DNA from: a virus
Taxonomy: Duplodnaviria; Heunggongvirae; Uroviricota; Caudoviricetes
Reading direction: 5' to 3' (one strand)
DNA: 28,075 nucleotides
IMG/VR virus record: IMGVR_UViG_2585427787_000005
Shown here: one piece after another, positions 1-28,075 of the stretch
Layout of the letters: each line of letters opens with the position of its first letter
How positions within the stretch are numbered: position 1 is the stretch's first letter
Notes under the pieces: generated by a model
Database searches by the model: none
Told to the model about the DNA's origin: nothing
What the model saw: only the letters and a program-made list of their open reading frames with translations
Position numbers and translations under genes: made by a program

Positions 1-116
1 ACCGGACCTTCAACCGGCCCTTCGCTGATGGCATCGATCACACTCAGCAACTGCGTGGACTTCAGGTTGTCCTTCGCTTCGCGCGGGGTATGCCCCTTAC
101 TGCTTCCTTTACCCAT
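1..116 (-). CDS. J: Tail tip / host-specificity protein J, N-terminal fragment (gene runs off the window start)
   Basis: Reverse complement of 116..69 translates MGKGSSKGHTPREAKD, the recalled lambda J N-terminus. ATG at 116..114 is preceded by GAGGA. Downstream of I on the same strand as in lambda. Confidence 0.85.
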   Translation of the reverse strand, partial: MGKGSSKGHTPREAKDNLKSTQLLSVIDAISEGPVEGP

Positions 117-138
117 TCCTCACGCTCCATAAATGACA

Positions 139-158
139 AAACCGCCCGCAGGCGGTTT
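139..158 (-). other. Perfect 8-bp stem / 4-nt loop hairpin between I and J (AAACCGCC-cgca-GGCGGTTT), followed on the minus strand by a T-rich tract
   Basis: Inverted repeat read directly from 139..146 and 151..158. Minus-strand sense is hairpin, then TTTTGTCATTTAT, then the J ribosome-binding site. Confidence 0.4.
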
Positions 159-176
159 CACATAAAACATTTTGCA

Positions 177-848
177 TCAGCGACCAATCACCACAACCTG
201 ACCACCGTCCCCTTCGTCTGCCGTGCTGATCTCCTGAGAAACCACGCGTGACCCCACGCGCATTTCCCCGTACAGAACAGGCAGAACATTGCCCTGGGCA
301 ACCATGTTATCCAGTGAGGAGAAATAGGTGTTCTGCTTACCGTTATCCGTTGTCTGTGTACGGGGAGTTCTGGCTTTCGGTGCCAGCATCTGCGCCACAC
401 CACCGAGCACCATACTGGCACCGAGAGAAAACAGGATGCCGGTCATACCACCGGCCCCAATGGCTGCCCCCCATGCTGCAAGGGTGGCTCCGGCGGTAAA
501 GAATGATCCGGCAATGGCGGCAGCCCCCAGGACAATCTGGAATACGCCACCTGACTTGGCCCCGGCGACTCTGGGAACAATATGAATCACAGCGCCATCA
601 GGCAGAGTCTCATGTAACTGCGCCGTTAACCCGGACGTGCTGACGTCCCGCCCGGCAATCCGTACCTGATACCAGCCGTCGCTCAGTTTCTGACGAAACG
701 CCGGGAGCTGTGTGGCCAGTGCCCAGATGGCTTCAGCCCCCGTTTTCACACGAAGGTCGATGCGGCGACCAAATCGTTGTAAATCCCCGTAAAGGCAGAT
801 GCGCGCCATGCCCGGTGACGCCAGAGGGAGTGTGTGCGTCGCTGCCAT
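177..848 (-). CDS. I: Tail tip assembly protein I
   Basis: 223-aa ORF MAATHTLPLASPGMARICLYGDLQRF matches recalled lambda gpI in sequence, length and position. It overlaps the 3' end of K by about 100 nt as in lambda. Confidence 0.93.
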   Translation of the reverse strand: MAATHTLPLASPGMARICLYGDLQRFGRRIDLRVKTGAEAIWALATQLPAFRQKLSDGWYQVRIAGRDVSTSGLTAQLHETLPDGAVIHIVPRVAGAKSGGVFQIVLGAAAIAGSFFTAGATLAAWGAAIGAGGMTGILFSLGASMVLGGVAQMLAPKARTPRTQTTDNGKQNTYFSSLDNMVAQGNVLPVLYGEMRVGSRVVSQEISTADEGDGGQVVVIGR

Positions 849-1489
849 TTGTCGGTGTACCTCTCTCGTTTGCTCAGTTGTTCAGGAATATGGTGCAGCA
901 GCTCACCGTCACCACAGTAAATGGCGGCATGATTCGGCACCGATGAACCAAAACAGCACAGCAGCACATCGCCCGGCTGCGCCGCTGACAACGGCACCTG
1001 ATACAGCCCTGTGGCCTCCAGATTATCCAGATAGAGATTCTGACCGTGACGCCACCAGTCATCCCCGCGATGAAAATCCGGCATCTCAATCCCCGCCAGA
1101 TGATAAGCATCCCGGAACAGCGTGTAACAGTCCGTCACCCCGTGCTCAAAGCGCCGCCCGGTGAGATGCGGCACACAGCGGAACTTATGAATCGCCCCCC
1201 GGCAGACCAGCCACCACGGCAAATCACTCTGCACCTGCAGCCGCCGGTCAGCCTCACTCAGCCAGGGCAGACCACCGGGGTGGCTGTGGACCAGCGCCAC
1301 AATCTCACCCTGCATTTCTGCCTGCAGCCAGTCCTCCGGAGCCATCCGGAAATAATCCTCCGGCTCACCGGAAATATTCACGCCGGGAAAATATCTTTCC
1401 CCCTCCGGCGTGCTTACCACGAAGCCGCACGACTCCGCTGGCGCACATCGCCGGGCGTGCGCCAGAATCGCTGATTCTGTCTGTGTCAT
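746..1489 (-). CDS. K: Tail tip assembly protein K (MPN/JAMM-like HSHPGG motif plus NlpC/P60-like C-terminal region)
   Basis: 247-aa ORF MTQTESAILAHARRCAPAESCGF with HSHPGG...SEAD motif. ATG at 1489 lies 5 nt after the L stop. The classical 199-aa lambda annotation would start at the internal Met (MAPEDW, about 1345). Confidence 0.85.
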   Translation of the reverse strand: MTQTESAILAHARRCAPAESCGFVVSTPEGERYFPGVNISGEPEDYFRMAPEDWLQAEMQGEIVALVHSHPGGLPWLSEADRRLQVQSDLPWWLVCRGAIHKFRCVPHLTGRRFEHGVTDCYTLFRDAYHLAGIEMPDFHRGDDWWRHGQNLYLDNLEATGLYQVPLSAAQPGDVLLCCFGSSVPNHAAIYCGDGELLHHIPEQLSKRERYTDKWQRRTHSLWRHRAWRASAFTGIYNDLVAASTFV

Positions 1490-1494
1490 GGGAT

Positions 1495-2193
1495 TTACTG
1501 CGAAAGTTTGTTAATGGAAAGGAAGCCGCCAAAGTTGCCGACGTTATTGCGGAACTTACAACCGCTCAGGCATTTGCTGCATTTATCCTTCGTGATATCG
1601 GACGTTGGCTGGTCATATTCATCCGCGACTGCCGGACCGCTATAACCGCACTCATCACCGCGATAGGTCCAGGTGCAGGTGTTGGCCAGCATGATACGTC
1701 CCGGAAAAACAGCACCGTCCGTTTCCGTCGGCGTGGACAGTACAAAAGAGGCACTCACCGCGCTCAGTTCGCTGCACTGCTCAATGCGCCAGCGGCTGAT
1801 CACCTCCTGCTCCGGATCGGCGCCACTGTTTCCGTTGACGAAGTTCACCGCATCCAGAAAACGGGCGTAAACCTTACGCCGGACCACCGTTCCACCGACC
1901 AGACTCTGCAGATCTTCCGCCATCCCGGTGACCATACCGTACAGGTTAGAAACCGTCAGTGTGGGGCGCGTACTGGTGCCTTTGCCATTCAGTTCAAAAC
2001 CACTCCCCTGAATGGGATACGGCTGATACTGTCGCCCCTGCCAGGTGACCGGCTCACCTTTTTCGTTCTGCTCATTACAGAAAAAATAACGTTCTCCACC
2101 GACCTCTGTCAGGTCGATTTCCCAGAGCACCACGCTGGCCGACTGCTCCGCACGGGTGCATTCATTCAGTGTTTCCTGCCGGATATCCTGCAT
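1495..2193 (-). CDS. L: Tail tip assembly protein L
   Basis: 232-aa ORF MQDIRQETLNECTRAEQSASVVLWEIDLTEVGGERYFFCNE, recalled lambda gpL. Start overlaps the M stop. Confidence 0.93.
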   Translation of the reverse strand: MQDIRQETLNECTRAEQSASVVLWEIDLTEVGGERYFFCNEQNEKGEPVTWQGRQYQPYPIQGSGFELNGKGTSTRPTLTVSNLYGMVTGMAEDLQSLVGGTVVRRKVYARFLDAVNFVNGNSGADPEQEVISRWRIEQCSELSAVSASFVLSTPTETDGAVFPGRIMLANTCTWTYRGDECGYSGPAVADEYDQPTSDITKDKCSKCLSGCKFRNNVGNFGGFLSINKLSQ

Positions 2194-2522
2194 CAGTTCA
2201 CCACCTGTTCAAACTCTGCGCTGAACTCAACACGCAGCATACTGACCCGCGACGACCATTTTGCGCAGGTCACCTTTATCTGCCGCCACTCATAAGGCGG
2301 CGTCCACAGAAAGGATTTCCAGCCCCCGTGCTCTTCCAGAAACGACTCCAGTACCGTGGCCTCCTCACGGGGGACAGAAAGCGTCACGCTGTACGTTTTC
2401 AGGTTGGCATTCAGCCCGGCAGGCGCTCGCTGGGAATAGCCATCACCAAAGCGCACCTTTCTTACAGAAGGGACCGAAGCCACATCCATACCGGGTTTCA
2501 CTTTCCAGCGGAAGGTCTTCAT
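2193..2522 (-). CDS. M: Tail tip assembly protein M
   Basis: 109-aa ORF MKTFRWKVKPGMDVASVPSVRKVRFGDGYSQRAPAGL, recalled lambda gpM. ATGA overlap with the H stop. Confidence 0.93.
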   Translation of the reverse strand: MKTFRWKVKPGMDVASVPSVRKVRFGDGYSQRAPAGLNANLKTYSVTLSVPREEATVLESFLEEHGGWKSFLWTPPYEWRQIKVTCAKWSSRVSMLRVEFSAEFEQVVN

Positions 2523-5080
2523 CGTCCACCTCCGGAGAACAGGCCACCATCACGCATCTGTGTCTGAATTTCATCACGGGCACCCTTGCGGGCCATGTCA
2601 TACACTGCCTTCATCATCTGTGGACCTGGCAGACCATTCGTACCGTCGTTCTGAATCACCACGTGATTGTTCTGATTAAAATTAATGCCTTCAGCCCGCC
2701 GCATCTGCGCCGGACTTCCGGCACCGCCCACATAACCACCTTCCGCATAGCCCCGCATCAGGCGGTACAGGTTGCCCACGCCAATCCGGCTGGTTGCCTC
2801 CTTCGTGAAGACAAACTCACCACGGTGAACAATCCCCGCTGGCTCATATTTGCCGCCGGTTCCCGTAAATCCTCCGGTCGCAAAATGGAATTTCGCCGCA
2901 GCGGCCTGAATGGCTGTACCGCCTGACGCGGATGCGCCGCCACCAACAGCCCCGCCAATGGCGCTGCCGATACTCCCGACAATCCCCACCATTGCCTGCT
3001 TAAGCAGAATTTCTGTCATCATGGACAGCACGGAACGGGTGAAGCTGCGCCAGTTCTGCTCACTGCCGGTCAGCATCGCCGCCATATTCTGCGCAATACC
3101 ATCAAAGGTCTGCGCGGCTGCACTTTTAACCTGCGACATACTGTCCGTGGCGCTCTCTTCCCACTCACACCAGCCGGACTTCAGGCCTGCCATCCAGTTC
3201 CCGCGAAGCTGGTCTTCAGCCGCCCAGGTCTTTTTCTGCTCTGACATGACGTTATTCAGCGCCAGCGGATTATCGCCATACTGTTCCTTCAGGCGCTGTT
3301 CCGTGGCTTCCCGTTCTGCCTGCCGGTCAGTCACCCCCCGGCTTTTCGCATCAATGGCGGCCCGTTTTGCCCGTTGCTGCTGTGCGAATTTATCCGCCTG
3401 CTGCGCCAGCGCGTTCAGGCGCTCCTGATACGTAACCTTGTCGCCAAGTGCAGCCAGCTGGCGTTTGTACTCCAGCGTCTCATCTTTATGCGCCAGCAGG
3501 GATTTCTCCTGTGCGGATAGCTGGCGACGTTGTGCCGCCTCCTCCAGTACCGCGAACTGATTTTCAGCCTTCCACAAATCCCGGCGCTGCTGGCTGATTT
3601 TCTCATTCGCTCCGGCATGCTTCTCCAGCGTCCGGAGTTCTGCCTGAAGCGTCAGCAGGGCAGCATGAGCACTGTCTTCCTGACGATCGCCCGCAGACAC
3701 TTTCACGCCGGACTGTTTCGGCTTTTTCAGCGTCGCTTCATAGTCCTTTTTCGCCGCCGCCATCAGCGTGTTGTAATCTGCCTGCAGAATTTTCCCGTCC
3801 TTCAGTGCCTTGTTCAGTTCTTCCTGACGGGCGGTATATTTCTCCAGCGGCGTCTGCAGGCGTTCATAAGCCTTCTGCGCCTCTTCGGTATATTTCAGCC
3901 GTGACGCTTCGGTATCGCTCTGCTGCTGCGCATTTTTGTCCTGTTGAGTCTGCTGCTCAGCCTTCTTTCGGGCGGCTTCAAGCGCAAGACGGGCCTTTTC
4001 ACGATCATCCCAGTAACGCGCCCGCGCTTCATCGTTAACAAAATAATCATCCTTGCGCAGATTCCAGATGTCGTCTGCTTTCTTAAACGCAGCCTCTGCC
4101 TTAATCAGCATCTCCTGCGCGGTATCAGGACGACCAATATCCAGCACCGCATCCCACATGGATTTGAATGCCCGTGCTGTCCTGTCTGCCCAGGTCTCCA
4201 GCGTGCCCATGTTCTCTTTCAGGCGGCGGGTCTGGTCATCAAACCCTTTCGTTGCGGCCTCGTTCGCCGCCTGCAATGCCCCGGCTTCATCGCCGGAACG
4301 CTGCAACTGAGCAACATACGCAATCTGCTCCGCCGTCACGTTATGGAACTGGCGTGCCATCGCCGTCAGCCCCGACGTCGGGTCTGTGGTCAGCTTCCCG
4401 AAGGCTTCAGCGACCTTGTCCACCTCCACGCCGGATGCAGAGGAGAAACGCGCCACACTCTGGCTGATGGACGCAATCTGAGCCTCACCGCTTACCCCCG
4501 CCTTAACCAGTGCGCTGAGTGACTCGCTGGTCTGGTTAAACGTCAGCCCTGCCGCCTGCCCGGCTCTGGACAGGGCCAGAATACGATCTGCCGTCAGTCC
4601 CGCCTGATTGCCGGAAAGGACCAGCGTTTTGTTGAAATCGGACAGGGTTGAGTTGCCCTGATACCAGGCATACGCCAGCGCACCGGTCGCCACCGCCAGC
4701 GAGGTGGCCCCCACCATCGGCAGGGTGATCGCACCGGCAAGCCCCCTGAACATGGGGATCATCCCGCCGAAGGAGTCCTTAACCTGACCCCCCTGTTGCA
4801 GCAGGATCAGCCACGGACTTTGCCCGCCTGCAAGCTGCGTGGCCACGTCGGTGAACTGTGCAGGCAGCATACGCATGGCGGCTTTATACTGCCCGACGGA
4901 AATCCCCGCTTTCTGTGCAGCCAGCGCCTGTCGGCTCAGCGACTGTTCAACGACTGCCGCTGTTTTTTTCGCATCAGTTTCCGTACCGGAAAAATGACGC
5001 CTGACTCTGGCCATCTGCTCGTCAAATCTGGCCGCATCCAGACTTAAATCAACGACCAGATCGCCTACCGGTTCAGCCAT
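2519..5080 (-). CDS. H: Tail tape-measure protein H
   Basis: 853-aa ORF MAEPVGDLVVDLSLDAARFDEQMARVRRHF, the same length as lambda gpH. Long coiled-coil middle and Gly-rich C-terminal region. Confidence 0.95.
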   Translation of the reverse strand: MAEPVGDLVVDLSLDAARFDEQMARVRRHFSGTETDAKKTAAVVEQSLSRQALAAQKAGISVGQYKAAMRMLPAQFTDVATQLAGGQSPWLILLQQGGQVKDSFGGMIPMFRGLAGAITLPMVGATSLAVATGALAYAWYQGNSTLSDFNKTLVLSGNQAGLTADRILALSRAGQAAGLTFNQTSESLSALVKAGVSGEAQIASISQSVARFSSASGVEVDKVAEAFGKLTTDPTSGLTAMARQFHNVTAEQIAYVAQLQRSGDEAGALQAANEAATKGFDDQTRRLKENMGTLETWADRTARAFKSMWDAVLDIGRPDTAQEMLIKAEAAFKKADDIWNLRKDDYFVNDEARARYWDDREKARLALEAARKKAEQQTQQDKNAQQQSDTEASRLKYTEEAQKAYERLQTPLEKYTARQEELNKALKDGKILQADYNTLMAAAKKDYEATLKKPKQSGVKVSAGDRQEDSAHAALLTLQAELRTLEKHAGANEKISQQRRDLWKAENQFAVLEEAAQRRQLSAQEKSLLAHKDETLEYKRQLAALGDKVTYQERLNALAQQADKFAQQQRAKRAAIDAKSRGVTDRQAEREATEQRLKEQYGDNPLALNNVMSEQKKTWAAEDQLRGNWMAGLKSGWCEWEESATDSMSQVKSAAAQTFDGIAQNMAAMLTGSEQNWRSFTRSVLSMMTEILLKQAMVGIVGSIGSAIGGAVGGGASASGGTAIQAAAAKFHFATGGFTGTGGKYEPAGIVHRGEFVFTKEATSRIGVGNLYRLMRGYAEGGYVGGAGSPAQMRRAEGINFNQNNHVVIQNDGTNGLPGPQMMKAVYDMARKGARDEIQTQMRDGGLFSGGGR

Positions 5081-5911
5081 ACCGGACTCCTCCTGCGATC
5101 CCTTCTGATACTGTCATCAGCATTACGTCATCCTCCGTCATGTCCGCCACATCCGGGGAAGCGGGGATAACTTCATTCCCGTCCGGGCCAAAACGAACGC
5201 CTCCGGCAAGCCCTGCCGCTTTCTGCATCAGCACATCATCTTCAGGCTCTTCGTCAGCCTCGCGCCGGTTCAGCAGACTGAAATCCAGCGGATGCATATC
5301 CGGATCGCTGAAAAACAGGCTGAGCACGGTGTACGTCAGCCCGGAAAAGTGCATATCCAGCAGAACATCATGAAAATAATGGGTACTGTAAAAGCGGTGC
5401 CAGTCGGCATACTCCGTGGATGACATCCCGGCAAGCATGGCACGCCAGTCGGGTCGCCCCATCTCGCGCGCCAGTTTCAGGGCAAAACTCAGCTCACCGT
5501 CGAACACTTTCCCGCAGAAACAGGCTCTGCAGGCCCGGCGTCCTCTGCCTGTTCAGGGGCATCATTCACCACAAACTCATACATACCAGACAGCCGGTAC
5601 ACCACGTTTTCAGCATGAGAAATTGCCTCCGTGGGCCAGGTGGTAAGCACTTCCTGCTCAATCTGTTTAACGGCTTCATTCATGGACGGCATCTGCGTCT
5701 TCTGCGGATGGTTATGCCACAGGGACATCGCCACCAGAAACGCGCCGGTTCTGATGGCGTCTTCCACAGTAAACTTCCGGTTGCTGTCTGACTCCGCCTG
5801 TTCTGCCTGCCGTTTCATCAGGGCGAGATGCTCAATGCGCTGCAGGGCTGACAGTTCAGAAAGCGTGACGGTCACACCGTTATGTTCAAATGATTCGGTT
5901 TTCAGGAACAT
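5073..5911 (-). CDS. T: Tail assembly chaperone G-T fusion made by a programmed -1 ribosomal frameshift (G frame 5911..5510, T frame 5507..5073)
   Basis: T-frame ORF (144 aa, ...FDGELSFALKLAREMGRPDWRAMLAGMSS) has no independent ATG. The slippery heptamer G GGA AAG sits at 5513..5507 on the minus strand, six codons before the G stop. Frame arithmetic confirms the T frame is -1 relative to G. Confidence 0.85.
5489..5911 (-). CDS. G: Tail assembly chaperone G
   Basis: 140-aa ORF MFLKTESFEHNGVTVTLSELSALQRIEHLALMKRQAEQ, recalled lambda gpG. Confidence 0.93.
   Translation of the reverse strand: MFLKTESFEHNGVTVTLSELSALQRIEHLALMKRQAEQAESDSNRKFTVEDAIRTGAFLVAMSLWHNHPQKTQMPSMNEAVKQIEQEVLTTWPTEAISHAENVVYRLSGMYEFVVNDAPEQAEDAGPAEPVSAGKCSTVS
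5507..5513 (-). promoter_or_regulatory. G-T programmed frameshift slippery site GGGAAAG
   Basis: Plus strand reads CTTTCCC at 5507..5513. In the G frame this is G GGA AAG, and the -1 shift enters the open T frame. Confidence 0.8.
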
Positions 5912-5926
5912 CGCTGACTCTCCGGA

Positions 5927-6667
5927 TTAACTGGCGGTGACGGTGATTTCTGCAACCGCAGCAAACTCACCATTACCGGATACGACCGGAATGTTGACCT
6001 TACCTGCAGCAACGCCATTCACGGTGATGGTCATACCACTGACCGACACGGTGGCTTTTGTTTTATCCGCTGACACTGCACGGAAGCTCTTGTCGGTTGC
6101 GCCTTCCGGCTGGAAGGCCACGGTCAGCGTGGTGCTCTTCCCTTTCACTACGGAAGCGCTGGCTGGCGTCACGGTCATACCGGTTGCCGCTGTTACCGTG
6201 CTGCGATCTTCTGCCATCGACGGACGTCCCACATTGGTGACTTTCACCGTGCGGGTGATCACTTCCTTCGCCGTCACCGCCTTACCGATACTGCTGACCC
6301 AGCCACGGAACACATCGACCGTGCCGTTCGGGAAGCGGATTTTATAGGCACGGGTATCGCCTTCATTAAACCACGCCAGCAGCGCCTGCTGCCCCTGCTC
6401 TCCGGGCATCCACGCCAGCGTGAAGCTGGTATCTCCGGCAGATTTCTGCCCCTGCCCGCTCGCAGTCCAGTCTGCATCTTCATCATCGAGATAGCTGTCG
6501 TCATAGGACTCAGCGGTCAGTTCGCCGGGCGTCAGGTCTTTAACTTTTGCCAGACGCGACCAGTCAACGTCTGAAAGCGGATTCGCATAAGGGTCACCGC
6601 TCCCCTTATAAACCCACAGGGTGGTCCCGGCACCTTTCACCGGCATTACAGGATTTGGTACAGGCAT
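5927..6667 (-). CDS. V: Major tail tube protein V
   Basis: ORF contains [30 protein letters not shown] (246 aa from ATG at 6667). C-terminal Ig-like region. Recalled lambda gpV. Confidence 0.93.
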
Positions 6668-6674
6668 AGCGTCC

Positions 6675-7070
6675 TCACATTTCATAGGTAATGACATAAG
6701 TCAGATCGGCTGAACTCCACAGGCCCGCATCATCGTCGCGCCGGTAGTCATAGCCGCTGGCCACCATACTGGTGATCAAATCTGACAGTGCCGGGATATC
6801 ACTCATCACCGGATAAATCCGGGACTCCATCCACGCATCCAGCTCTGAATCCGGCACCTGAGCAGGCAGGAAAACTTCGATATGCAGCTCCGCCTGCCAG
6901 GTATCGCTGTCCAGCTCTTCGCCCGTGTATTCAGCGCCGGTGAGATAAACGGCAACTGCCGGAAAATCCGCCTCATCAAAAACAGCGGGGCGACCATCAA
7001 AAAACGTCGCCCCGGTGTCATGCTTCTCCAGTGCATCCAGTACGGCTGCACGGAGTTCAGTATGTTTCAT
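6675..7070 (-). CDS. U: Tail terminator protein U
   Basis: 131-aa [46 protein letters not shown], recalled lambda gpU. ATGA overlap with Z. Confidence 0.93.
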
Positions 7071-7645
7071 CGCTTTATTACCATCCTCAGTTGATGCTGC
7101 AGCGCATAGCCCAGCTCTTTCGGAAGACGCTCACGCCGTATCCGCTCAATATTCTGTTTAAACGCCGTGGTCAGCGGCACCGCCATCGGGATTTTCACCA
7201 CATCAATGGGGTAACGGTTTTTCCCGGCCACACGCTGCATGACATGCCAGCGGCCATTTTTCAGTTGCTGAATAAACGCGCCGGGAATACGACGGTTTCC
7301 CACCACAAGCACGCTGCCGCCACCTTTCAGGGCTGAACGCTGCCCCTTTTTACGACGCCTGCGTCGGGACAGGACAATCCGCGCGTTACCCAGCTTTATT
7401 ACGGGCAAATCCCCCCGGTTAACCTTGATTCTGGCCTGCGGATTTTTGACCGTGGCCCTTTTCAGCCTGGCCCTTTCCTTTACCAGTTTCCGGCGTACCT
7501 TTGTCTCACGGGCAACCTGTGACGCCGACTGCGATATCGCGGATGAAGCAACGCGGTTAATGGCCATTGCGGCGGCACCAGGCACCGCCGTTTTGCTGAT
7601 ACGGCTGAGGTTTTCAACGGCCTGCTCAAGACCTTTTATGGCCAT
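7067..7645 (-). CDS. Z: Tail completion protein Z
   Basis: 192-aa ORF MAIKGLEQAVENLSRISKTAVPGAAAMAINRVASSAISQSASQ, recalled lambda gpZ. Confidence 0.93.
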   Translation of the reverse strand: MAIKGLEQAVENLSRISKTAVPGAAAMAINRVASSAISQSASQVARETKVRRKLVKERARLKRATVKNPQARIKVNRGDLPVIKLGNARIVLSRRRRRKKGQRSALKGGGSVLVVGNRRIPGAFIQQLKNGRWHVMQRVAGKNRYPIDVVKIPMAVPLTTAFKQNIERIRRERLPKELGYALQHQLRMVIKR

Positions 7646-7656
7646 ACATCCCCCTT

Positions 7657-8010
7657 TCAGCGGCGACGGTTAACGGCAGGCGGTACGCCCCGCCCAAGCC
7701 AGAGATGACAGCTTCCACCATCATCCGGCGAAACCCGGTCTATCCAGAAGTTTTCCTCACCGATGGTCAGCGTGTCTCCACGCCGCAGTTGCCGCACATC
7801 ATCAGTCCGGACAAACAGGGACGGGCTGGAGCCTTCAACGCGTACGCCCTGTCCGGCATAGCTGATATTTTCAGGGTCATCAAAAACACCACGTATTACT
7901 GCGCCGGACTGCTCACCGGATGTCATGGTGGCTGACGTTCCCATGTACCCACGTATCGTTTCATCGGCGCGGGCAATGGCAGCATCGAACAGGTTATCAA
8001 AATCAGCCAC
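7657..8010 (-). CDS. FII: Head-tail connector / head completion protein FII
   Basis: 117-aa ORF MADFDNLFDAAIARADETIRGYMGTSATMTSGEQSGAVIRG, recalled lambda gpFII. Confidence 0.93.
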   Translation of the reverse strand: MADFDNLFDAAIARADETIRGYMGTSATMTSGEQSGAVIRGVFDDPENISYAGQGVRVEGSSPSLFVRTDDVRQLRRGDTLTIGEENFWIDRVSPDDGGSCHLWLGRGVPPAVNRRR

Positions 8011-8021
8011 AGCGCCTCCCG

Positions 8022-8417
8022 TTATTGCATTCTGGCCAGGCCACGTTCTGTCATTTCGGCTGCCACACCGGCAGAGACACGAAACGCCGTTCCCGGCAGC
8101 ACAAATGCCACAGGTTCATCCCGCGTGGCGTGAAGTGCATCGGTATGCAGCGTCACCAGTGCCACAACCGTGACCAGAGCAGCCGTATCAGTCACGGTAT
8201 CCGTCTGTGCTGATACCACCTCATTTTCATGTCCGGTCAGCGCATTTTCCGGTCTGAGAGGGGTATCCTGACCGGCAGCGTCATCCGTGTCATCAAGCTC
8301 TTCTTCCAGCTCTGCCACACGGAGCGCCAGTTCTTCTTTCGTCCCCGTCAGGCTGACATCACGGTTCAGTTGCTCACCCAGCGACCGGAGACGGGCAATC
8401 AGTTCATCTTTCGTCAT
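8022..8417 (-). CDS. FI: DNA-packaging / head completion protein FI
   Basis: ORF contains MTKDELIARLRSLGEQLNRDVSLTGTKEELALRVAELEEEL. ATG at 8417 is preceded by GGAGGAG. The longer ORF-track start is an upstream non-ATG extension. Confidence 0.9.
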   Translation of the reverse strand: MTKDELIARLRSLGEQLNRDVSLTGTKEELALRVAELEEELDDTDDAAGQDTPLRPENALTGHENEVVSAQTDTVTDTAALVTVVALVTLHTDALHATRDEPVAFVLPGTAFRVSAGVAAEMTERGLARMQ

Positions 8418-8458
8418 GGACTCCTCCACAGAGAGAAAATGGCCCCGAAGGGCCACGA

Positions 8459-9484
8459 TTACGCCAGTTGTACGGACACGAACGCATCAGGGTCAGCCAG
8501 CAGCATCAGCGGTGCTGACTGAATCATGGTGAACTCACGCGCCGGATCGCCGGTGGTCACCCAGTTTTTCGGGTAGCGGGCAGAGGCGTTAATGCCTTCG
8601 CGCTGTGCGTCCGCATCCTGAATGCAGCCATAGGTGCGCAGACCGCGTGCCTGAGTGTTCCCCAGCACCATCGTGTTGTCCGGCAGGAAGTTCTTTTTGA
8701 CGTCGTTTTCCACGTACTGTCCGGAATACACGACGATCGCCACATCGCCATACATCCCCTTATAGGACACCGCTTCGCCCAGGTCTTTTACCGCTGTCTC
8801 CAGCTCGGAATTAGAGCCGCGACGGGTATCCAGCTTCTCCCTGACGGCTTTGAAGGAACGGAACAGCGCCCAGCCTTTCGGATCGAACACGATGATATTC
8901 ACCACACCGCTGGCGTTCAGCGCGTAGGCTTCGATATCGTCGGTCGGGTCATACGTGGACTTGTCACGCTTGCTCCACTCCGTGCCGCCAGACTGTGTGA
9001 TGTTATTCGCTTCACTGCGGCCCATATCCACCTCAACCGGATCGAAGGCTTCACCGGTCATGGTGTATTTGCCCTTGAGCACGGCAGAAACTGCCTGCAT
9101 CTCTTCGACCTGAGCAATGGCCAGCTCTTCGTCTCGCATGTTCTGCATGATGATGCGACGGCGGCGGTAAGCCGGGTCCGCCAGATTCTGTGGATCTTCA
9201 TCCGGCAGGCGACGCAGGGTCATCTGCGGATTCACCTCATGCTTGGGTTTGACATATCCCGGCGTAAATTCAGAGGTGGAGCCGCCACGGGAACGGATAA
9301 CCTCACCGGAAACAATCGGCGAAACGTACAGCGCCATGTTTACCAGTCCCGGAATTTGTGAGAGATAGACTTTCTCCGTAGTGAAGGGATAGCTCTCACG
9401 GAAAAAGAGACGCAGAAACAGCGGATCAAACTTAAATTTCTGCTCATTTGCCGCCAGCAGCTGGGCGGTTGTGTACATCGACAT
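8459..9484 (-). CDS. E: Major capsid protein E
   Basis: 341 aa from MSMYTTAQLLAANEQKFKFDPLFLRLFFRESYPFTTEKVY, recalled lambda gpE. ATG at 9484. Confidence 0.95.
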   Translation of the reverse strand: MSMYTTAQLLAANEQKFKFDPLFLRLFFRESYPFTTEKVYLSQIPGLVNMALYVSPIVSGEVIRSRGGSTSEFTPGYVKPKHEVNPQMTLRRLPDEDPQNLADPAYRRRRIIMQNMRDEELAIAQVEEMQAVSAVLKGKYTMTGEAFDPVEVDMGRSEANNITQSGGTEWSKRDKSTYDPTDDIEAYALNASGVVNIIVFDPKGWALFRSFKAVREKLDTRRGSNSELETAVKDLGEAVSYKGMYGDVAIVVYSGQYVENDVKKNFLPDNTMVLGNTQARGLRTYGCIQDADAQREGINASARYPKNWVTTGDPAREFTMIQSAPLMLLADPDAFVSVQLA

Positions 9485-9539
9485 AAAAAAATCCCGTAAA
9501 AAAAGCCGCACAGGCGGCCTTTAGTGATGAAGGGTCAGG

Positions 9540-9872
9540 TTAAACGATGCTGATTGCCGTTCCGGCAAACGCGGTCCGTTTTTTCGCCTCGTCGCTGGCA
9601 GCCTCCGGCCAGAGCACATCCTCATAACGGAACGTGCCGGACTTGTAGAACGTCAGCGTGGTGCTGGTCTGGTCAGCAGCAACAGCAAGAATGCCAACGG
9701 CAGCACCGTCGGTGGTGCCATCCCACGCAACCAGCTTACGGGTGGAGGTATCCGGCATCAACGGAGTCATTGCTGGCGTTTTCTTACTCAATCCGCCGGG
9801 CGCGGTTGCGGTATGAGCCGGGTCACTGTTGCCCAGCGGCTGGTAATGGGTAAAGGTTTCTTTGCTCGTCAT
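9540..9872 (-). CDS. D: Head decoration protein D
   Basis: 110 aa from [27 protein letters not shown], recalled lambda gpD. ATG at 9872. Confidence 0.93.
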
Positions 9873-9881
9873 AAACATCCC

Positions 9882-11181
9882 TTACACTGGTGTGTTCAGC
9901 AAATCGTTAACGGCATCAGATGCCGGGTTACCTGAAGCCAGCGGTGCCGGTGCCCCCTGCATCAGACGATCCAGCGCAGTGTCACTGCGCGCCTGTGCAC
10001 TCTGTGGTGCTGCGGCCAGAATGCGGCGGGCCGTTTCCACGGTCATACCGGGGGTTTCGGCCAGCACGCGTGCCTGTTCTTCGCGTCCGTGAGCCTCCTC
10101 ACAGTTGAGGATCCCCATAATGCGGCTGTTTTCTGCCGCAACCGCTGCGGTGATCTGCGCGTTCACGTCCGGCTGCGCCGCGCTGGCGTTTTCGCCCTCC
10201 GTCGCTGGCACCACGTCAGTAACGTCAGCCTGCGAAGCAGTGGCTGAAACAGTTGTTGATTGAGTCTCTTTGGTCATTCGCCCTCCTGAGAGACGGGATT
10301 TACGTGCATCCAGTGCATCACGCATGACGGTGATCGCATCGGTGCTGTTAACAAGTTCATCAGCCAGTCCGGCATCAATGACCTCCTGACCGCTGTACAC
10401 TGCAGCCTCGGTATCCAGCACAGCCTGCACGGACAGGCCGGTATATGCCGACACCTTCTGCGCAAACATCTGGCGGGTTGCGTCCATCCGGGACTGCAGT
10501 GTCTCCCGGACGTCATCCGGAAGATGGCTGTAGGGGTTGCCATCCACCTTATGGCTGCCGCTGTAAATCAGCGTGATTTCCACACCCTGTTTCTCCAGCG
10601 CAGCACCGTAATTACTGTGAGCCATCATGACGCCGATGGAGCCTGTCCGGGCGGTCTGCGTGACCAGACGCCGGGAGGCGGCACTGGCAAGCAACTGACC
10701 TGCACTGCAGTTCATGTCGTTGGCAAGCGCCCATACCGGTTTTATGTCACGCACACGGGCGATGATGTCAGCGCAGTCAAATGCCCCCGCCACCATCCCG
10801 CCGGGCGTGTCCATATCGAGCAGAATGCCGTCCACCATCGGATCGCTGGCAGCCTGTTGCAGACGGGCGATAATGCCGTTGTAACCGGTCATCCCCGAGT
10901 ACGGCTGCAGCGCCCGCGTCCGGCTGACCAGCGTGCCGGACACCGGCAGCACGGCGATGCCGTTCATGACCTGATAACTGCGGGCCTGTCGTGGTCCGTC
11001 ATCATCACCGGATAATGCCAGCGTCGCGAGTGCCTCCTGGGCAGTCAGGCTGTCGCCGGATACCGCATCCGTCAGGCGGCTGATCCCAAGCTGGCCTGCA
11101 AGCGCACAAAAGAAAACCCGCGCATAGGCGGGTTCAAGCATCAGCGGCTCATTAAAAGCCATGCTGGCAATATGCGGGAGA

Positions 11182-11201
<20 letters not shown>
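9882..11201 (-). CDS. C: Capsid assembly protease C, with scaffold Nu3 nested in-frame in its 3' part
   Basis: GTG start at 11201 gives VTAELRNLPHIASMAFNEPLMLEPAYARVFF, the recalled gpC N-terminus. It overlaps the B stop by 20 nt as in lambda. The longer ORF-track call is an upstream extension. Confidence 0.9.
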
Positions 11202-14882
<3,681 letters not shown>

Positions 14883-14908
<26 letters not shown>

Positions 14909-15428
14909 TCAGCAACCCCGGTATCAGTTCATCCAGCGCGGCTGCTTTGTTCATGGCTTTGATGATATCCCGTTTCAGGAAATCAACATGTCGGTTTTCC
15001 AGTTCCGGAAAACGCCGCTGCACCGACAGGGGGATCCCGTCGAGAATACTGGCAATTTCACCTGCGATCCGCGACAGCACGAAAGTACAGAATGCGGTTT
15101 CCACCACTTCAGCGGAGTCTCTGGCATTTTTCAGCTCCTGTGCGTCGGCCTGCGCACGCGTAAGTCGATGGCGTTCGTACTCAATAGTCCCTGGCTGGAG
15201 ATCTGTCTCGCTGGCCTGCCGCAGTTCTTCAACTTCCCGGCGCAGCTTTTCGTTCTCAATTTCAGCATCCCTTTCGGCATACCATCTTATAACGGCGGCA
15301 GAGTCATAAAGCACCTCATTACCCTTGCCACCGCCTCGCAGAACGGGCATTCCCTGTTCCTGCCAGTTCTGAATGGTACGGATACTCGCACCGAAAATGT
15401 CAGCCAGCTGCTTTTTGTTGACTTCCAT
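14883..15428 (-). CDS. Nu1: Terminase small subunit Nu1
   Basis: 181-aa ORF MEVNKKQLADIFGASIRTIQNWQEQGMPVLRGGGKGNEVLYDSAAVIRWYAERD, recalled lambda gpNu1 with its N-terminal winged-HTH region. Confidence 0.95.
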
Positions 15429-15604
15429 TGTTCATTCCACGGCCAAAAACAGAGAAAGGAAACGACAGAGGCCCAAAAGCTCGTTTTCAGCACCTGTCGT
15501 TTCCTTTCTTTTCAGGGGGTATTTTAAATAAAAACATTAAGTTACGACGAAGAAGAACGGAAATGCCTTAAACCGGAAAATTTTCATAAATAGCGAAAAC
15601 CCGC
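15429..15604 (-). promoter_or_regulatory. cosB region (terminase small-subunit binding sites between cosN and Nu1)
   Basis: Position between the cohesive-end sequence and the Nu1 start. Sequence colinear with the recalled lambda left end (GGGCGGCGACCTCGCGGGTTTTCGCTATTTATGAAAATTTTCCGGTTTAAGGCG... on the minus strand). Confidence 0.75.
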
Positions 15605-15616
15605 GAGGTCGCCGCC
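15605..15616 (-). other. cosN, the 12-nt cohesive-end sequence GGGCGGCGACCT of lambda
   Basis: Plus strand 15605..15616 is AGGTCGCCGCCC, whose reverse complement is GGGCGGCGACCT. It is flanked by the lambda right-end sequence ...GCGGGTCCTTTCCGGCGATCCGACAGGTTACG. Confidence 0.9.
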
Positions 15617-15816
15617 CCGTAACCTGTCGGATCGCCGGAAAGGACCCGCAAAATGATAATAATTATCATCTATATGTCACAACGTGCATCTACGCCATCA
15701 AACCACGTCAAATAATCAATTATGACGCAGGTATCGTATTAATTGATCTGCATCAACTTAACGTAAAAACAACTTCAGACAATACAAATCAGCGACACTG
15801 AATACGGGGCAACCTC

Positions 15817-16011
15817 ATGTCAACGAAGAACAAAACCCGCAGAACAACAACCCGCAACATCCGCTTTCCTAACCAAATGATTGAACAAATTAACATCGCT
15901 CTTGAGCAAAAAGGGTCTGGGAATTTCTCAGCCTGGGTCATTGAAGCCTGCCGTCGGAGACTAACGTCAGAAAAGAGAGCATATACATCAATCCAAAGTG
16001 ATGATGGATGA
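15817..16011 (+). CDS. Small hypothetical protein (64 aa) between cos and bor, with a possible ribbon-helix-helix-like DNA-binding fold
   Basis: ORF MSTKNKTRRTTTRNIRFPNQMIEQINIALEQKGSGNFSAWVIEACRRRL, ATG preceded by a purine-rich stretch. Basic N-terminus then a strand-helix-helix-like pattern. Fold assignment is inference. Confidence 0.6.
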   Translation: MSTKNKTRRTTTRNIRFPNQMIEQINIALEQKGSGNFSAWVIEACRRRLTSEKRAYTSIQSDDG

Positions 16012-16373
16012 ACATCCCGGTTTCTTCCACCATCGCACCGGAAAAGCGACTATGAGGGTAACCCTGCGTCTGTCAGCACAGTAAAACCCGGTGTGCATCG
16101 TTTTTGATTATTCCCGCACACTCACGCAGAAGGAATTCCCCGTCGGGCTACGGTCATGGTTAATGCGGGAATACGGCGACGATACAGCGCAGCTAAAAGG
16201 GTAATAGACGGATAGACCGGTTTATTTCATTCCACAGGATTCTGAGTGTCCCCAACTTCCTCCAATAGTCTGAGCGTACACCTATATAGTTTTAATTTTC
16301 ATCAATCCATTTAACTATCGTTTAATTGTTGTCACATAGGATTCTGCCGTTTTTAACAATGCAGGATAATAAG

Positions 16374-16667
16374 ATGAAAAAAATGTTGTTTTCTGCCGCT
16401 CTGGCAATGCTTATTACAGGATGTGCTCAACAGACGTTTACTGTTGGAAACAAACCGACAGCAGTAACACCAAAGGAAACCATCACCCATCACTTCTTCG
16501 TTTCGGGAATTGGACAGGAGAAAACTGTTGATGCAGCCAAAATTTGTGGCGGCGCAGAAAATGTTGTTAAAACAGAAACCCAGCAAACATTCGTAAATGG
16601 ATTGCTCGGTTTTATTACTTTAGGCATTTATACTCCGCTGGAAGCGCGTGTGTATTGCTCACAATAA
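16374..16667 (+). CDS. bor: Bor lipoprotein (serum-resistance-associated outer-membrane lipoprotein)
   Basis: 97 aa from MKKMLFSAALAMLITGCAQQTFTV with lipobox LITGC, recalled lambda Bor. ATG at 16374; the longer ORF-track start is an upstream extension. Convergent with Rz as in lambda. Confidence 0.92.
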   Translation: MKKMLFSAALAMLITGCAQQTFTVGNKPTAVTPKETITHHFFVSGIGQEKTVDAAKICGGAENVVKTETQQTFVNGLLGFITLGIYTPLEARVYCSQ

Positions 16668-16698
16668 TTGCATGAGTTGCCCATCGATATGGGCAGCT

Positions 16699-17160
16699 CT
16701 ATCTGCACTGCTCATTAATATACTTCTGGGTTCCTTCCAGTTGTTTTTGCATAGTGATCAGCCTCTCTCTGAGGGTGAAATAATCCTGTTCAGCGGTGTC
16801 TGCCAGTCGGGGGGAGGCTGCATTATCCACGCCGGAGGCGGTGGTGGCTTCACGCACTGACTGACAGACTGCTTTGATGTGCAACCGACGACGACCAGCG
16901 GCAACATCATCACGCAGAGCATCATTTTCAGCTTTCGCATCAGCTAACTCCTTCGTGTATTTTGCATCGAGCGCAGCAACATCACGCTGACGCATCTGCA
17001 TGTCAGTAATTGCCGCGTTCGCCAGCTTCAGTTCTTTGGCATTTTTGTCGCGCTGGGCTTTATAGGTAATGGCGTTATCACGGTAATGATTAACAGCCCA
17101 TGACAGGCAGACGATGATGCAGATAACCAGAGCGGAGATAATCGCGGTTACTCTGTTCAT
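16699..17160 (-). CDS. Rz: Inner-membrane spanin Rz
   Basis: 153 aa from [41 protein letters not shown], recalled lambda Rz. ATG at 17160 overlaps the R stop (ATGA). Confidence 0.92.
16758..16940 (-). CDS. Rz1: Outer-membrane lipoprotein spanin Rz1, embedded in the +1 frame of Rz
   Basis: 60-aa [27 protein letters not shown] with lipobox VVGC and a proline-rich tail [15 protein letters not shown], entirely inside Rz. Confidence 0.9.
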
Positions 17161-17654
17161 TGCTGACCCCACAAACAGATTTCACGCTCAATCTCACGAC
17201 GAGTCATGAGACCTTTCCATTGCTTACCGCCAGCATATGTCCAGCGACGTAACTGATCACATGCGCCTTTGATATCGCCCTGGTTTATTTTGCGAAGAAG
17301 CGTCGATGTTCTGAAATTGCCAGCACCCACGTTGTAAACGAATGAGTAAAGAGCGCCGCGCGTTGTTTCCGGTATATCGACTTCGATGTATGGGTTAATT
17401 TGTCTGGCGACAGTGGCAAGGTCTTTATTCAAGAGTGCTTTGCATTCTGCTTTGGTATACGTTTTACCGAGCATGATGTCTTTTCCTGTATGCCCGTGAC
17501 ATACGGTCCATACACCAACAATATCTTTGTATGGTATGTAGCTGACACCTTCCAGACCATCGTTACCACTTGGGCCAGTGATTAACACTGATGCTATAGC
17601 AATTGCTCCGCCACCAATAGCAGCAGCAACGGCTTTTCGTAATGATGGAGGCAT
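17157..17654 (-). CDS. R: SAR endolysin (phage-21-type, lysozyme-like), not the lambda R transglycosylase
   Basis: 165-aa [47 protein letters not shown]: a Gly/Ala-rich N-terminal signal-anchor-release helix followed by a lysozyme-like domain. Matches the recalled phage 21 R protein. Confidence 0.9.
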
Positions 17655-17869
17655 TATTCACCTCTCGCAGCCTTGCGCTTATCTTCTTTAATCTTGAAAT
17701 AAAGGTTTGTCAGGTACGTCAGCAGGCCAAATACCAGGCTACCCAGCACACCTATTGCTGCCCACTGTGAGGGCGTGACTTTATCGAGCAGCTGTAAAAA
17801 CCAGTAACCGGCACTACCTGCTGAGGTGCCATAGGCGACACCCGTTGTTAACTTATCCATGGATTTCAT
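17654..17869 (-). CDS. S: Pinholin S (phage-21-type, with MKSM dual-start motif)
   Basis: 71 aa from [74 protein letters not shown] at 17869, second Met at codon 4. Stop overlaps the R start. Confidence 0.9.
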
Positions 17870-18458
17870 AACCCCACCTCGCAGACAAAGCGGGTGTAAA
17901 TTGAGGGAATACAACGTATCGCAAAAAAGCAGAAACGTAACAGACTCGGAGTCAGTGAATAACTCAGGTATTGAGTTATCAGCTAATATCGAGACTCAAA
18001 AAATGGAAAAACCAGCTCGACGGCGGGTTTAAGCTGTGTGACGAAGTAACCACTCTTAACAGCATAACCAATTTTTTACGTACGTAAACCACTGAATGAT
18101 ATTTATGAGAATGCTACCGAGTGTTCAAAACACCACCACAAATACATAAGAAAACCTCAACAAATAACCAATAAATAATTTCCGGCGTTATTTTTAGTTA
18201 ATTTAAATTAAACCATCGAATTATAGATCCCCCCATAAATAACAGGCATTAATATAAATTAGCTAATAGGTTTATTTTTGTTCAAATAAGAGCCATAAAT
18301 AGGTTTCGATAGAAAAAGTTCAGATAAAAATAGAGATCTACTTCACAAATTAAATGAGAAACTAAAACTTACATCTTGAAATAATCACATTGATTAGATG
18401 AATATTTATCGCGCAGTGACATCATTTTTTAATAATAGTTCAAAAAAAAGGGCTCACG

Positions 18459-19541
18459 ATGAAAAAATTAACAGTGGCAATTTCTGCTGTAGCTGCATCA
18501 GTACTGATGGCGATGTCTGCTCAGGCAGCTGAAATTTATAATAAAGACAGTAACAAGCTGGATCTGTACGGGAAAGTTAATGCTAAGCACTACTTCTCCT
18601 CTAATGATGCAGATGATGGTGATACTACTTATGCCCGTCTTGGCTTCAAAGGTGAAACCCAAATCAACGATCAACTGACTGGTTTCGGTCAGTGGGAATA
18701 TGAATTCAAAGGCAACCGCGCTGAATCTCAAGGTTCCTCCAAAGATAAAACCCGTCTTGCCTTCGCTGGCCTGAAATTCGGTGACTACGGCTCCATCGAT
18801 TACGGCCGTAACTACGGTGTAGCATACGACATCGGTGCGTGGACTGACGTCCTGCCAGAATTCGGTGGTGACACTTGGACTCAAACAGATGTGTTCATGA
18901 CTGGTCGCACCACTGGTGTTGCAACTTATCGTAACAACGACTTCTTTGGTCTGGTTGATGGTCTGAACTTTGCTGCTCAGTATCAGGGTAAAAATGACCG
19001 CACTGACGTAACTGAAGCTAATGGTGATGGTTTCGGTTTCTCCACTACTTATGAGTATGAAGGATTCGGTGTAGGTGCAACCTATGCTAAATCTGATCGC
19101 ACTAATAATCAGGTTATCTACGGTAACAACGGTCTGAATGCTTCTGGTCAAAATGCTGAAGTATGGGCAGCTGGTCTGAAATATGATGCGAACAACATCT
19201 ATCTGGCCACCACCTATTCTGAAACCCAGAACATGACTGTTTTTGGTAATAACCATATTGCCAACAAAGCACAAAACTTCGAAGCTGTTGCACAATATCA
19301 GTTCGACTTCGGCCTGCGTCCATCCGTTGCTTACCTGCATTCTAAAGGAAAAGACTTGGGTGTTTGGGGTGATCAGGACCTGGTTGAATATGTTGATGTA
19401 GGTGCAACCTATTACTTCAACAAAAATATGTCCACTTTTGTTGACTACAAAATCAACCTGATTGATAAGAGCGATTTCACGAAAGCATCTGGCGTTGCTA
19501 CCGATGATATCGTTGCTGTAGGTATGGTTTACCAGTTCTAA
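18459..19541 (+). CDS. nmpC: Outer-membrane porin of the OmpC/NmpC/Lc family (lysogenic-conversion moron between Q and S)
   Basis: 360-aa ORF with signal peptide [23 protein letters not shown] followed by [16 protein letters not shown] and C-terminal ...VAVGMVYQF, the classic porin terminal Phe. Opposite strand to the late genes, in the position of DLP12 nmpC / PA-2 lc. Confidence 0.93.
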
Positions 19542-19552
19542 TTTGATTACTA

Positions 19553-19587
19553 AAAGATATGTTGTGGGAGGCTTTGCCTCCCCAACA
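19553..19587 (-). terminator. Candidate tR'-like terminator of the short late leader transcript
   Basis: Minus strand reads TGTTGGGGAGGC-aaa-GCCTCCCACAACA followed by TATCTTTT, about 150-180 nt downstream of the Q stop. The expected spacing is recalled from lambda biology. Confidence 0.4.
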
Positions 19588-19702
19588 TATAAGTGGCTCC
19601 CTCAAGCCACTTCCTTTAGAAGCACAACCTTGCTTCTAACTATACAAACCTTCTGTTATATATTACCCTTTATTTTTGGGGGCGTTTCAACGCCCCATTT
19701 TT
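19561..19702 (+). ncRNA. Candidate structured small RNA immediately 3' of the porin gene (four tandem hairpins; IpeX-like by position)
   Basis: Hairpins read from sequence: GGGAGGC-ttt-GCCTCCC (19566..19582), GTGGCT-ccctca-AGCCAC (19593..19610), GAAGCA-caacct-TGCTTC (19619..19636), GGGGCG-tttcaa-CGCCCC plus T tract (19679..19702). The IpeX assignment is from recalled DLP12 literature, not from alignment. Confidence 0.4.
19679..19702 (+). terminator. Rho-independent terminator downstream of the porin gene
   Basis: GC-rich 6-bp stem GGGGCG/CGCCCC with 6-nt loop, followed by ATTTTT. Confidence 0.65.
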
Positions 19703-19729
19703 AATAACTTTTAGTAAATAATTGGCGTA

Positions 19730-20113
19730 TTAATTAGAGTTATTAACAACGATATCCATCTCTAACCGGATATCTAATGCCATTAACATCCCTTCAATTA
19801 TGCCCTCAGCCTTCTGTAACCTTTTCCCGATATAACCATCAGAGCAGCAATGCTTACCTGCCAGTGACATGAATGTCATACCGACTACATAATAATCTAC
19901 TAATAAATCGTGCAAATCGCTGTTGTTCTTTTTCAGACGGGCCATGCACCCGCAAATGATCATCGCGTCATCGTCACAACATTGCGGGCGAGATTTTACT
20001 TTTGAAGGAATTAATCCCTTAAAACCGGCGGCAATGGACGACCAGGTCACATCTTCATGATTATTAGCCGCCCACGCTCCCCAACGCTCAAGAACCATCT
20101 GAATATCACGCAT
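19730..20113 (-). CDS. Q: Late-gene antiterminator Q (QuuD-like)
   Basis: 127 aa from [33 protein letters not shown] with Cys-rich putative zinc-binding segment [17 protein letters not shown] at 20113; the ORF-track call is longer. Confidence 0.85.
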
Positions 20114-20198
20114 CAACTTACTCCACAAAAATCAGACCAGAACGCCAATTACAAGCAAAAATCAATAAAACAGTATTAGTTGATTGTTATCTCTGACT

Positions 20199-20339
20199 TC
20201 ATACTCCTGCTCCTGTCAGGGTTTTGGCGTAATTCTTCAGTATTCGGTAATCGGTCAAAACATAACCGGGGAAACGATATAAGCGCAGACGCCCCCAGCG
20301 GTGGCGAAGGAGTTCTGCCATATATGACTCACACATCAT
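20199..20339 (-). CDS. ylcG: Small protein YlcG-like (46 aa), missing from the ORF track
   Basis: Hand translation of the minus strand gives [49 protein letters not shown] at 20339 overlaps the rusA stop. Position between rusA and Q as recalled for DLP12 ylcG. Confidence 0.7.
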
Positions 20340-20698
20340 TCATCCCCCAGTTCGGTGATGATCAGTTCCAGCCTCCCACCTTTGGTAACAGGCATCTTCA
20401 CAACGCGGTAATCAACGACCTGAGCATCATCCAGCCAGAAACCTGCTTTAGTGAGTGCGTCAAAAGCGGCTTTTTGCAGATTATCCAGGTCACGGCGACG
20501 GCGATCCGGCATGTGGCACTCAATGCGGATTTTCACAGGCATAGCCAGGCCGATATCCAGCATTGCGTTTTTAATGATTCGGGCGACGTTATCGCGGTAT
20601 GCCTGCCCCTCTGCACTGACGTGCGTGCGCCCGCGATTATGGCGGTAATAGCGATTATTGCTCGGAGGCCAGGGTAATGTGATACTGTAGGTATTCAC
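20336..20698 (-). CDS. rusA: Holliday-junction resolvase RusA
   Basis: 120-aa [49 protein letters not shown], recalled RusA sequence. Confidence 0.93.
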
Positions 20699-20985
20699 GC
20701 CTTAATAACCCCCTCTTTCAGCCAGATAACCTGTGTTCTCGCCATACCTTCCAGCGCGCATTCTTTTGCATATGCAGCATCGACAAAATGTGTGCGGCGG
20801 TCGATTTCGTCGTGGCAGGCAGAACATGCAATGGTGGCAATCAGGTCTGGCGGTTTGATACCGGTACCGCACAATCCAGCCAGCCGGATATGTGCCAGTA
20901 CAGACGTTTCAGAATTGCCATTACATACGCCAGGGATTCTTACCTGGCATTCCCGACCACGCGCTGCTTTTCTCAAATCAGCCAT
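20695..20985 (-). CDS. ybcO: YbcO-like nin-region protein (putative Cys-rich metal-binding nuclease)
   Basis: 96 aa from [45 protein letters not shown] at 20985 lies inside the end of ninE. Cys-rich motif CSACHDEID. Confidence 0.88.
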
Positions 20986-21148
20986 GATTCCTCCTTGCTG
21001 CCAGTCGCAACCATTTTTTATCAACCAGGCTAGCGGTATATCCGAGCAGAGTTGGTATTTCGGATGGCTTCAGCTCAGGCTTACGCTTACGACGATTTGA
21101 TACTCTGTAGATGTGTCCGTTCATGACACGAATAAGCGGTGTAGCCAT
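20978..21148 (-). CDS. ninE: NinE
   Basis: Hand translation gives [56 protein letters not shown] (56 aa). AGGAGG ribosome-binding site. TAATG overlap with the ybcN stop. Below the ORF-track size cutoff. Confidence 0.85.
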   Translation of the reverse strand: MATPLIRVMNGHIYRVSNRRKRKPELKPSEIPTLLGYTASLVDKKWLRLAARRNHG

Positions 21149-21603
21149 TACGCCTCCTGCTTGTCGCGGAGCAGCTGGAACTCGCAGCTCTGCGGAATAG
21201 TCAGGTGGCAGCCAATATTCACCGCCCAGGCTTCAACCTTACACAGGAAGATATACATCTCTCCGGTATCAAGATCGGAGGTATGGCGTAACGACTGGAT
21301 AGTGGTGATCTCACCGGTTACGACATCAACCAGGTCTTTGGTTTCATAACCGAGATATGTGTGTTTGAGAGCATCTTTTACCCAAGCTGGAGTGGCGAAC
21401 GTTTTACCCCTGCTGATGAGGTATTCACTGATTTCGCTGTACCACATGTGGCTGAGTGCATTCTGGGAAAGACTGCGTTTCTCACGCCACGGTTTAAGCA
21501 CCATGCGAAAGCATTTGCCTTCCTCCAGATAAGGCTGGATCTGCTGGCCGATAGCGGTGAAGTTACCACGATGCAATTTGATGCCGTCTTGTGGGAGGTT
21601 CAC
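21148..21603 (-). CDS. ybcN: YbcN-like nin-region protein
   Basis: 151-aa ORF (GTG start) [55 protein letters not shown] with GGAGGTG ribosome-binding site. Same order ybcN-ninE-ybcO-rusA-ylcG-Q as recalled for DLP12. Confidence 0.88.
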
Positions 21604-21636
21604 GCTTCACCTCCGCAGAGGTCAAACGCTGGATGC

Positions 21637-21721
21637 AAAAAATCGCAGGTGCATCTCTGCATCTGTGAAGGGAGAAGAGAGTTTGGATTGTATGTGCGCA
21701 TAAACGTCCCCGTTTAGCGCA
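21637..21721. repeat. 85-bp direct repeat, copy A (just upstream of ybcN)
   Basis: AAAAAATCGCAGGTGCATCTCTGCATCTGTGAAGGGAGAAGAGAGTTTGGATTGTATGTGCGCATAAACGTCCCCGTTTAGCGCA differs from copy B (23571..23655) at 5 of 85 positions. Ends in an imperfect 10-bp hairpin GCGCATAAACG-tcccc-CGTTTAGCGC. Confidence 0.9.
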
Positions 21722-21797
21722 GAAGTCACCGGAGTTGTTCAAGCTCCAATGGCATGATTATGGCTGGTTGATTATTGGAAATCAAATGTGCTGAAAA

Positions 21798-22307
21798 TTA
21801 GTCTGCCAAGTCTTCCTCAGTCGCAACTGGGTAATTCCAAATATCAAAAAAAGCTATAGCCTCCTGCCATTTGCTCCATAAGTTATCAAGTACTTGTGTA
21901 GGTTCCGTACTTTTAAAAACAGAATCAGCCGCATCACCGTTATGAACTTCCTCGTACAGTTCCATTATTAGCAGATTAACAAAGTACTGTTTCAACATTA
22001 ATGCCTGATTACCTTCTTTCTGCTGGCTATCCTGCTTGATGAGCTCCATCGCCCGTACTAGGCACCTGATGATATCCGCTGCATCATTAACGCTCCATTC
22101 AGATCCGCGCTTATCTTTAGCTGATGAATTGGCTCTCTCAGCGCAAGCCTTTAAAGACTCATAAAGGTAAACTCTATTTTGTAGCTGCAGCGCTTTTTTT
22201 GACGTGCACCAACTTGCAAGCGCCGACCCCGCTGCGGCTAATGTGCCAAACGCAGAAATGCCTGCTGCTATTGCACTTAAGTCGGCACTGTCAAAGTTCC
22301 ACATCAT
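21798..22307 (-). CDS. Hypothetical membrane-anchored protein (169 aa), function unknown
   Basis: ORF MMWNFDSADLSAIAAGISAFGTLAAAGSALASWCTSKK with one predicted N-terminal transmembrane helix followed by a charged, probably helical domain. No family recognised by eye. Confidence 0.7.
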   Translation of the reverse strand: MMWNFDSADLSAIAAGISAFGTLAAAGSALASWCTSKKALQLQNRVYLYESLKACAERANSSAKDKRGSEWSVNDAADIIRCLVRAMELIKQDSQQKEGNQALMLKQYFVNLLIMELYEEVHNGDAADSVFKSTEPTQVLDNLWSKWQEAIAFFDIWNYPVATEEDLAD

Positions 22308-22472
22308 CGTTACACCTTATATAAACACCCCTCAGTAATATCCAATAAGGTATGTGAACAATCAATATAATTTATATCCGTATCGGCACATAGCGATTTT
22401 AATGCTACTGATAATGGTATCTTTTAGATTATATCGTCCAGTTCCAGTACCCGTATTTTATGAAATGGACTC

Positions 22473-22512
22473 GCACATTACCAAAAAAAATGCCAGCACT
22501 TCCGTCATCGCA
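22473..22512 (-). terminator. Rho-independent terminator between the Bro-N-like gene and the 169-aa gene
   Basis: Minus strand reads GCCAGCA-ttctgcgatgacggaag-TGCTGGC followed by ATTTTTTTTGG. 7-bp stem at 22482..22488 and 22506..22512 with a long 17-nt loop, which weakens the call. Confidence 0.6.
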
Positions 22513-22542
22513 GAATGCTGGCAGTATTTCTAACTAGTGACT

Positions 22543-23151
22543 TTATTGCAACAGATTCTGACGGAAATATGGTAACACACGACTCCACTTATCATCCTGC
22601 CACGGTTGGAATTTTACATGCGCCGTTTCTCTGGCAAGGATTTCTCGCGCCCTGTTGAGTATCCGAGGATATTCTTGTTCGATTGAAGTGAATCTACCTG
22701 CTTCGCGATGCTCTGCGACCTGAAGAAGGGGCGTAACGTTCTGGCAGGCGGTTAACATCGTATCACTTGCTCGCCATAACCAGGCGAGTGTGCAAAGTTC
22801 GTTATCAGTGAATTGTTTTGTGATTGGGGATTGTTGAACTTCTCGATCGAGAATATCCAGAACCCAGCGGCGGAATTCTTTGGCCACAGGAGTACGAGCA
22901 AACATGGCGATCAAATGGGCTCCGCGAAGGCTAAATACTCGAGACTCCTGCATTCCACGAGGGGTGGTCACTTTGACCACCCTTGTCATCATATCTGTGA
23001 ATTCATCTGAGTGCCGAGAGTAAATGCGCTGAACTGCTTTATCGTCCGCATATTCCAGTGCTAAACCAACTTCAGTGGCAGTAAGCCAAATTCTGTTATT
23101 GTGGCAAATCGGGGTAAACGTCGTTTTGTGGAATGCTAATTGAGTAGTCAT
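22543..23151 (-). CDS. Bro-N-like domain protein (antirepressor / Roi-like family candidate)
   Basis: 202-aa ORF MTTQLAFHKTTFTPICHNNRIWLTATEVGLALEYADDKAVQRIYSRHSDEF...RVFSLRGAHLIAMFARTPVAKEFRRWVLDIL. Matches the recalled Bro-N consensus pattern (W-x-x-A-x-[DE]-V-x-x-x-L, then S-E-x-G-[LV]-Y-x-L-I, then A-x-x-F-x-x-W-V). Family assignment is by eye. Confidence 0.65.
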   Translation of the reverse strand: MTTQLAFHKTTFTPICHNNRIWLTATEVGLALEYADDKAVQRIYSRHSDEFTDMMTRVVKVTTPRGMQESRVFSLRGAHLIAMFARTPVAKEFRRWVLDILDREVQQSPITKQFTDNELCTLAWLWRASDTMLTACQNVTPLLQVAEHREAGRFTSIEQEYPRILNRAREILARETAHVKFQPWQDDKWSRVLPYFRQNLLQ

Positions 23152-23414
23152 AGTATCACCTCATCAGGTTAACCATCACCACCAACGACGCCAATCGACT
23201 GGTGGTGAACTGTGTAAGGTTGGCGTAACCGGCTACTCAAACCCGGCGCTTCCGAAGAAGCCCTCACACAGCCCACCATAATTTGGGCATAGCCGTGCTT
23301 AGCGCACAAAAAAACCGCTTAACGCGGTATGCGTTGAGTAGTATCCCGGGACGCCAATCCCGTGTGCCGATTTTGCGGCAACGCACAGAATATAGCGCCG
23401 GATAAATCATGTCG

Positions 23415-23504
23415 TCAACCCCAGTAAATGGACACCATGATGATCACAGCCATAGCTGCTACAACAGTTACAACTACCTCAGGCCAAAACATAACGATTT
23501 CCAT
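23415..23504 (-). CDS. Candidate small hydrophobic peptide (29 aa; alternative 25-aa start at 23492)
   Basis: Minus-strand ORF ATG GAA ATC GTT ATG TTT TGG... gives MEIVMFWPEVVVTVVAAMAVIIMVSIYWG, a single transmembrane-like helix. AAGGTGA lies just upstream. Immediately downstream of repeat copy B. Below the ORF-track cutoff. Confidence 0.3.
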   Translation of the reverse strand: MEIVMFWPEVVVTVVAAMAVIIMVSIYWG

Positions 23505-23570
23505 ATCACCTTTAGCCGCCAGACGAATAGAGACTCCCAATTCTGGCTGTCGAAGTAAAACACCGAATGT

Positions 23571-23655
23571 AAAAAATCGTAGGTGCATTTCTGCATCTGT
23601 GAATGGAGATGAGAGTTTGGATTGTGTGTGCGCATAAACGTCCCCGTTTAGCGCA
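23571..23655. repeat. 85-bp direct repeat, copy B
   Basis: AAAAAATCGTAGGTGCATTTCTGCATCTGTGAATGGAGATGAGAGTTTGGATTGTGTGTGCGCATAAACGTCCCCGTTTAGCGCA. See copy A. Confidence 0.9.
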
Positions 23656-23963
23656 ACCCCACCACCGGGTGTTCAGGCCGACAGTAACTATATTATTCCC
23701 TACTGATTTTTGAAAATCAAAGGTCTTTATACGTCACACGAGAGCAAATATTTCCGAAGAAGAAACCTTTCGCCTTGAAAGGATAAAGAGTTCATTTCAT
23801 AAATTGAAATATTCAATAAGAATATTGCAAAAAATGAAATTATTTACTAGCGAGTCTATCTAACTGATAATTATGAAGATTGTAAGCGGTAGCAATCACC
23901 CGCATACACATTGAACAGGATTTAATACAAAACGTCTTAAATTGTCCGTAAGGAATAGCACGA

Positions 23964-25466
23964 ATGACTCAAACTCCTCTATTACTTGCAATCATATTTT
24001 TATTGGTTGTTCTTGTTCTTTATATAGCTGCAATCAAACGCATCAAAAAAATACAATTAGAATTAAGTGATAGCAATCAAAAAAATGAAGAATACAAATC
24101 TCGCTTTGCAGATTATTTTAATGTAGAAGAAGAATGTAAGAAGCTTATTGAGAAAACAGAGCAAGAATGCTCCATAATAAAAGAAGAATCCCTAAAAGTA
24201 AAAGAAAATGCCAATAATGAACTAACAAACACCATTGAAAAAATGGATGGTATCAATAAACAAATCCAAGAGCTAAGAAGAACTTATAAAGAGAAGAAAG
24301 AAATATATGATAAACTAGTAAGGCAAATTTCTATTTATTCAGAAGATGTTGAGCTAGCCGAACTAGGATTTTACGAACCTCATTTTAATTTTGAAGATTC
24401 AGAGCAATTTAAAAACAAAATAAAATCCATCAGGGATGAACAGAAATTAATGCTGCGGGATAAAACCCACTCTGGCGCAGTATATTGTACAACCCAATGG
24501 ACTGTTGAAGGCTCTCGAGCAGAGGGTAAAAAAATGACAGACAGAAATATCAGGCTAACTACTAGAGCATTTAATAATGAATGTGATGCTGCAATTAGCA
24601 ATTGCACGTGGAAAAACATCACTAAAATGGAAGAACGCATCACAAAGGCATTTGAGGCCATAAATAAACTAAACGAGCAAAATCACATATATATAAACAC
24701 TAAATACCTCAATAAAAAACTTGAGGAATTGTGGCTTACCCATGAATATCGTGAGCAAAAACAGAAAGAAAAAGAAGAACAGGCAGAAATAAGGGCACAA
24801 ATGAGAGAGGAGGAGCGTGCACAACGAGAAATAGAAAAGGCCATGCAAGACGCAGAGGCAGAAGAGCGCCGTTATAAAAAAGCAATTGAAGCTGCAAGAA
24901 AGGAAATGGAAAAAGTTACTGGTGACATGAAGCAGCGCCTCGAAAATCGCATTGCCGAACTAGAACAGAGTTTGTCGCAGGCTGAATCAAAGCATCAAAG
25001 AGCATTATCCATGGCACAACAAACCAAACAAGGTCATGTTTATATTATTTCGAACATAGGTTCTTTTGGGGAGAATGTTTATAAAATAGGCATGACACGA
25101 CGTCTTGATCCGCAAGACCGTGTAAATGAGCTCGGTGATGCATCTGTTCCTTTTATTTTTGATGTACATGCCATGATTTATTCGGAGGACGCTCCATCAT
25201 TAGAAAAAAAACTACATGATGTCTTCGATAAAAAGAGAGTCAATCTTGTAAATCGTAGAAAAGAGTTTTTCTATGTTACTCTGGATGAGATCAAAGAAGC
25301 TGTTAAAAAACACTCTGATTCAGAAATTGAATTTATTGAGACAGCAGTCGCAAAAGACTTTAATGAGTCATTGGCTATTCGTAATCATGAAAATAAAAAA
25401 AGTGACAACAGCAACTCATCAATTATACCTGAGCGAAAAACCCCAGAGTTTGCAGATGCAATTTAA
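23964..25466 (+). CDS. AT-rich cargo protein (500 aa): N-terminal transmembrane anchor, coiled-coil segments, central DUF4041-like region and C-terminal GIY-YIG-like (T5orf172-type) putative nuclease domain
   Basis: ORF MTQTPLLLAIIFLLVVLVLYIAAIKRIKK (transmembrane helix). Lys/Glu-rich coiled coils (e.g. EYREQKQKEKEEQAEIRAQMREEERAQREIEKAM). C-terminal GHVYIISNIGSFGENVYKIGMTRRLDPQDRVNELGDASVPFIFDVHAMIYSEDAPSLEKKLH has GIY-YIG-like spacing (VYI...10 aa...YKIG, then Arg, then Glu). Composition is visibly AT-rich against the flanking phage DNA, and the gene is on the opposite strand. Domain names are from recall. Confidence 0.85.
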   Translation: MTQTPLLLAIIFLLVVLVLYIAAIKRIKKIQLELSDSNQKNEEYKSRFADYFNVEEECKKLIEKTEQECSIIKEESLKVKENANNELTNTIEKMDGINKQIQELRRTYKEKKEIYDKLVRQISIYSEDVELAELGFYEPHFNFEDSEQFKNKIKSIRDEQKLMLRDKTHSGAVYCTTQWTVEGSRAEGKKMTDRNIRLTTRAFNNECDAAISNCTWKNITKMEERITKAFEAINKLNEQNHIYINTKYLNKKLEELWLTHEYREQKQKEKEEQAEIRAQMREEERAQREIEKAMQDAEAEERRYKKAIEAARKEMEKVTGDMKQRLENRIAELEQSLSQAESKHQRALSMAQQTKQGHVYIISNIGSFGENVYKIGMTRRLDPQDRVNELGDASVPFIFDVHAMIYSEDAPSLEKKLHDVFDKKRVNLVNRRKEFFYVTLDEIKEAVKKHSDSEIEFIETAVAKDFNESLAIRNHENKKSDNSNSSIIPERKTPEFADAI

Positions 25467-25714
25467 TTAATTTGTAGTAGCAATAAAGCAGGCATCGTTG
25501 AGAATATTTTGTCAGCGATGCTTACTTCTCTAACAAAAACGGTGATTACCAACGAACTAACGGACTTCAGGTAATCATAAGACAAATGGAACGACTCTCC
25601 GGTGATTAGATCCCTGCAATAACAGTAATTTTCTACTAACTGAAAAATCTTTAACTGCCGCTCCTATTTCTAAGCTGACTGCTAGATTACATGGTGTGTT
25701 ACCGATGAAAACCG

Positions 25715-26017
25715 TCACAGCAAGTTTAAGTTCATATCTCCATACACTGCCAACACTCGTTTCATCGCGGCACTCTGGCGACACTCCTTGAAAATCAGAT
25801 TCGTGCTCACCTTTCCTTCCCGTTCTTCCCTGGTAGCGAACCGGTAATACACCGTTCGCCAGACCTTACCATCAACGACCAAGATTCCTGCCCGTGCCAT
25901 TTTAGCCGCAGCCTGATTTATACTGGTTACTGTTGCGCCTGTTACCGCAGCAACGTCCTGCGCACAGAAGCTCTTATGCGTCCCCAGGTAATGAATAATT
26001 GCCTCTTTGCCCGTCAT
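25715..26017 (-). CDS. ren: Ren (Rex-exclusion escape protein)
   Basis: 100-aa ORF MTGKEAIIHYLGTHKSFCAQDVAAVTGATVTSINQAAAKMARAGILVVDGKVWRTVYYRFATREEREGK, recalled lambda Ren with a divergent C-terminus. Overlaps the P stop. Confidence 0.88.
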   Translation of the reverse strand: MTGKEAIIHYLGTHKSFCAQDVAAVTGATVTSINQAAAKMARAGILVVDGKVWRTVYYRFATREEREGKVSTNLIFKECRQSAAMKRVLAVYGDMNLNLL

Positions 26018-26715
26018 ACAGTTGCTCCTTTCAGTCCGAACTTCGCTTTGATTTCTGCGATCTTCGCCAGAGCCTGTGCACGATTTAGAGGTCTACCGCC
26101 CATGACAGGAAGTTGTTTTACTGGTTCAGGTATCGCCTCACCACGGTTAATTCGCGCGGTCATACAAGTCAGTTCATCGGCAGCCTTGCGCCGTAATTCC
26201 GCATCAGTAAGCGCATTGGCCCGCATGTTCTGATACAGGTTGGTAACCAGCCAGTAGTGCGCGTTTGATTTCCACGGATAAGACTCTGCATCTGGATACA
26301 GGCCACGTTTCCGGCAATACTCGTAAACCATATCAACCAGCTCGCTGGCGTTTGGCAGCCCGGCGGTAACGGATGCTTCTTCCCGGCACCAGGCAACAAA
26401 CTGCCCGGGTGATGGCAGGAATGGTCGATTCTGCCGACGGGCTACGCGCATTCCTGCGTCAACCTGTTCCATCGTGGTGATCCCGTTTTCCCGGAAAGCC
26501 AGAACCCACTGGCGGCGGATTTCGTTCAGTTCGTTCTGGTCCCGGTTAGCCAGGCTCGCCGGGAAAGTTGCCAGTAACTGGCTGAACACACCATTGATGA
26601 TCTGCGCTACCTGTTGTACCTGCGGCTTTTCGTCGTACTGTTCCGGCATGTTGTTGGCGATCCGGCGCATCTGCTCACGGTCAAAGTTAACCATCTGTGC
26701 GGCGATGTTTTTCAT
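26014..26715 (-). CDS. P: Replication protein P (DnaB helicase loader)
   Basis: 233-aa ORF MKNIAAQMVNFDREQMRRIANNMPEQYDEKPQVQQVAQIINGVFSQL, the same length as lambda P. Confidence 0.93.
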   Translation of the reverse strand: MKNIAAQMVNFDREQMRRIANNMPEQYDEKPQVQQVAQIINGVFSQLLATFPASLANRDQNELNEIRRQWVLAFRENGITTMEQVDAGMRVARRQNRPFLPSPGQFVAWCREEASVTAGLPNASELVDMVYEYCRKRGLYPDAESYPWKSNAHYWLVTNLYQNMRANALTDAELRRKAADELTCMTARINRGEAIPEPVKQLPVMGGRPLNRAQALAKIAEIKAKFGLKGATV

Positions 26716-27641
26716 AAATCCACCCCGTAAATCCAGTCAGTGTTTGTCAGGTCGAGTTTTGATTTTCCGGCTATCACGCCAGCCTGTTGCTTGTTACGGT
26801 TGATTTCGAGTTGGGTCCACTTGTCGCGGAGTTTGGCCGGACTTAGCACGTTACCGGACCAGAAGTTGTCCTGGCATGCCCAGCGGAACAGCACGCACAT
26901 GTCGCGGTGGTTACGGCCGTCACGTTCACGCATCAGGCGGATATCGTTAGCCCACCCTGCAAAATTCGGTTTTCTGGCTGATGGCGCGATGGTCTTCACC
27001 ATGTCAAACATCCACTCTGCGGCGGTCAGGTCTTCTGCTGTCCCCCACCTGCTGCCGCTCTGAATTGCAGCATCTGGTTTCTCCACAGGAAGATCGTTTT
27101 CTGGTTGGTCAGAGGATTCGCCAGAATTCTCGGACGAAAAAGGTTTTATATTGTCTTTTGTTAGTTTGTCTTTTGTGTTTACCTGATTCGGGTAAGTGCC
27201 TTTACCTGATTTGGGTAAACTTTTCTTACCTGATTCAGGTAAATTTACCTCTTTCAGGTAAACTTTATTTTTCTTACCTGATTCGGGTAATGTTGACCAT
27301 TCACTGACCACATTATTAATGCCGATATTCCGCCCGCTCTGAATAAAAATCCCACGCTTTACCAGAACACTTTTTGCAGCAGAACACTTGTGCGGCAATA
27401 TCCCGGTCAACTCGGAAAGTTGCTCGTTGCTCACCCAATCCAGTTTTTTATTAAAGCCATATGTTTTGCGCATGACAGCCAGGAAGACCAGAAGCTGGTG
27501 CTGTGTTAATCCGGCCAGCATCACAGCTTCCAGCAACTCATTTGCAATGCGCGTATAACCATCATCGAGATCTGCCACGCGCGGCTCCTTTTGTGCCGCA
27601 TCCGGCACTGGAAAATTGAATATCTCAGCAGTGTTTGCCAT
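26712..27641 (-). CDS. O: Replication initiator O (divergent N-terminal DNA-binding half, lambda-like C-terminal P-interaction half)
   Basis: 309-aa ORF MANTAEIFNFPVPDAAQKEPRVADLDDGY... with C-terminal ...EWMFDMVKTIAPSARKPNFAGWANDIRLMRERDGRNHRDMCVLFRWACQDNFWSGNVLSPAKLRDKWTQLEINRNKQQAG matching recalled lambda O. GGGAGGAA ribosome-binding site. Contains the ori iterons. Confidence 0.92.
   Translation of the reverse strand: MANTAEIFNFPVPDAAQKEPRVADLDDGYTRIANELLEAVMLAGLTQHQLLVFLAVMRKTYGFNKKLDWVSNEQLSELTGILPHKCSAAKSVLVKRGIFIQSGRNIGINNVVSEWSTLPESGKKNKVYLKEVNLPESGKKSLPKSGKGTYPNQVNTKDKLTKDNIKPFSSENSGESSDQPENDLPVEKPDAAIQSGSRWGTAEDLTAAEWMFDMVKTIAPSARKPNFAGWANDIRLMRERDGRNHRDMCVLFRWACQDNFWSGNVLSPAKLRDKWTQLEINRNKQQAGVIAGKSKLDLTNTDWIYGVDL
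27120..27279. repeat. Lambdoid replication origin inside O: five 17-bp palindromic iterons plus adjacent AT-rich region
   Basis: Iterons TTACCTGATTCGGGTAA (27168..27184), TTACCTGATTTGGGTAA (27191..27207), TTACCTGATTCAGGTAA (27215..27231), TTACCTCTTTCAGGTAA (27234..27250), TTACCTGATTCGGGTAA (27263..27279). AT-rich tract 27120..27167 with repeated TGTCTTTTGT. Confidence 0.88.
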
Positions 27642-27676
27642 AATTCCTCCCGCAATGAGTGTGTTACGATTTGCAC

Positions 27677-28075
27677 GGCTTTGTTGAATAAATCGAACTT
27701 TTGCTGAGTTGAAGGATCAGATCACGCATCTTCCCGACAACGCAGACCGTTCCGTGGCAAAGCAAAAGTTCAAAATCACCAACTGGCCCACCTACAATAA
27801 AGCCCTCATCAACCGTGGCTCCATAACTTTCTGGCTGGATGATGAAGCCATTCAGGCCTGGTATGAGTCGACAACGCCTTCATCACGGGGAAGACCTCAG
27901 CGCTATTCTGATCTCGCCATCACCACCGTTCTGGTCATTAAACGCGTGTTCAGGTTGACCCTGCGGGCTGCACAGGGTTTTATTGATTCCATTTTTACAC
28001 TGATGAATGTTCCGTTGCGCTGCCCGGATTACACCAGTGTCAGCAAGCGCGCAAAGTCGGTTAATGTCAGTTTCA
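27677..28075 (+). mobile_element. IS903-group (IS5 family) insertion sequence, left end only; element continues beyond the window
   Basis: Terminal inverted repeat GGCTTTGTTGAATAAATC at 27677..27694, followed by sequence recalled from IS903/Tn903 ends (CGAACTTTTGCTGAGTTGAAGGATCAGATCACGCATCTTCCCGACAACGCAGACCGTTCC). An open frame with no stop runs to the window edge. Confidence 0.8.
27709..28075 (+). CDS. IS903-type DDE transposase, N-terminal part (start codon uncertain, possibly TTG at 27709; truncated by window end)
   Basis: Frame from 27721 translates ITHLPDNADRSVAKQKFKITNWPTYNKALINRGSITFWLDDEAIQAWYESTTPSSRGRPQRYSDLAITTVLVIKRVFRLTLRAAQGFIDSIF... without stops. No ATG upstream in frame. Not in the ORF track because it lacks a stop. 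Confidence 0.7.
   Translation, partial: MKDQITHLPDNADRSVAKQKFKITNWPTYNKALINRGSITFWLDDEAIQAWYESTTPSSRGRPQRYSDLAITTVLVIKRVFRLTLRAAQGFIDSIFTLMNVPLRCPDYTSVSKRAKSVNVSF

Follow-up and report, generated by a model that had tools for sequence, protein, structure and literature searches.

The lysis cassette of a lambda-like Escherichia coli prophage is very probably of the standard phage 21/DLP12 type

The lysis genes in the window, i.e. the whole stretch of 28,075 nucleotides analysed here, form the standard lysis cassette of the phage 21/DLP12 family in a lambda-like Escherichia coli prophage, a reading to which we assign a probability of about 93%. Cassettes made of a pinholin, a SAR endolysin and the Rz/Rz1 pair are already described and very common. 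A sequence-only reading of the same DNA had taken the cassette for a mosaic of phage 21 and lambda genes, and this needs a correction: lambda-like Rz/Rz1 genes are characteristic of the phage 21/DLP12 family as a whole, and therefore nothing here is a new hybrid.

Composition of the lysis cassette

The proteins S, R, Rz, Rz1 and Bor match the five Pfam families expected for them (5/5), all far above the cut-offs. The class II pinholin gene S occupies 17654..17869 on the minus strand as a 71-codon open reading frame giving the antiholin form S71, and the pinholin form S68 (17654..17860, minus strand) shares this frame and starts from the ATG at codon 4 (Met4); the family is PF04971 ('Bacteriophage P21 holin S', 2e-35). 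R (17157..17654, minus strand) encodes a 165-aa SAR endolysin of the GH24 'true lysozyme' type (PF00959, Phage_lysozyme, 2.8e-45). The i-spanin Rz (153 aa) is encoded at 16699..17160 on the minus strand (PF03245, 3.4e-54), and the o-spanin lipoprotein Rz1 (60 aa; 16758..16940, minus strand) is read in the +1 frame inside Rz (PF06085, 9.3e-20). Convergent with Rz lies bor (16374..16667, plus strand), a moron for a bor/iss-type outer-membrane lipoprotein (PF06291, 6.4e-31). At the S/R junction, GAATAATGCC, the two genes meet in TAATG, the last A of the S stop codon TAA being the A of the R ATG, and at the R/Rz junction, CAGCAATGAAC, the start codon of Rz overlaps the stop codon of R in ATGA (17157..17160, minus strand). 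The gene features named in the sequence-only reading, i.e. a 71-aa pinholin with MKSM, a SAR endolysin and the overlaps, are thus all present on the minus strand where it had placed them.

The S protein begins with MKSMDK (17869..17852), identical to the start of S21 and holding the dual start Met1-Lys2-Ser3-Met4. Its score against PF04971 is 121 bits with a cut-off of 26, which places it in the S21 family; 61 of its 71 residues are identical to S21 (86% at the amino acid level, E = 2e-47; 76% at the nucleotide level), and the protein is 100% identical in amino acids to the copy of DLP12 essD that 434B carries. No alignment was obtained between S and lambda S using BLASTP. A mean Kyte-Doolittle hydropathy of at least 1.0 is reached solely by the TMD2 region, which is preceded by a weakly hydrophobic segment, and TMD2 contains the motif G40xxxS44xxxG48, as expected of a two-TMD pinholin. 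Pang et al. reportedly assigned G40xxxS44xxxG48 to the face of the pore-lining TMD2 and described TMD1 as releasable and weakly hydrophobic.

We predict from the MKSM motif that both S starts would be used, and the S71/S68 pair is annotated likewise in phage 21 and 434B. With a dual-start motif of this kind, the antiholin is the longer product and has one additional positive charge at its N terminus (PMC9636201). RNA folding of the dual-start region (17835..17905, minus strand) gave no structure that beats shuffled sequences (z = -0.66), and the same holds for the equivalent region of phage 21 (z = -0.38). With 10 of its 71 residues changed relative to S21, S could time lysis differently from phage 21.

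R is 98.8% identical to R21 in amino acids (164 of 166 alignment columns, the stop included), with residues 1-90 identical, and is 98.8% identical to RrrD of DLP12; position 91 is E in place of the K found in R21 and RrrD. Among solved structures, 4ZPU (RrrD) and 3HDE/3HDF align with the whole length of the protein (E ~1e-111); 3HDE is deposited under the name 'Lysozyme', and we take 3HDE/3HDF to be R21. The lysozyme triad E-X8-D-X5-T and the features of SAR domains have been defined previously (PMC9239132). A pattern search found the triad in R as E35-X8-D44-X5-T50, and residues 8-27 are 65% Gly/Ala/Ser/Thr, in keeping with an N-terminal SAR helix. We infer that R would be exported in a Sec-dependent manner, tethered to the membrane, and released and activated on depolarisation. 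BLASTP of R against lambda R detected no similarity, the best E value being 4.0. The proposal that R is a phage-21-type lysozyme and not the lambda transglycosylase hence agrees with our alignments; it was to fall if R proved closer to lambda R than to phage 21 R, and we saw the opposite.

The Rz gene is identical to lambda Rz at 456 of 462 nucleotides and equally so to phage 21 Rz (98.7%), and for Rz1 the nucleotide identity is 99.5% with phage 21 and 98.9% with lambda. Rz has an N-terminal TMD at residues 4-20 and the cysteines Cys99 and Cys152, and Rz1 has the lipobox VVGC with Cys20, a further Cys29 and a Pro-rich mature part. Rz1 lies wholly within Rz at a frame offset of 1, as in a two-component embedded spanin. 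The residues Cys99 and Cys152 of Rz and Cys29 of Rz1 are identical to those in lambda; according to Berry et al., these are said to be the periplasmic cysteines that form intermolecular disulfides. Phage 21 itself has Rz and Rz1 genes that are 98.7% and 99.5% identical to those of lambda in nucleotides, a likeness that for Rz rests on our own alignment plus PMC6139136. Lambda and phage 21 alike require RzRz1 (PMC6139136).

Homology to lambda and phage 21

Alignment with the lysis regions of lambda and phage 21 was proposed in the sequence-only reading as the way to locate recombination breakpoints. No lambda homology was found from 25735 (ren) to 17161, and it resumes precisely at the R/Rz ATGA overlap, the Rz ATG at 17160 corresponding to lambda 45966. 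From there the homology covers Rz, Rz1 and bor, and after a gap it restarts at 16028 and extends past cos (15617/15618). Positions 15617..1 of the window align with lambda 1..15620 at 97.8% identity, from cos and Nu1 to the start of J. The late region is indeed lambda-like, as had been claimed, with 97.8% for cos and the virion genes, 98.7% for Rz and 93.5% for bor in nucleotides. The block without homology to lambda begins at ren, ends with R and spans ~8.6 kb, its left edge lying ~7.9 kb upstream of S. The claim that the junctions fall at gene boundaries thus stands on the R/Rz side, where lambda homology starts from the Rz ATG, and fails on the S side, where lambda homology is lost up to ren (25735).

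The relationship to phage 21 is continuous over the same region. A single colinear HSP covers 17870..16083 at 95.3% identity, starting one base ahead of the S ATG and ending ~290 bp past bor. We counted informative sites, i.e. the positions at which phage 21 and lambda differ, and the ratios of sites agreeing with phage 21 to those agreeing with lambda are 3:3 in Rz, 15:4 in bor and 140:2 in the 290 bp upstream of bor. The bor gene as a whole is 97.3% identical to phage 21 and 93.5% to lambda in nucleotides. Since bor and its flank side with phage 21, the whole block is colinear with a donor of the 21/DLP12 type; and the informative sites, together with the Rz/Rz1 genes that phage 21 itself carries, mean that a crossover with a lambda parent at R/Rz is neither needed nor indicated. 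A new recombinant of phage 21 and lambda, with separate lineages for S/R and for Rz/Rz1, was considered and rejected on these site counts, on the Rz/Rz1 genes of phage 21 and on the single HSP to phage 21.

The S allele is far more diverged from phage 21 (76% in nucleotides, 86% in amino acids) than the adjacent R (97.6% in nucleotides). Along the alignment with phage 21, the nucleotide identity is ~70-80% in S and rises to ~100% from ~10 nt before the S stop. This step near the S stop lies in the region of the R ribosome-binding site, GAGG, which is common to the two sequences. As judged from these alignments, the S/R boundary is a joint relative to phage 21 only, at the level of alleles and not exactly at the gene boundary.

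We also searched a probe made of Rz plus the 3' end of R against phage records and took a spread sample of 455 matching records. Many of them begin to match at query base 301, which is the Rz ATG, including lambda, O276, HK542, ECP1, g341c, HZ41 and Sf6. By this comparison of sequences, the joint at the Rz ATG is recurrent among lambdoid phages in general, and because phage 21 itself has lambda-like Rz/Rz1, we regard it as an old joint common to the whole 21/DLP12 family. The first ~117 nt of Rz alone (query 301-417) are common to the window and many lambdoid phages. A part of the 5' end of Rz (17044..17091, minus strand) corresponds to the 'bsq7 boundary sequence' annotated in Sf6 (37312..37359), whose record places 'boundary sequence bsq7' 70-117 nt into Rz. 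The 5' stretch of Rz would fit a conserved linker with clustered mosaic joints. A paper on gene co-transfer in lambdoid phages (PMC9836094) holds nothing on holin-endolysin-spanin linkage.

Prevalence and alternative readings

Of 5426 complete E. coli genomes, 2143 cover at least 80% of the 4-kb segment comprising Q, porin, S, R, Rz and bor, and so do many sequenced lambda-like phages; the best E. coli matches are 99.9% identical and annotated as quuD, ompC (porin), essD, rrrD, rzpD and iss. The 1.8-kb region holding the lysis cassette, bor and flanks is present by at least 80% in 35 phage records. In four sequenced lambda-like phages, Turner, PhiR68_2, PhiR34_1 and PhiR30_1, the matches extend over 82-84% of a 25-kb part of the window, with an identity of ~97-98%. 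The lambda-type head and tail ORFs are all present with lambda-like lengths. Given these matches and the full set of head and tail ORFs, the window represents a lambda-bodied and apparently intact relative of DLP12, within its 28 kb.

Under one alternative, the cassette would be a recent hybrid, in which a 21-like parent supplied S and R, a lambda-like parent supplied Rz/Rz1, bor and the virion genes, and the crossovers fell at gene boundaries. Such a history could account for the onset of lambda homology at exactly the Rz ATG, for the 97.8% identity of cos and the virion genes to lambda and for the 456 of 462 nucleotides that Rz shares with lambda. However, phage 21 Rz is equally near (456/462), the Rz/Rz1 genes of phage 21 and lambda being themselves 98.7% and 99.5% identical; bor and the 290 bp beyond it side with phage 21 at the informative sites (15:4 and 140:2); the upstream lambda homology is lost up to ren (25735) and not at S; and the identical arrangement occurs in thousands of E. 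coli genomes. The special combination of 21-type S/R genes with lambda Rz/Rz1 that the sequence-only reading had seen is not supported, since the Rz/Rz1 genes that phage 21 itself carries are nearly those of lambda. On these alignments we consider the hybrid reading largely refuted and a recent hybrid origin extremely improbable.

It is also unlikely, though somewhat less so, that the cassette is a domesticated remnant, like the defective DLP12 prophage of K-12, which the host would retain for roles in cell-wall turnover, vesicle production or biofilms and not for the release of phage. The gene set is of the DLP12 type, and the DLP12 lysis module of K-12 is reported to be conserved and transcribed and to modulate outer-membrane vesicle production (PMC7918800), which would be in line with such a role. 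But, unlike K-12 DLP12, the window retains head and tail ORFs of lambda-like length, cos, O, P, ren and Q, colinear with lambda at 97.8% identity, and 82-84% of a 25-kb part of it aligns with sequenced phages that are viable, Turner, PhiR68_2 and PhiR34_1 among them. This would rather fit a functional or recently functional prophage.

Late transcription and the proposed lysis pathway

Upstream of S lies an intact porin gene (18459..19541, plus strand), an nmpC/ompD-like moron encoding 360 aa (PF00267, 3e-152), and beyond it the gene for a late antiterminator Q of the QuuD (DLP12) type (19730..20113, minus strand; PF06530, 9.7e-54). The Q locus is annotated as quuD in a 99.9%-identical E. coli locus and has no homology to lambda, i.e. 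it is not lambda Q. The porin gene is antisense between Q and S, the same position being occupied in DLP12/434B, and late transcription must therefore cross it to reach S. The spacer between the divergent starts of S and the porin gene (17870..18458) is 590 bp long and AT-rich, with a GC content of ~0.32. A consensus promoter and terminator scan of 16200..20300 gave three promoter-like sites where 9.0 were expected by chance, and did not locate pR' or tR'.

We considered a scenario, prompted by the diverged S allele joined to an almost identical R, in which the pinholin 'lysis clock' was swapped as a unit separately from the SAR endolysin, and in which the antisense porin gene might also modulate late read-through and lysis timing in this prophage family. 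We hold this scenario to be highly improbable.

The pinholin/SAR-endolysin pathway has been described for phage 21 (PMC6139136; PMC9636201). The mechanism proposed here is taken from that paradigm, based on near-identity to the characterised proteins, and would run as follows. The QuuD-type Q would presumably antiterminate late transcription so that it extends through S, R and Rz/Rz1. The MKSM dual start would give the pinholin S68 and the antiholin S71, and R, exported by Sec, would be kept inactive, its Gly/Ala-rich SAR helix tethering it in the inner membrane. At the programmed time the pinholin would form small heptameric channels and collapse the proton-motive force. Pinholin channels are small (~2 nm) and heptameric, and depolarise the membrane without releasing soluble endolysin. 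The SAR helix would then exit the membrane, R would refold into an active lysozyme (E35/D44/T50) and degrade the murein, and the Rz/Rz1 spanin complex would finally disrupt the outer membrane.

Genes outside the cassette

A 500-aa ORF at 23964..25466 (plus strand), with a low GC content of 0.30-0.40, is encoded on the other strand from the phage genes, with ren on one side and the nin-like genes on the other. It has the Pfam domains DUF4041 plus T5orf172/MUG113, and PADLOC matches it over its full length to PD-Lambda-1 (E = 1.9e-198), a gene known from prophages for defence against phages; it occupies the place of emrE-ybcK-ybcL-ybcM in K-12 DLP12 and in strain 442/2. In the nin-equivalent region, a 202-aa ORF (22543..23151, minus strand) is antirepressor-like with Bro-N/P22_AR_C, and a 169-aa ORF (21798..22307, minus strand) gave no Pfam or PADLOC match. 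Between bor and cos, a 64-aa DUF3950 gene of the ylcI/ynfO type (15817..16011, plus strand) is found in place of lambdap78 and lambdap79 of lambda. Homology to lambda is missing from ~16320 to 16028, save for a weak patch of 82%.

Comparison with known systems

Phage 21 (OL657228, 39866..41361) has the same S71/S68-R-Rz-Rz1-bor order and overlaps, the MKSM start, the SAR endolysin and the embedded spanin, and the gene lengths of 216, 498, 462, 183 and 294 nt are shared with the window. The two differ upstream of S, where phage 21 has pR', tR' and two tRNA genes and the window has the antisense porin gene and the QuuD-type Q. A tRNA scan of the window found none, the two pre-S tRNA genes of phage 21 being absent.

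The DLP12 late region was viewed through 434B (OL657227) and E. coli strain 442/2. The Q-to-lysis region of 434B is a replacement by the DLP12 cryptic prophage of E. coli K-12 (PMC9119081), and because of this 434B serves as a proxy for DLP12. The DLP12 arrangement quuD-nmpC-essD-rrrD(ybcS)-rzpD/rzoD-borD corresponds to Q-porin-S-R-Rz-bor of the window. The DLP12 segment in 434B is colinear with the window from Q to cos, at 94.3% identity over 3.9 kb, and strain 442/2 is 99.9% identical to the window over 4 kb. There are differences too: the porin gene is intact in the window and split by IS5 in K-12 DLP12/434B, and the 5' end of Rz is 97-100% identical to phage 21/lambda compared with 85-92% to the K-12 copy. 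K-12 DLP12 presumably lacks the full lambda-type virion genes, which the window keeps.

Lambda, with its S105/S107-R-Rz-Rz1-bor genes, shares with the window the order of the three-step cassette and the ATGA overlap of R and Rz. However, lambda S is a canonical holin with three TMDs and lambda R is a soluble transglycosylase, whereas the window encodes a pinholin and a SAR lysozyme, and the lysis pathway therefore differs: in lambda large holes free a cytoplasmic enzyme, and in systems of the window's type depolarisation activates a membrane-tethered one. Lambdoid mosaicism is seen here in textbook form, and for phage 21, the system that the cassette resembles, the pinholin/SAR-endolysin pathway has been experimentally dissected.

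Follow-up and report, generated by a model that had tools for sequence, protein, structure and literature searches.

An intact prophage porin gene with an IpeX counterpart as its 3′ untranslated region and a predicted match to the ompC leader

The region described here very probably belongs to a lambdoid prophage related in type to DLP12 and PA-2 and represents the porin module of its late region, in which the plus strand encodes a porin and its 3′-end small RNA (sRNA), whereas the minus strand would carry the promoter and the terminator of the late operon. The 166 nt that follow the porin stop codon (19542 to 19707, plus strand; we infer the exact ends) are the counterpart of the IpeX sRNA, as judged by similarity to DLP12 and PA-2, and an unpaired stretch within them is complementary to the part of the ompC leader that is bound by MicC. 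Direct results of this analysis are the gene content, the hairpins, the sequence identity to ipeX, and the complementarity together with the statistics on it. Positions refer to the window, that is, the whole analyzed stretch of 28,075 nucleotides (IMG/VR record IMGVR_UViG_2585427787_000005).

RESULTS

An intact porin gene lies antisense to the late operon

A porin open reading frame (ORF) of 360 amino acids on the plus strand (18459 to 19541, with the stop codon at 19539 to 19541) sits between the gene for the antiterminator Q and the S/R/Rz lysis genes, all of which are on the minus strand. The Q gene (19730 to 20113) encodes a QuuD-type protein of 127 amino acids (PF06530, E = 8.5e-54; annotated as quuD in RefSeq) that is distantly related to Q21, a protein of solved structure (E = 7.6e-8 over residues 8 to 87). 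The lysis genes form a block (16699 to 17869) consisting of an S21-type holin (17654 to 17869; Phage_holin_2_1), an endolysin (17157 to 17654; Phage_lysozyme), and Rz (16699 to 17172; Phage_lysis). Q is thus followed downstream, on the same strand, by S, R, and Rz, which is the gene order of a lambdoid late cassette. Because the porin is encoded on the plus strand and Q and the lysis genes on the minus strand, the porin is antisense to the late operon; the initial annotation, which described a porin moron between Q and S and antisense to the late genes, agrees with both the ORF list and the Pfam matches.

The porin matches Pfam Porin_1 over its full length (positions 1 to 337 of 337, E = 3e-152) and is identical at 331 of 365 positions (90.7%) both to K-12 NmpC, with IS5 removed, and to PA-2 Lc. 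The differences are grouped in a few short stretches, and the signal peptide of 23 amino acids (18459 to 18527, plus strand, after the PA-2 annotation) and the C-terminal VYQF are the same as in NmpC and Lc. The closest solved structures are those of OmpK37, OmpC, and PhoE. With a full-length Porin_1 match, a signal peptide, a C-terminal phenylalanine, and high identity to NmpC and Lc, the protein belongs to the NmpC/Lc subgroup of the general porins. The ORF contains no frameshift, whereas the K-12 copy is split by IS5, so that the intactness noted at the outset holds. A search for related loci with this porin returned only porins that were at least 99% identical. The porin of a Salmonella “phage” sequence, SPF_0923, was considered as a comparable moron and rejected: it looks chromosomal because it adjoins genes for pyruvate-flavodoxin oxidoreductase and universal stress protein F, neighbors of the same kind as those of ompN in the K-12 chromosome (ydbK).

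The upstream region of the porin gene is well conserved, with a mean column identity of 96% across the window, PA-2, and K-12. The PA-2 record (J02580) annotates CRP sites upstream of lc at 1067 to 1087 and 1363 to 1383; carried over by alignment, these have putative counterparts in the window at 18330 to 18350 (minus strand, ATAGAGATCTACTTCACAAAT) and at 18034 to 18054. K-12 nmpC is driven by a sigma-70 promoter, PnmpC, located no more than 199 bp upstream of the start codon (PMC11677980), and in the alignment the window counterpart of the PnmpC region is conserved. Candidate hexamers of the porin promoter (TTGAAA, an 18-nt spacer, and GAATAT; 18376 to 18405, plus strand) can be recognized in the sequence; they are not called by the standard promoter scan.

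The porin 3′ untranslated region is the counterpart of IpeX

As summarized in reviews, IpeX is a 167-nt RNA from DLP12 that is made as part of the porin transcript from the porin promoter, is then processed, and, according to multicopy and lysogen data, lowers OmpC and OmpF. The spacer between the porin and Q genes of the window is 95.3% identical, over 192 of 194 nt, both to the nmpC-quuD spacer of DLP12 in K-12 and to the sequence downstream of lc in PA-2. The segment between the stop codon and the last base of the T tract (19707) measures 166 nt, compared with 167 nt for published IpeX, the K-12 sequence having one extra base. The position is likewise that of IpeX: the segment lies directly 3′ of the stop codon of an NmpC/Lc-type porin gene, on the same strand, and ends in a Rho-independent terminator. 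The suggestion in the initial annotation that this structured region corresponds to ipeX is therefore well supported, given the identity of about 95% to the K-12 spacer and the near-equal length (166 versus 167 nt).

The spacer is present in 2,511 of 5,426 complete Escherichia coli genomes, and at least 80% of positions 18100 to 19800 is carried by 2,470 of the 5,426. Intact copies of the porin module are common, and the arrangement, known from DLP12 and PA-2 for decades, is not an unusual one. In strains PSUO2 and AF22, remnant loci retain the porin and the whole spacer, with no Q or lysis genes annotated nearby. A 19-mer scan of species-representative genomes gave real matches in E. coli contigs only; five MAG contigs from the same scan were discarded as chance matches with unrelated flanks. 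As for annotation resources, Rfam returned no family over the spacer, either at the gathering threshold or at E values up to 10, and no match to an IpeX model; ipeX is absent from the features of the examined stretch of NC_000913.3, whereas micF and micC are annotated in theirs; and the supplements of Adams 2021 have no entry for ipeX, quuD, or nmpC.

Four hairpins in the spacer include two convergent terminators

Four hairpins follow the porin stop codon within 140 nt (19557 to 19696), where folding places the consecutive stem-loops that had been recognized by inspection. Hairpin 1 (19557 to 19590; 15 bp with one bulge) folds at −22.2 kcal/mol on either strand. On the plus strand, hairpin 2 (19591 to 19612; 8 bp, 6-nt loop), hairpin 3 (19616 to 19639; 9 bp, 6-nt loop), and the stem of hairpin 4 (19679 to 19696) fold at −10.4, −10.0, and −13.9 kcal/mol, respectively. 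The 174-nt segment as a whole folds at z = −8.1 relative to dinucleotide shuffles, whichever strand is taken, and none of 200 shuffles folds as well.

The terminator scan calls a single terminator in the spacer, namely, hairpin 4 followed by ATTTTT (19679 to 19702, plus strand only), which is the intrinsic terminator of the porin/IpeX transcript and had been anticipated as such. Hairpin 4 is preceded by TTTATTTTT, so that its minus-strand tail reads AAAATAAAGG. The tail of hairpin 1 is CTTTTAGT on the minus strand, where the CTTTT tail runs to 19552, and AAGTGGCT on the plus strand. Judging from the tails of hairpins 1 and 4, none of the four hairpins is terminator-like on both strands. The “bidirectional terminator” of the initial annotation thus has to be replaced by two convergent unidirectional terminators, because hairpin 4 is terminator-like on the plus strand only and hairpin 1 on the minus strand only.

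The 47 distinct spacer variants of the lambdoid lineage include no double compensatory changes, as these variants differ too little. The most common variant, A19620G in hairpin 3 (11 of the 47 distinct sequences), keeps a G·U pair on the plus strand only. Single-sided stem changes that preserve wobble pairing favor the plus strand at six sites and the minus strand at three, a count that is not significant.

More divergent structures come from the P1-like phages P7, JL22, and phi456, in which the 3′ UTR of nmpC has the same four hairpins with altered stems. In two base pairs of hairpin 2, both partners differ from those of the P7 lineage (A-U to G-C and U-A to A-U), and the position of hairpin 1 is occupied in P7 by a hairpin with another stem sequence, with no Q gene adjacent. 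These comparisons between P7 and the window are based on single-sequence folds; RNAalifold applied to a MAFFT alignment that included P7 recovered only hairpins 2 and 4 and missed hairpins 1 and 3 because their stems were misaligned.

Predicted pairing of the open stretch of the IpeX counterpart with the ompC leader

Between hairpins 3 and 4, roughly 40 nt are left open. Within them, folding and duplex prediction identify the unpaired 31-nt stretch AAACCTTCTGTTATATATTACCCTTTATTTT (19646 to 19676, plus strand; mean P(unpaired) of 0.78) as the proposed antisense seed against ompC and, more weakly, against ompF. It is complementary to positions −31 to −7 of the ompC leader, which comprise the MicC site and the ribosome-binding site, and the predicted duplex of 24 bp (15 + 9) has an energy of −26.4 kcal/mol. 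After dinucleotide shuffling, this value was reached by 3 of 1,500 shuffled sRNAs and 1 of 1,500 shuffled targets. Among natural sequences, no window out of 1,842 from this prophage and none out of 20,000 from other prophage contigs of E. coli attained it. The corresponding shuffle counts for the positive controls were 0 and 2 of 1,500 for MicC-ompC and 2 and 3 of 1,500 for MicF-ompF. The pairing of IpeX with ompF is not significant relative to shuffles (183 of 1,500 and 73 of 1,500). Duplex prediction for whole RNAs failed to discriminate even MicF-ompF (z = −1.9), and therefore the open stretch alone and full-length cofolding were used. Cofolding gave ddG values of −21.0 for IpeX-ompC, −17.6 for IpeX-ompF, and −5.8 for IpeX with the leader of its own porin, with −26.4 and −21.5 for the controls MicC-ompC and MicF-ompF.

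The open stretch and the 5′ end of MicC have GTTATAT and CCTTTATT in common, and the seed blocks are located at 19655 to 19661 (GTTATAT) and 19667 to 19675 (CCTTTATTT) on the plus strand. Of 5,371 E. coli genomes, 5,365 have an ompC leader with an identity of at least 99%. Variation is only slightly lower in the seed (2 variable sites in 31 nt) than in the remainder of the UTR (24 in 144 nt), and this conservation has a second possible cause, since the seed overlaps the −10 element and the start site of the candidate late promoter. By these predictions, IpeX would share with MicC and MicF their characteristic feature, an accessible stretch that can pair with the target porin mRNA where its translation is initiated. 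In P7, the open stretch is complementary to positions −14 to +9 of ompF, the MicF site, at −31.0 kcal/mol (reached by 0 of 1,000 and 1 of 1,000 shuffles), which supports the base-pairing reading of IpeX.

The effect of IpeX on ompC is reportedly independent of Hfq, and the original 2006 paper on IpeX is said to report no complementarity. Reviews state that IpeX acts without base pairing with ompC or ompF, or not by complementarity alone, and no report of IpeX-ompC complementarity was found in the searchable literature (subscription literature is outside its scope). IpeX might accordingly lower OmpC and OmpF by other means, such as titration of a protein, with the complementarity being incidental. 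We regard this as unlikely, if a serious contender. The complementarity involves a prespecified target and is as improbable by chance as those of MicC and MicF; the match takes in both the MicC site and the Shine-Dalgarno sequence, falls within the unpaired part of IpeX, and is absent toward the leader of the phage porin itself; the diverged P7 homolog strongly matches a site of its own, the MicF site of ompF; and a 24-bp duplex could plausibly form in the absence of Hfq. At the level of computation, the complementarity argues against the no-base-pairing view and goes beyond what the initial annotation contained.

Candidates for the late promoter and its terminator on the minus strand

A relaxed scan offers, as its best minus-strand candidate for the Q-dependent late promoter pR′, a site (TTGAAA, a 19-nt spacer, and TAATAT; 19660 to 19690) chosen by position only and located about 77 nt 3′ of the stop codon of Q. 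The distance between pR′ and the Q stop codon is similar in lambda. The −35 hexamer of the candidate falls in the loop of hairpin 4, the 19-nt spacer is unusual, and the standard scan finds no promoter in 19540 to 19730. A −10-like TATAGT (19644 to 19639, minus strand), about 10 to 15 nt after the presumed start, is a possible sigma-dependent pause element. Hairpin 1 with its CTTTT tail is a plausible tR′ on this strand, and the terminator scan probably misses it because of the bulge. The tR′ suggested in the initial annotation and the pR′ are both guesses from sequence. In K-12, transcription from the quuD side stops short of the IS5 in nmpC, for which one or more intrinsic terminators were invoked (PMC11677980), and in lambdoid phages pR′ has been reported to be constitutively active in lysogens. 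Because the pR′-tR′ region overlaps the porin 3′ UTR on the opposite strand, any pR′ leader would be antisense to IpeX.

The hairpin array could be mainly the leader of the late operon, a pR′-tR′ transcript on the minus strand comparable to lambda 6S RNA or StxS, with any activity of the plus-strand RNA being secondary. The array lies directly downstream of Q, where every lambdoid phage has pR′ and tR′; hairpin 1 forms a strong stem with a U-rich tail on the minus strand, whose fold is as strong as that of the plus strand (z = −8.1); and three stem substitutions fit the minus strand only. However, the P7-type 3′ UTR keeps the four hairpins and the open stretch without an adjacent Q gene, the PSUO2 and AF22 remnants retain the porin and the entire spacer with no annotated Q or lysis genes nearby, wobble-preserving changes lean toward the plus strand (six sites versus three), and no promoter passes the standard scan. 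A primarily minus-strand role is, on balance, unlikely, and a late leader and an IpeX RNA are compatible with each other.

Tandem hairpins at 3′ ends commonly stabilize mRNAs. That the hairpins merely protect the 3′ end of the porin mRNA, in the manner of exonuclease-blocking REP-type stem-loops and with no regulation, is very improbable: a REP survey does count ipeX among the sRNAs with REP-like palindromes, but the multicopy and lysogen data summarized in reviews assign to it an effect on OmpC and OmpF in trans, and the conserved open stretch and its target match would be left unexplained.

DISCUSSION

Taken as an IpeX-encoding porin module, the locus would function as follows. From the porin promoter, probably assisted by CRP, an mRNA for the NmpC/Lc-type porin would be made, with a 166-nt 3′ UTR that is IpeX itself and comprises three hairpins, the open stretch, and the terminator hairpin with its U tail. 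IpeX would be cut from the porin transcript and would lower OmpC and OmpF, as described in the reviews. The open stretch would pair with positions −31 to −7 of ompC, covering the MicC site and the Shine-Dalgarno sequence and blocking ribosome binding, and a 10-bp anti-Shine-Dalgarno core would pair, more weakly, with ompF, such that the lysogen would swap its own porins for that of the phage. On the minus strand, the same 190 bp would have to accommodate the Q-dependent late promoter and its terminator, with hairpin 1 and its U-rich tail as the likely tR′ and with the −35 element of the candidate promoter in the hairpin 4 loop. Q-modified polymerase would then cross about 1.8 kb, including 1,083 nt antisense to the porin, before reaching S, R, and Rz. 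The proposed elements of this scheme are the processing of the RNA, its pairing with targets in vivo, and the placement of pR′ and tR′.

A more general interpretation can be offered tentatively, with somewhat less than even confidence, namely, that IpeX is a classical base-pairing antisense RNA. The 3′ UTRs of phage porin genes would then contain a stretch resembling an inverted leader, by which they would pair with the mRNA of a host porin in its translation-initiation region. The target would be the MicC site and Shine-Dalgarno sequence of ompC for the lambdoid version and the MicF site of ompF for the P7/P1-like version. In the former, the late promoter and terminator would occupy the other strand of this DNA, so that a constitutive pR′ leader would be antisense to IpeX.

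The locus itself, with a lysogenic-conversion porin (Lc/NmpC) and the IpeX RNA, is textbook material, and its presence here is unsurprising; the possible new point is the mechanism. For about twenty years, IpeX has been an odd repressor of OmpC and OmpF without recognized pairing. If the 24-bp match to ompC is functional, IpeX would be an ordinary antisense regulator that mimics MicC and, in addition, an early example of an sRNA derived from a 3′ UTR. On that view, a phage porin gene would be a self-contained cassette for exchanging the host porin for that of the phage. This would bear on phage exclusion and on the permeability of the outer membrane, also to antibiotics, in all E. coli strains with the element, which make up roughly half.

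The closest known systems are ipeX of DLP12 and the lc locus of PA-2. There, too, the RNA segment is encoded immediately 3′ of the porin gene and in the same orientation, with the same terminator at its end, and the flanks are formed by the same Q (quuD) and S21-type lysis genes. The porins are 90.7% identical to that of the window, and the spacers show only a handful of differences, located in bulges, loops, and flanks. A distinction from DLP12 is the IS5 that splits nmpC in K-12 but not the window porin. The P7-type locus is more distant. Its porin is about 82% identical to the window porin, and its 3′ UTR has the same order of four hairpins, open stretch, and terminator; however, it adjoins ssb, with no Q gene or lysis cassette annotated, and its open stretch is longer and best matches ompF instead of ompC.

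On the opposite strand, the arrangement resembles that of lambda 6S RNA and StxS. In those loci, a short structured region with a terminator at its end separates the Q gene from the late genes; in the window, the corresponding promoter and RNA ends are putative. Unlike those loci, the region in the window overlaps the 3′ UTR of a convergent porin gene.

With respect to the proposed mode of action, the comparison is with the known antisense sRNAs MicC and MicF, beside which the pairing of IpeX stands as a prediction. MicC binds the same part of the ompC leader, and two blocks in the open stretch of IpeX together reproduce 15 of the 16 nt at the start of MicC; a terminator hairpin and its U tail form the 3′ end of all three RNAs. 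In contrast to MicC and MicF, whose seeds are at the 5′ end and which are encoded by separate genes, IpeX has an internal seed and is the 3′ UTR of an mRNA. There is no overall homology, and Rfam gives no MicC or MicF match in 19400 to 19800 at E values up to 10. IpeX may act like MicC and MicF but is not a member of their family.

The porin gene and its counterparts in DLP12 and PA-2

On the minus strand lie Q (19730-20113; Pfam PF06530, E = 8.5e-54) and the lambdoid late-region genes for an S21-type holin (17654-17869), an endolysin (17157-17654), and Rz (16699-17172). The initial annotation had placed an intact porin gene between Q and S on the opposite strand, and this was borne out: the ORF of 360 codons (18459-19541, plus strand) is uninterrupted, and the Gram-negative porin domain Porin_1 covers it from end to end (E = 3e-152). 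The nearest solved structures are OmpK37, OmpC, and PhoE. Compared with K-12 NmpC (with IS5 taken out) and with PA-2 Lc, the porin is identical at 331 of 365 positions; the signal peptide and C-terminus are the same in all three proteins, and the mismatches cluster in a few short stretches. The DNA upstream of the gene is conserved among the window, PA-2, and K-12 and appears to include sequences corresponding to the annotated PA-2 CRP sites. In K-12, nmpC transcription is driven by a sigma-70 promoter no more than 199 bp from the start codon (PMC11677980).

The minus strand opposite the porin holds a 280-aa ORF (18498-19340). In our view, this ORF is an artefact of codon usage rather than a gene, because its codons are in register with those of the porin and its stops would require sense TTA, CTA, or TCA. 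Comparable ORFs are annotated antisense to the porin in the PA-2 and 434B records. Beside the late genes, a second plus-strand ORF (16326-16667), in the same place as borD in K-12 DLP12, encodes a small protein whose N-terminus resembles a lipoprotein signal (MKKMLFSAALAMLITGC...).

Four tandem stem-loops, numbered along the plus strand, follow the porin stop codon within 140 nt, as had been described right to the base: hairpin 1 (19557-19590), hairpin 2 (19591-19612), hairpin 3 (19616-19639), and hairpin 4 (19679-19696). On either strand, the predicted fold of this region is much more stable than that of shuffled sequences (z ~ -8; matched by 0 of 200 shuffles). The porin-Q spacer (19542-19735) is ~95% identical to the nmpC-quuD spacer of the cryptic K-12 prophage DLP12 and 95.3% identical to the DNA after lc in PA-2 (J02580, a 1986 record). 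According to reviews, IpeX is a 167-nt RNA of DLP12, with one in PA-2 too, that arises in the porin transcript from the phage porin promoter, is then processed, and represses OmpC and OmpF. In the window, the terminator tail ends 166 nt after the porin stop codon; K-12 has one base more. The alignment and the length thus uphold the proposed IpeX counterpart after the porin and, judged by its sequence, the locus is the known nmpC/lc-ipeX locus and nothing new; the initial annotation described the locus accurately and its main interpretation holds, for an element that was known before and is ubiquitous. Rfam has no model matching the spacer. In the corresponding stretch of the K-12 MG1655 RefSeq record (L001; NC_000913.3, 574340-574528), ipeX is absent from the annotated features, unlike micF and micC, which are annotated in their own K-12 stretches.

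Candidate late promoter and terminator on the minus strand

The window Q is distantly related to Q21, a protein of solved structure (E = 7.6e-8). By the logic common to all lambdoid phages, the interval from the Q stop codon (19730) to the late genes must hold pR', a sigma-dependent pause element, and tR'. A standard scan of this interval yielded no promoter; the best candidate for pR' in a relaxed scan consists of TTGAAA (19690-19685) and TAATAT (19665-19660) on the minus strand, separated by a 19-nt spacer. Its -35 hexamer falls in the loop of hairpin 4, and a -10-like TATAGT (19644-19639, minus strand) lies ~10 to 15 nt past the inferred start. Hairpin 1 is a reasonable candidate for tR', since on the minus strand its -22 kcal/mol stem is followed by CTTTTAGT. 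Should these assignments hold, pR' would give rise to a ~100-nt leader that is antisense to most of IpeX. The gene order also supports the proposal that late transcripts read through the porin antisense: they cover ~1.8 kb to S, including the entire porin gene. Experiments in K-12 indicate that quuD-side transcription ends short of the IS5 in nmpC (PMC11677980). The suggested bidirectional terminator is refuted: none of the four hairpins is terminator-like on both strands, so the correct description is two convergent terminators ~140 nt apart.

Elsewhere on the minus strand, Rfam identifies a C4 antisense RNA (23198-23283; 74.8 bits) adjoined by the Hfq-binding RNA isrK (23308-23380; 58.7 bits), both upstream of a 202-aa ORF on the same strand (22543-23151).

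Distribution and apparent mobility of the porin module

Of 5426 complete E. coli genomes, 2511 contain the spacer and 2470 cover at least 80% of the 1.7-kb porin segment; the element also occurs in 36 sequenced phages. Among species-representative genomes, a 19-mer of the spacer has true matches in E. coli only. In the phages IdasGreatGrand, Lambda_ev087, 2E9, and 4B5, Q is ~90% identical to the window only as far as 19754, ~8 codons before the Q stop. Because homology breaks there and these phages have neither spacer nor porin, the Q tail, spacer, and porin seem to move as a single block. The porin module is also a repeated insertion-sequence target: IS5 lies in the IpeX spacer of E. coli JB2 (L004:1375-2549), and in other strains the porin gene itself carries such elements (IS3, IS5, and IS1), just as it carries IS5 in K-12 and phage 434B. 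In E. coli PSUO2 (L005:1416-2692) and AF22 (L006:1416-2690), the porin and the whole IpeX spacer lie between yedK and ybcM/ybcL/emrE, with no Q or lysis genes annotated around them; the PSUO2 porin is 97.8% identical to that of the window, and the AF22 annotation gives the same protein accession. This locus looks like a prophage remnant retained for the porin module.

A diverged lineage is found in the P1-like phages P7, JL22, and phi456, where nmpC (~82% identical to the window porin) adjoins ssb, with neither a Q gene nor a lysis cassette annotated nearby. The IpeX-like 3' UTR of P7 (L221:2017-2201), identical in JL22 (L223) and phi456 (L224), is a diverged homologue in which four hairpins, an open stretch, and a terminator follow the same arrangement. 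Between P7 and the window, two pairs of hairpin 2 are changed on both sides by count, and inspection of the folds adds more such changes in hairpins 1 and 3. Within the lambdoid lineage, variation is too small to show any covariation; wobble-keeping stem changes occur at 6 sites for the plus strand versus 3 for the minus strand, a difference that is not significant. Because no Q is annotated beside the P7 version, the hairpin architecture is a property of the porin 3' UTR and not of the late-promoter region; PSUO2 and AF22 point the same way.

A proposed base-pairing model for IpeX

In the predicted IpeX fold, ~40 nt stay open between hairpins 1 to 3 on the 5' side and terminator hairpin 4, with a mean unpaired probability of 0.78 for 19646-19676. 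The leaders of ompC and ompF, both reported targets, were tested for pairing with this stretch. Pairing with the K-12 ompC leader is predicted at -31 to -7 (-26.4 kcal/mol) in two blocks, one of 15 bp (one G.U) that includes the Shine-Dalgarno sequence and one of 9 bp farther upstream, with a 5-nt bulge in IpeX between them. This energy was reached by 3 of 1500 dinucleotide-shuffled seeds, 1 of 1500 shuffled targets, 0 of 1842 80-nt windows of the same prophage, and 0 of 20,000 distinct windows of natural sequence on other E. coli prophage contigs (best, -25.8). The positive controls behaved alike (MicC-ompC, 0 and 2 of 1500; MicF-ompF, 2 and 3 of 1500). The ompF match, a 10-bp anti-Shine-Dalgarno core of TATTACCCTT against GAGGGTAATA, has no significance alone in the shuffle test of the open stretch. 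Full-length cofolding, which charges the cost of opening each RNA's own structure, gave ddG values of -21.0 kcal/mol for IpeX with ompC, -17.6 with ompF, and -5.8 with the porin's own leader, compared with -26.4 for the MicC-ompC control and -21.5 for MicF-ompF. Of the 5371 E. coli genomes that have the ompC leader, 5365 match it at 99% identity or more; therefore, the prophage meets the same target in any host.

The P7 open stretch is complementary to ompF at -14 to +9, the MicF site (predicted, -31.0 kcal/mol; none of 1000 shuffled seeds and a single one of 1000 shuffled targets paired as strongly). Read backwards, it resembles a porin leader with its start codon (...GGTAATAAATAACATGAAGTTAAA), which suggests that the seeds derived from an inverted copy of a porin 5' end.

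Castillo-Keller et al. (J Bacteriol 2006) reportedly found no complementarity for IpeX, and its effect on ompC is said in that work to be independent of Hfq. Reviews differ: one states that IpeX differs from MicF and MicC in not base-pairing with ompC or ompF mRNA; a second, that its action does not rest solely on complementarity; and a third lists it as a base-pairing, Hfq-using sRNA. Within the literature open to full-text search, no report of the IpeX-ompC match was found. A 24-bp duplex could plausibly function without Hfq, and a 10-bp duplex would need it; these lengths would fit the reported difference between ompC and ompF. The analysis adds a specific model of IpeX base pairing that can be tested and that two independent phage lineages support. 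The ompC site paired by the IpeX stretch is the MicC binding site, and GTTATAT and CCTTTATT, both present in the IpeX stretch, together make up 15 of the 16 nt at the MicC 5' end.

Follow-up and report, generated by a model that had tools for sequence, protein, structure and literature searches.

The stretch of DNA that we analysed (the window, 28,075 nt) carries a lambda-like E. coli prophage of the DLP12/phage-82 family, essentially PhiR26_1. The interval between its O-P-ren genes and an intact phage-82-type nin-Q operon is very probably a mosaic accessory region, made of three independently inherited cassettes (SNIPE, an immI-like antirepressor and orf169) with shared joints. This accessory DNA, about 4 kb long and low in GC, lies between ren and ylcH-ybcN (21148-21701, minus strand), and the genes that frame it are as follows.

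26712-27641, minus strand: O, flanking gene
26014-26715, minus strand: P, flanking gene
25715-26017, minus strand: ren, RefSeq 'protein ren' (WP_000145913.1), position matches
21600-21701, minus strand: ylcH, orf33 of phage 82, a 33-aa ORF; RefSeq CDS WP_001309322.1, position matches
21148-21603, minus strand: ybcN, NinB-like, RefSeq 'DNA base-flipping protein YbcN'
19730-20128, minus strand: quuD, flanking gene, end of the nin-Q block

Past the slot the order is ylcH, ybcN, ninE, ybcO, rusA, ylcG and quuD, all on the minus strand. ylcH matches orf33 in X92588 and is the first ORF of the nin-Q operon, and the Pfam NinB match of ybcN (8.5e-5, 22.8 bits) falls slightly below the 23.8-bit cut-off. 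ybcN is also the first large gene in the conserved ybcN-ninE-ybcO-rusA-ylcG-quuD block and the right flank of the slot, and ren is the final conserved gene of the O-P-ren replication module, the left flank in phage orientation. The nin block of phage 82 and DLP12 (orf33/ylcH, orf151/ybcN, ninE, ybcO, rusA, ylcG, Q) is intact here. The original prediction of an accessory module of roughly 4 kb between ren and ybcN was right, as was its placing of the ybcN-ninE-ybcO-rusA-ylcG-Q block, present and intact, past the slot; its reading that the nin region had been replaced was not, since the cargo is inserted upstream of an intact phage-82/DLP12-type nin block.

A survey of 5,426 complete E. coli genomes found the ybcN-side flank in 2,953 and the ren-side flank in 2,887, with orf169 joined to ybcN in 163 genomes, SNIPE joined to ren in 101, and the full 5.3-kb arrangement in 84 at an identity of at least 99.8%. 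We sampled fifteen loci that share the flanks and found 12 different contents, the size of the slot ranging from about 0.8 to about 5.2 kb in the ten of them that were measured; the same slot holds emrE-ylcJ-ybcK-ybcL-ybcM in the DLP12 prophage of E. coli K-12. Breakpoints of homology fall at about 21761-21798 on the ylcH side, where homology to the window ends in most genomes, and at about 25735-25758 on the ren side. Because homology starts only at 25735-25758 in most genomes that bear this flank, the last 7-14 codons of ren belong to the variable joint. Composition shifts too, from a GC content of 0.49-0.51 in the flanks (0.509 in O-P-ren and 0.515 in the whole window) to 0.351 in SNIPE. 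These observations support the view of a swappable accessory slot, a cargo hotspot with conserved flanks, varying content and shifted composition, as had been proposed. That the region is instead a fixed, conserved part of the phage lineage, with a low GC that merely reflects gene-specific composition, has next to no chance of being right. The arrangement is nearly invariant in the 84 genomes that bear it and in the deposited phage PhiR26_1 (99.8% identical over 21000-26300, 100% in the SNIPE coding sequence), but about 2,900 genomes have the flanks without this content, twelve other contents turned up in their place, and the breakpoints are clustered at the joints.

Genes known from or associated with defence do occupy the slot, namely SNIPE here, a BstA homologue in locus L005 (3.6e-121) and a HEPN-domain gene in locus L021, the latter two at the position of orf169; many others found in the slot have no link to defence, among them EmrE, YbcL/YbcM, a recombinase, a hydrolase, an acyltransferase and an inverse autotransporter. 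The expectation that the slot collects defence genes was thus borne out by these three, but not by the Bro-N gene, which belongs to a regulatory cassette (see below).

The gene next to ren lies on the strand opposite to the phage operon. Promoter-like sites, here and below, come from a scan by consensus matching, which yielded 15 sites where chance alone predicts 10.2.

23843-23871, plus strand: promoter-like site upstream of SNIPE, TTTACT-17-GATAAT, 9/12, a consensus match only
23964-25466, plus strand: SNIPE/PD-lambda-1, 500 aa, by PADLOC, Pfam and named residues
25486-25527, plus strand: hairpin directly 3' of SNIPE, 12-bp stem, -22.9 kcal/mol, z = -3.6, with 0/200 shuffles folding as well

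This ORF, predicted as an AT-rich, nuclease-like gene, is SNIPE, a GIY-YIG nuclease anchored in the inner membrane and already known as a defence against phages. It matched PADLOC PD-Lambda-1 (1.9e-198, residues 1-485) and the Pfam families DUF4041 (1.2e-19), T5orf172 (6.9e-17) and MUG113 (7e-19), its N-terminal helix, LLLAIIFLLVVLVLYIAAI, reaches a Kyte-Doolittle value of 3.37, and all nine residues named in PMC13190303 are matched (L253, E264, K305, E223, T319, W257, I308, N250 and the catalytic E414). RefSeq names the product 'SNIPE associated domain-containing protein', and the copy in PhiR26_1 is annotated 'PD-lambda-1'. This membrane-bound nuclease cleaves the DNA of phages in the course of injection (Nature 2026; PMC13190303). 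It resides in the inner membrane, associates with ManYZ and the incoming tape measure protein, and through its GIY-YIG domain cuts the DNA of superinfecting siphoviruses as it is injected; it spares the host chromosome and leaves induction of a resident lambda prophage unaffected (PMC13190303). This function was shown for essentially the same protein as the one found here.

The 203 bp upstream of SNIPE are 100% conserved along with the gene in locus L003, which is without the neighbouring cassette, and homology of L003 to the SNIPE cassette stops at about 25528, just past the 3' hairpin. This hairpin, whose tail is without a clean U-run, is likely the terminator of the SNIPE transcript, facing incoming transcription from pR/ren. 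The transcript of SNIPE would start in the gene's own AT-rich upstream region, run counter to the phage operon and end in the hairpin, and in a lysogen SNIPE may shield cell and prophage against lambda-like competitors that are heteroimmune.

The second cassette, on the minus strand, contains the Bro-N-like gene and the terminator that had been noticed, together with two RNA genes, C4 and isrK, which the earlier feature list had missed.

23389-23418, minus strand: best promoter-like site of the region, TTGACG-18-TATATT, 10/12, highest scan score, placed to start the isrK transcript
23308-23395, minus strand: isrK-type sRNA with a terminator of its own, counterpart of the C4 target hairpins a1/b1, by Rfam
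23198-23283, minus strand: C4-type antisense RNA, Rfam RF01695, 74.8 bits (gathering 45), full length 1-87
23169-23309, minus strand: short ORF overlapping C4, 46 aa from TTG, 36 aa from the first ATG
22543-23151, minus strand: antirepressor (Ant), 202 aa, Bro-N and P22AR_C, by Pfam, PHROG and RefSeq
22483-22523, minus strand: intrinsic terminator closing the antirepressor cassette, strong hairpin CUGCCAGCAUUCUGCGAUGACGGAAGUGCUGGCA then U8, z = -3.25, with 0/200 shuffles folding as well

Ant matched the Pfam domains P22_AR_C (1.7e-17) and Bro-N (4.4e-10), PHROG 245, 'anti-repressor Ant' (2.8e-56), and twelve further antirepressor PHROGs, and it is named 'P22AR C-terminal domain-containing protein' in RefSeq. 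The isrK model of Rfam (RF01394) scored 58.7 bits (gathering 50) over 23308-23380, and c4-a1b1 (RF03163) scored 39.6 bits over 23343-23395, below its gathering value of 46.7; the -10 hexamer of the best promoter-like site stops 9 nt short of the isrK match, whose 5' end is at 23380. Both isrK hairpins are 100% conserved in L021, and pairing in the terminator stem is kept through changes on both sides. C4 folds into its canonical structure (-42.9 kcal/mol), and its CGCCAA is complementary to a UUGGCG in isrK hairpin 2 and to another just downstream, at about 23182-23187; in this downstream sequence we found only this b2-like UUGGCG and no clear a2-like partner. The short ORF, a candidate equivalent of the orf45/icd coupling ORF, stops 18 nt short of the Ant ATG, and in L021 its frame runs across the ant start codon.

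This layout is shared with P1/P7 immI, and the order is similar to isrK-orf45-anrP of Gifsy-1 (PMC4825925), where the coupling ORF overlaps the antirepressor start (ATGA) whereas a gap of 18 nt is seen here; Gifsy-1 was not among the matches of our tblastn search of phages. By homology with these two systems, the cassette would run from the promoter through the IsrK/a1b1 hairpins and their terminator, the C4-type RNA, the coupling ORF and Ant to the strong terminator. Its RNAs would keep Ant untranslated in the lysogen, and relief of this control would let Ant inactivate a repressor and promote induction. We infer from this resemblance that the Bro-N gene cassette serves phage regulation under antisense-RNA control and is not defence cargo. 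It is possible, though we consider it unlikely, that the cassette is a weapon between prophages, a cargo like SNIPE, with Ant inactivating the repressors of other phages, whether resident or incoming: the cassette varies too, some but not all prophages that share the flanks having it, it is widespread among Stx phages at the nin region, and Gifsy antirepressors bind and inactivate lysogenic repressors (PMC4825925). Yet the homologous cassette of Gifsy-1 induces its own prophage (PMC4825925).

The third cassette is next to ylcH.

22455-22484, minus strand: promoter-like site before orf169, TTGGTA-18-TAAAAT, 9/12, a consensus match only
21798-22307, minus strand: orf169, 169 aa, all-helical, with a weakly hydrophobic N-terminal helix

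The ORF had been described as membrane-anchored; it is present, but the anchor is marginal, with a maximum over 19 residues of 1.59 on the Kyte-Doolittle scale against 3.37 for the transmembrane helix of SNIPE. Its family is small and uncharacterised, always at the last position before ninB/ybcN, and the 235-bp spacer upstream of it (GC 0.366) travels with orf169 into PhiR5_1, whose antirepressor differs. Homology, fold and literature gave no support for any function of orf169. Since a BstA homologue or a HEPN-domain gene fills the same position in relatives, our best guess, a weak one, is that orf169 may be an exclusion or defence factor expressed in the lysogen.

The possibility, left open in the original prediction, that the three proteins act together did not survive the comparison of genomes and loci, in which the cassettes assort independently. 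SNIPE was found in 131 complete E. coli genomes and ant with orf169 in 112, and 84 genomes have all three; SNIPE stands alone in L003, joined directly to ylcH, the antirepressor cassette occurs without SNIPE or orf169 in L006 and L021, and homologues of orf169 occur without ant or SNIPE in L014-L017. A single multi-gene defence system, in which SNIPE, the Bro-N protein and orf169 would work only as a unit, would account for the adjacency of the genes and for their co-occurrence in the 84 genomes at 99.8% identity or more, but we give it very little credence: besides these separations and the unequal genome counts, the genes lie on opposite strands with terminators between them, and SNIPE cloned alone gives full defence (PMC13190303).

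The cassettes meet at copies of a repeated element, whose parts and overlapping ORFs are the following.

23656-23760, minus strand: type B upstream element, homologous to type A but diverged, joining the SNIPE cassette to D1 copy 2
23552-23655, no strand assigned: D1 copy 2, 5' half of a ylcH-like gene plus leader
23474-23635, minus strand: 53-aa YlcH-like ORF starting inside D1 copy 2, a CDS in the PhiR26_1 annotation
23415-23588, minus strand: 57-aa ORF with a hydrophobic C-terminus (Kyte-Doolittle maximum 2.55), PHROG 4612 (4.5e-43), function unknown
21722-21797, minus strand: type A upstream element, promoter-like site and inverted repeat before ylcH, right-hand joint of the slot
21618-21721, no strand assigned: D1 copy 1, ylcH leader and most of ylcH

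The boundary repeats predicted at 85 bp do exist, but as a direct repeat, D1, whose copies span 104 nt and are 89% identical; the second-longest direct repeat of the region has 25 nt at 76%. D1 does not mark the outer limits of the 4 kb: the copies bracket only the 1.93-kb half with the antirepressor and orf169, and SNIPE lies outside. D1 is present once in most relatives. Copy 1 is 94-100% identical in L001-L010, L012 and L013 and about 80% identical in L011, and it occurs in 48 phage records, including phage 82, HK639, HK225 and phi80; copy 2 precedes the antirepressor cassette, 100% identical, in L006, which is without SNIPE. The promoter-like sites of the upstream elements are TTGATT-17-CATAAT (type A, 21785-21757) and TTGATT-17-AATAAT (type B, 23720-23692), and the region of phage 82 homologous to type A is annotated with a putative -35, a -10 and a 'possible regulator-binding site'. 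In L003 the order is the SNIPE-side flank, a single D1 and ylcH-ybcN, type B being joined directly to ylcH-ybcN.

The N-terminal 24 residues of the 53-aa ORF parallel YlcH, as read from the sequence, and its frame stays open for 47 codons in L021 (86% identical) despite a 3-nt deletion. The small hydrophobic ORF of the original prediction, the 57-aa ORF, is present but doubtful, and probably not a conserved gene, its ATG being ATA in L021 and a TAG standing there at the position of codon 36.

Direct repeats that flank a discrete block missing from L003 could suggest that the 1.93-kb segment is a transposable or site-specific insertion, with D1 as a target-site duplication or an attachment site. 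We consider this highly improbable: at 104 nt and 89% identity D1 is far too long and diverged for a target duplication, the block contains neither a transposase nor an integrase, and D1 is a functional phage part (ylcH leader and coding sequence), single copy in most relatives. L006 and L021 moreover have D1 copy 2 before the antirepressor cassette with different genes after it, which fits homologous exchange between common sequences. Judging from these alignments, the cassettes would be linked through a conserved element, about 100-180 bp long and made of D1 plus a promoter/operator-like upstream part, whose copies most likely serve in cassette swapping as joints for homologous recombination.

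In conclusion, the slot is real but largely already known, SNIPE being characterised and its PhiR26_1 copy already annotated under the name of that defence, and orf169 is the sole open lead of the region.

The accessory DNA of the slot, about 4 kb long, lies between two groups of genes, listed here from the ren side to the Q side.

Genes flanking the slot
26712-27641, minus strand: O, upstream flank module
26014-26715, minus strand: P, upstream flank module
25715-26017, minus strand: ren, which adjoins the accessory DNA
21600-21701, minus strand: ylcH, a 33-aa ORF opening the block past the slot
21148-21603, minus strand: ybcN, followed by ninE, ybcO, rusA and ylcG
19730-20128, minus strand: quuD, the antiterminator gene, which ends the ylcH-to-Q block

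A chromosome of 99.8% identity bears the same gene names in RefSeq as the window, and the ybcN-ninE-ybcO-rusA-ylcG-Q block, predicted to resume after the cargo, is entirely present past the slot. More specifically, the ylcH-to-Q block corresponds to the nin region of phage 82 and DLP12 (orf33, orf151, orf56, orf96, rus, orf45 and Q; X92588). As this block is intact and of non-lambda type, the accessory DNA is not a replacement of the nin region, as the original prediction had it, but an insertion in front of a complete phage 82/DLP12-type nin block. Elsewhere, the window has head, tail and lysis genes of lambda type. A porin gene (nmpC/ompC/ompD-like annotation; 18459-19541, plus strand) separates Q from the lysis genes, and just upstream of it is a stretch of 30% GC (window 18000-19541). 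Here the prophage has a second accessory (moron) slot; in K-12, the counterpart of the porin gene is interrupted by IS5.

Alignment against relatives revealed conserved flanks and varying content. The ybcN-side flank was detected in 2,953 and the ren-side flank in 2,887 of 5,426 complete E. coli genomes, whereas the contents of the slot are far less frequent: orf169, the 169-aa ORF, is attached to ybcN in 163 genomes, the nuclease gene SNIPE is attached to ren in 101 (131 when found at any location), the block of the antirepressor gene ant and orf169 is present in 112 (at least 80%), and the whole arrangement in 84. Homology to the window breaks at 25735-25758 on the ren side and at 21761-21798 on the ybcN side. 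Fifteen sampled loci with the same flanks carried 12 different contents, and slot lengths measured in the sampled loci ranged from ~0.8 to 5.2 kb. The composition shifts that had been noticed were also found, with a GC of 0.351 in SNIPE and 0.403 in the whole slot compared with 0.509 in O-P-ren and 0.487 in ybcN-quuD (0.515 in the window overall). Conserved flanks, variable content, low GC and the occurrence of defence genes among the occupants together support the interpretation of the ren-ylcH interval as a variable cargo slot. The alternative contents were as follows.

Content of the slot in related loci
L003: HD-domain gene and SNIPE
L005: emrE-ylcJ-ybcK, truncated ant and BstA
L006: two hypothetical genes, ant, then genes of 58 aa and 210 aa
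L007 (O157:H7): two small genes only
L008 (K-12 DLP12): emrE-ylcJ-ybcK-ybcL-ybcM
L009: inverse-autotransporter pseudogene and alpha/beta hydrolase
L010: small genes and an IS3 element
L011: emrE-ybcK
L019 (phage PhiR30_1): acyltransferase and lipoprotein
L020 (phage PhiR5_1): three small genes, a different ant and orf169
L021: VCH_CASS14-like gene, ant and a HEPN pair

The variability of this position is already visible in E. coli K-12. The DLP12 slot has flanks identical to those of the window (ren on one side, ylcH-ybcN-ninE-ybcO-rusA-ylcG-quuD on the other), a similar length (~4.1 kb) and the argU tRNA-Arg / intD attachment site, at which the relatives with the same SNIPE gene are also located, while its content is wholly different (an efflux pump, a recombinase, a kinase-inhibitor-like protein and a regulator); PADLOC gave no match for the DLP12 slot genes. 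Defence genes among the occupants are SNIPE (in the window), a BstA homologue (L005) and a HEPN-domain gene (L021). Defence genes make up just part of the occupants, and PADLOC gave no match for most of the others. The slot resembles known hotspots (PMC9122126; Vassallo et al. 2022) in that a fixed position flanked by conserved phage genes holds many alternative genes, some of them anti-phage, and Vassallo et al. 2022 report that some of their defence systems are located in lambdoid prophages. Compared with the hotspots of PMC9122126, the phage family and the position are different here, and the window slot adds non-defence morons, a regulatory cassette and a subdivision by repeated joints.

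The nuclease-like gene recognized on the opposite strand is an ORF of 500 aa (23964-25466, plus strand), which matches the PADLOC profiles PDLC03976 (1.9e-198, residues 1-485, profile of 491 positions) and PDLC03977 (7e-195). The protein carries a single N-terminal transmembrane helix (residues 6-24, LLLAIIFLLVVLVLYIAAI, mean Kyte-Doolittle 3.37), a DUF4041 domain (Pfam PF13250, 1.2e-19, residues 198-252) and a GIY-YIG-type domain at residues 357-449 (Pfam T5orf172, 6.9e-17; MUG113, 7e-19), in which the catalytic E414 is present. PD-lambda-1, whose first source is the screen of Vassallo et al. 2022, was renamed SNIPE by Saxton et al., Nature 2026 (PMC13190303). According to that publication, SNIPE is an inner-membrane GIY-YIG nuclease that associates with ManYZ and the tape measure protein; experiments showed that it cuts phage DNA during injection and blocks lambda and other siphoviruses, leaving the chromosome, plasmid transformation and prophage induction unharmed. 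In the same study, membrane localization was seen for SNIPE expressed from its native promoter, and robust defence was kept by a SNIPE-GFP fusion. Promoter-like consensus matches and terminators are present in the slot of the window. The protein described there has the same 500 aa and the same architecture (transmembrane helix, DUF4041, GIY-YIG/T5orf172) as the window protein, and the two are identical at each of the nine positions that the authors name (L253, E264, K305, E223, T319, W257, I308, N250 and the catalytic E414). With respect to length, architecture, profile match and these nine residues, we found no difference from SNIPE as published. On the basis of sequence we assign the window gene to SNIPE/PD-lambda-1, a published defence system, and its product would be expected to block siphovirus infection, as reported there for a protein of the same length that shares 9/9 named residues.

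Several complete genomes carry the SNIPE gene in a disrupted form, split by IS5 in NZ_CM144251.1 and NZ_OZ392478.1 and by IS1 in NZ_CP137705.1 (H64) and NZ_AP038814.1 (H69). This is a hint that the gene is repeatedly inactivated and that carrying it may be costly. The window also encodes an 853-aa tape measure protein (2519-5080, minus strand) with TMP_2 and lambda-type Tape_meas_lam_C domains. Since the prophage carrying SNIPE has a tape measure protein of lambda type, the sort of phage component with which SNIPE associates, SNIPE may mainly exclude relatives of its own prophage.

The region was compared with that of phage PhiR26_1, which reportedly comes from Brenes and Laub in 2025. The PhiR26_1 record (PV340555.1, 48,207 bp) is 99.8% identical over window 21000-26300, and 100% identical over SNIPE, ant, orf169, the isrK/C4 RNA region and both copies of the repeat D1. 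It deposits SNIPE as 'PD-lambda-1', names the antirepressor 'Rha protein' and annotates no RNA genes. Homology to PhiR26_1 covers 12995-27676, with a gap at ~16029-16319, and ends inside gene O; the window is therefore a close relative and not the same genome. The end at 27676, in the 5' region of O, is abrupt and is shared in the comparison with the E. coli chromosomes L001, L004 and L006. The O ORF of the window has 309 aa (first in-frame start 27641), compared with 339 aa in PhiR26_1 and these three chromosomes. This break is another mosaic joint, probably located at the origin-specificity part of O.

The Bro-N-like gene and the terminator noted between ant and orf169 were both confirmed. 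The features of this part of the slot, including those given by searches against Pfam and Rfam, are as follows.

Features of the antirepressor cassette
23308-23380, same strand as ant: isrK (RF01394), directly upstream of ant, 58.7 bits (gathering 50)
23198-23283, same strand as ant: C4 antisense RNA (RF01695), upstream of ant, full model length, 74.8 bits (gathering 45)
22543-23151: ant, with Bro-N and P22AR_C domains
22483-22523: terminator, a strong hairpin followed by U8 (z = -3.25)

Thirteen antirepressor PHROGs match ant, the best at 2.8e-56. Of the promoter-like sites in the region, the best one (TTGACG-18-TATATT) stops 9 nt short of the isrK 5' end, and an Rfam c4-a1b1 match overlapping isrK scores 39.6 bits, below the gathering threshold of 46.7. 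By eye, CGCCAA of C4 is complementary to UUGGCG in hairpin 2 of isrK and also to a b2-like UUGGCG at ~23182-23187, just downstream of C4; no clear a2-like partner was recognized by eye between C4 and ant, and RNAduplex run with full-length C4 against its targets returned uninformative whole-length duplexes. In L021, the hairpins are identical and the pairing of the isrK terminator is kept despite changes on both sides. The two C4 RNAs are the same apart from the loop of their second hairpin, reading GGGUUUGA--GUAGCC in the window and GGAUUUCGUUUUGACC in L021 (alignment A3, columns ~470-490), and by analogy with the c4 of P1 versus that of P7 this difference may be a specificity determinant.

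The immI operon of P1 and P7 (c4-icd-ant) has the same layout as the isrK-orf45-anrP locus of Gifsy-1. In the latter, short IsrK activates translation of the read-through mRNA, orf45 and the antirepressor AnrP are translated in a coupled manner, and induction of the prophage is promoted by AnrP (PMC4825925). The order of parts in the window matches that of both systems: promoter, a1/b1 (IsrK) hairpins and terminator, C4-type RNA (STnc1160 in Gifsy-1), short ORF, antirepressor and terminator. The window differs from them in several points. Its short ORF (36-46 aa), which overlaps C4, stops 18 nt before the ant ATG, whereas in the known system there is an overlap, and the same frame does overlap the start of ant in L021. 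The c4-a1b1 match is under the Rfam threshold, and no IsrJ-like RNA was found after ant even at E <= 1. The antirepressor of the window has Bro-N and P22AR_C domains, and the cassette is placed upstream of the nin-Q operon, while that of Gifsy-1 is downstream of antQ. With the C4 and IsrK RNAs, the 'Bro/Rha' gene becomes recognizable, by analogy, as the end of a putative RNA-controlled antirepressor cassette, an induction switch of the immI type. Sequences like isrK/C4 are present in 223 phage records, mostly of Stx phages; given this distribution and the Gifsy-1-like layout, we read the cassette as phage regulation rather than cargo. Its antirepressor may target either its own repressor or the repressors of other prophages. 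Gifsy-1 was not among the matches in the phage searches with ant, isrK/C4 and D1. Public annotations of the region omit the C4 and IsrK RNA genes, and their identification is added here.

A promoter-like site of ylcH (window 21757-21785) has its predicted start ~1.62 kb upstream of the quuD ATG (20128). In Gifsy-1, the antQ operon has its TSS ~1.6 kb upstream of antQ and is activated by AnrP (PMC4825925). By analogy, the nin-Q operon of the window may have its own antirepressor-sensitive promoter.

The original prediction also described 85-bp repeats as boundaries of the slot. The repeat exists and is longer, a direct repeat of 104 nt with 89% identity between its copies (D1, 21618-21721; D1', 23552-23655), and it does not delimit the slot, since the two copies bracket the 1.93-kb ant and orf169 half alone and leave SNIPE outside. 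Each D1 is preceded by a promoter/operator-like upstream element. In the alignment, L003 shows the SNIPE-side upstream element, a single D1 and then ylcH-ybcN. Such a structure would result from absence of the 1.93-kb block or from its loss via recombination between the two D1 copies. L006 carries D1 copy 2, 100% identical, before the antirepressor cassette and without SNIPE, with a further copy of the upstream element in front. Considering the D1 arrangement in these two loci, the slot can be read in the order ren, sub-slot 1 (SNIPE), D1', antirepressor cassette, sub-slot 2 (orf169), D1 and ylcH. In phage 82, D1 and the upstream element form the region before orf33 annotated with putative -35/-10 sequences and a 'possible regulator-binding site'. 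They occur in 48 phage records, and the exact 24-mer of the D1 core was found among species representatives in Escherichia only, bar one metagenome bin labelled Oxalobacter. We infer that the shared D1/upstream sequences serve as joints at which homologous recombination exchanges cassettes, which is the classical picture of lambdoid module boundaries and no new mechanism. In a secondary reading, they would be dedicated exchange joints dividing the ren-ninB gap into two sub-slots that flank the antirepressor cassette. That repeated joints subdivide the slot is a point added here.

Two small ORFs of the region were rejected. The small hydrophobic ORF of the original prediction is present as a 57-aa frame (23415-23588) with a match to a PHROG of unknown function, and it is probably not a conserved gene: L021, 86% identical, has ATA in place of ATG and TAG at codon 36. 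A YlcH-like frame overlapping it is open in L021 and was annotated by the depositors of PhiR26_1. A 59-aa hydrophobic ORF in the ant-orf169 spacer (22354-22533, plus strand), considered as a small toxin, was ruled out as a gene because stops and a frameshift break its frame in L004 and in L020 (PhiR5_1).

The third cassette consists of orf169 (21798-22307, minus strand), which had been described as membrane-anchored. The ORF was found as described, but its anchor is weak, with a Kyte-Doolittle maximum of 1.59 compared with 3.37 for the SNIPE helix. No match was obtained in Pfam, in PADLOC at E <= 0.01, or in a profile search of the PDB at or below E = 0.87. The protein belongs to PHROG 1779, a function-unknown group; a word-indexed homologue search returned 14 clusters at 90% identity, none of them named, and a profile search of 1.84 billion representatives gave 34 family proteins (50% identity), all similar in size and none with a known domain. 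The accessions of the family were absent from the DefensePredictor supplements and the literature searched. In every context examined, among them phage PhiR5_1, a contig labelled Scandinavium and further metagenomic prophages, orf169 occupies the final position ahead of NinB/YbcN/DUF1367 within a lambdoid early-right operon, and in these contexts the family is confined to lambdoid prophages of Enterobacteriaceae. An antirepressor or SNIPE is near orf169 in some contexts and absent in others. Whether the three proteins of the slot cooperate had been left open at first; they do not act together.

The same place holds other genes in related loci. In L005, a homologue of BstA, a prophage-encoded abortive-infection protein, lies exactly at the position of orf169, between the ant remnant and ylcH (9653-10582, minus strand; PADLOC 3.6e-121). 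In L021, a HEPN-domain gene and a 133-aa partner take this position directly upstream of ylcH-ybcN (1411-2207, minus strand), and a gene resembling the VCH_CASS14 integron cassette is in the ren-proximal sub-slot. Membership of orf169 in BstA was ruled out, as PADLOC gave no match and position alone is shared; orf169 has no sequence similarity to BstA, about half its size and no recognizable DNA-binding domain. Its position before ninB/ybcN, its own promoter-like site and the BstA and HEPN genes found in the same place raise the possibility, which we regard as rather doubtful, that orf169 is a new single-gene superinfection-exclusion or anti-phage defence factor expressed in the lysogen. It is a modest, reasonable and testable candidate for a new exclusion factor, and its positional equivalence with the BstA and HEPN genes is added here.

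In conclusion, the original observation was confirmed with corrections, and its cargo-slot interpretation is supported. SNIPE is published and mechanistically characterized, and the region with its PD-lambda-1 annotation is already in GenBank; the finding therefore opens no new question. SNIPE natively resides in a cargo slot that is subdivided and widely shared among DLP12/phage-82-type prophages. As this slot is the emrE slot of E. coli K-12 and is so widely shared, it could be mined systematically for new defence genes.

Follow-up and report, generated by a model that had tools for sequence, protein, structure and literature searches.

In the trpL, tnaC and mgtL attenuators and upstream-ORF gates, and in bicistronic designs, translation of a leader decides whether the downstream gene is expressed. 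Such systems combine a short leader ORF that has its own Shine–Dalgarno (SD) sequence with hairpins in or after the ORF, a buried downstream SD and an ATGA or GTGA junction, all of which recur at the locus described here. The locus also occupies the slot that in lambda holds tR2, between P/ren and ninB in front of Q; tR2 itself is a simple intrinsic terminator and has neither promoter nor leader ORF. A second class of related systems is represented by P1 immI (c4-icd-ant) and Salmonella Gifsy-1 isrK-orf45-anrP, in which, as here, isrK and C4 RNAs lie directly upstream of a Bro-N/P22AR antirepressor gene. The modular theory of lambdoid phages describes 'linker' sequences, which are short conserved junctions with unrelated DNA on each side and crossovers inside, and relaxed homologous recombination with defective prophages offers a comparison system (PMC3945230). 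Finally, the put RNA of the lambdoid phage HK022 has two promoter-proximal stem-loops of similar total size (PMC9378689).

The window, a 28,075-nucleotide stretch of a Caudoviricetes genome (IMG/VR record IMGVR_UViG_2585427787_000005), contains two copies of the unit. The original prediction, made from the window alone, was of an 85-bp direct repeat flanking a Bro-N/169-aa module, and we recovered it as described: 21637–21721 and 23571–23655 are identical at 80 of 85 positions and share the same orientation, while the best 85-mer pair in 20 shuffles of the window reached only 35–39 of 85. A repeat search extended the pair to 104 nt at 89% identity (21618–21721 and 23552–23655, spacing 1934), and beyond this core weaker homology between the copies spans about 170 nt. 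The repeat therefore exists, but the element is about 170 nt rather than 85, includes a promoter-like site and a small ORF, and reads on the minus strand, which is the strand of the nin/Q genes. Given this reading, the genes stand to the copies as had been noted, with copy A just upstream of ybcN and copy B just upstream of the small hydrophobic ORF and the Bro-N gene. The imperfect hairpin GCGCATAAACG-tccc-CGTTTAGCGC that was said to end each copy is present in both, but on the transcribed strand it comes early in the unit rather than at its end. The weaker similarity of about 20 bp past each copy corresponds to the loop and 3' arm of a further hairpin, H1, whose stem differs between copies yet pairs in each. 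A covariance model (R1), built from relatives elsewhere, matched the 28 kb at exactly two places, both on the minus strand, with the next match at E 0.87. In an Rfam scan neither copy matched any family, even at E <= 10; Rfam matches were confined to the cassette between the copies (isrK, C4 and c4-a1b1).

A search of other phages for the element had been proposed, and 44 phage records contain it, among them phage 82, phi80, HK225, HK639 and phages of Klebsiella and Enterobacter. It is present in 2,886 of 5,426 complete E. coli genomes, and 25 Enterobacteriaceae species have representatives that carry it. Its location is constant, upstream of NinB-like or other nin genes, in the slot between the replication/ren genes and the NinB-like gene, and its host phages vary in the types of Q and N that they carry. 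Copy A is 97.1% identical over 136 nt to phage 82 X92588 (positions about 50–235, upstream of the ybcN/orf151-type gene) and 96–97% identical to the phage 82 orf33 region and to E. coli K-12 DLP12 ylcH, upstream of ybcN; its leader ORF is the counterpart of orf33 and ylcH. The X92588 record already marks putative -35 and -10 boxes, an RBS and orf33, and labels as a 'possible regulator-binding site' an inverted repeat that is H1 of the unit. G-U pairs and covariation show this inverted repeat, which had been taken for a DNA site, to be an RNA hairpin. Both the phage 82 and the K-12 records are bare annotations, without RNA structure, coupling hairpin, family-wide conservation or cassette duplication. 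In the literature searched we found next to nothing on ylcH, ybcN or ybcM and no description of the phi80 'IR4', while ylcH RNA has been detected in K-12 (PMC8910356). Features of both copies and of the intervening cassette are collected in Table 1.

Table 1. Coordinates of the two leader units, the cassette between them and the gene served by copy A.
Feature	Position	Strand	Evidence
ybcN (NinB/Orf-like), opening the nin-Q operon that copy A serves	21148..21603	-	NF007281, E 1e-83; phrog_72
Copy A, whole leader unit, -10 box through U-rich tract	21624..21763	-	cmsearch R1, 95.9 bits, E 4.6e-24
Copy A, promoter-like site TTGATT-17-CATAAT	21757..21785	-	consensus scan, 9/12
Copy A, H1, 8-bp stem, 9-nt loop CUUGAACAA	21727..21751	-	RNAfold
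Copy A, H2, loop GGGA (21707-21710), leader AUG (21699-21701) in 3' arm	21695..21721	-	folding
Copy A, leader ORF, 33 codons	21600..21701	-	PGAP: hypothetical protein
Copy A, H3 (UC-A-CAG-A-UGCA-GAGA-UGCA-C-CUG-C-GA) then U6, within leader ORF	21637..21669	-	folding, compensatory variants in relatives
Copy A, H4, predicted to sequester ybcN GGAGG and start codon	21602..21629	-	RNAfold, -14 to -17 kcal/mol
169-aa ORF, function not assigned, variable cargo slot	21798..22307	-	phrog_1779, E 1.7e-102
Antirepressor, Bro-N + P22AR_C	22543..23151	-	Pfam PF02498, PF10548; PHROG anti-repressor Ant
C4 antisense RNA	23198..23283	-	Rfam RF01695, 74.8 bits (gathering score 45)
isrK-like RNA with terminator	23308..23380	-	Rfam RF01394, 58.7 bits (gathering score 50)
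c4-a1b1 target motif, overlapped by isrK-like RNA	23343-23395		RF03163, 39.6 bits, below gathering
29-aa hydrophobic ORF	23415..23504	-	phrog_4612, E 1.7e-16
Copy B, leader ORF, extended to 53 codons	23474..23635	-	
Copy B, whole leader unit	23558..23698	-	cmsearch R1, 84.2 bits, E 6.3e-21
Copy B, H3-like hairpin + U6	23571..23603	-	
Copy B, H2, identical to copy A H2	23629..23655	-	
Copy B, H1, stem unlike copy A, mostly G-U pairs, -4.9 kcal/mol, loop CCUGAACAC	23660..23686	-	
Copy B, promoter-like site TTGATT-17-AATAAT	23692..23720	-	consensus scan

At the head of the unit, -35 and -10 hexamers at a spacing of 16–18 bp are maintained among relatives, predicting a sigma-70 promoter. The site scored at least 8/12 in 216 of 224 relatives, with at least five different hexamer pairs, and at least 9/12 in 67% of instances compared with 0.9% and 4% in controls. 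Just ahead of this site there is often an intrinsic terminator. A palindrome, TTGATTTCCAATAATCAA, overlaps the -35 box of the copy A site; control of this palindrome by FNR or Fur is considered improbable, and its spacing is wrong for FNR. In copy A, the predicted transcript begins with H1. A Term-seq 3' end has been mapped in K-12 6 nt past H1 (PMC7815308, supplements 1 and 3), which could come from ybcM read-through or decay.

Compensatory changes in three hairpins bear out the suggestion that the repeat is a regulatory or RNA element. Paired cells of the alignment could pair in 96.6% of cases, compared with 85.7% in shuffles and 23–40% when partners were slid, and none of 500 shuffles reached the observed pairing values. 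Pairs had changed on both sides at 8 of 10 positions in H1, 10 of 10 in H2 and 3 of 10 in H3 (21 of 30 in total), counts that derive partly from an alignment fitted to the model; RNAalifold on a plain MAFFT alignment, in which no structure was used, recovered H1 and H3. The G-U pairs assign the structure to the minus strand. H3 has the general form of a 3+3+4-bp stem with two A.C mismatches and a GAAA (GNRA) loop, followed by GAUUUUCUGCAU. Its upper stem occurs in the compensated versions UGCA/UGCA, UGGC/GCCA, UGGC/GUCA, UGCU/AGCA and UGAC/GUCA, and in its lower stem the CAG/CUG pairing is matched by CCG/CGG in relatives. The A.C mismatches and GAAA loop are invariant, as is the H1 loop (YCUGRRCAM). 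With its two mismatches H3 folds at -8 to -14 kcal/mol and is followed by UUUUCU or U6; simple rules flagged it as a terminator only in an alternative register and did not flag the Klebsiella version, and the U tract is interrupted in several variants, including K-12. H4 has a median of -15.2 kcal/mol, with <= -10 in 98.6% of instances, and three covarying versions in relatives. A long alternative hairpin, GAUGCAGAAA/UUUUCUGCAU, is favoured by RNAfold in E. coli types; we rejected it as not conserved, because Klebsiella types change the 5' arm and keep the 3' arm unchanged.

The leader ORF runs for 31–33 codons in 214 of 229 instances, starting from an SD-preceded AUG or GUG in H2, and its differences in length are whole codons. 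In the family description of the unit, the SD displayed in the H2 loop is GGGGA, and in copy A the GGGA loop is the putative SD. Both a good SD and the ORF were found in >93% of instances, although openness of the frame alone proves little, since two other frames are also largely open there. In 215 of 220 instances the leader stop forms a GTGA or ATGA with the start codon of the gene that follows; in copy A the leader TGA and the GTG of ybcN overlap in this way (GTGA). The genes that follow belong to several unrelated families, and the overlap is kept nonetheless. The features of a translational coupler are thus found together: a short ORF with SD and start codon, a downstream ribosome site predicted to be sequestered, and a stop/start overlap.

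From these features we infer, with a probability of about 0.6, a portable promoter–leader unit that gates nin/Q expression through translation of the leader and also serves as a recombination junction. H1 would make the transcript's 5' end more stable, and access to the leader would be set at H2, in whose stem the start codon is buried. A ribosome translating the leader would melt H4 and reinitiate at GTGA or ATGA, so that the downstream gene would be translated, and otherwise not. The same ribosome would cover a C-rich, G-poor stretch and unwind H3, which otherwise might act as a pause site or weak terminator. Acting on both hairpins, it would make the unit a translation-gated attenuator and coupler. 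Compared with trpL, tnaC and mgtL, the unit has no regulatory codon runs, no arrest peptide, no terminator/antiterminator alternative kept across genera and no known signal; it has its own promoter-like site and 5' hairpin and moves as one piece between phages. It would be a natural counterpart of the promoter, 5' hairpin and bicistronic junction combined in synthetic biology, and the 'hypothetical protein' ylcH would be better annotated as a leader ORF inside a structured RNA. The unit stands directly ahead of an operon ending in Q in over half of the complete E. coli genomes; it could therefore be a general control point, overlooked so far, for prophage late genes and also for rusA and other recombination genes. 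The coupling model does not fit copy B as it stands, because this copy lacks H4 and the stop/start overlap. Its 53-codon leader crosses the start of the small hydrophobic ORF, and in its H3 the upper stem and GAAA loop are intact while the lower stem is weakened (CUG to CUA).

Tentatively, the unit might go further than gating by translation and be an undescribed, very common family of cis-regulatory RNA in enterobacterial lambdoid prophages, in which the codons are subordinate to the GNRA hairpin and this hairpin, together with the H1 loop, is recognised specifically by a protein, by the ribosome or RNA polymerase, or through a tertiary contact, providing an N-independent checkpoint for nin/Q. 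With the H1 loop, the A.C mismatches and the GAAA loop all invariant, the mechanism may at heart depend on a bound factor or a tertiary contact. Such a checkpoint, if real, would account for the silent rusA and quuD of K-12 DLP12.

The unit is unlikely to serve chiefly as a gene for a trans-acting sRNA of about 125 nt, with a C/A-rich seed and with H3 and the U tail as an Hfq-type terminator. The layout is sRNA-like, its C/A-rich stretch is reminiscent of GcvB-type target mimics, K-12 has short RNA 3' ends, and with StxS there is a known case of a short RNA that arises when transcription from a prophage promoter terminates early (PMC7547250). However, no Rfam sRNA family matches, including AgvB and AsxR, conservation within the unit is lowest in the would-be seed, many variants have a broken U tail and the K-12 3' end falls after H1, not H3. 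The ORF frame, stop/start overlap and H4 are moreover conserved, none of which an sRNA needs. An sRNA of this kind would be akin to other prophage sRNAs, or to sRNA sponges, that lysogens produce constitutively. We rejected an AgvB-type anti-sRNA, to which the CA-rich stretch had pointed, with no Rfam match, an unrelated published AgvB sequence and poor conservation of the CA-rich part, and likewise EcOnc10, the one EHEC EcOnc sRNA compared, which lies in the lysis/terminase region of Sp12 and not in a nin region.

We also doubt that the element is a tR2-equivalent terminator or insulator that stops unmodified PR polymerase at H1 and/or H3, with promoter and ORF incidental. Its position is that of lambda tR2, with which it shares a hairpin and U-rich tract (here behind H3), and the K-12 3' end comes right after H1. 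Unlike tR2, its terminator-like hairpin would be weak by simple rules and lies inside an ORF, and a canonical terminator is often already in place upstream of the promoter. Hexamers of the promoter are maintained in at least five versions, and H2, H4 and the reading frame are conserved though no terminator requires them.

An antitermination RNA is improbable. H1, H2 and/or H3 would act in cis, either by modifying RNA polymerase or by recruiting a phage factor, for processive antitermination like that of put or nut/boxB, letting transcription from this promoter reach Q. Two stem-loops of about 60 nt right after a promoter are indeed the arrangement of HK022 putL (PMC9378689), and specific recognition is suggested by the H1 loop, by the GNRA loops in H2 and in H3 and by the invariant A.C mismatches. 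Yet the stems form plain helices and have none of the bulges, nor the triplex, of put (PMC9378689), no boxA-like conserved sequence precedes H3, and the host phages differ in Q and N types. R1 run on HK022 27000–40751 with filters off gave a best score of 8.6 bits (E 0.63), as a one-way test with the model of this family. The unit further differs from put in lying in the nin region rather than at PL/PR, and its second hairpin doubles as a translation initiation region.

That the repeat is a duplicated small protein gene of a YlcH family, with the peptide as functional product, is very improbable, despite the frequency of the ORF with its SD and its annotation in K-12 and phage 82. The peptides diverge freely (MRTYNPNS.., MRPQSELL.., MAHKTLQQ.., MTQLNATS..). 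One block is conserved, and there SQMQKCTC becomes SPMAKATG, SQMLKSTC or SQMAKVTC through paired substitutions that are all non-synonymous and keep the pairing. The C-terminus is merely the next gene's SD read in frame, and neither the 33-aa nor the 53-aa leader peptide matched a Pfam, NCBIfam or PHROG family. The earlier caveat that the repeat might simply reflect coding ends shared by paralogous genes applies only formally: the repeat does overlap the first two thirds of the 33-codon ORF, but what is conserved is the RNA pairing and not the peptide. A functionless linker kept solely through recombination spread would suit the highly mosaic flanks, but is scarcely credible for a sequence with four helices with compensatory changes and a reading frame and overlap maintained across genera.

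The role of the unit as a recombination junction is apparent in its surroundings. Among 224 distinct instances, the flanks fell into 109 unrelated sequence clusters upstream and 17 downstream. Two copies bracket a cassette at five other loci, four of which contain the same antirepressor gene. A comparison with strains lacking the intervening DNA had been proposed, and E. coli 1297KP provides it: its site has the same flanks, no cassette and a single hybrid copy, B-like to the left of a crossover in H2 and A-like to the right of it. This comparison shows that recombination between leader copies inserted or removed the 1.9-kb antirepressor cassette. With the unrelated flanks and the further two-copy loci, it upholds the module-boundary reading; both alternatives of the original prediction, module boundary and regulatory element, are supported and hold together.

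The immI-like cassette (hydrophobic ORF, isrK, C4, ant and cargo gene) carries its own unit at its head, and homologous recombination across the leader copies adds or deletes it. Unlike a neutral linker, the junction here would be a selected regulatory unit, which would explain its persistence. The unit offers a sequence-level example of lambdoid mosaicism in which cassettes are swapped by way of homology within a selected regulatory leader; among these cassettes are antirepressor modules, likely defence genes and bacteriocin-like genes.

Within the cassette, a C4-type antisense RNA and its targets lie upstream of the ant gene, as in immI-like modules. The module differs from P1 immI and Gifsy-1 in its place in a DLP12-like nin region, in being flanked by two nin-leader copies and in the small hydrophobic ORF at its front, and no icd-like ORF was identified in it. 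The slot that holds the 169-aa ORF here holds HEPN or alpha/beta-hydrolase genes in other genomes. The hydrophobic ORF is elsewhere annotated as 57 aa, with its start at 23588.

The predicted 85-nt direct repeat was confirmed: 21637-21721 and 23571-23655 match at 80/85 positions in the same orientation, against only 35-39 matches for the best 85-mer pair in 20 shuffles of the window. A repeat search of the window lengthened the pair to 104 nt (89% identity), and alignment revealed weaker homology beyond it on one side. A covariance model trained only on relatives from outside the window matched exactly two places in the 28 kb, copies A and B, each on the minus strand (E = 4.6e-24 and 6.3e-21), and found no third copy better than E = 0.87. 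Each copy is a leader unit of promoter, hairpins (H1 to H4 in the full unit) and leader ORF.

The window is a prophage resembling DLP12, as in E. coli 118UI, and the genes flanking the repeats are on the minus strand except for an opposite-strand DUF4041/T5orf172 gene. In transcription order, replication protein P, a Ren-like gene and this opposite-strand gene precede copy B; a hydrophobic ORF, an isrK-like RNA, a C4 antisense RNA, a Bro-N/P22AR antirepressor and a 169-aa ORF lie between copies B and A; and ybcN (NinB-like), ninE, ybcO, rusA, the Q antiterminator and then an OmpC-like porin follow copy A.

Features of the leader copies and the antirepressor cassette
Feature	Position	Strand	Remarks
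Copy A of the leader unit	21624..21763	-	heads ybcN
Palindromes TTGATTT-N4-6-AAATCAA over the leader -35	21768-21785 and 23703-23720	-	
169-aa ORF	21798-22307	-	phrog_1779
16-nt inverted repeat	22457-22472 / 23788-23803		94% complementary
isrK RNA and C4 antisense RNA	23198-23395	-	58.7 and 74.8 bits, above Rfam gathering
29-aa strongly hydrophobic ORF (MEIVMFWPEVVVTVVAAMAVIIMVSIYWG)	23415-23504	-	good Shine-Dalgarno; phrog_4612
Longer annotated form of this ORF, 57 aa	23415-23588		would start at an ATG inside H3 of copy B
Copy B of the leader unit	23558..23698	-	heads the antirepressor cassette
Terminator-like hairpin (CCTTTCAAGGCGAAAGG then T-rich tract)	23766-23782	-	46 nt upstream of the copy B -35
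500-aa gene	23964-25466	+	DUF4041 and T5orf172/MUG113 domains; between ren and copy B

The leader element is common. The phage search proposed with the original prediction located it in 44 phage records, among them phage 82, phi80, HK225, HK639 and Klebsiella and Enterobacter phages. It is also present in 2,886/5,426 complete E. coli genomes (at most four copies per genome), in 120 and 117 IMG/VR stretches by two different anchor patterns, and in representative genomes of 25 species from ten genera (Enterobacter, Citrobacter, Escherichia, Pseudescherichia, Raoultella, Leclercia, Lelliottia, Siccibacter, Superficieibacter and Scandinavium). A 1115-nt contig from an actinobacterial assembly, Kocuria sabuli, carries it too, most likely as enterobacterial contamination. 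In K-12 the element lies between ybcM and ybcN, where PGAP annotates a 33-aa hypothetical protein, ylcH; at the same place the 1996 phage 82 record gives a putative -35/-10, an RBS, orf33 and an inverted repeat labelled 'possible regulator-binding site', and the phi80 record names H2 IR4. The Rfam scan that had been proposed alongside returned no family for either copy, even at E <= 10.

Most often the promoter takes the form TTGATT-17-CATAAT (minus strand); TTGCTT-17-GATAAT, TTGATA-17-CATAAT, TTTGCA-18-GATAAT, TTGCAA-17-CATAAT or a TGnTATAAT extended -10 occupies the same place in other instances. By consensus score, 216/224 distinct instances reached at least 8/12. The stricter cut-off of 9/12 was reached by 67%, compared with 0.9% for a window 100 nt upstream and 4% for shuffled controls. 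DNA 5' of the -35 is unrelated among instances and often ends with a canonical terminator; the terminator-like hairpin upstream of copy B fits this terminator-then-promoter order. The palindrome over the -35, found in 101/224 family members, may be an operator for a regulator. Another promoter version carries TGATAATCATT, which looks Fur-box-like.

H1 starts 4 nt past the -10 box, so transcription beginning at the normal spacing would place it right at the RNA 5' end. It has about 50 stem versions of one fold with a conserved loop (YCUGRRCAM), and many of these stems use G-U pairs, which fixes the RNA strand. H2 is a 10-11-bp stem in at least six versions whose loop is always GGGA; with the preceding G this makes a GGGGA Shine-Dalgarno, followed 6-7 nt on by an AUG or GUG in the 3' arm. 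The leader ORF that begins there has 31-33 codons in 214/229 distinct instances, with lengths differing by whole codons, and in 215/220 its TGA overlaps the start codon (ATG or GTG) of the gene that follows, which belongs to several unrelated families. Its first ~10 codons are unconserved, C-rich and G-poor (mean 10.5 C and 3.1 G in 28 nt). H3, inside the ORF, reads GUC-A-CNG-A-UGNN-GAAA-NNCA-C-CNG-C-GAU, then UUUCUGCAUUC; by simple rules it is a weak terminator only, and some variants, including K-12, have a broken U tract. H4, a 10-12-bp hairpin in three covarying versions, pairs the next gene's Shine-Dalgarno and start codon (median -15.2 kcal/mol; <= -10 in 98.6% of instances). Copy B is an altered version of the unit, with an intact promoter, H2 and upper H3; H1 is weak, the lower H3 stem is broken, H4 is missing, and its ORF of 53 codons runs over the start of the hydrophobic ORF.

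Compensatory changes in H1, H2 and H3, on the minus strand, favour the original suggestion of a regulatory or RNA element. In an alignment fitted to the covariance model, 96.6% of cells were paired in 96 distinct sequences (85.7% shuffled, 23-40% with partners slid), with both-sided changes at 8 of the 10 pairs in H1, all 10 in H2 and 3 of 10 in H3; a plain MAFFT alignment with RNAalifold recovered H1 and H3. H3 is the decisive case between selection on RNA and on protein. In Klebsiella-type copies its peptide changes from SQMQKCTC to SPMAKATG, entirely by non-synonymous changes, and the pairs are kept (CAG/CUG to CCG/CGG, UGCA/UGCA to UGGC/GCCA). A targeted scan, with the GAAA loop preset by the search pattern, added UGGC/GUCA, UGCU/AGCA, UGAC/GUCA and other versions, with both A.C mismatches unchanged in every variant. 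Since these changes alter amino acids and preserve pairs, the leader peptide follows the RNA. Conservation of frame, start and stop/start overlap argues that translation of the leader, rather than its product, is what counts; openness of the frame alone is weak evidence, because the remaining two frames are mostly open too.

Curated Term-seq of MG1655 includes an 'orphan' 3' end of low abundance, at 572349/572350 (+) (PMC7815308, supplements 1 and 3). This corresponds to window ~21720 (-) in the DLP12 leader copy and falls in ...GGUGACUUCUG, 6 nt past H1 and 19 nt short of the ylcH AUG. It shows that RNA passes through H1 in K-12, leaving unfixed its start and whether termination or decay made the end; if it starts at the predicted promoter, a ~35-nt short RNA or decay product is indicated. 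Under microaerobic growth, ylcH RNA is reported to be 2.03-fold higher (PMC8910356).

Taken together, we read these features as a translation-gated leader. H1 would protect the 5' end and H2 would set how often ribosomes enter the leader. A leader ribosome would occupy the C-rich stretch, a possible site of Rho entry, and melt H3; left folded, H3 could make polymerase pause, or terminate it weakly, at the U-rich tract. Through H4, translation of the first gene would need a ribosome arriving through the leader and terminating at the overlapping stop. Other readings were also considered: an sRNA acting in trans, an antitermination RNA of the put or nut kind, a simple terminator of the tR2 type, a small protein encoded by the ORF as the functional product, and a neutral linker. 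Each covers some of the features, but none covers all four of conserved frame, overlap, H4 and promoter. If such gating holds, the following gene would be expressed whatever its sequence, which would suit a unit recombined before different genes.

The proposal that the repeat marks a module boundary is borne out by its flanks, which fall into 109 upstream and 17 downstream clusters in 144 combinations among 224 distinct instances, and by second copies, identified with the covariance model, in five other loci. In four of the five the same antirepressor lies between the copies (76-100% amino-acid identity). At locus L100 (6840-11919) the copies enclose three ORFs, of 380 aa, 620 aa (colicin/pyocin-like) and 84 aa (immunity-like). 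A truncated NinB-like remnant comes after the first copy, and the second stands immediately in front of a 271-aa Q-like gene. In 108 E. coli genomes, 80% or more of the entire arrangement of the window's locus is present. The suggested comparison with a cassette-free strain was possible in E. coli 1297KP, which has the upstream DUF4041/SNIPE gene and ybcN as in the window, with a single leader copy between. The promoter and H1 of this copy match copy B and the tail of its ORF and its H4 match copy A, with the changeover inside H2 or the first codons; homologous recombination between copies A and B, as insertion or deletion, predicts such a hybrid. The orf33/ylcH annotation with putative promoter and inverted repeat is already known, and conserved junctions in lambdoid mosaics are an old idea. 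What appears new is that a conserved, covarying leader of four hairpins with its coupled ORF is recognised as a family, together with the breadth of its distribution and its use as a homology patch for cassette exchange, with the empty site as proof.

Within the cassette, a sub-threshold c4-a1b1 target motif (Rfam) overlaps isrK, and these elements and C4 all lie just upstream of the antirepressor, with the hydrophobic ORF between copy B and isrK. The set resembles the P1 immI and Gifsy-1 isrK-anrP modules, here inside a DLP12-like nin region. The inverted repeat that brackets copy B and the antirepressor gene may be due to chance. In other E. coli genomes HEPN-domain or alpha/beta-hydrolase genes take the place of the 169-aa ORF, so the slot after the antirepressor looks like variable cargo, possibly a defence slot. 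The DUF4041/T5orf172 gene, whose 1297KP counterpart is annotated 'SNIPE associated domain', may be a moron or a defence gene.

Follow-up and report, generated by a model that had tools for sequence, protein, structure and literature searches.

The DNA analyzed here (the window) is a stretch of 28,075 nucleotides, IMG/VR record IMGVR_UViG_2585427787_000005. It is an Escherichia coli lambdoid prophage and is identical to phage PhiR26_1 across the stretch compared; the PhiR phages are said to be described in a 2025 report by Brenes and Laub. Two genes on the minus strand occupy its cargo slot between ren and ninB, which also houses SNIPE, emrE, or an esterase. The first, ant (22543..23151), encodes a 202-aa protein, and the second (21798..22307) encodes a predicted membrane-anchored orphan protein of 169 aa. 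Both open reading frames of an earlier note on this DNA exist, and the span given there left out a 270-nt RNA leader of the first gene (23152..23420).

Two copies of a 104-nt direct repeat (89% identity, spacing 1934 nt) lie on either side of these genes. The downstream copy, D1 (21618..21721), overlaps ylcH, a 33-aa reading frame (21600..21701) whose end falls on the start of ybcN/ninB. The upstream copy, D1' (23552..23655), duplicates part of the 5' region of ylcH; the inserted block of ant plus cargo has its left edge there. The block in phage IdasGreatGrand is flanked by the same repeat pair. No D1-like pair turned up when phage 4A7 and E. coli 55989 were searched for one, and the pair is therefore specific to the ant-bearing block.

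Domain composition of the 202-aa protein

The earlier note had ascribed an N-terminal Bro-N-like pattern to the 202-aa protein, and the profile search bears this out: residues 17-100 match Pfam PF02498 with 40.5 bits (cutoff 25.6, E = 4.4e-10). Residues 110-180 match P22_AR_C (PF10548) with 63.7 bits (cutoff 22.4, E = 1.7e-17), a domain that the first reading had missed. P22 Ant, an antirepressor defined by experiment, is composed of P22_AR_N and P22_AR_C, and BLASTP aligns it with the 202-aa protein over 97 residues (E = 7e-6). The best annotated PHROG matches are anti-repressor Ant, and phage records carry the label "Rha protein". Homologues with the same Bro-N and P22AR_C combination stand at the ant position downstream of C4 in Aaphi23, come after Arc, together with a sar RNA, in SPN3UB, and lie downstream of Arc-family genes in a Klebsiella phage. 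By the C-terminal domain, the PHROG matches, and these homologues at the ant position of immI modules, "antirepressor / lysogeny control" was the right class for this protein. Judged from its sequence, it appears to be an ordinary phage antirepressor gated by small RNAs.

An IsrK and C4 leader upstream of ant

The leader, like ant, is read from the minus strand. It opens with a predicted sigma-70-like promoter, TTGACG-18-TATATT (23389..23418, 10 of 12 matches). The predicted transcription start is at about 23382, and the Rfam isrK match begins at 23380, immediately past the promoter-like site. The IsrK region (23308..23395) comprises IsrK itself (23380..23308; RF01394, 58.7 bits against a gathering score of 50, model positions 1-77) and an overlapping c4-a1b1 motif (23395..23343). 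This motif (RF03163) falls below threshold here, with 39.6 bits against a gathering score of 46.7, whereas the homologous leader of VT2-Sakai clears it with 50.5 bits. IsrK contains two putative decoy sites, a1 (23341..23334) and b1 (23357..23351), and ends in an intrinsic terminator consisting of a hairpin and U7 (23328..23308), with ant located 157 nt downstream.

A C4-type antisense RNA follows (23198..23283), with a full-length match to RF01695 (74.8 bits, gathering score 45). Its a' element is the loop of hairpin 2, TTGAGTAG (23240..23233), and its b' element is the unpaired junction ACGCCAA (23226..23220). A predicted leader reading frame of 36 codons (23169..23279) overlaps C4 in the position of Gifsy-1 orf45 and VT2-Sakai orf34; it stops 18 nt ahead of the ant start, whereas in those two systems there is an ATGA-coupled overlap.

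The C4 target region (23140..23196) was delimited by exact complementarity. In it, b2 lies inside GATTGGCGTC (23196..23187), the ant Shine-Dalgarno sequence GAGGTG occupies 23162..23157, the ATG is at 23151, and a2 is CTACTCAA (23147..23140), i.e., ant codons 2-4. In a short-site search, the 8 nt of a' and the 7 nt of b' were each exactly complementary to two sites, one set (a2 and b2) flanking the Shine-Dalgarno sequence and ATG of ant and the other (a1 and b1) in IsrK. The target sites are 9-10-nt repeats of the IsrK sites, and the b repeat is found in the VT2-Sakai and SW-37 leaders too. Whole-molecule duplex energies, computed for C4 with the leader and for IsrK with C4, were uninformative when set against shuffles, those of C4 with the leader being no better than the shuffles; only the short exact sites stood out.

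The same leader precedes the 96%-identical ant of IdasGreatGrand, and more than 200 Stx and lambdoid phages carry it at 72% identity. Neither of the two small RNAs had been recognized in the earlier reading.

The terminator between the two genes

Beginning 20 nt past the ant stop codon, an intrinsic terminator can be read directly in the minus strand (22483..22523): a TGCCAGCA / TGCTGGCA stem with inner pairs, followed by 8 T. The stem has about 13 pairs before the 8 U (-23.2 kcal/mol, z -2.3). A terminator had been noted before at 22473..22512; it exists, and its actual position, 22523..22483, differs by about 10 nt. It is kept at 92-100% in E. coli-type loci that bear the P22AR_C 3' end, and just 26 of 40 terminator nucleotides align in 55989-type loci. 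No isrJ-like 3' sRNA was found at this terminator with Rfam.

As ant ends a module of about 900 nt that begins with IsrK and C4, the terminator closes the antirepressor operon and parts the two genes. The description of the gene pair as a unit with its own terminator does not hold, as the terminator stands between the genes and no convincing one follows the 169-aa gene.

A predicted membrane-anchored orphan protein

The 169-aa protein matches phrog_1779 (E = 1.7e-102), and comparison with homologues of 69-74% identity reveals strong purifying selection (dN/dS about 0.1); given both observations, this reading frame is a real gene. Its first ATG reads ATA in some alleles, and the true start is therefore probably 22304, which would give a protein of 168 aa.

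A predicted promoter-like element precedes the gene on the minus strand (22337..22365), with a -35 TTGATT (22365..22360), a 17-nt spacer, and a -10 GATATT (22342..22337). The motif has 8 of 12 matches and was not called by a promoter scan. Its TTG and GATATTA are invariant across 7 aligned lineages; the element is absent in L059, kept in most of the diverged lineages examined, and also present at loci without any Bro gene. Around the -10 lies an imperfect inverted repeat, a candidate hairpin or operator, which is 82% paired and has no significant covariation.

The single N-terminal membrane helix proposed for this protein is seen best in its relatives. The Kyte-Doolittle maximum over 19 residues is borderline here (1.59) and ranges from 1.6 to 2.27 in homologues, in which the predicted small-residue helix (residues ~10-34) is conserved and clearly hydrophobic. 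Asp residues D6 and D9 precede the helix, and K37, K38, and R45 follow. In one homologue, additional transmembrane segments are fused to the protein. From these features we infer the topology, a predicted single-pass inner-membrane protein with N-out/C-in orientation. The part downstream of the helix, an acidic helical domain with the C-terminal tail TEEDLAD (family consensus TDEDLxD), would therefore be placed in the cytoplasm.

The earlier statement that this protein belongs to no recognizable family stands. It had no match in Pfam, NCBIfam, or PADLOC, nor in a sequence-profile search of the PDB, and Foldseek against BFVD returned nothing at E < 0.1. Pfam searches with 25 family members gave scattered chance matches alone, with no SieB or other family among them. 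None of these searches connected the protein with exclusion or defense. The protein has no catalytic motif, and a literature search found no mention of the accessions of the two proteins or of phrog_1779. P22 SieA was considered as a homologue and rejected (hhalign probability 0.1).

The family is very small, with 14 clusters among 5.8 billion proteins and 34 among 1.84 billion representatives, and a scan of genome contigs yielded a single locus, in Scandinavium. Among 5,426 E. coli genomes, 181 have the gene. Homologues at 50-79% identity all reside in lambdoid prophages, and distant homologues are located downstream of N in the pL operon or beside a pyocin S gene. Neighbors of the diverged homologues included no consistent gene and no recurring defense gene, and most of the sampled loci with the 169-aa gene are without SNIPE.

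Linkage of the two genes

The earlier note had treated the two genes as a unit and a functional pair. They lie on the same strand with 235 nt between them, and in E. coli-type alleles (at least 95% identical) the P22AR_C-coding 3' half of ant and the terminator invariably come before the 169-aa gene, one truncated copy (L063) excepted. About 112 of the 181 E. coli genomes with the gene hold the entire block. This constant adjacency may reflect some function shared by both genes.

The association dissolves outside these alleles. A survey of 49 IMG/VR loci and some others turned up no gene of the Bro or P22AR_C kind within 4 kb of the homologues at 50-79% identity (~14 loci), and no Bro-N or P22AR_C gene was found near distant homologues in 3 contexts. 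The gene and ant also separate at close range. In IdasGreatGrand, another gene occupies the position of the 169-aa gene behind the 96%-identical antirepressor, and the breakpoint falls within the last ant codons. Conversely, E. coli 55989-type prophages contain an intact 169-aa gene beside a decapitated 107-aa P22AR_C remnant. With the strong terminator and the separate conserved promoter-like motif between the genes, which speak against co-transcription, these observations led us to abandon the two-gene unit.

Discussion

The locus is a known kind of module adjoining an orphan cargo gene. We consider it probable that it consists of two independent modules placed side by side, an immI-like antirepressor operon (~23420..22483) and a stand-alone 169-aa gene (~22365..21798). 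This corrects the grouping in the earlier note, plausible as it was: the terminator finishes an RNA-gated antirepressor operon and does not fall inside a two-gene system. The Bro-N gene has its true partners in the RNAs upstream of it, IsrK and C4.

From the order and complementarity of the elements, we infer the following scheme, including promoter activity, RNA pairing in vivo, and the repressor target. The promoter would drive IsrK, whose terminator would be leaky, and read-through transcripts would bear the C4-type antisense RNA, the short leader reading frame, and ant. The a' and b' elements of C4 could pair with a2 and b2, which lie on either side of the Shine-Dalgarno sequence and start codon of ant, leaving ant untranslated. 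Free IsrK, through its decoys a1 and b1, would compete for C4 and turn ant translation on. The Bro-N and P22AR_C protein would then bind and inactivate a CI-type repressor, its own or that of a co-resident prophage, and promote induction. Transcription of this operon would stop at 22523..22483; the 169-aa gene would be transcribed from its own sigma-70-like promoter, and its product would act without the antirepressor.

The immI region of P1 and P7 (c4-icd-ant) regulates an antirepressor in a related manner. There, C4 arises from the transcript that also holds its target, with a1/b1 upstream and a2/b2 at the target start. The locus in the window resembles it in having C4 and the a/b site pairs, by the RF01695 match and site complementarity, with RF03163 below threshold. 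It differs in lacking an icd-like gene, in that its sites lie around the start of ant itself, in the Bro-N and P22AR_C composition of Ant as opposed to P1 Ant1/2, and in residing in a lambdoid prophage.

The closest parallel in organization is the isrK-orf45-anrP-isrJ operon of Gifsy-1 (~910 nt), in which IsrK turns on translation of the antirepressor and induces the prophage (Hershko-Shalev et al. 2016, PMC4825925). The order is the same: a promoter, IsrK with a leaky terminator, a C4-like segment with an overlapping short reading frame, an antirepressor of about 200 aa, and a terminator, and the length is similar (~900 nt here, from predicted start to terminator). In both, IsrK shows complementarity to the leader that follows it, and the antirepressor begins with MTTQ. 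However, past MTTQ the sequence of the Gifsy-type antirepressor, read in the related phage SW-37, is different and the proteins are not orthologous. The 3' end is a plain terminator here, with no isrJ match, in place of the Gifsy-1 isrJ, and the module lies upstream of ninB rather than downstream of Q. In VT2-Sakai (ninE-leader-orf34-ant-roi), the isrK, c4-a1b1, and C4 leader is homologous (~72% DNA identity), and the annotated ant behind it likewise has P22_AR_C, a location in the lambdoid nin region, and an MTTQ start; however, it has an ORF6N N-terminus, sits after ninE, and is followed by roi rather than the 169-aa gene.

P22 immI (mnt-arc-sar-ant) shares the P22_AR_C domain of its antirepressor with the protein in the window, and it is in Arc/sar-type modules of this kind that Bro-N and P22AR_C homologues take the place of Ant. 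Regulation here would involve IsrK and C4 rather than Mnt, Arc, and sar, and Bro-N stands at the N-terminus where P22 Ant has P22_AR_N. P22 immI also adjoins a membrane protein gene, the separately transcribed sieA (~165 aa); unlike SieA, to which it is not homologous, the 169-aa protein has one predicted membrane helix.

As for the role of the 169-aa protein, our best guess is an accessory activity at the membrane, for instance superinfection exclusion or modulation of the host. SNIPE (PD-lambda-1; PMC13190303), encoded by the neighboring gene at 23964..25466, is similar in its predicted N-out single anchor, its cytoplasmic domain, and its place as cargo between ren and ninB; however, it has DUF4041 and a GIY-YIG nuclease, and the two proteins resemble each other in neither sequence nor domains. 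A more specific proposal, and an unlikely one as it stands, makes the 169-aa protein the founding member of a new and very small family of phage-exclusion or defense factors, single-gene systems anchored in the inner membrane and carried as self-promoted cargo in the early operons of lambdoid prophages; the conserved acidic TDEDLxD tail would then serve as a docking site or decoy for a host factor or for some component of an invading phage.

Among the alternatives, the one that fares best, although we lean against it, is that the 169-aa gene has an early function in the lytic cycle and is not an accessory or exclusion gene expressed in the lysogen. The protein might hold a host factor, or one that acts in replication or recombination, at the membrane, and would be made mainly via N-antiterminated read-through of the early operons. 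The gene is always co-oriented with early operons and is located either between replication genes and ninB/DUF1367 (right operon) or just past N (left operon); at diverged loci no terminator lies upstream of it, it is under strong purifying selection, and its conserved acidic tail looks like a protein-docking motif. Yet the gene is very rare and patchy, has its own promoter-like element, can give way to unrelated cargo at the same site, and shares its slot with SNIPE, emrE, or an esterase.

For the 202-aa protein, direct action on DNA as a sequence-specific Roi- or Rha-like regulator, in place of repressor binding, seems quite improbable. Bro-N is usually counted as a DNA-binding module, which, with the "Rha protein" label, weighs for this alternative; against it stand the C-terminal domain common to P22 Ant, the PHROG matches, and the homologues that fill the ant slot of Arc/sar- and C4-type immI modules. 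In P1 and P7, a leader of the IsrK/C4 type likewise controls an antirepressor. The same is true of the antirepressors in Gifsy-1 (PMC4825925).

That a Bro-N regulator and a membrane effector that it controls or partners form one system that serves exclusion, toxin-like arrest, or lysogeny control is very improbable: the adjacency described above and the similar P22 layout, in which the membrane exclusion gene sieA adjoins immI, are outweighed by the terminator, the separate promoter-like motif that also occurs without a Bro gene, the lack of linkage in diverged homologues, and the exchange and truncation seen in IdasGreatGrand and 55989-type prophages, and P22 sieA is itself a separate transcription unit.

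The chassis of IsrK and C4 known from Gifsy-1, P1, and Stx phages extends to a Bro-N-type antirepressor in common DLP12/phage-82-like prophages of E. coli. This chassis reaches into the first four ant codons, which is why unrelated antirepressors all begin with MTTQ. Antirepressors let one prophage sense or trigger the induction of another, and the module may therefore affect prophage cross-talk. The 169-aa gene, for its part, is a clean stand-alone candidate for single-gene expression. More than 100 sequenced E. coli strains carry the module, some of them together with SNIPE.

Candidate antirepressor gene and its RNA leader

Both open reading frames described in the earlier note, one of 202 aa (ant, 22543..23151, minus strand) and one of 169 aa (21798..22307, minus strand), were borne out. 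The Bro-N pattern that had been read in the 202-aa protein, and for which a profile check had been proposed, gave a Pfam match above threshold, and the protein also matches the P22 antirepressor C-terminal domain (P22_AR_C, Pfam), which the first reading had missed. The annotated PHROGs that match it best are "anti-repressor Ant", and P22 Ant, which carries P22_AR_C, aligns to it with an E value of 7e-6. Homologues with the Bro-N and P22_AR_C combination occupy the ant slot of Aaphi23, downstream of a C4 RNA, and follow Arc, together with sar RNA, in Salmonella phage SPN3UB. Another such homologue follows Arc-family genes in a Klebsiella phage, in which no RNA match reached the gathering score.

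Scanned against Rfam, the 270 nt that precede the 202-aa gene gave three minus-strand elements: IsrK sRNA (23380..23308; 58.7 bits, gathering score 50), C4 antisense RNA (23283..23198; 74.8 bits, gathering score 45), and the c4-a1b1 motif (23395..23343), whose 39.6 bits did not reach the gathering score of 46.7. The features that follow are on the same strand. A promoter-like site, TTGACG-18-TATATT (23418..23389), lies immediately before IsrK, and the 3' end of the IsrK match is a terminal hairpin with U7 (23328..23308).

Exact-complement searches showed that C4 has two exposed segments, each with two targets. The loop segment a', TTGAGTAG (23240..23233), is the exact complement of two CTACTCAA sites, a1 in IsrK (23341..23334) and a2 (23147..23140) at the start of ant. 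The junction segment b', ACGCCAA (23226..23220), is the exact complement of two TTGGCGT sites, b1 in IsrK (23357..23351) and b2 (23194..23188) directly past C4. The Shine-Dalgarno sequence of ant, GAGGTG (23162..23157), and its ATG (23151) are bracketed by a2 and b2, and a 36-codon ORF (23279..23169) overlaps C4 and stops 18 nt before this ATG.

The immI operon of P1 and P7 follows the same logic as this IsrK/C4-gated layout. In the isrK-orf45-anrP-isrJ locus of Gifsy-1, read-through of the IsrK terminator yields a translationally silent mRNA of ~910 nt, which IsrK opens in trans, so that the antirepressor AnrP is produced and the prophage is induced (PMC4825925). The leader and ant of the window are laid out like that locus (PMC4825925), and the distance from the predicted start (~23382) to the U-tract end of the terminator (22483) is ~900 nt. 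The earlier note had placed a rho-independent terminator after the Bro-N gene; an intrinsic terminator is indeed present 3' of the ant stop (~13 pairs, 8 U, -23.2 kcal/mol, z -2.3), with coordinates that shift slightly, to 22523..22483, by direct reading. We conclude from sequence comparison that the 202-aa gene is the predicted antirepressor gene of an immI-like operon that IsrK/C4 would gate and that ends at the terminator. Antisense-RNA-gated antirepressors are already well known as a kind, and the Bro-N gene adds one more example.

The same leader precedes a 96%-identical ant gene in phage IdasGreatGrand, and >200 Stx and lambdoid phages have a leader that is 72% identical. The leader of VT2-Sakai passes all three Rfam thresholds and precedes orf34 and an annotated ant, whose product has ORF6N and P22_AR_C domains. 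The otherwise unrelated antirepressors of the window (Bro-N), VT2-Sakai (ORF6N) and SW-37 (Gifsy-type) all begin with MTTQ, as the C4 target a2 takes up codons 2-4. At the ant start (window 23140..23151) part of the coding sequence thus belongs to the regulatory chassis, and the joint of recombination falls directly past a2.

No match to isrJ was found anywhere in the window. Matches to this sRNA occur just 3' of Q antiterminator genes in diverged prophages (L007, 8567..8643; L008 and L009, 7784..7854), and SW-37 has one (3358..3432) at the 3' end of its Gifsy-type antirepressor gene.

Independence of the 169-aa gene

The two genes had been proposed to form a functional pair. This proposal fails on the terminator between them, a promoter-like motif belonging to the 169-aa gene, and the lack of conserved linkage in a survey that took in 49 IMG/VR loci as well as loci from metagenomes and genomes. 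One truncated copy aside, E. coli-type alleles (>=95% identity) occur in three upstream settings: behind the complete IsrK-C4-ant operon, behind a variant ant with another Bro-N half and no C4, and behind a 107-aa P22AR_C-only remnant, cut off by ybcK, in DLP12 prophages of the E. coli 55989 type. In the last setting (E. coli 55989 and STEC388, 4245..4569 of either locus) the order is ren-emrE-ybcK, remnant, terminator and intact 169-aa gene; the ybcK recombinase gene occupies the place of the Bro-N half and the RNA leader, and the remnant is a pseudogene in E. coli 55989. A 99% allele in IMGVR_UViG_2698536535_000002 has the truncated-ant architecture, which sets this contig apart from the window in spite of its equal length (28,075 nt), probably a coincidence. 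Only the 3' half of ant and the terminator are common to all three settings, which indicates linkage by descent.

Each homologue at 50-79% identity belongs to another lambdoid prophage, where it lies shortly before ninB or DUF1367 and follows DUF551 or assorted unknown proteins; no Bro-N or P22AR_C gene was found within 4 kb of any of these homologues in the survey. The settings of distant homologues (18-23% identity) are a pL operon, where the gene follows N, the neighbourhood of a pyocin S gene, and a prophage remnant. In IdasGreatGrand the antirepressor is followed by an unrelated 118-aa ORF; homology to the window ends in the last ant codons and returns ~20 nt past the 169-aa stop. Among E. 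coli genomes, 181 have the 169-aa gene, 135 the full 202-aa gene and 112 the whole block. The 169-aa gene is thus no partner of the antirepressor gene; it is an independent orphan cargo gene.

A 104-nt direct repeat (21618..21721 and 23552..23655; 89% identity) flanks the whole ant-plus-cargo block and is a duplicate of part of the ylcH region, shortly before ninB; the upstream copy (23552..23655) repeats the first ~23 ylcH codons before diverging. The same pair flanks the equivalent block of IdasGreatGrand (2525..2632 and 4528..4635) and is absent from 55989-type prophages and phage 4A7. This distribution fits a scheme in which the block would have been acquired by recombination in the ylcH region, with cassette exchange downstream of ant afterwards.

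Features of the 169-aa gene and protein

The ORF matches phrog_1779 (function unknown) over its full length and is under purifying selection (dN/dS ~0.1 against homologues at 69-74% identity). Some alleles read ATA in place of the first ATG, and translation therefore probably begins at the second one (22304). Of 18 polymorphic codons within E. coli, 14 differ in the encoded amino acid; this is compatible with relaxed or diversifying recent evolution, though few codons are involved. The promoter-like motif, ~30 nt upstream of the start, consists of a -35-like TTGATT (22365..22360, minus strand) 17 nt before a -10-like GATATT (22342..22337, minus strand). Its TTG and GATATTA do not vary among the seven lineages aligned, in which the proteins share only 50-79% identity with that of the window and the DNA around the motif cannot be aligned; the motif is missing from one other lineage (L059).

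An imperfect inverted repeat surrounds GATATT (22330..22352, minus strand; columns 21-52 of alignment A4, which covers the motif region). It reads ATACCCT ... AGGGTAT in most homologues, is weaker in the window, and is 82% paired versus 40-53% in slid controls. No covariation was detected in A4, and the repeat may act as an operator or form an RNA hairpin. Another promoter-like site, TTGATT-17-CATAAT (21757..21785, minus strand), lies just past the 169-aa stop, upstream of ylcH-ninB. It is conserved in the diverged loci L007 and L008 and in IdasGreatGrand, and the matching region of the phage 82 record X92588 is annotated with a "-10 signal" and a "possible regulator-binding site".

The earlier description of the protein, an N-terminal membrane helix and no recognisable family, agrees with the analysis: the predicted helix (~20 residues, Ala/Gly/Ser-rich, Kyte-Doolittle 1.6-2.3) is conserved, and searches of Pfam, NCBIfam, PADLOC and PDB gave no relative. 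Acidic residues before the helix and basic residues after it predict an N-out, C-in topology; one homologue has additional N-terminal transmembrane segments. The family is very small: a search of 5.8 billion proteins gave 14 clusters, 34 of 1.84 billion representatives belong to it, and a single species genome (Scandinavium) among 185,579 GTDB representatives carries it. Other conserved features are an N-terminal W, aromatic residues at several invariant positions and an A-x-R-A-N motif; most members also have a (T/S)-D-x-D-L-x-D tail at the C terminus. In the window this tail is TEEDLAD (21798..21821), the last seven residues and the most conserved stretch of the family; it has low AF2 confidence and looks like a short docking motif. 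In the AF2 model (mean pLDDT 70.7; about 85 for residues 40-155) a long N-terminal helix carries an all-helical bundle, and a fold search with this model gave no informative match.

The cargo slot of the gene elsewhere holds SNIPE, emrE or an esterase, and ybcL/ybcM in K-12 DLP12. The gene's own promoter-like motif, rarity, replaceability and cargo-slot position favour a membrane-located accessory role, for example in exclusion or host modulation; we regard this tentatively as the likeliest of the roles considered, with an early lytic function as a serious competitor.

Prophage setting and neighbouring cargo

The window is a lambdoid prophage of the DLP12/phage-82 type. A 2.1-kb comparison (21600..23700) showed 100% identity with phage PhiR26_1 (PV340555) and with prophages of >100 complete E. 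coli genomes. In annotated records the early-right genes are all on the minus strand, and the order is O, P, ren, a plus-strand 500-aa gene, the 202-aa and 169-aa genes, ylcH-ybcN(ninB)-ninE-ybcO-rusA-ylcG-Q, lysis genes and structural genes. The 500-aa gene (23964..25466, plus strand), between ren and the 202-aa gene, encodes PD-lambda-1 (PADLOC E 1.9e-198), renamed SNIPE and described as a membrane-bound nuclease acting on phage DNA, which it cleaves during injection (PMC13190303). This GIY-YIG nuclease is already characterised, and is present in only 12 of the 49 IMG/VR loci with the 169-aa gene. Two further plus-strand cargo genes stand amid minus-strand phage genes according to the PhiR26_1 and NZ_CP116913 annotation: an OmpC/OmpD-type porin gene (18459..19541, plus strand) between Q and the lysis genes, and a Bor/Iss lipoprotein gene (about 16374..16667, plus strand) past the lysis genes.

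What the first reader, a model, noticed from the sequence alone, without database searches (positions are those of the whole stretch)
23964..25466. AT-rich, oppositely oriented cargo gene: membrane-anchored coiled-coil protein with a C-terminal GIY-YIG-like nuclease domain, a candidate anti-phage / abortive-infection determinant
This 500-aa ORF is the clearest foreign insert in the prophage. Its composition is visibly AT-rich and Lys/Glu/Asn-rich against GC-balanced lambda-like DNA, it is transcribed against the surrounding early/nin genes, and it sits where lambda carries ninB-ninI. The architecture (one N-terminal transmembrane helix, long coiled coils, a Cys-containing central region, and a C-terminal GIY-YIG-like module) fits a membrane-tethered nuclease. 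Single-gene, membrane-anchored nucleases in prophage accessory slots are a recurring theme of anti-phage defence and abortive infection. I cannot assign it to a named defence system from memory, so it may be an undescribed one.
Basis: partly seen in the sequence, partly recalled or inferred. Interest (0 to 1): 0.85.

Follow-up and report, generated by a model that had tools for sequence, protein, structure and literature searches.

The report
Known anti-phage nuclease SNIPE (PD-λ-1)

Summary
The ORF is real: 23964..25466 on the + strand, 500 aa, 35% GC against 47–51% in the flanks, and opposite in orientation to ren/P/O and the nin genes.

It is not undescribed. It matches PADLOC's PD-Lambda-1 models over their full length (E = 1.9e-198). 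It is identical at 500/500 aa and 1503/1503 nt to the gene annotated "PD-lambda-1" in phage PhiR26_1. ECOR26 is the source strain of PD-λ-1. All nine published mutation sites and all 26 mapped published primers fit the window exactly.

PD-λ-1 was found by functional selection (Vassallo et al. 2022). It was renamed SNIPE and its mechanism worked out by Saxton et al. (Nature 2026). SNIPE is a constitutively membrane-bound GIY-YIG nuclease that cleaves phage DNA during injection. It associates with ManYZ and with the phage tape measure protein. It gives direct defence, not abortive infection.

Verdict: observation confirmed, architecture and anti-phage role correct, abortive infection and novelty wrong. 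Already known, low interest.

The parts
23964..25466 (+). SNIPE / PD-lambda-1 coding sequence (500 aa plus stop)
   Evidence: ORF. PADLOC PD-Lambda-1 PDLC03976 E 1.9e-198 (aa 1-485 of a 491-position model) and PDLC03977 E 7e-195. 500/500 aa identical to the 'PD-lambda-1' CDS of phage PhiR26_1. 1503/1503 nt identical.
23976..24035 (+). Transmembrane anchor, aa 5-24 (PLLLAIIFLLVVLVLYIAAI); N-terminus periplasmic, the rest cytoplasmic
   Evidence: Highest Kyte-Doolittle 19-residue window starts at residue 6. The published delta-TM primers oDS47/48 join 23975 to 24036, which deletes exactly this stretch. The topology was shown by PhoA-LacZalpha fusions in PMC13190303.
24552..24719 (+). DUF4041 domain, aa 197-252: DNA binding and tape-measure-protein contact
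   Evidence: Pfam PF13250 covers aa 198-252, E 1.2e-19. The published delta-DUF4041 primers oDS51/52 join 24551 to 24720. The function comes from PMC13190303.
25032..25310 (+). C-terminal GIY-YIG-type nuclease domain (T5orf172/MUG113), aa 357-449
   Evidence: Pfam PF10544 covers aa 357-449, E 6.9e-17. PF13455 covers aa 373-449, E 7e-19. Motif-like residues are VYI at 359-361 and YKIG at 373-376.
25203..25205 (+). Codon for the catalytic Glu414 (GAA)
   Evidence: Residue 414 is E. The E414A primers oDS92/93 match the window exactly except at 25204-25205. E414A abolishes defence and DNA cleavage (PMC13190303).
23843..23871 (+). Candidate sigma-70 promoter for SNIPE (TTTACT, 17 nt, GATAAT), about 93 nt upstream of the ATG
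   Evidence: Consensus scan, 9 of 12 matches. This is an inference only. It lies inside the fragment that gave defence from its own promoter, if that clone carried 282 nt upstream.
23950..23954 (+). Ribosome-binding site AAGGA, 9 nt before the ATG
   Evidence: Read directly from the sequence.
25486..25527 (+). Imperfect hairpin 20 nt after the stop codon; possible terminator between the convergent SNIPE and ren genes
   Evidence: Inverted repeat with 19-nt arms, 79% complementary, 4-nt loop. There is no T-run, so this is weak. Its end coincides with the inferred end of the published clone (stop + 62 nt = 25528).
23675..25700 (.). AT-rich cargo block that carries SNIPE
   Evidence: GC 0.27-0.46 in 150-nt windows, against about 0.45-0.55 outside. 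Phage PhiR5_1 shares both flanks but loses homology between 22930 and 25739 and has three small + strand ORFs there instead.

Best explanation
[quoted passage not shown] This copy is the same allele that was characterised experimentally.

SNIPE is a single-gene prophage accessory gene, expressed from its own promoter in the lysogen. [quoted passage not shown] There it associates with the mannose permease ManYZ, which lambda-type phages use for DNA entry. During infection it also associates with the incoming phage's tape measure protein. DUF4041 binds DNA and contacts the tape measure protein, and the C-terminal GIY-YIG nuclease (catalytic E414) shreds the phage genome as it is injected. The cell survives, so this is direct defence. 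Host DNA is spared because the enzyme is held at the membrane in an auto-inhibited state. Already-resident prophage DNA is not attacked.

Shown here: identity, architecture and genomic context. Shown in the literature for the identical sequence: localisation, topology, cleavage during injection, the ManYZ and tape-measure associations, and the range (siphoviruses). Inferred: that it is expressed and active in this particular host, and that it works here as superinfection exclusion against lambda-like phages, including relatives of its own carrier.
For: Family and domains:
- Full-length PADLOC PD-Lambda-1 hits, E 1.9e-198 and 7e-195.
- DUF4041 plus T5orf172/MUG113, all above Pfam's cut-offs.

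Identity with the characterised protein:
- PD-lambda-1 comes from ECOR26 (QOXL01000020, RCP76574.1). Its CDS is 1503 nt, the same length as here, and its published HHsearch domains sit at 197-252, 357-448 and 373-449.
- Nine of nine residues mutated in the SNIPE paper (E414, L253, E264, K305, E223, T319, W257, I308, N250) are present at the same positions.
- The gene-specific parts of 26 of 26 published primers match exactly. They cover 561 nt and include both flanks.
- Phage PhiR26_1 carries a CDS annotated 'PD-lambda-1' that is 500/500 aa and 1503/1503 nt identical. Window 21356-27676 has no differences from that phage.
- RefSeq names a homologue 'SNIPE associated domain-containing protein'.

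Mechanism: PMC13190303 sections read.

Context: the window's own tape measure protein is 96.6% identical to lambda gpH and keeps A304. That places it in the lambda tape-measure clade, whose ManYZ-dependent members the paper reports as highly susceptible.
Against: Nothing found contradicts it. Four caveats:
1. I could not retrieve RCP76574.1 or QOXL01000020 itself, so identity to the cloned ECOR26 fragment rests on PhiR26_1, the primers, the mutated residues and the equal length. That PhiR26_1 comes from ECOR26 is inferred from its name.
2. My own structure prediction, made from the single sequence, was too poor to confirm the GIY-YIG fold (pLDDT below 50 over aa 350-440). No sequence relative has a solved structure.
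3. Expression in this host was not tested. The promoter is only a consensus match.
4. How the nuclease is activated at the injection site is still open in the literature (Discussion).
Confidence: 0.97

Rival explanations
1. Abortive-infection determinant: a membrane-tethered nuclease that is released or activated on infection, destroys host DNA, and so kills the infected cell before phage are produced.
For: Removing the membrane anchor makes the protein toxic, and it cleaves the host chromosome (PMC13190303). So the enzyme can in principle kill the cell.
Against: For the identical protein, infected cells do not lyse and grow to confluence even at high multiplicity of infection, unlike the abortive-infection control PD-lambda-3. 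Labelled phage DNA is degraded and phage genome foci drop about 30-fold. Tethering host DNA to the membrane adds no toxicity.
Confidence: 0.02
2. The gene is intact but gives no defence in this particular genome, because it is poorly expressed or because the host lacks the partners it needs. It would then be a passive passenger of a decaying prophage.
For: The prophage shows signs of decay: an IS5-family element lies just upstream of the O gene. In other E. coli genomes the same gene carries an internal stop or is split by ISEc48. The promoter is only a weak consensus match.
Against: The ORF and its flanks over 21356-27676 are base-for-base identical to an inducible, plaque-forming phage (PhiR26_1). 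The published clone defended from its own promoter in a promoterless vector. ManYZ is a standard E. coli function (my own knowledge).
Confidence: 0.05
3. It is not a defence gene. It would be either a GIY-YIG homing-endonuclease-type selfish element, or an SMC/ParA-like 'chromosome segregation ATPase', as homologues are annotated in several phage records.
For: T5orf172 is a GIY-YIG-type domain also found in phage genes (my own knowledge). Homologues are labelled 'chromosome segregation ATPase', 'AAA-ATPase' or 'ParA' in some records. There are weak hits to SMC-like coiled coils: NCBIfam ASRP at 18.6 bits against a cut-off of 300, and LmuB/JetC at E above 0.03.
Against: No ATPase domain is detected. 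The SMC-like hits fall far below the cut-offs and cover only the Glu/Lys-rich helices. Anti-phage function has been shown directly for this sequence.
Confidence: 0.01

Closest known systems
SNIPE / PD-lambda-1 of E. coli ECOR26 (Vassallo et al. 2022, PMC9519451; Saxton et al. 2026, PMC13190303)
   Same: Everything that could be tested. Length, domain order and positions, all nine mutated residues and all 26 primer sites agree. The gene is 100% identical in protein and nucleotide sequence to the 'PD-lambda-1' gene of phage PhiR26_1. The neighbours are the same too (ren on one side, the Rha/antirepressor-like gene on the other).
   Different: Nothing in the gene or in 6.3 kb around it. Only the rest of the carrier prophage differs: 28 aa differences in the tape measure protein relative to PhiR26_1, and an IS5-family element upstream of O.
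Diverged SNIPE homologues in other phages (Klebsiella phage ST13-OXA48phi12.3, Salmonella phage ES18 gp19, Clostridium phage CDMH1 gp42, streptococcal and corynebacterial phages)
   Same: DUF4041 plus a T5orf172 C-terminal half, carried by temperate phages.
   Different: Only 33-51% identical, with different or missing N-terminal regions. This fits the published finding that the N-terminus is the variable 'adapter'.
PADLOC candidate system PDC-S57
   Same: It shares the T5orf172 nuclease module (aa 354-468, E 1.7e-18).
   Different: The match covers the nuclease domain only. There is no DUF4041 or membrane-anchor match, so this is a different system.
Superinfection-exclusion proteins that block DNA entry (for example HK97 gp15, cited in PMC13190303; T4 Imm and P22 SieA from my own knowledge)
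   Same: They are prophage- or phage-encoded inner-membrane proteins that act at the genome-injection step, in the HK97 case linked to the tape measure protein and an inner-membrane host protein. This is a resemblance in how it works.
   Different: Those proteins block entry without a nuclease. SNIPE lets DNA enter and degrades it (equal 32P uptake). No sequence relationship was detected.
Restriction-modification and other direct nuclease defences
   Same: Direct cleavage of invading DNA, with survival of the cell.
   Different: Self and non-self are told apart by location (the membrane injection site), not by sequence or modification. There is no methylase partner, and plasmid transformation is not blocked.

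Membership tests
SNIPE / PD-lambda-1 defence system | Full-length match to the family's profile models | tested here: met
   PADLOC PDLC03976 E 1.9e-198 (658 bits, aa 1-485 of 491 model positions). PDLC03977 E 7e-195.
SNIPE / PD-lambda-1 defence system | Central DUF4041 domain | tested here: met
   PF13250 covers aa 198-252, 70.4 bits against a cut-off of 27. It coincides with the published delta-DUF4041 deletion, aa 197-252.
SNIPE / PD-lambda-1 defence system | C-terminal GIY-YIG-type nuclease (T5orf172/MUG113) with the catalytic Glu | tested here: met
   PF10544 scores 62.3 bits (cut-off 20) and PF13455 scores 68.6 bits (cut-off 22.3). E414 is present within SLEKK.
SNIPE / PD-lambda-1 defence system | N-terminal membrane-targeting region (one transmembrane helix in the type protein) | tested here: met
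   Hydropathy maximum of 3.37 for residues 6-24. The sequence is identical to the segment removed in the published delta-TM construct. Membrane localisation itself was not testable here and is shown in PMC13190303.
SNIPE / PD-lambda-1 defence system | Sequence identity with the experimentally characterised protein | tested here: met
   500/500 aa and 1503/1503 nt identical to the 'PD-lambda-1' gene of PhiR26_1. Nine of nine mutated residues and 26 of 26 primers agree. RCP76574.1 itself could not be retrieved.
SNIPE / PD-lambda-1 defence system | Single-gene system with no obligatory partner gene | tested here: met
   The published clone holds the CDS plus 62 and 282 nt of flank only. The neighbouring genes are ren and an antirepressor-like gene on the opposite strand, with no PADLOC hits.
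SNIPE / PD-lambda-1 defence system | Protects against lambda and other siphoviruses by cleaving DNA during injection; direct, not abortive | not testable with these tools
   Shown experimentally for the identical sequence in PMC9519451 and PMC13190303.
GIY-YIG nuclease superfamily | The GIY-YIG alpha/beta fold with conserved Tyr...Tyr, Arg, Glu and Asn residues | tested here: inconclusive
   At the sequence level, VYI (359-361), YKIG (373-376), R379/R380 and E414 are present, and the Pfam T5orf172/MUG113 hits are significant. My AlphaFold2 single-sequence model was unusable in this domain (pLDDT below 50), and there is no sequence relative in the PDB. The paper's HHpred and AlphaFold3 analysis assigns a GIY-YIG domain.
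Abortive-infection systems | The infected cell dies or stops growing, so the population is protected but the cell is not | not testable with these tools
   The published experiments on the identical protein show the opposite: infected cells survive.
SMC-like / Lamassu LmuB / Wadjet JetC / 'chromosome segregation ATPase' | ABC-type ATPase head domains flanking the coiled coil | tested here: not met
   Only sub-threshold coiled-coil hits: LmuB E 0.032, JetC E 0.15, NCBIfam ASRP 18.6 bits against a cut-off of 300. No ATPase domain in Pfam.

The most novel reading that the evidence does not exclude
The gene itself holds nothing new. The only open reading concerns its setting.

SNIPE lies convergent with, and antisense to, the PR-driven O-P-ren operon. 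It sits next to an unannotated isrK/C4 RNA plus antirepressor module. The carrier prophage has a tape measure protein of the SNIPE-sensitive lambda type.

It is therefore possible that SNIPE is a lysogeny-specific kin-exclusion gene whose expression is switched down by read-through transcription on induction. It is also possible that the ren/antirepressor junction is a general cargo slot whose other occupants are unrecognised entry-exclusion genes. One example is the three small + strand ORFs in PhiR5_1.
Probability: 0.12. Interest if true: 0.3.

Novelty: already known. Interest (0 to 1): 0.08.

Why it matters
SNIPE matters biologically because it tells self from non-self by where the DNA is (the membrane injection site) rather than by sequence or modification. 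That was established in 2022 and 2026 on this exact sequence, so this window adds another occurrence rather than a discovery. Three practical points follow:
- The locus can be annotated confidently as SNIPE/PD-λ-1. Most public records still call it "DUF4041 domain-containing protein", and some homologues are mislabelled "chromosome segregation ATPase" or "ParA".
- A reader working from raw sequence alone inferred the architecture and the defence role correctly.
- The same allele sits in 131 of 5426 complete E. coli genomes, here in a lambda-like prophage whose own virions are predicted to be sensitive to it.

Tried and rejected
1. NCBIfam gave no family-level hit, only sub-threshold coiled-coil noise.
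2. A sequence search of the PDB found no meaningful relative; the best hit was E 0.078 to a Tom20 helix.
3. AlphaFold2 on the single sequence gave mean pLDDT 55.8, and below 50 across DUF4041 and the nuclease domain. The model was unfit for a fold search, so I ran none.
4. Identity with the characterised protein already answered the question.
5. The exact-sequence cluster look-up confirmed that the protein is public and common (a 975-member cluster, on at least 1000 contigs). It did not list RCP76574.1 among the accessions shown.
6. Brenes & Laub 2025 (PMID 40409266), which described the PhiR phages, is not in the held library. Native-context data for PhiR26_1 could therefore not be read.
7. 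I considered and rejected abortive infection, an SMC/Lamassu/Wadjet-like ATPase, Zorya ZorA (E 0.12) and a homing endonuclease (see the rival explanations).
8. I first read the homology break at 27676 as an interruption of the O gene. The sequence shows instead that the O frame (26712..27641, with a GGAGG site) is intact and that the IS-type sequence begins upstream of it.

Full report
**Observation.**
- It is 35.1% GC. The neighbouring early-region DNA is 47–51% GC and the structural genes are 57%.
- At this composition, 500 stop-free codons have a chance probability of about 3e-18.
- It is transcribed opposite to every neighbouring gene: ren at 25715..26017, P at 26014..26715 and O at 26712..27641 on one side, and an antirepressor-like gene (22543..23151) and the nin genes on the other.
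- The protein is rich in Glu and Lys (E 13.6%, K 11.0%). Its most hydrophobic segment is at residues 6–24.
The gene is inserted at the ren/nin junction, and a NinB-like gene, ninE, ybcO, rusA, ylcG and Q follow it.
- The "Cys-containing central region" is five scattered cysteines with no motif.

**What it is.**
- Pfam finds DUF4041 (aa 198–252, E 1.2e-19), T5orf172 (aa 357–449, 6.9e-17) and MUG113 (aa 373–449, 7e-19).
- PADLOC gives full-length matches to both PD-Lambda-1 models: E 1.9e-198 (aa 1–485 of 491 positions) and 7e-195.
- PHROGs places it in phrog_1847, function unknown. NCBIfam has nothing.

**Identity with the characterised protein.** PD-λ-1 was isolated by functional selection from E. 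coli ECOR26 (contig QOXL01000020, protein RCP76574.1). Its CDS at 49060–50562 is 1503 nt, the same length as here. Its published HHsearch domains sit at 197–252, 357–448 and 373–449 (Vassallo et al. 2022, PMC9519451). I tested identity in three independent ways.
1. All nine residues mutated in the follow-up paper (E414, L253, E264, K305, E223, T319, W257, I308, N250) are present at the same positions.
2. The gene-specific parts of 26 of 26 published primers match the window exactly. They cover 561 nt, including 17 nt upstream of the ATG and 36 nt after the stop. Mismatches occur only at the engineered codons. The ΔTM primers delete 23976–24035 (aa 5–24), the ΔDUF4041 primers delete 24552–24719 (aa 197–252), and the E414A primers differ only at 25204–25205.
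3. Phage PhiR26_1 (PV340555.1) carries a CDS annotated "PD-lambda-1" that is 500/500 aa and 1503/1503 nt identical. Window 21356–27676 has no differences from that phage. That PhiR26_1 comes from ECOR26 is inferred from its name.

The same exact protein is public on at least 1000 contigs as "DUF4041 domain-containing protein". It occurs in 131 of 5426 complete E. coli genomes. One recent RefSeq record already uses the name "SNIPE associated domain-containing protein".

**How it works** (from Saxton et al., Nature 2026, PMC13190303; read). The authors renamed PD-λ-1 as SNIPE.
- It is a single-pass inner-membrane protein with a periplasmic N-terminus and a cytoplasmic body (PhoA-LacZα mapping).
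- It is membrane-localised constitutively.
- Defence needs both DUF4041 and the nuclease. E414A abolishes it.
- Removing the transmembrane helix sends the protein to the nucleoid, where it makes double-strand breaks and is toxic.
- DUF4041 promotes DNA binding.
- SNIPE does not alter adsorption or the amount of DNA injected. Labelled λ DNA is degraded to a smear and mononucleotides, and λ genome foci fall about 30-fold.
- An induced resident prophage is unaffected, and plasmid transformation is not blocked.
- Proximity labelling places SNIPE next to ManYZ before and during infection, and next to the λ tape measure protein during injection.
- λ-like temperate phages that depend on ManYZ are strongly blocked.
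- Most BASEL siphoviruses are weakly blocked independently of ManYZ. Myoviruses and podoviruses are not blocked.
- DUF4041 mutations that strengthen defence against Bas14 select escape mutations in the Bas14 tape measure protein, and a crosslinker at N250 captures that protein.
- Infected cells survive, so this is direct defence. The abortive-infection control PD-λ-3 behaves differently.

Because the window sequence is identical, I carry these properties over. Expression and activity in this particular host remain inferred.

**Expression signals (inferred).**
- An AAGGA ribosome-binding site lies 9 nt before the ATG.
- A σ70-like promoter match (TTTACT, 17 nt, GATAAT) lies at 23843–23871.
- An imperfect hairpin at 25486–25527 follows the stop codon.
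- If the published clone carried 282 nt upstream and 62 nt downstream, it corresponds to 23682..25528.

**Context.**
- The carrier is a λ-like prophage with λ-type head and tail genes.
- PhiR5_1 shares both flanks but loses homology between 22930 and 25739. It carries three small + strand ORFs there instead, so this is a variable cargo slot.
- The window's tape measure protein (2519..5080, − strand) is 96.6% identical to λ gpH. It keeps A304 and has a single substitution (Y332F) in residues 300–400, the region the paper links to ManYZ dependence. The differences cluster at residues 780–823.
- The carrier's own virions are therefore predicted to be SNIPE-sensitive, which makes SNIPE a superinfection-exclusion function against kin (inference).

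**Comparison and membership.** Every defining feature of SNIPE/PD-λ-1 that can be tested by computation is met (see the membership table). The biochemical features were shown in the literature for the same sequence. Other hits do not hold up:
- PDC-S57 shares only the nuclease module.
- The SMC-like, LmuB, JetC and ZorA hits are sub-threshold coiled-coil noise.
- My own test of the fold failed. The single-sequence AlphaFold2 model has pLDDT below 50 in both globular domains, and no PDB relative is found by sequence. Membership of the GIY-YIG fold therefore rests on the Pfam hits, the motif residues and the published HHpred and AlphaFold3 analysis.

**Verdict.** Abortive infection and "possibly undescribed" are wrong. 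This is the type allele of a defence system published in 2022 and explained mechanistically in 2026. Novelty: already known. Interest: low.

Noticed in passing
window 23198-23380 (- strand), with ORF 22543..23151 (-): Rfam finds a C4 antisense RNA (23198-23283, 74.8 bits) and isrK (23308-23380, 58.7 bits) directly upstream of a Bro-N/P22AR_C antirepressor-like gene (phrog_245 'anti-repressor Ant'). A strong promoter-like site (TTGACG, 18 nt, TATATT; 23418 to 23389) lies just upstream of isrK. This looks like a P1 immI-type or Gifsy isrK-type antirepressor module sitting divergently from SNIPE. The RNAs are not annotated in the RefSeq and GenBank records I looked at.
   Followed up: partly
window 21618-21721 and 23552-23655: A 104-bp direct repeat (89% identical) brackets the block that holds the 169-aa ORF, the antirepressor-like gene, C4 and isrK. 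This suggests that block was acquired or duplicated as a unit, separately from SNIPE.
   Followed up: no
window 21798..22307 (-): A conserved 169-aa ORF with a hydrophobic N-terminus. It has no Pfam or PADLOC hit and a full-length match to phrog_1779 (function unknown). It is present next to the antirepressor gene in both the SNIPE-bearing and the SNIPE-less phages.
   Followed up: partly
window about 27658-28075: Homology to all related prophages stops at 27676. The rest of the window matches IS5-family transposase elements at 97-99.5% identity. The junction lies about 20-35 nt upstream of the O start codon (27641). The O frame is therefore intact but cut off from its upstream early-operon sequence, and the prophage may be crippled while SNIPE stays intact.
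   Followed up: partly
window 2519..5080 (-): The prophage's own tape measure protein is 96.6% identical to lambda gpH, with A304 retained and 19 of the 29 differences at residues 780-823. This places the SNIPE carrier in the tape-measure clade whose ManYZ-dependent members the paper reports as highly SNIPE-sensitive. It differs at 28 residues from the PhiR26_1 protein although the SNIPE locus is identical, which points to mosaic exchange.
   Followed up: yes
L002 27448-28950 (NZ_AP045179); hit H1 (NZ_OY754364): In some E. coli genomes the SNIPE gene is decaying. There is an internal stop in strain JNEC-KY203, where it is annotated as a pseudogene, and an ISEc48 insertion splits the locus in NZ_OY754364.
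   Followed up: no
L004 4041-4756 (phage PhiR5_1), equivalent to window 22930-25739: At the same ren/antirepressor junction PhiR5_1 carries three small + strand hypothetical ORFs (318, 150 and 138 nt) instead of SNIPE. Other lambdoid phages carry different cargo near ren, including an esterase or alpha/beta hydrolase, a recombinase, QacE and an acyltransferase.
   Followed up: no
window 18001-19541: The lowest GC outside SNIPE (0.31 at 18001-18500) lies just upstream of a + strand porin gene (18459..19541), annotated OmpC, OmpD or 'porin' in related records. This is another oppositely oriented accessory gene between Q and the lysis genes.
   Followed up: no
public records of homologues: The naming is inconsistent. 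The identical protein is 'DUF4041 domain-containing protein' in most records. Homologues are labelled 'chromosome segregation ATPase', 'AAA-ATPase', 'ParA', 'putative regulatory protein' or 'putative phage membrane protein'. No ATPase domain is detectable.
   Followed up: partly

Follow-up and report, generated by a model that had tools for sequence, protein, structure and literature searches.

An IS903-group insertion sequence 35 bp upstream of the replication gene O in a lambda-like prophage

The window analysed here is the whole of contig JORH01000126.1 (28,075 bp) of draft assembly GCA_000713095.1, and it carries the replication gene block of a lambda-like prophage, read on the minus strand and followed at its upstream side by one end of an insertion sequence (Table 1). 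The block has the organization of a lambda-type O/P module in that the Phage_rep_O domain is N-terminal in the O protein, P lies directly downstream, and five origin repeats are placed inside O analogously to the iterons of the lambda origin (annotated in NC_001416). The O protein is 66% identical to lambda O, with residue 1 aligned to residue 1, and 100% identical to that of the functional phage PhiR26_1. Moreover, all of positions 23200-27676 is 100% identical to PhiR26_1, and the longer segment 16712-27676 is 99.98% identical to one intact prophage. O and P are both intact, as are the origin repeats and the ribosome-binding site of O, and we regard the replication module as free of decay because it is identical or nearly identical to this phage and to this intact prophage.

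Several features lie further from the junction in the same window. The minus-strand segment 23198-23395 matches the Rfam families for C4 antisense RNA (74.8 bits) and isrK (58.7 bits), and its match to the C4 targets a1/b1 (39.6 bits) falls just under the gathering score of that family. These matches are situated just upstream of a Bro-N/antirepressor-type gene (22543-23151, minus strand), and the region as a whole looks, from its sequence, like a P1/P7-style antirepressor control module carried by a lambda-like prophage. Between ren and this antirepressor region, on the opposite strand, is a gene for a 500-aa protein with SNIPE, T5orf172 and MUG113 domains (23964-25466, plus strand), which is annotated as PD-lambda-1 in PhiR26_1; this PD-lambda-1-type gene is a candidate anti-phage defence gene. 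A porin gene (18459-19541, plus strand; Porin_1, 360 aa) separates the lysis genes from the Q antiterminator, and an identical porin protein appears in 2942 blocks of the assembly collection. A Bor lipoprotein gene (16326-16667, plus strand) comes after the lysis genes; like the porin gene, it is an accessory gene coded on the other strand from the phage genes. The left end of the contig (positions 1-116) falls right at the beginning of a tail-tip gene, the one next after the lambda I-like gene, and this tail-tip gene is probably another repeat common to other prophages of the same genome.

Table 1. Features of the replication module and of the insertion sequence junction, with window coordinates
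Feature	Position	Strand	Basis or remark
ren	25715-26017	-	replication gene block of lambda-like prophage
P, 233 aa, intact	26014-26715	-	Pfam Phage_lambda_P on the identical protein of relatives
O, 309 aa, intact	26712-27641	-	Pfam Phage_rep_O, E=7.5e-34
Origin iterons, five TTACCTGATTCGGGTAA-like palindromes within O	27178-27290		repeat search
Promoter-like TTGAAT-17-(TGc)CATAAT, placed like lambda pO	27616-27644	+	promoter scan; points into the IS
O leader, 35 nt, with GGAGG ribosome-binding site (27646-27650)	27642-27676	-	same as in intact relatives through 27676
First 25 nt of predicted oop-like RNA	27652-27676	+	start at G27652 by analogy with lambda; remainder displaced by the IS
GATTTGCAC, 9 bp expected to be duplicated in a simple insertion	27668-27676		inferred from copies elsewhere and PMC10513040
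Left terminal inverted repeat GGCTTTGTTGAATAAATC	27677-27694		exact; the complete copies examined all carry it inverted at their far end
IS903-group (IS5 family) IS, left 399 bp of 1057	27677-28075	+	ends at contig end
Transposase, N-terminal 107 codons	27754-28075	+	GTG start of 307-aa form; NCBI start is TTG 27709

The first-pass annotation had placed an IS903-group element 35 bp upstream of the O start codon, and this placement is borne out in full. The 18-bp terminal repeat is exact and occurs only once in the window, its first base being the first base beyond the 35 bp that separate the IS from the O ATG (27641, minus strand). Compared with the beginning of the complete elements of E. coli Z0117EC0133 and TW10690, the 399 bp from there to the end of the contig show 0 mismatches, a match far beyond what chance would give; these complete copies, which are identical to our element over everything that is visible of it, measure 1057 bp and have perfect 18-bp terminal inverted repeats. 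Its terminal repeat is identical to that of IS903, IS903B and IS102, and full copies of this isoform resemble these elements in being 1057 bp long, in coding for a DDE transposase of the IS5 type, and in producing 9-bp duplications at the majority of chromosomal sites. In DNA, however, it is only about 93-95% identical to IS903B and IS102: over the 399 bp present in the window it matches the element that NCBI annotates as IS903B at 93.2% and the IS102 of pSC101 at 93.5%, and full copies are 93-95% identical to both. We therefore reject an assignment to IS903B or IS102 itself, and the sequence comparison identifies the element as an IS903-group isoform that is distinct from either.

The transposase gene is on the plus strand, divergent from O, and has two candidate starts, the TTG at 27709 that is annotated by NCBI (322 aa) and the GTG at 27754 (307 aa). 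The frame is not open from the first base of the element, as had been proposed, because an in-frame stop occupies 27685-27687 and the frame is open only from 27688. The 107 visible residues are hit by Pfam DDE_Tnp_1_5 (E=3.6e-30) and by NCBIfam transpos_IS5_2 (E=1.3e-33). Truncation alone keeps the second match under its cut-off; the full transposase of a complete copy scores 352.7 bits against a cut-off of 140. The catalytic DDE part of the protein lies beyond the window.

As the first-pass annotation also recognised, the other end of the element and any target-site duplication are outside the window, since the contig stops inside the IS. The assembly broke here because the IS is a multi-copy repeat in a short-read assembly; strains related to this one have up to 36 or more places that match the IS of the window. 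A comparison with uninterrupted junctions in relatives, which had been suggested, supports the insertion: alignment with 12 intact loci, including that of the functional phage PhiR26_1, stops exactly at 27676, and in more than 90 intact relatives the homology with the window ceases precisely at 27676|27677. The displaced phage sequence that follows 27676 in the intact relatives is CTGAAAGTCGG..., and the intact loci beyond this point read CTGAAAGTCGGTTCTG... Upstream of O, these relatives encode a 179-aa protein of the YdaT family, which PHROG classes as a 'CII-like transcriptional activator', along with a Cro of the YdaS type and a CI repressor. The earlier naming of the neighbours as cII and cro is refined by this: the CII-like protein belongs to the YdaT family and is not lambda CII, and the Cro is YdaS-type.

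Of 5426 complete E. coli genomes, 2412 contain the O 5' region of this allele, yet the IS junction is missing from all 2412. Similarly, no IS end is found within 1.5 kb of O in any of 80 further viral contigs. The left junction is absent from the viral, species-representative genome and metagenome contigs that were searched, the predicted right junction is absent from the genome contigs searched, and two short open reading frames that span the junction return no record in a protein look-up. The lack of the junction in the 2412 genomes and in the 80 viral contigs marks the event as rare, strain-specific and probably recent. The O leader as an insertion hot spot was considered and rejected, given that an IS is seen there in 0 of about 2400 complete genomes and in 0 of 80 viral contigs.

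The plus strand of the O leader contains a second unit, which the first-pass annotation overlooked. The promoter-like site listed in Table 1 matches the lambda sequence TTGAGT-17-(TGt)CATAAT hexamer for hexamer, and in both phages the -10 element overlaps the ATG of O; by homology, then, this would be a promoter antisense to O that has its -10 over the O start codon. Lambda pO is active even in lysogens, and the lambda oop transcript that it directs is 77 nt long. Transcription of lambda oop begins at position 38675, a coordinate that is consistent with our lambda alignment, and the predicted start in the window would accordingly be G27652. In the intact relatives, the predicted transcript runs for 27 nt and then enters a 14-bp hairpin (+28 to +60; -24.6 kcal/mol, z -3.46), which is followed by a weak U tract (GCCAUUUCUG) except in variants with AUUUUUG. 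This hairpin is kept in all 12 sequence variants recovered from 80 loci, the changes being confined to the loop, a shifted bulge, or G-U wobbles. The wobbles are valid on the plus strand only, and canonical pairing is retained in 166 of 168 cells when the plus strand is scored versus 146 of 168 for the minus strand. No Rfam family matches the oop-like RNA, and lambda itself is likewise unmatched.

The pO-like promoter, together with a hairpin whose wobble pairing holds on the plus strand alone, supports the view that a short oop-like antisense RNA is probably encoded upstream of O. As in lambda, the -10 CATAAT lies over the O start and reads away from O (PMC3985674), and a short transcript that would stop at a strong hairpin in the interval before O is likewise predicted here. 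Whereas lambda oop overlaps cII, the predicted RNA has a weak U tract and would not overlap the upstream coding sequence, ending some 16 nt short of the ydaT stop. At the intact locus L001, for example, the last base of the hairpin is 4512 and the stop codon of ydaT occupies 4529-4531, so that the two would overlap only if transcription passes the hairpin. The IS sits between nucleotides 25 and 26 of the predicted RNA. As a result, the pO-like promoter and the first 25 nt would be retained beside O and would read into the IS in the direction of the transposase, while the hairpin would have been displaced to the far side of the IS, or lost.

We consider it probable that a 1057-bp IS903-group element transposed into the short gap between the ydaT-type CII-like gene and O of an otherwise intact lambda-like prophage. 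Such a simple insertion is the most likely origin of the junction; it would, most likely, have duplicated the 9 bp GATTTGCAC, and it predicts that the right junction reads GATTTATTCAACAAAGCC followed by GATTTGCACCTGAAAGTCGG. Support for this reading is provided by the fact that six of eight chromosomal sites sampled for this IS type in other genomes are simple insertions with a 9-bp duplication. In the best-matching copies, the 9-bp targets resemble GATTTGCAC (for example GCTTCGCAC, ACGTTTCAC, CATATGCGC, and TTATTTCGC), a likeness that is biased in that the matches were ranked partly by flank similarity, and we draw no conclusion about target preference.

The same survey lends some weight to a different and clearly less likely explanation, namely that the junction is the boundary of a rearrangement produced by an IS-mediated adjacent deletion or inversion or by recombination between IS copies, because two of the eight chromosomal copies and both of the plasmid copies examined have no 9-bp duplication. 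If so, ydaT, cro, cI, the recombination genes and the integrase gene would be gone from beside O, the prophage would be a truncated remnant, and O-P would be wholly unexpressible from the prophage's own promoter. Related strains do carry many copies of the IS between which recombination might occur, and IS102 causes adjacent, intramolecular deletions and inversions (PMC9330008, citing Bernardi & Bernardi 1986). Furthermore, in strain ECNB21-M121 an IS903B in the same O allele, and in the same orientation, has no duplication and is flanked on its far side by unrelated prophage genes. On the other hand, the 28 kb in view are free of decay and, close to the junction, match functional phages without a difference, and nothing in the window speaks for deletion over insertion. 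The duplication counts, the ECNB21-M121 case and the rearrangements known for IS102 together set the weight that we give to simple insertion and to rearrangement. In ECNB21-M121 itself (NZ_CP083585.1, 3413-5143), the IS903B is joined to O about 85 codons into the gene, at the equivalent of 27387|27388 in the window, and for the O 5' region this is an IS903-group event independent of the one in the window.

The position of the insertion relative to the O coding sequence depends on where O starts, and annotation of this start is inconsistent, with 339-aa and 309-aa forms being given for the same interval (4442-4532 of locus L001 and its equivalents in many genomes). Were the true start 90 nt further upstream, in an ATGA overlap with ydaT, the IS would interrupt the coding sequence of a 339-aa O. 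The reading frame is indeed open above the ATG at 27641 in the intact relatives, and the longer form is annotated in many records, among them PhiR26_1 and several genomes. Nevertheless, we find the upstream start improbable: residue 1 of the 309-aa protein matches residue 1 of lambda O, a strong GGAGG precedes the ATG at 27641, and other gene callers choose the 309-aa form. In addition, five substitutions were first noted in the extension, three of which alter the amino acid, and the substitutions in the hairpin obey the rules of an RNA hairpin on the opposite strand. Sequence comparison thus favours the start at 27641, and because it does so we place the IS in the O leader rather than in the coding sequence. 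Finally, a chimeric joining of the prophage contig end to reads from an IS elsewhere would fit a draft contig that terminates inside a repeat, but such an artefact is extremely unlikely because the break falls at the exact terminal nucleotide of the IS inverted repeat, as in true transposition junctions, and, in addition, the IS end (GGCTTTG) and the displaced phage bases (CTGAAAG) share no similarity by which they might be joined in error and the same contig is recorded in two samples.

On the favoured reading of a simple insertion, about 1.07 kb of foreign DNA, antisense to the transposase and untranslated, would lie between the early rightward promoter and the O-P-origin segment. The promoter scan finds no outward promoter-like site facing O on the minus strand between 27400 and 28075, and a literature search yields no report of an outward promoter in IS903 or IS102. 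After induction, the synthesis of O and P, as well as transcription of the origin, would then hinge on read-through across the IS. The lambda origin needs pR transcription in cis, and a supply of O and P in trans does not remove this need (PMC3985674); a polar block would therefore strike replication in two ways. This requirement, together with the lack of an outward promoter-like site, makes dependence on read-through and impaired replication plausible. Rho-dependent termination is also plausible in some 1.07 kb of untranslated antisense IS RNA, and no N/nut antitermination system is recognised in the relatives. Weighing against a polar block, no intrinsic terminator is predicted in the whole IS, so that read-through could be substantial. 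Taken together, our analysis suggests that the IS has probably weakened or abolished replication of the prophage.

Events of this kind have long been known. The classical lambda polar mutations r32 (IS2 near the cII-O region) and r14 (IS1 in cII) were reportedly described by Brachet in 1970 and by Hirsch and Fiandt in 1972. In these mutants, and here too on the favoured reading, an IS separates O-P from the early rightward promoter, and polarity cuts the expression of their replication genes; they differ in that other IS families and a lambda-type cII are involved, whereas the window represents a natural prophage with a YdaT-type gene in which polarity is predicted. Where a trapped prophage subjects its host to 'replicative killing', IS2 insertions in lambda P have been recovered among the surviving cells (PMC4926192). 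These are cases of an IS inactivating the lambda-type replication of a resident prophage, an outcome that is selectable since replication kills the host. There, however, the IS is inside P and the phenotype was measured, while the present IS is upstream of an intact O and its effect is predicted. Closer in the type of element is the IS903B at -27/-26 of mgrB in Klebsiella, which silences that gene (PMC10513040). In both instances, an IS903-type element tens of bases before a start codon parts a gene from its promoter, although mgrB is a host gene and the selection there is by colistin.

The IS upstream of O is therefore a real but ordinary event, and one of a kind already known. Its recognition explains the end of the contig and flags the prophage as probably replication-impaired despite a late region that looks complete. 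It also corrects the local annotation, in which the upstream gene is of the YdaT type and not lambda cII, O is best started at 27641, and a probable pO/oop counterpart should be added. More generally, the locus provides a natural example of an IS in the control region of a lambda-type replication module, an event class familiar since the classical lambda polar mutants. A further and rather doubtful proposal is that the insertion did two things at once, uncoupling the replication module from the early promoter and placing the IS transposase under the resident pO counterpart. If this were true, the insertion would be a domesticating lesion, which would spare the host prophage replication while its defence and surface genes are kept, and the supply of transposase in the strain would be driven or modulated by the prophage.
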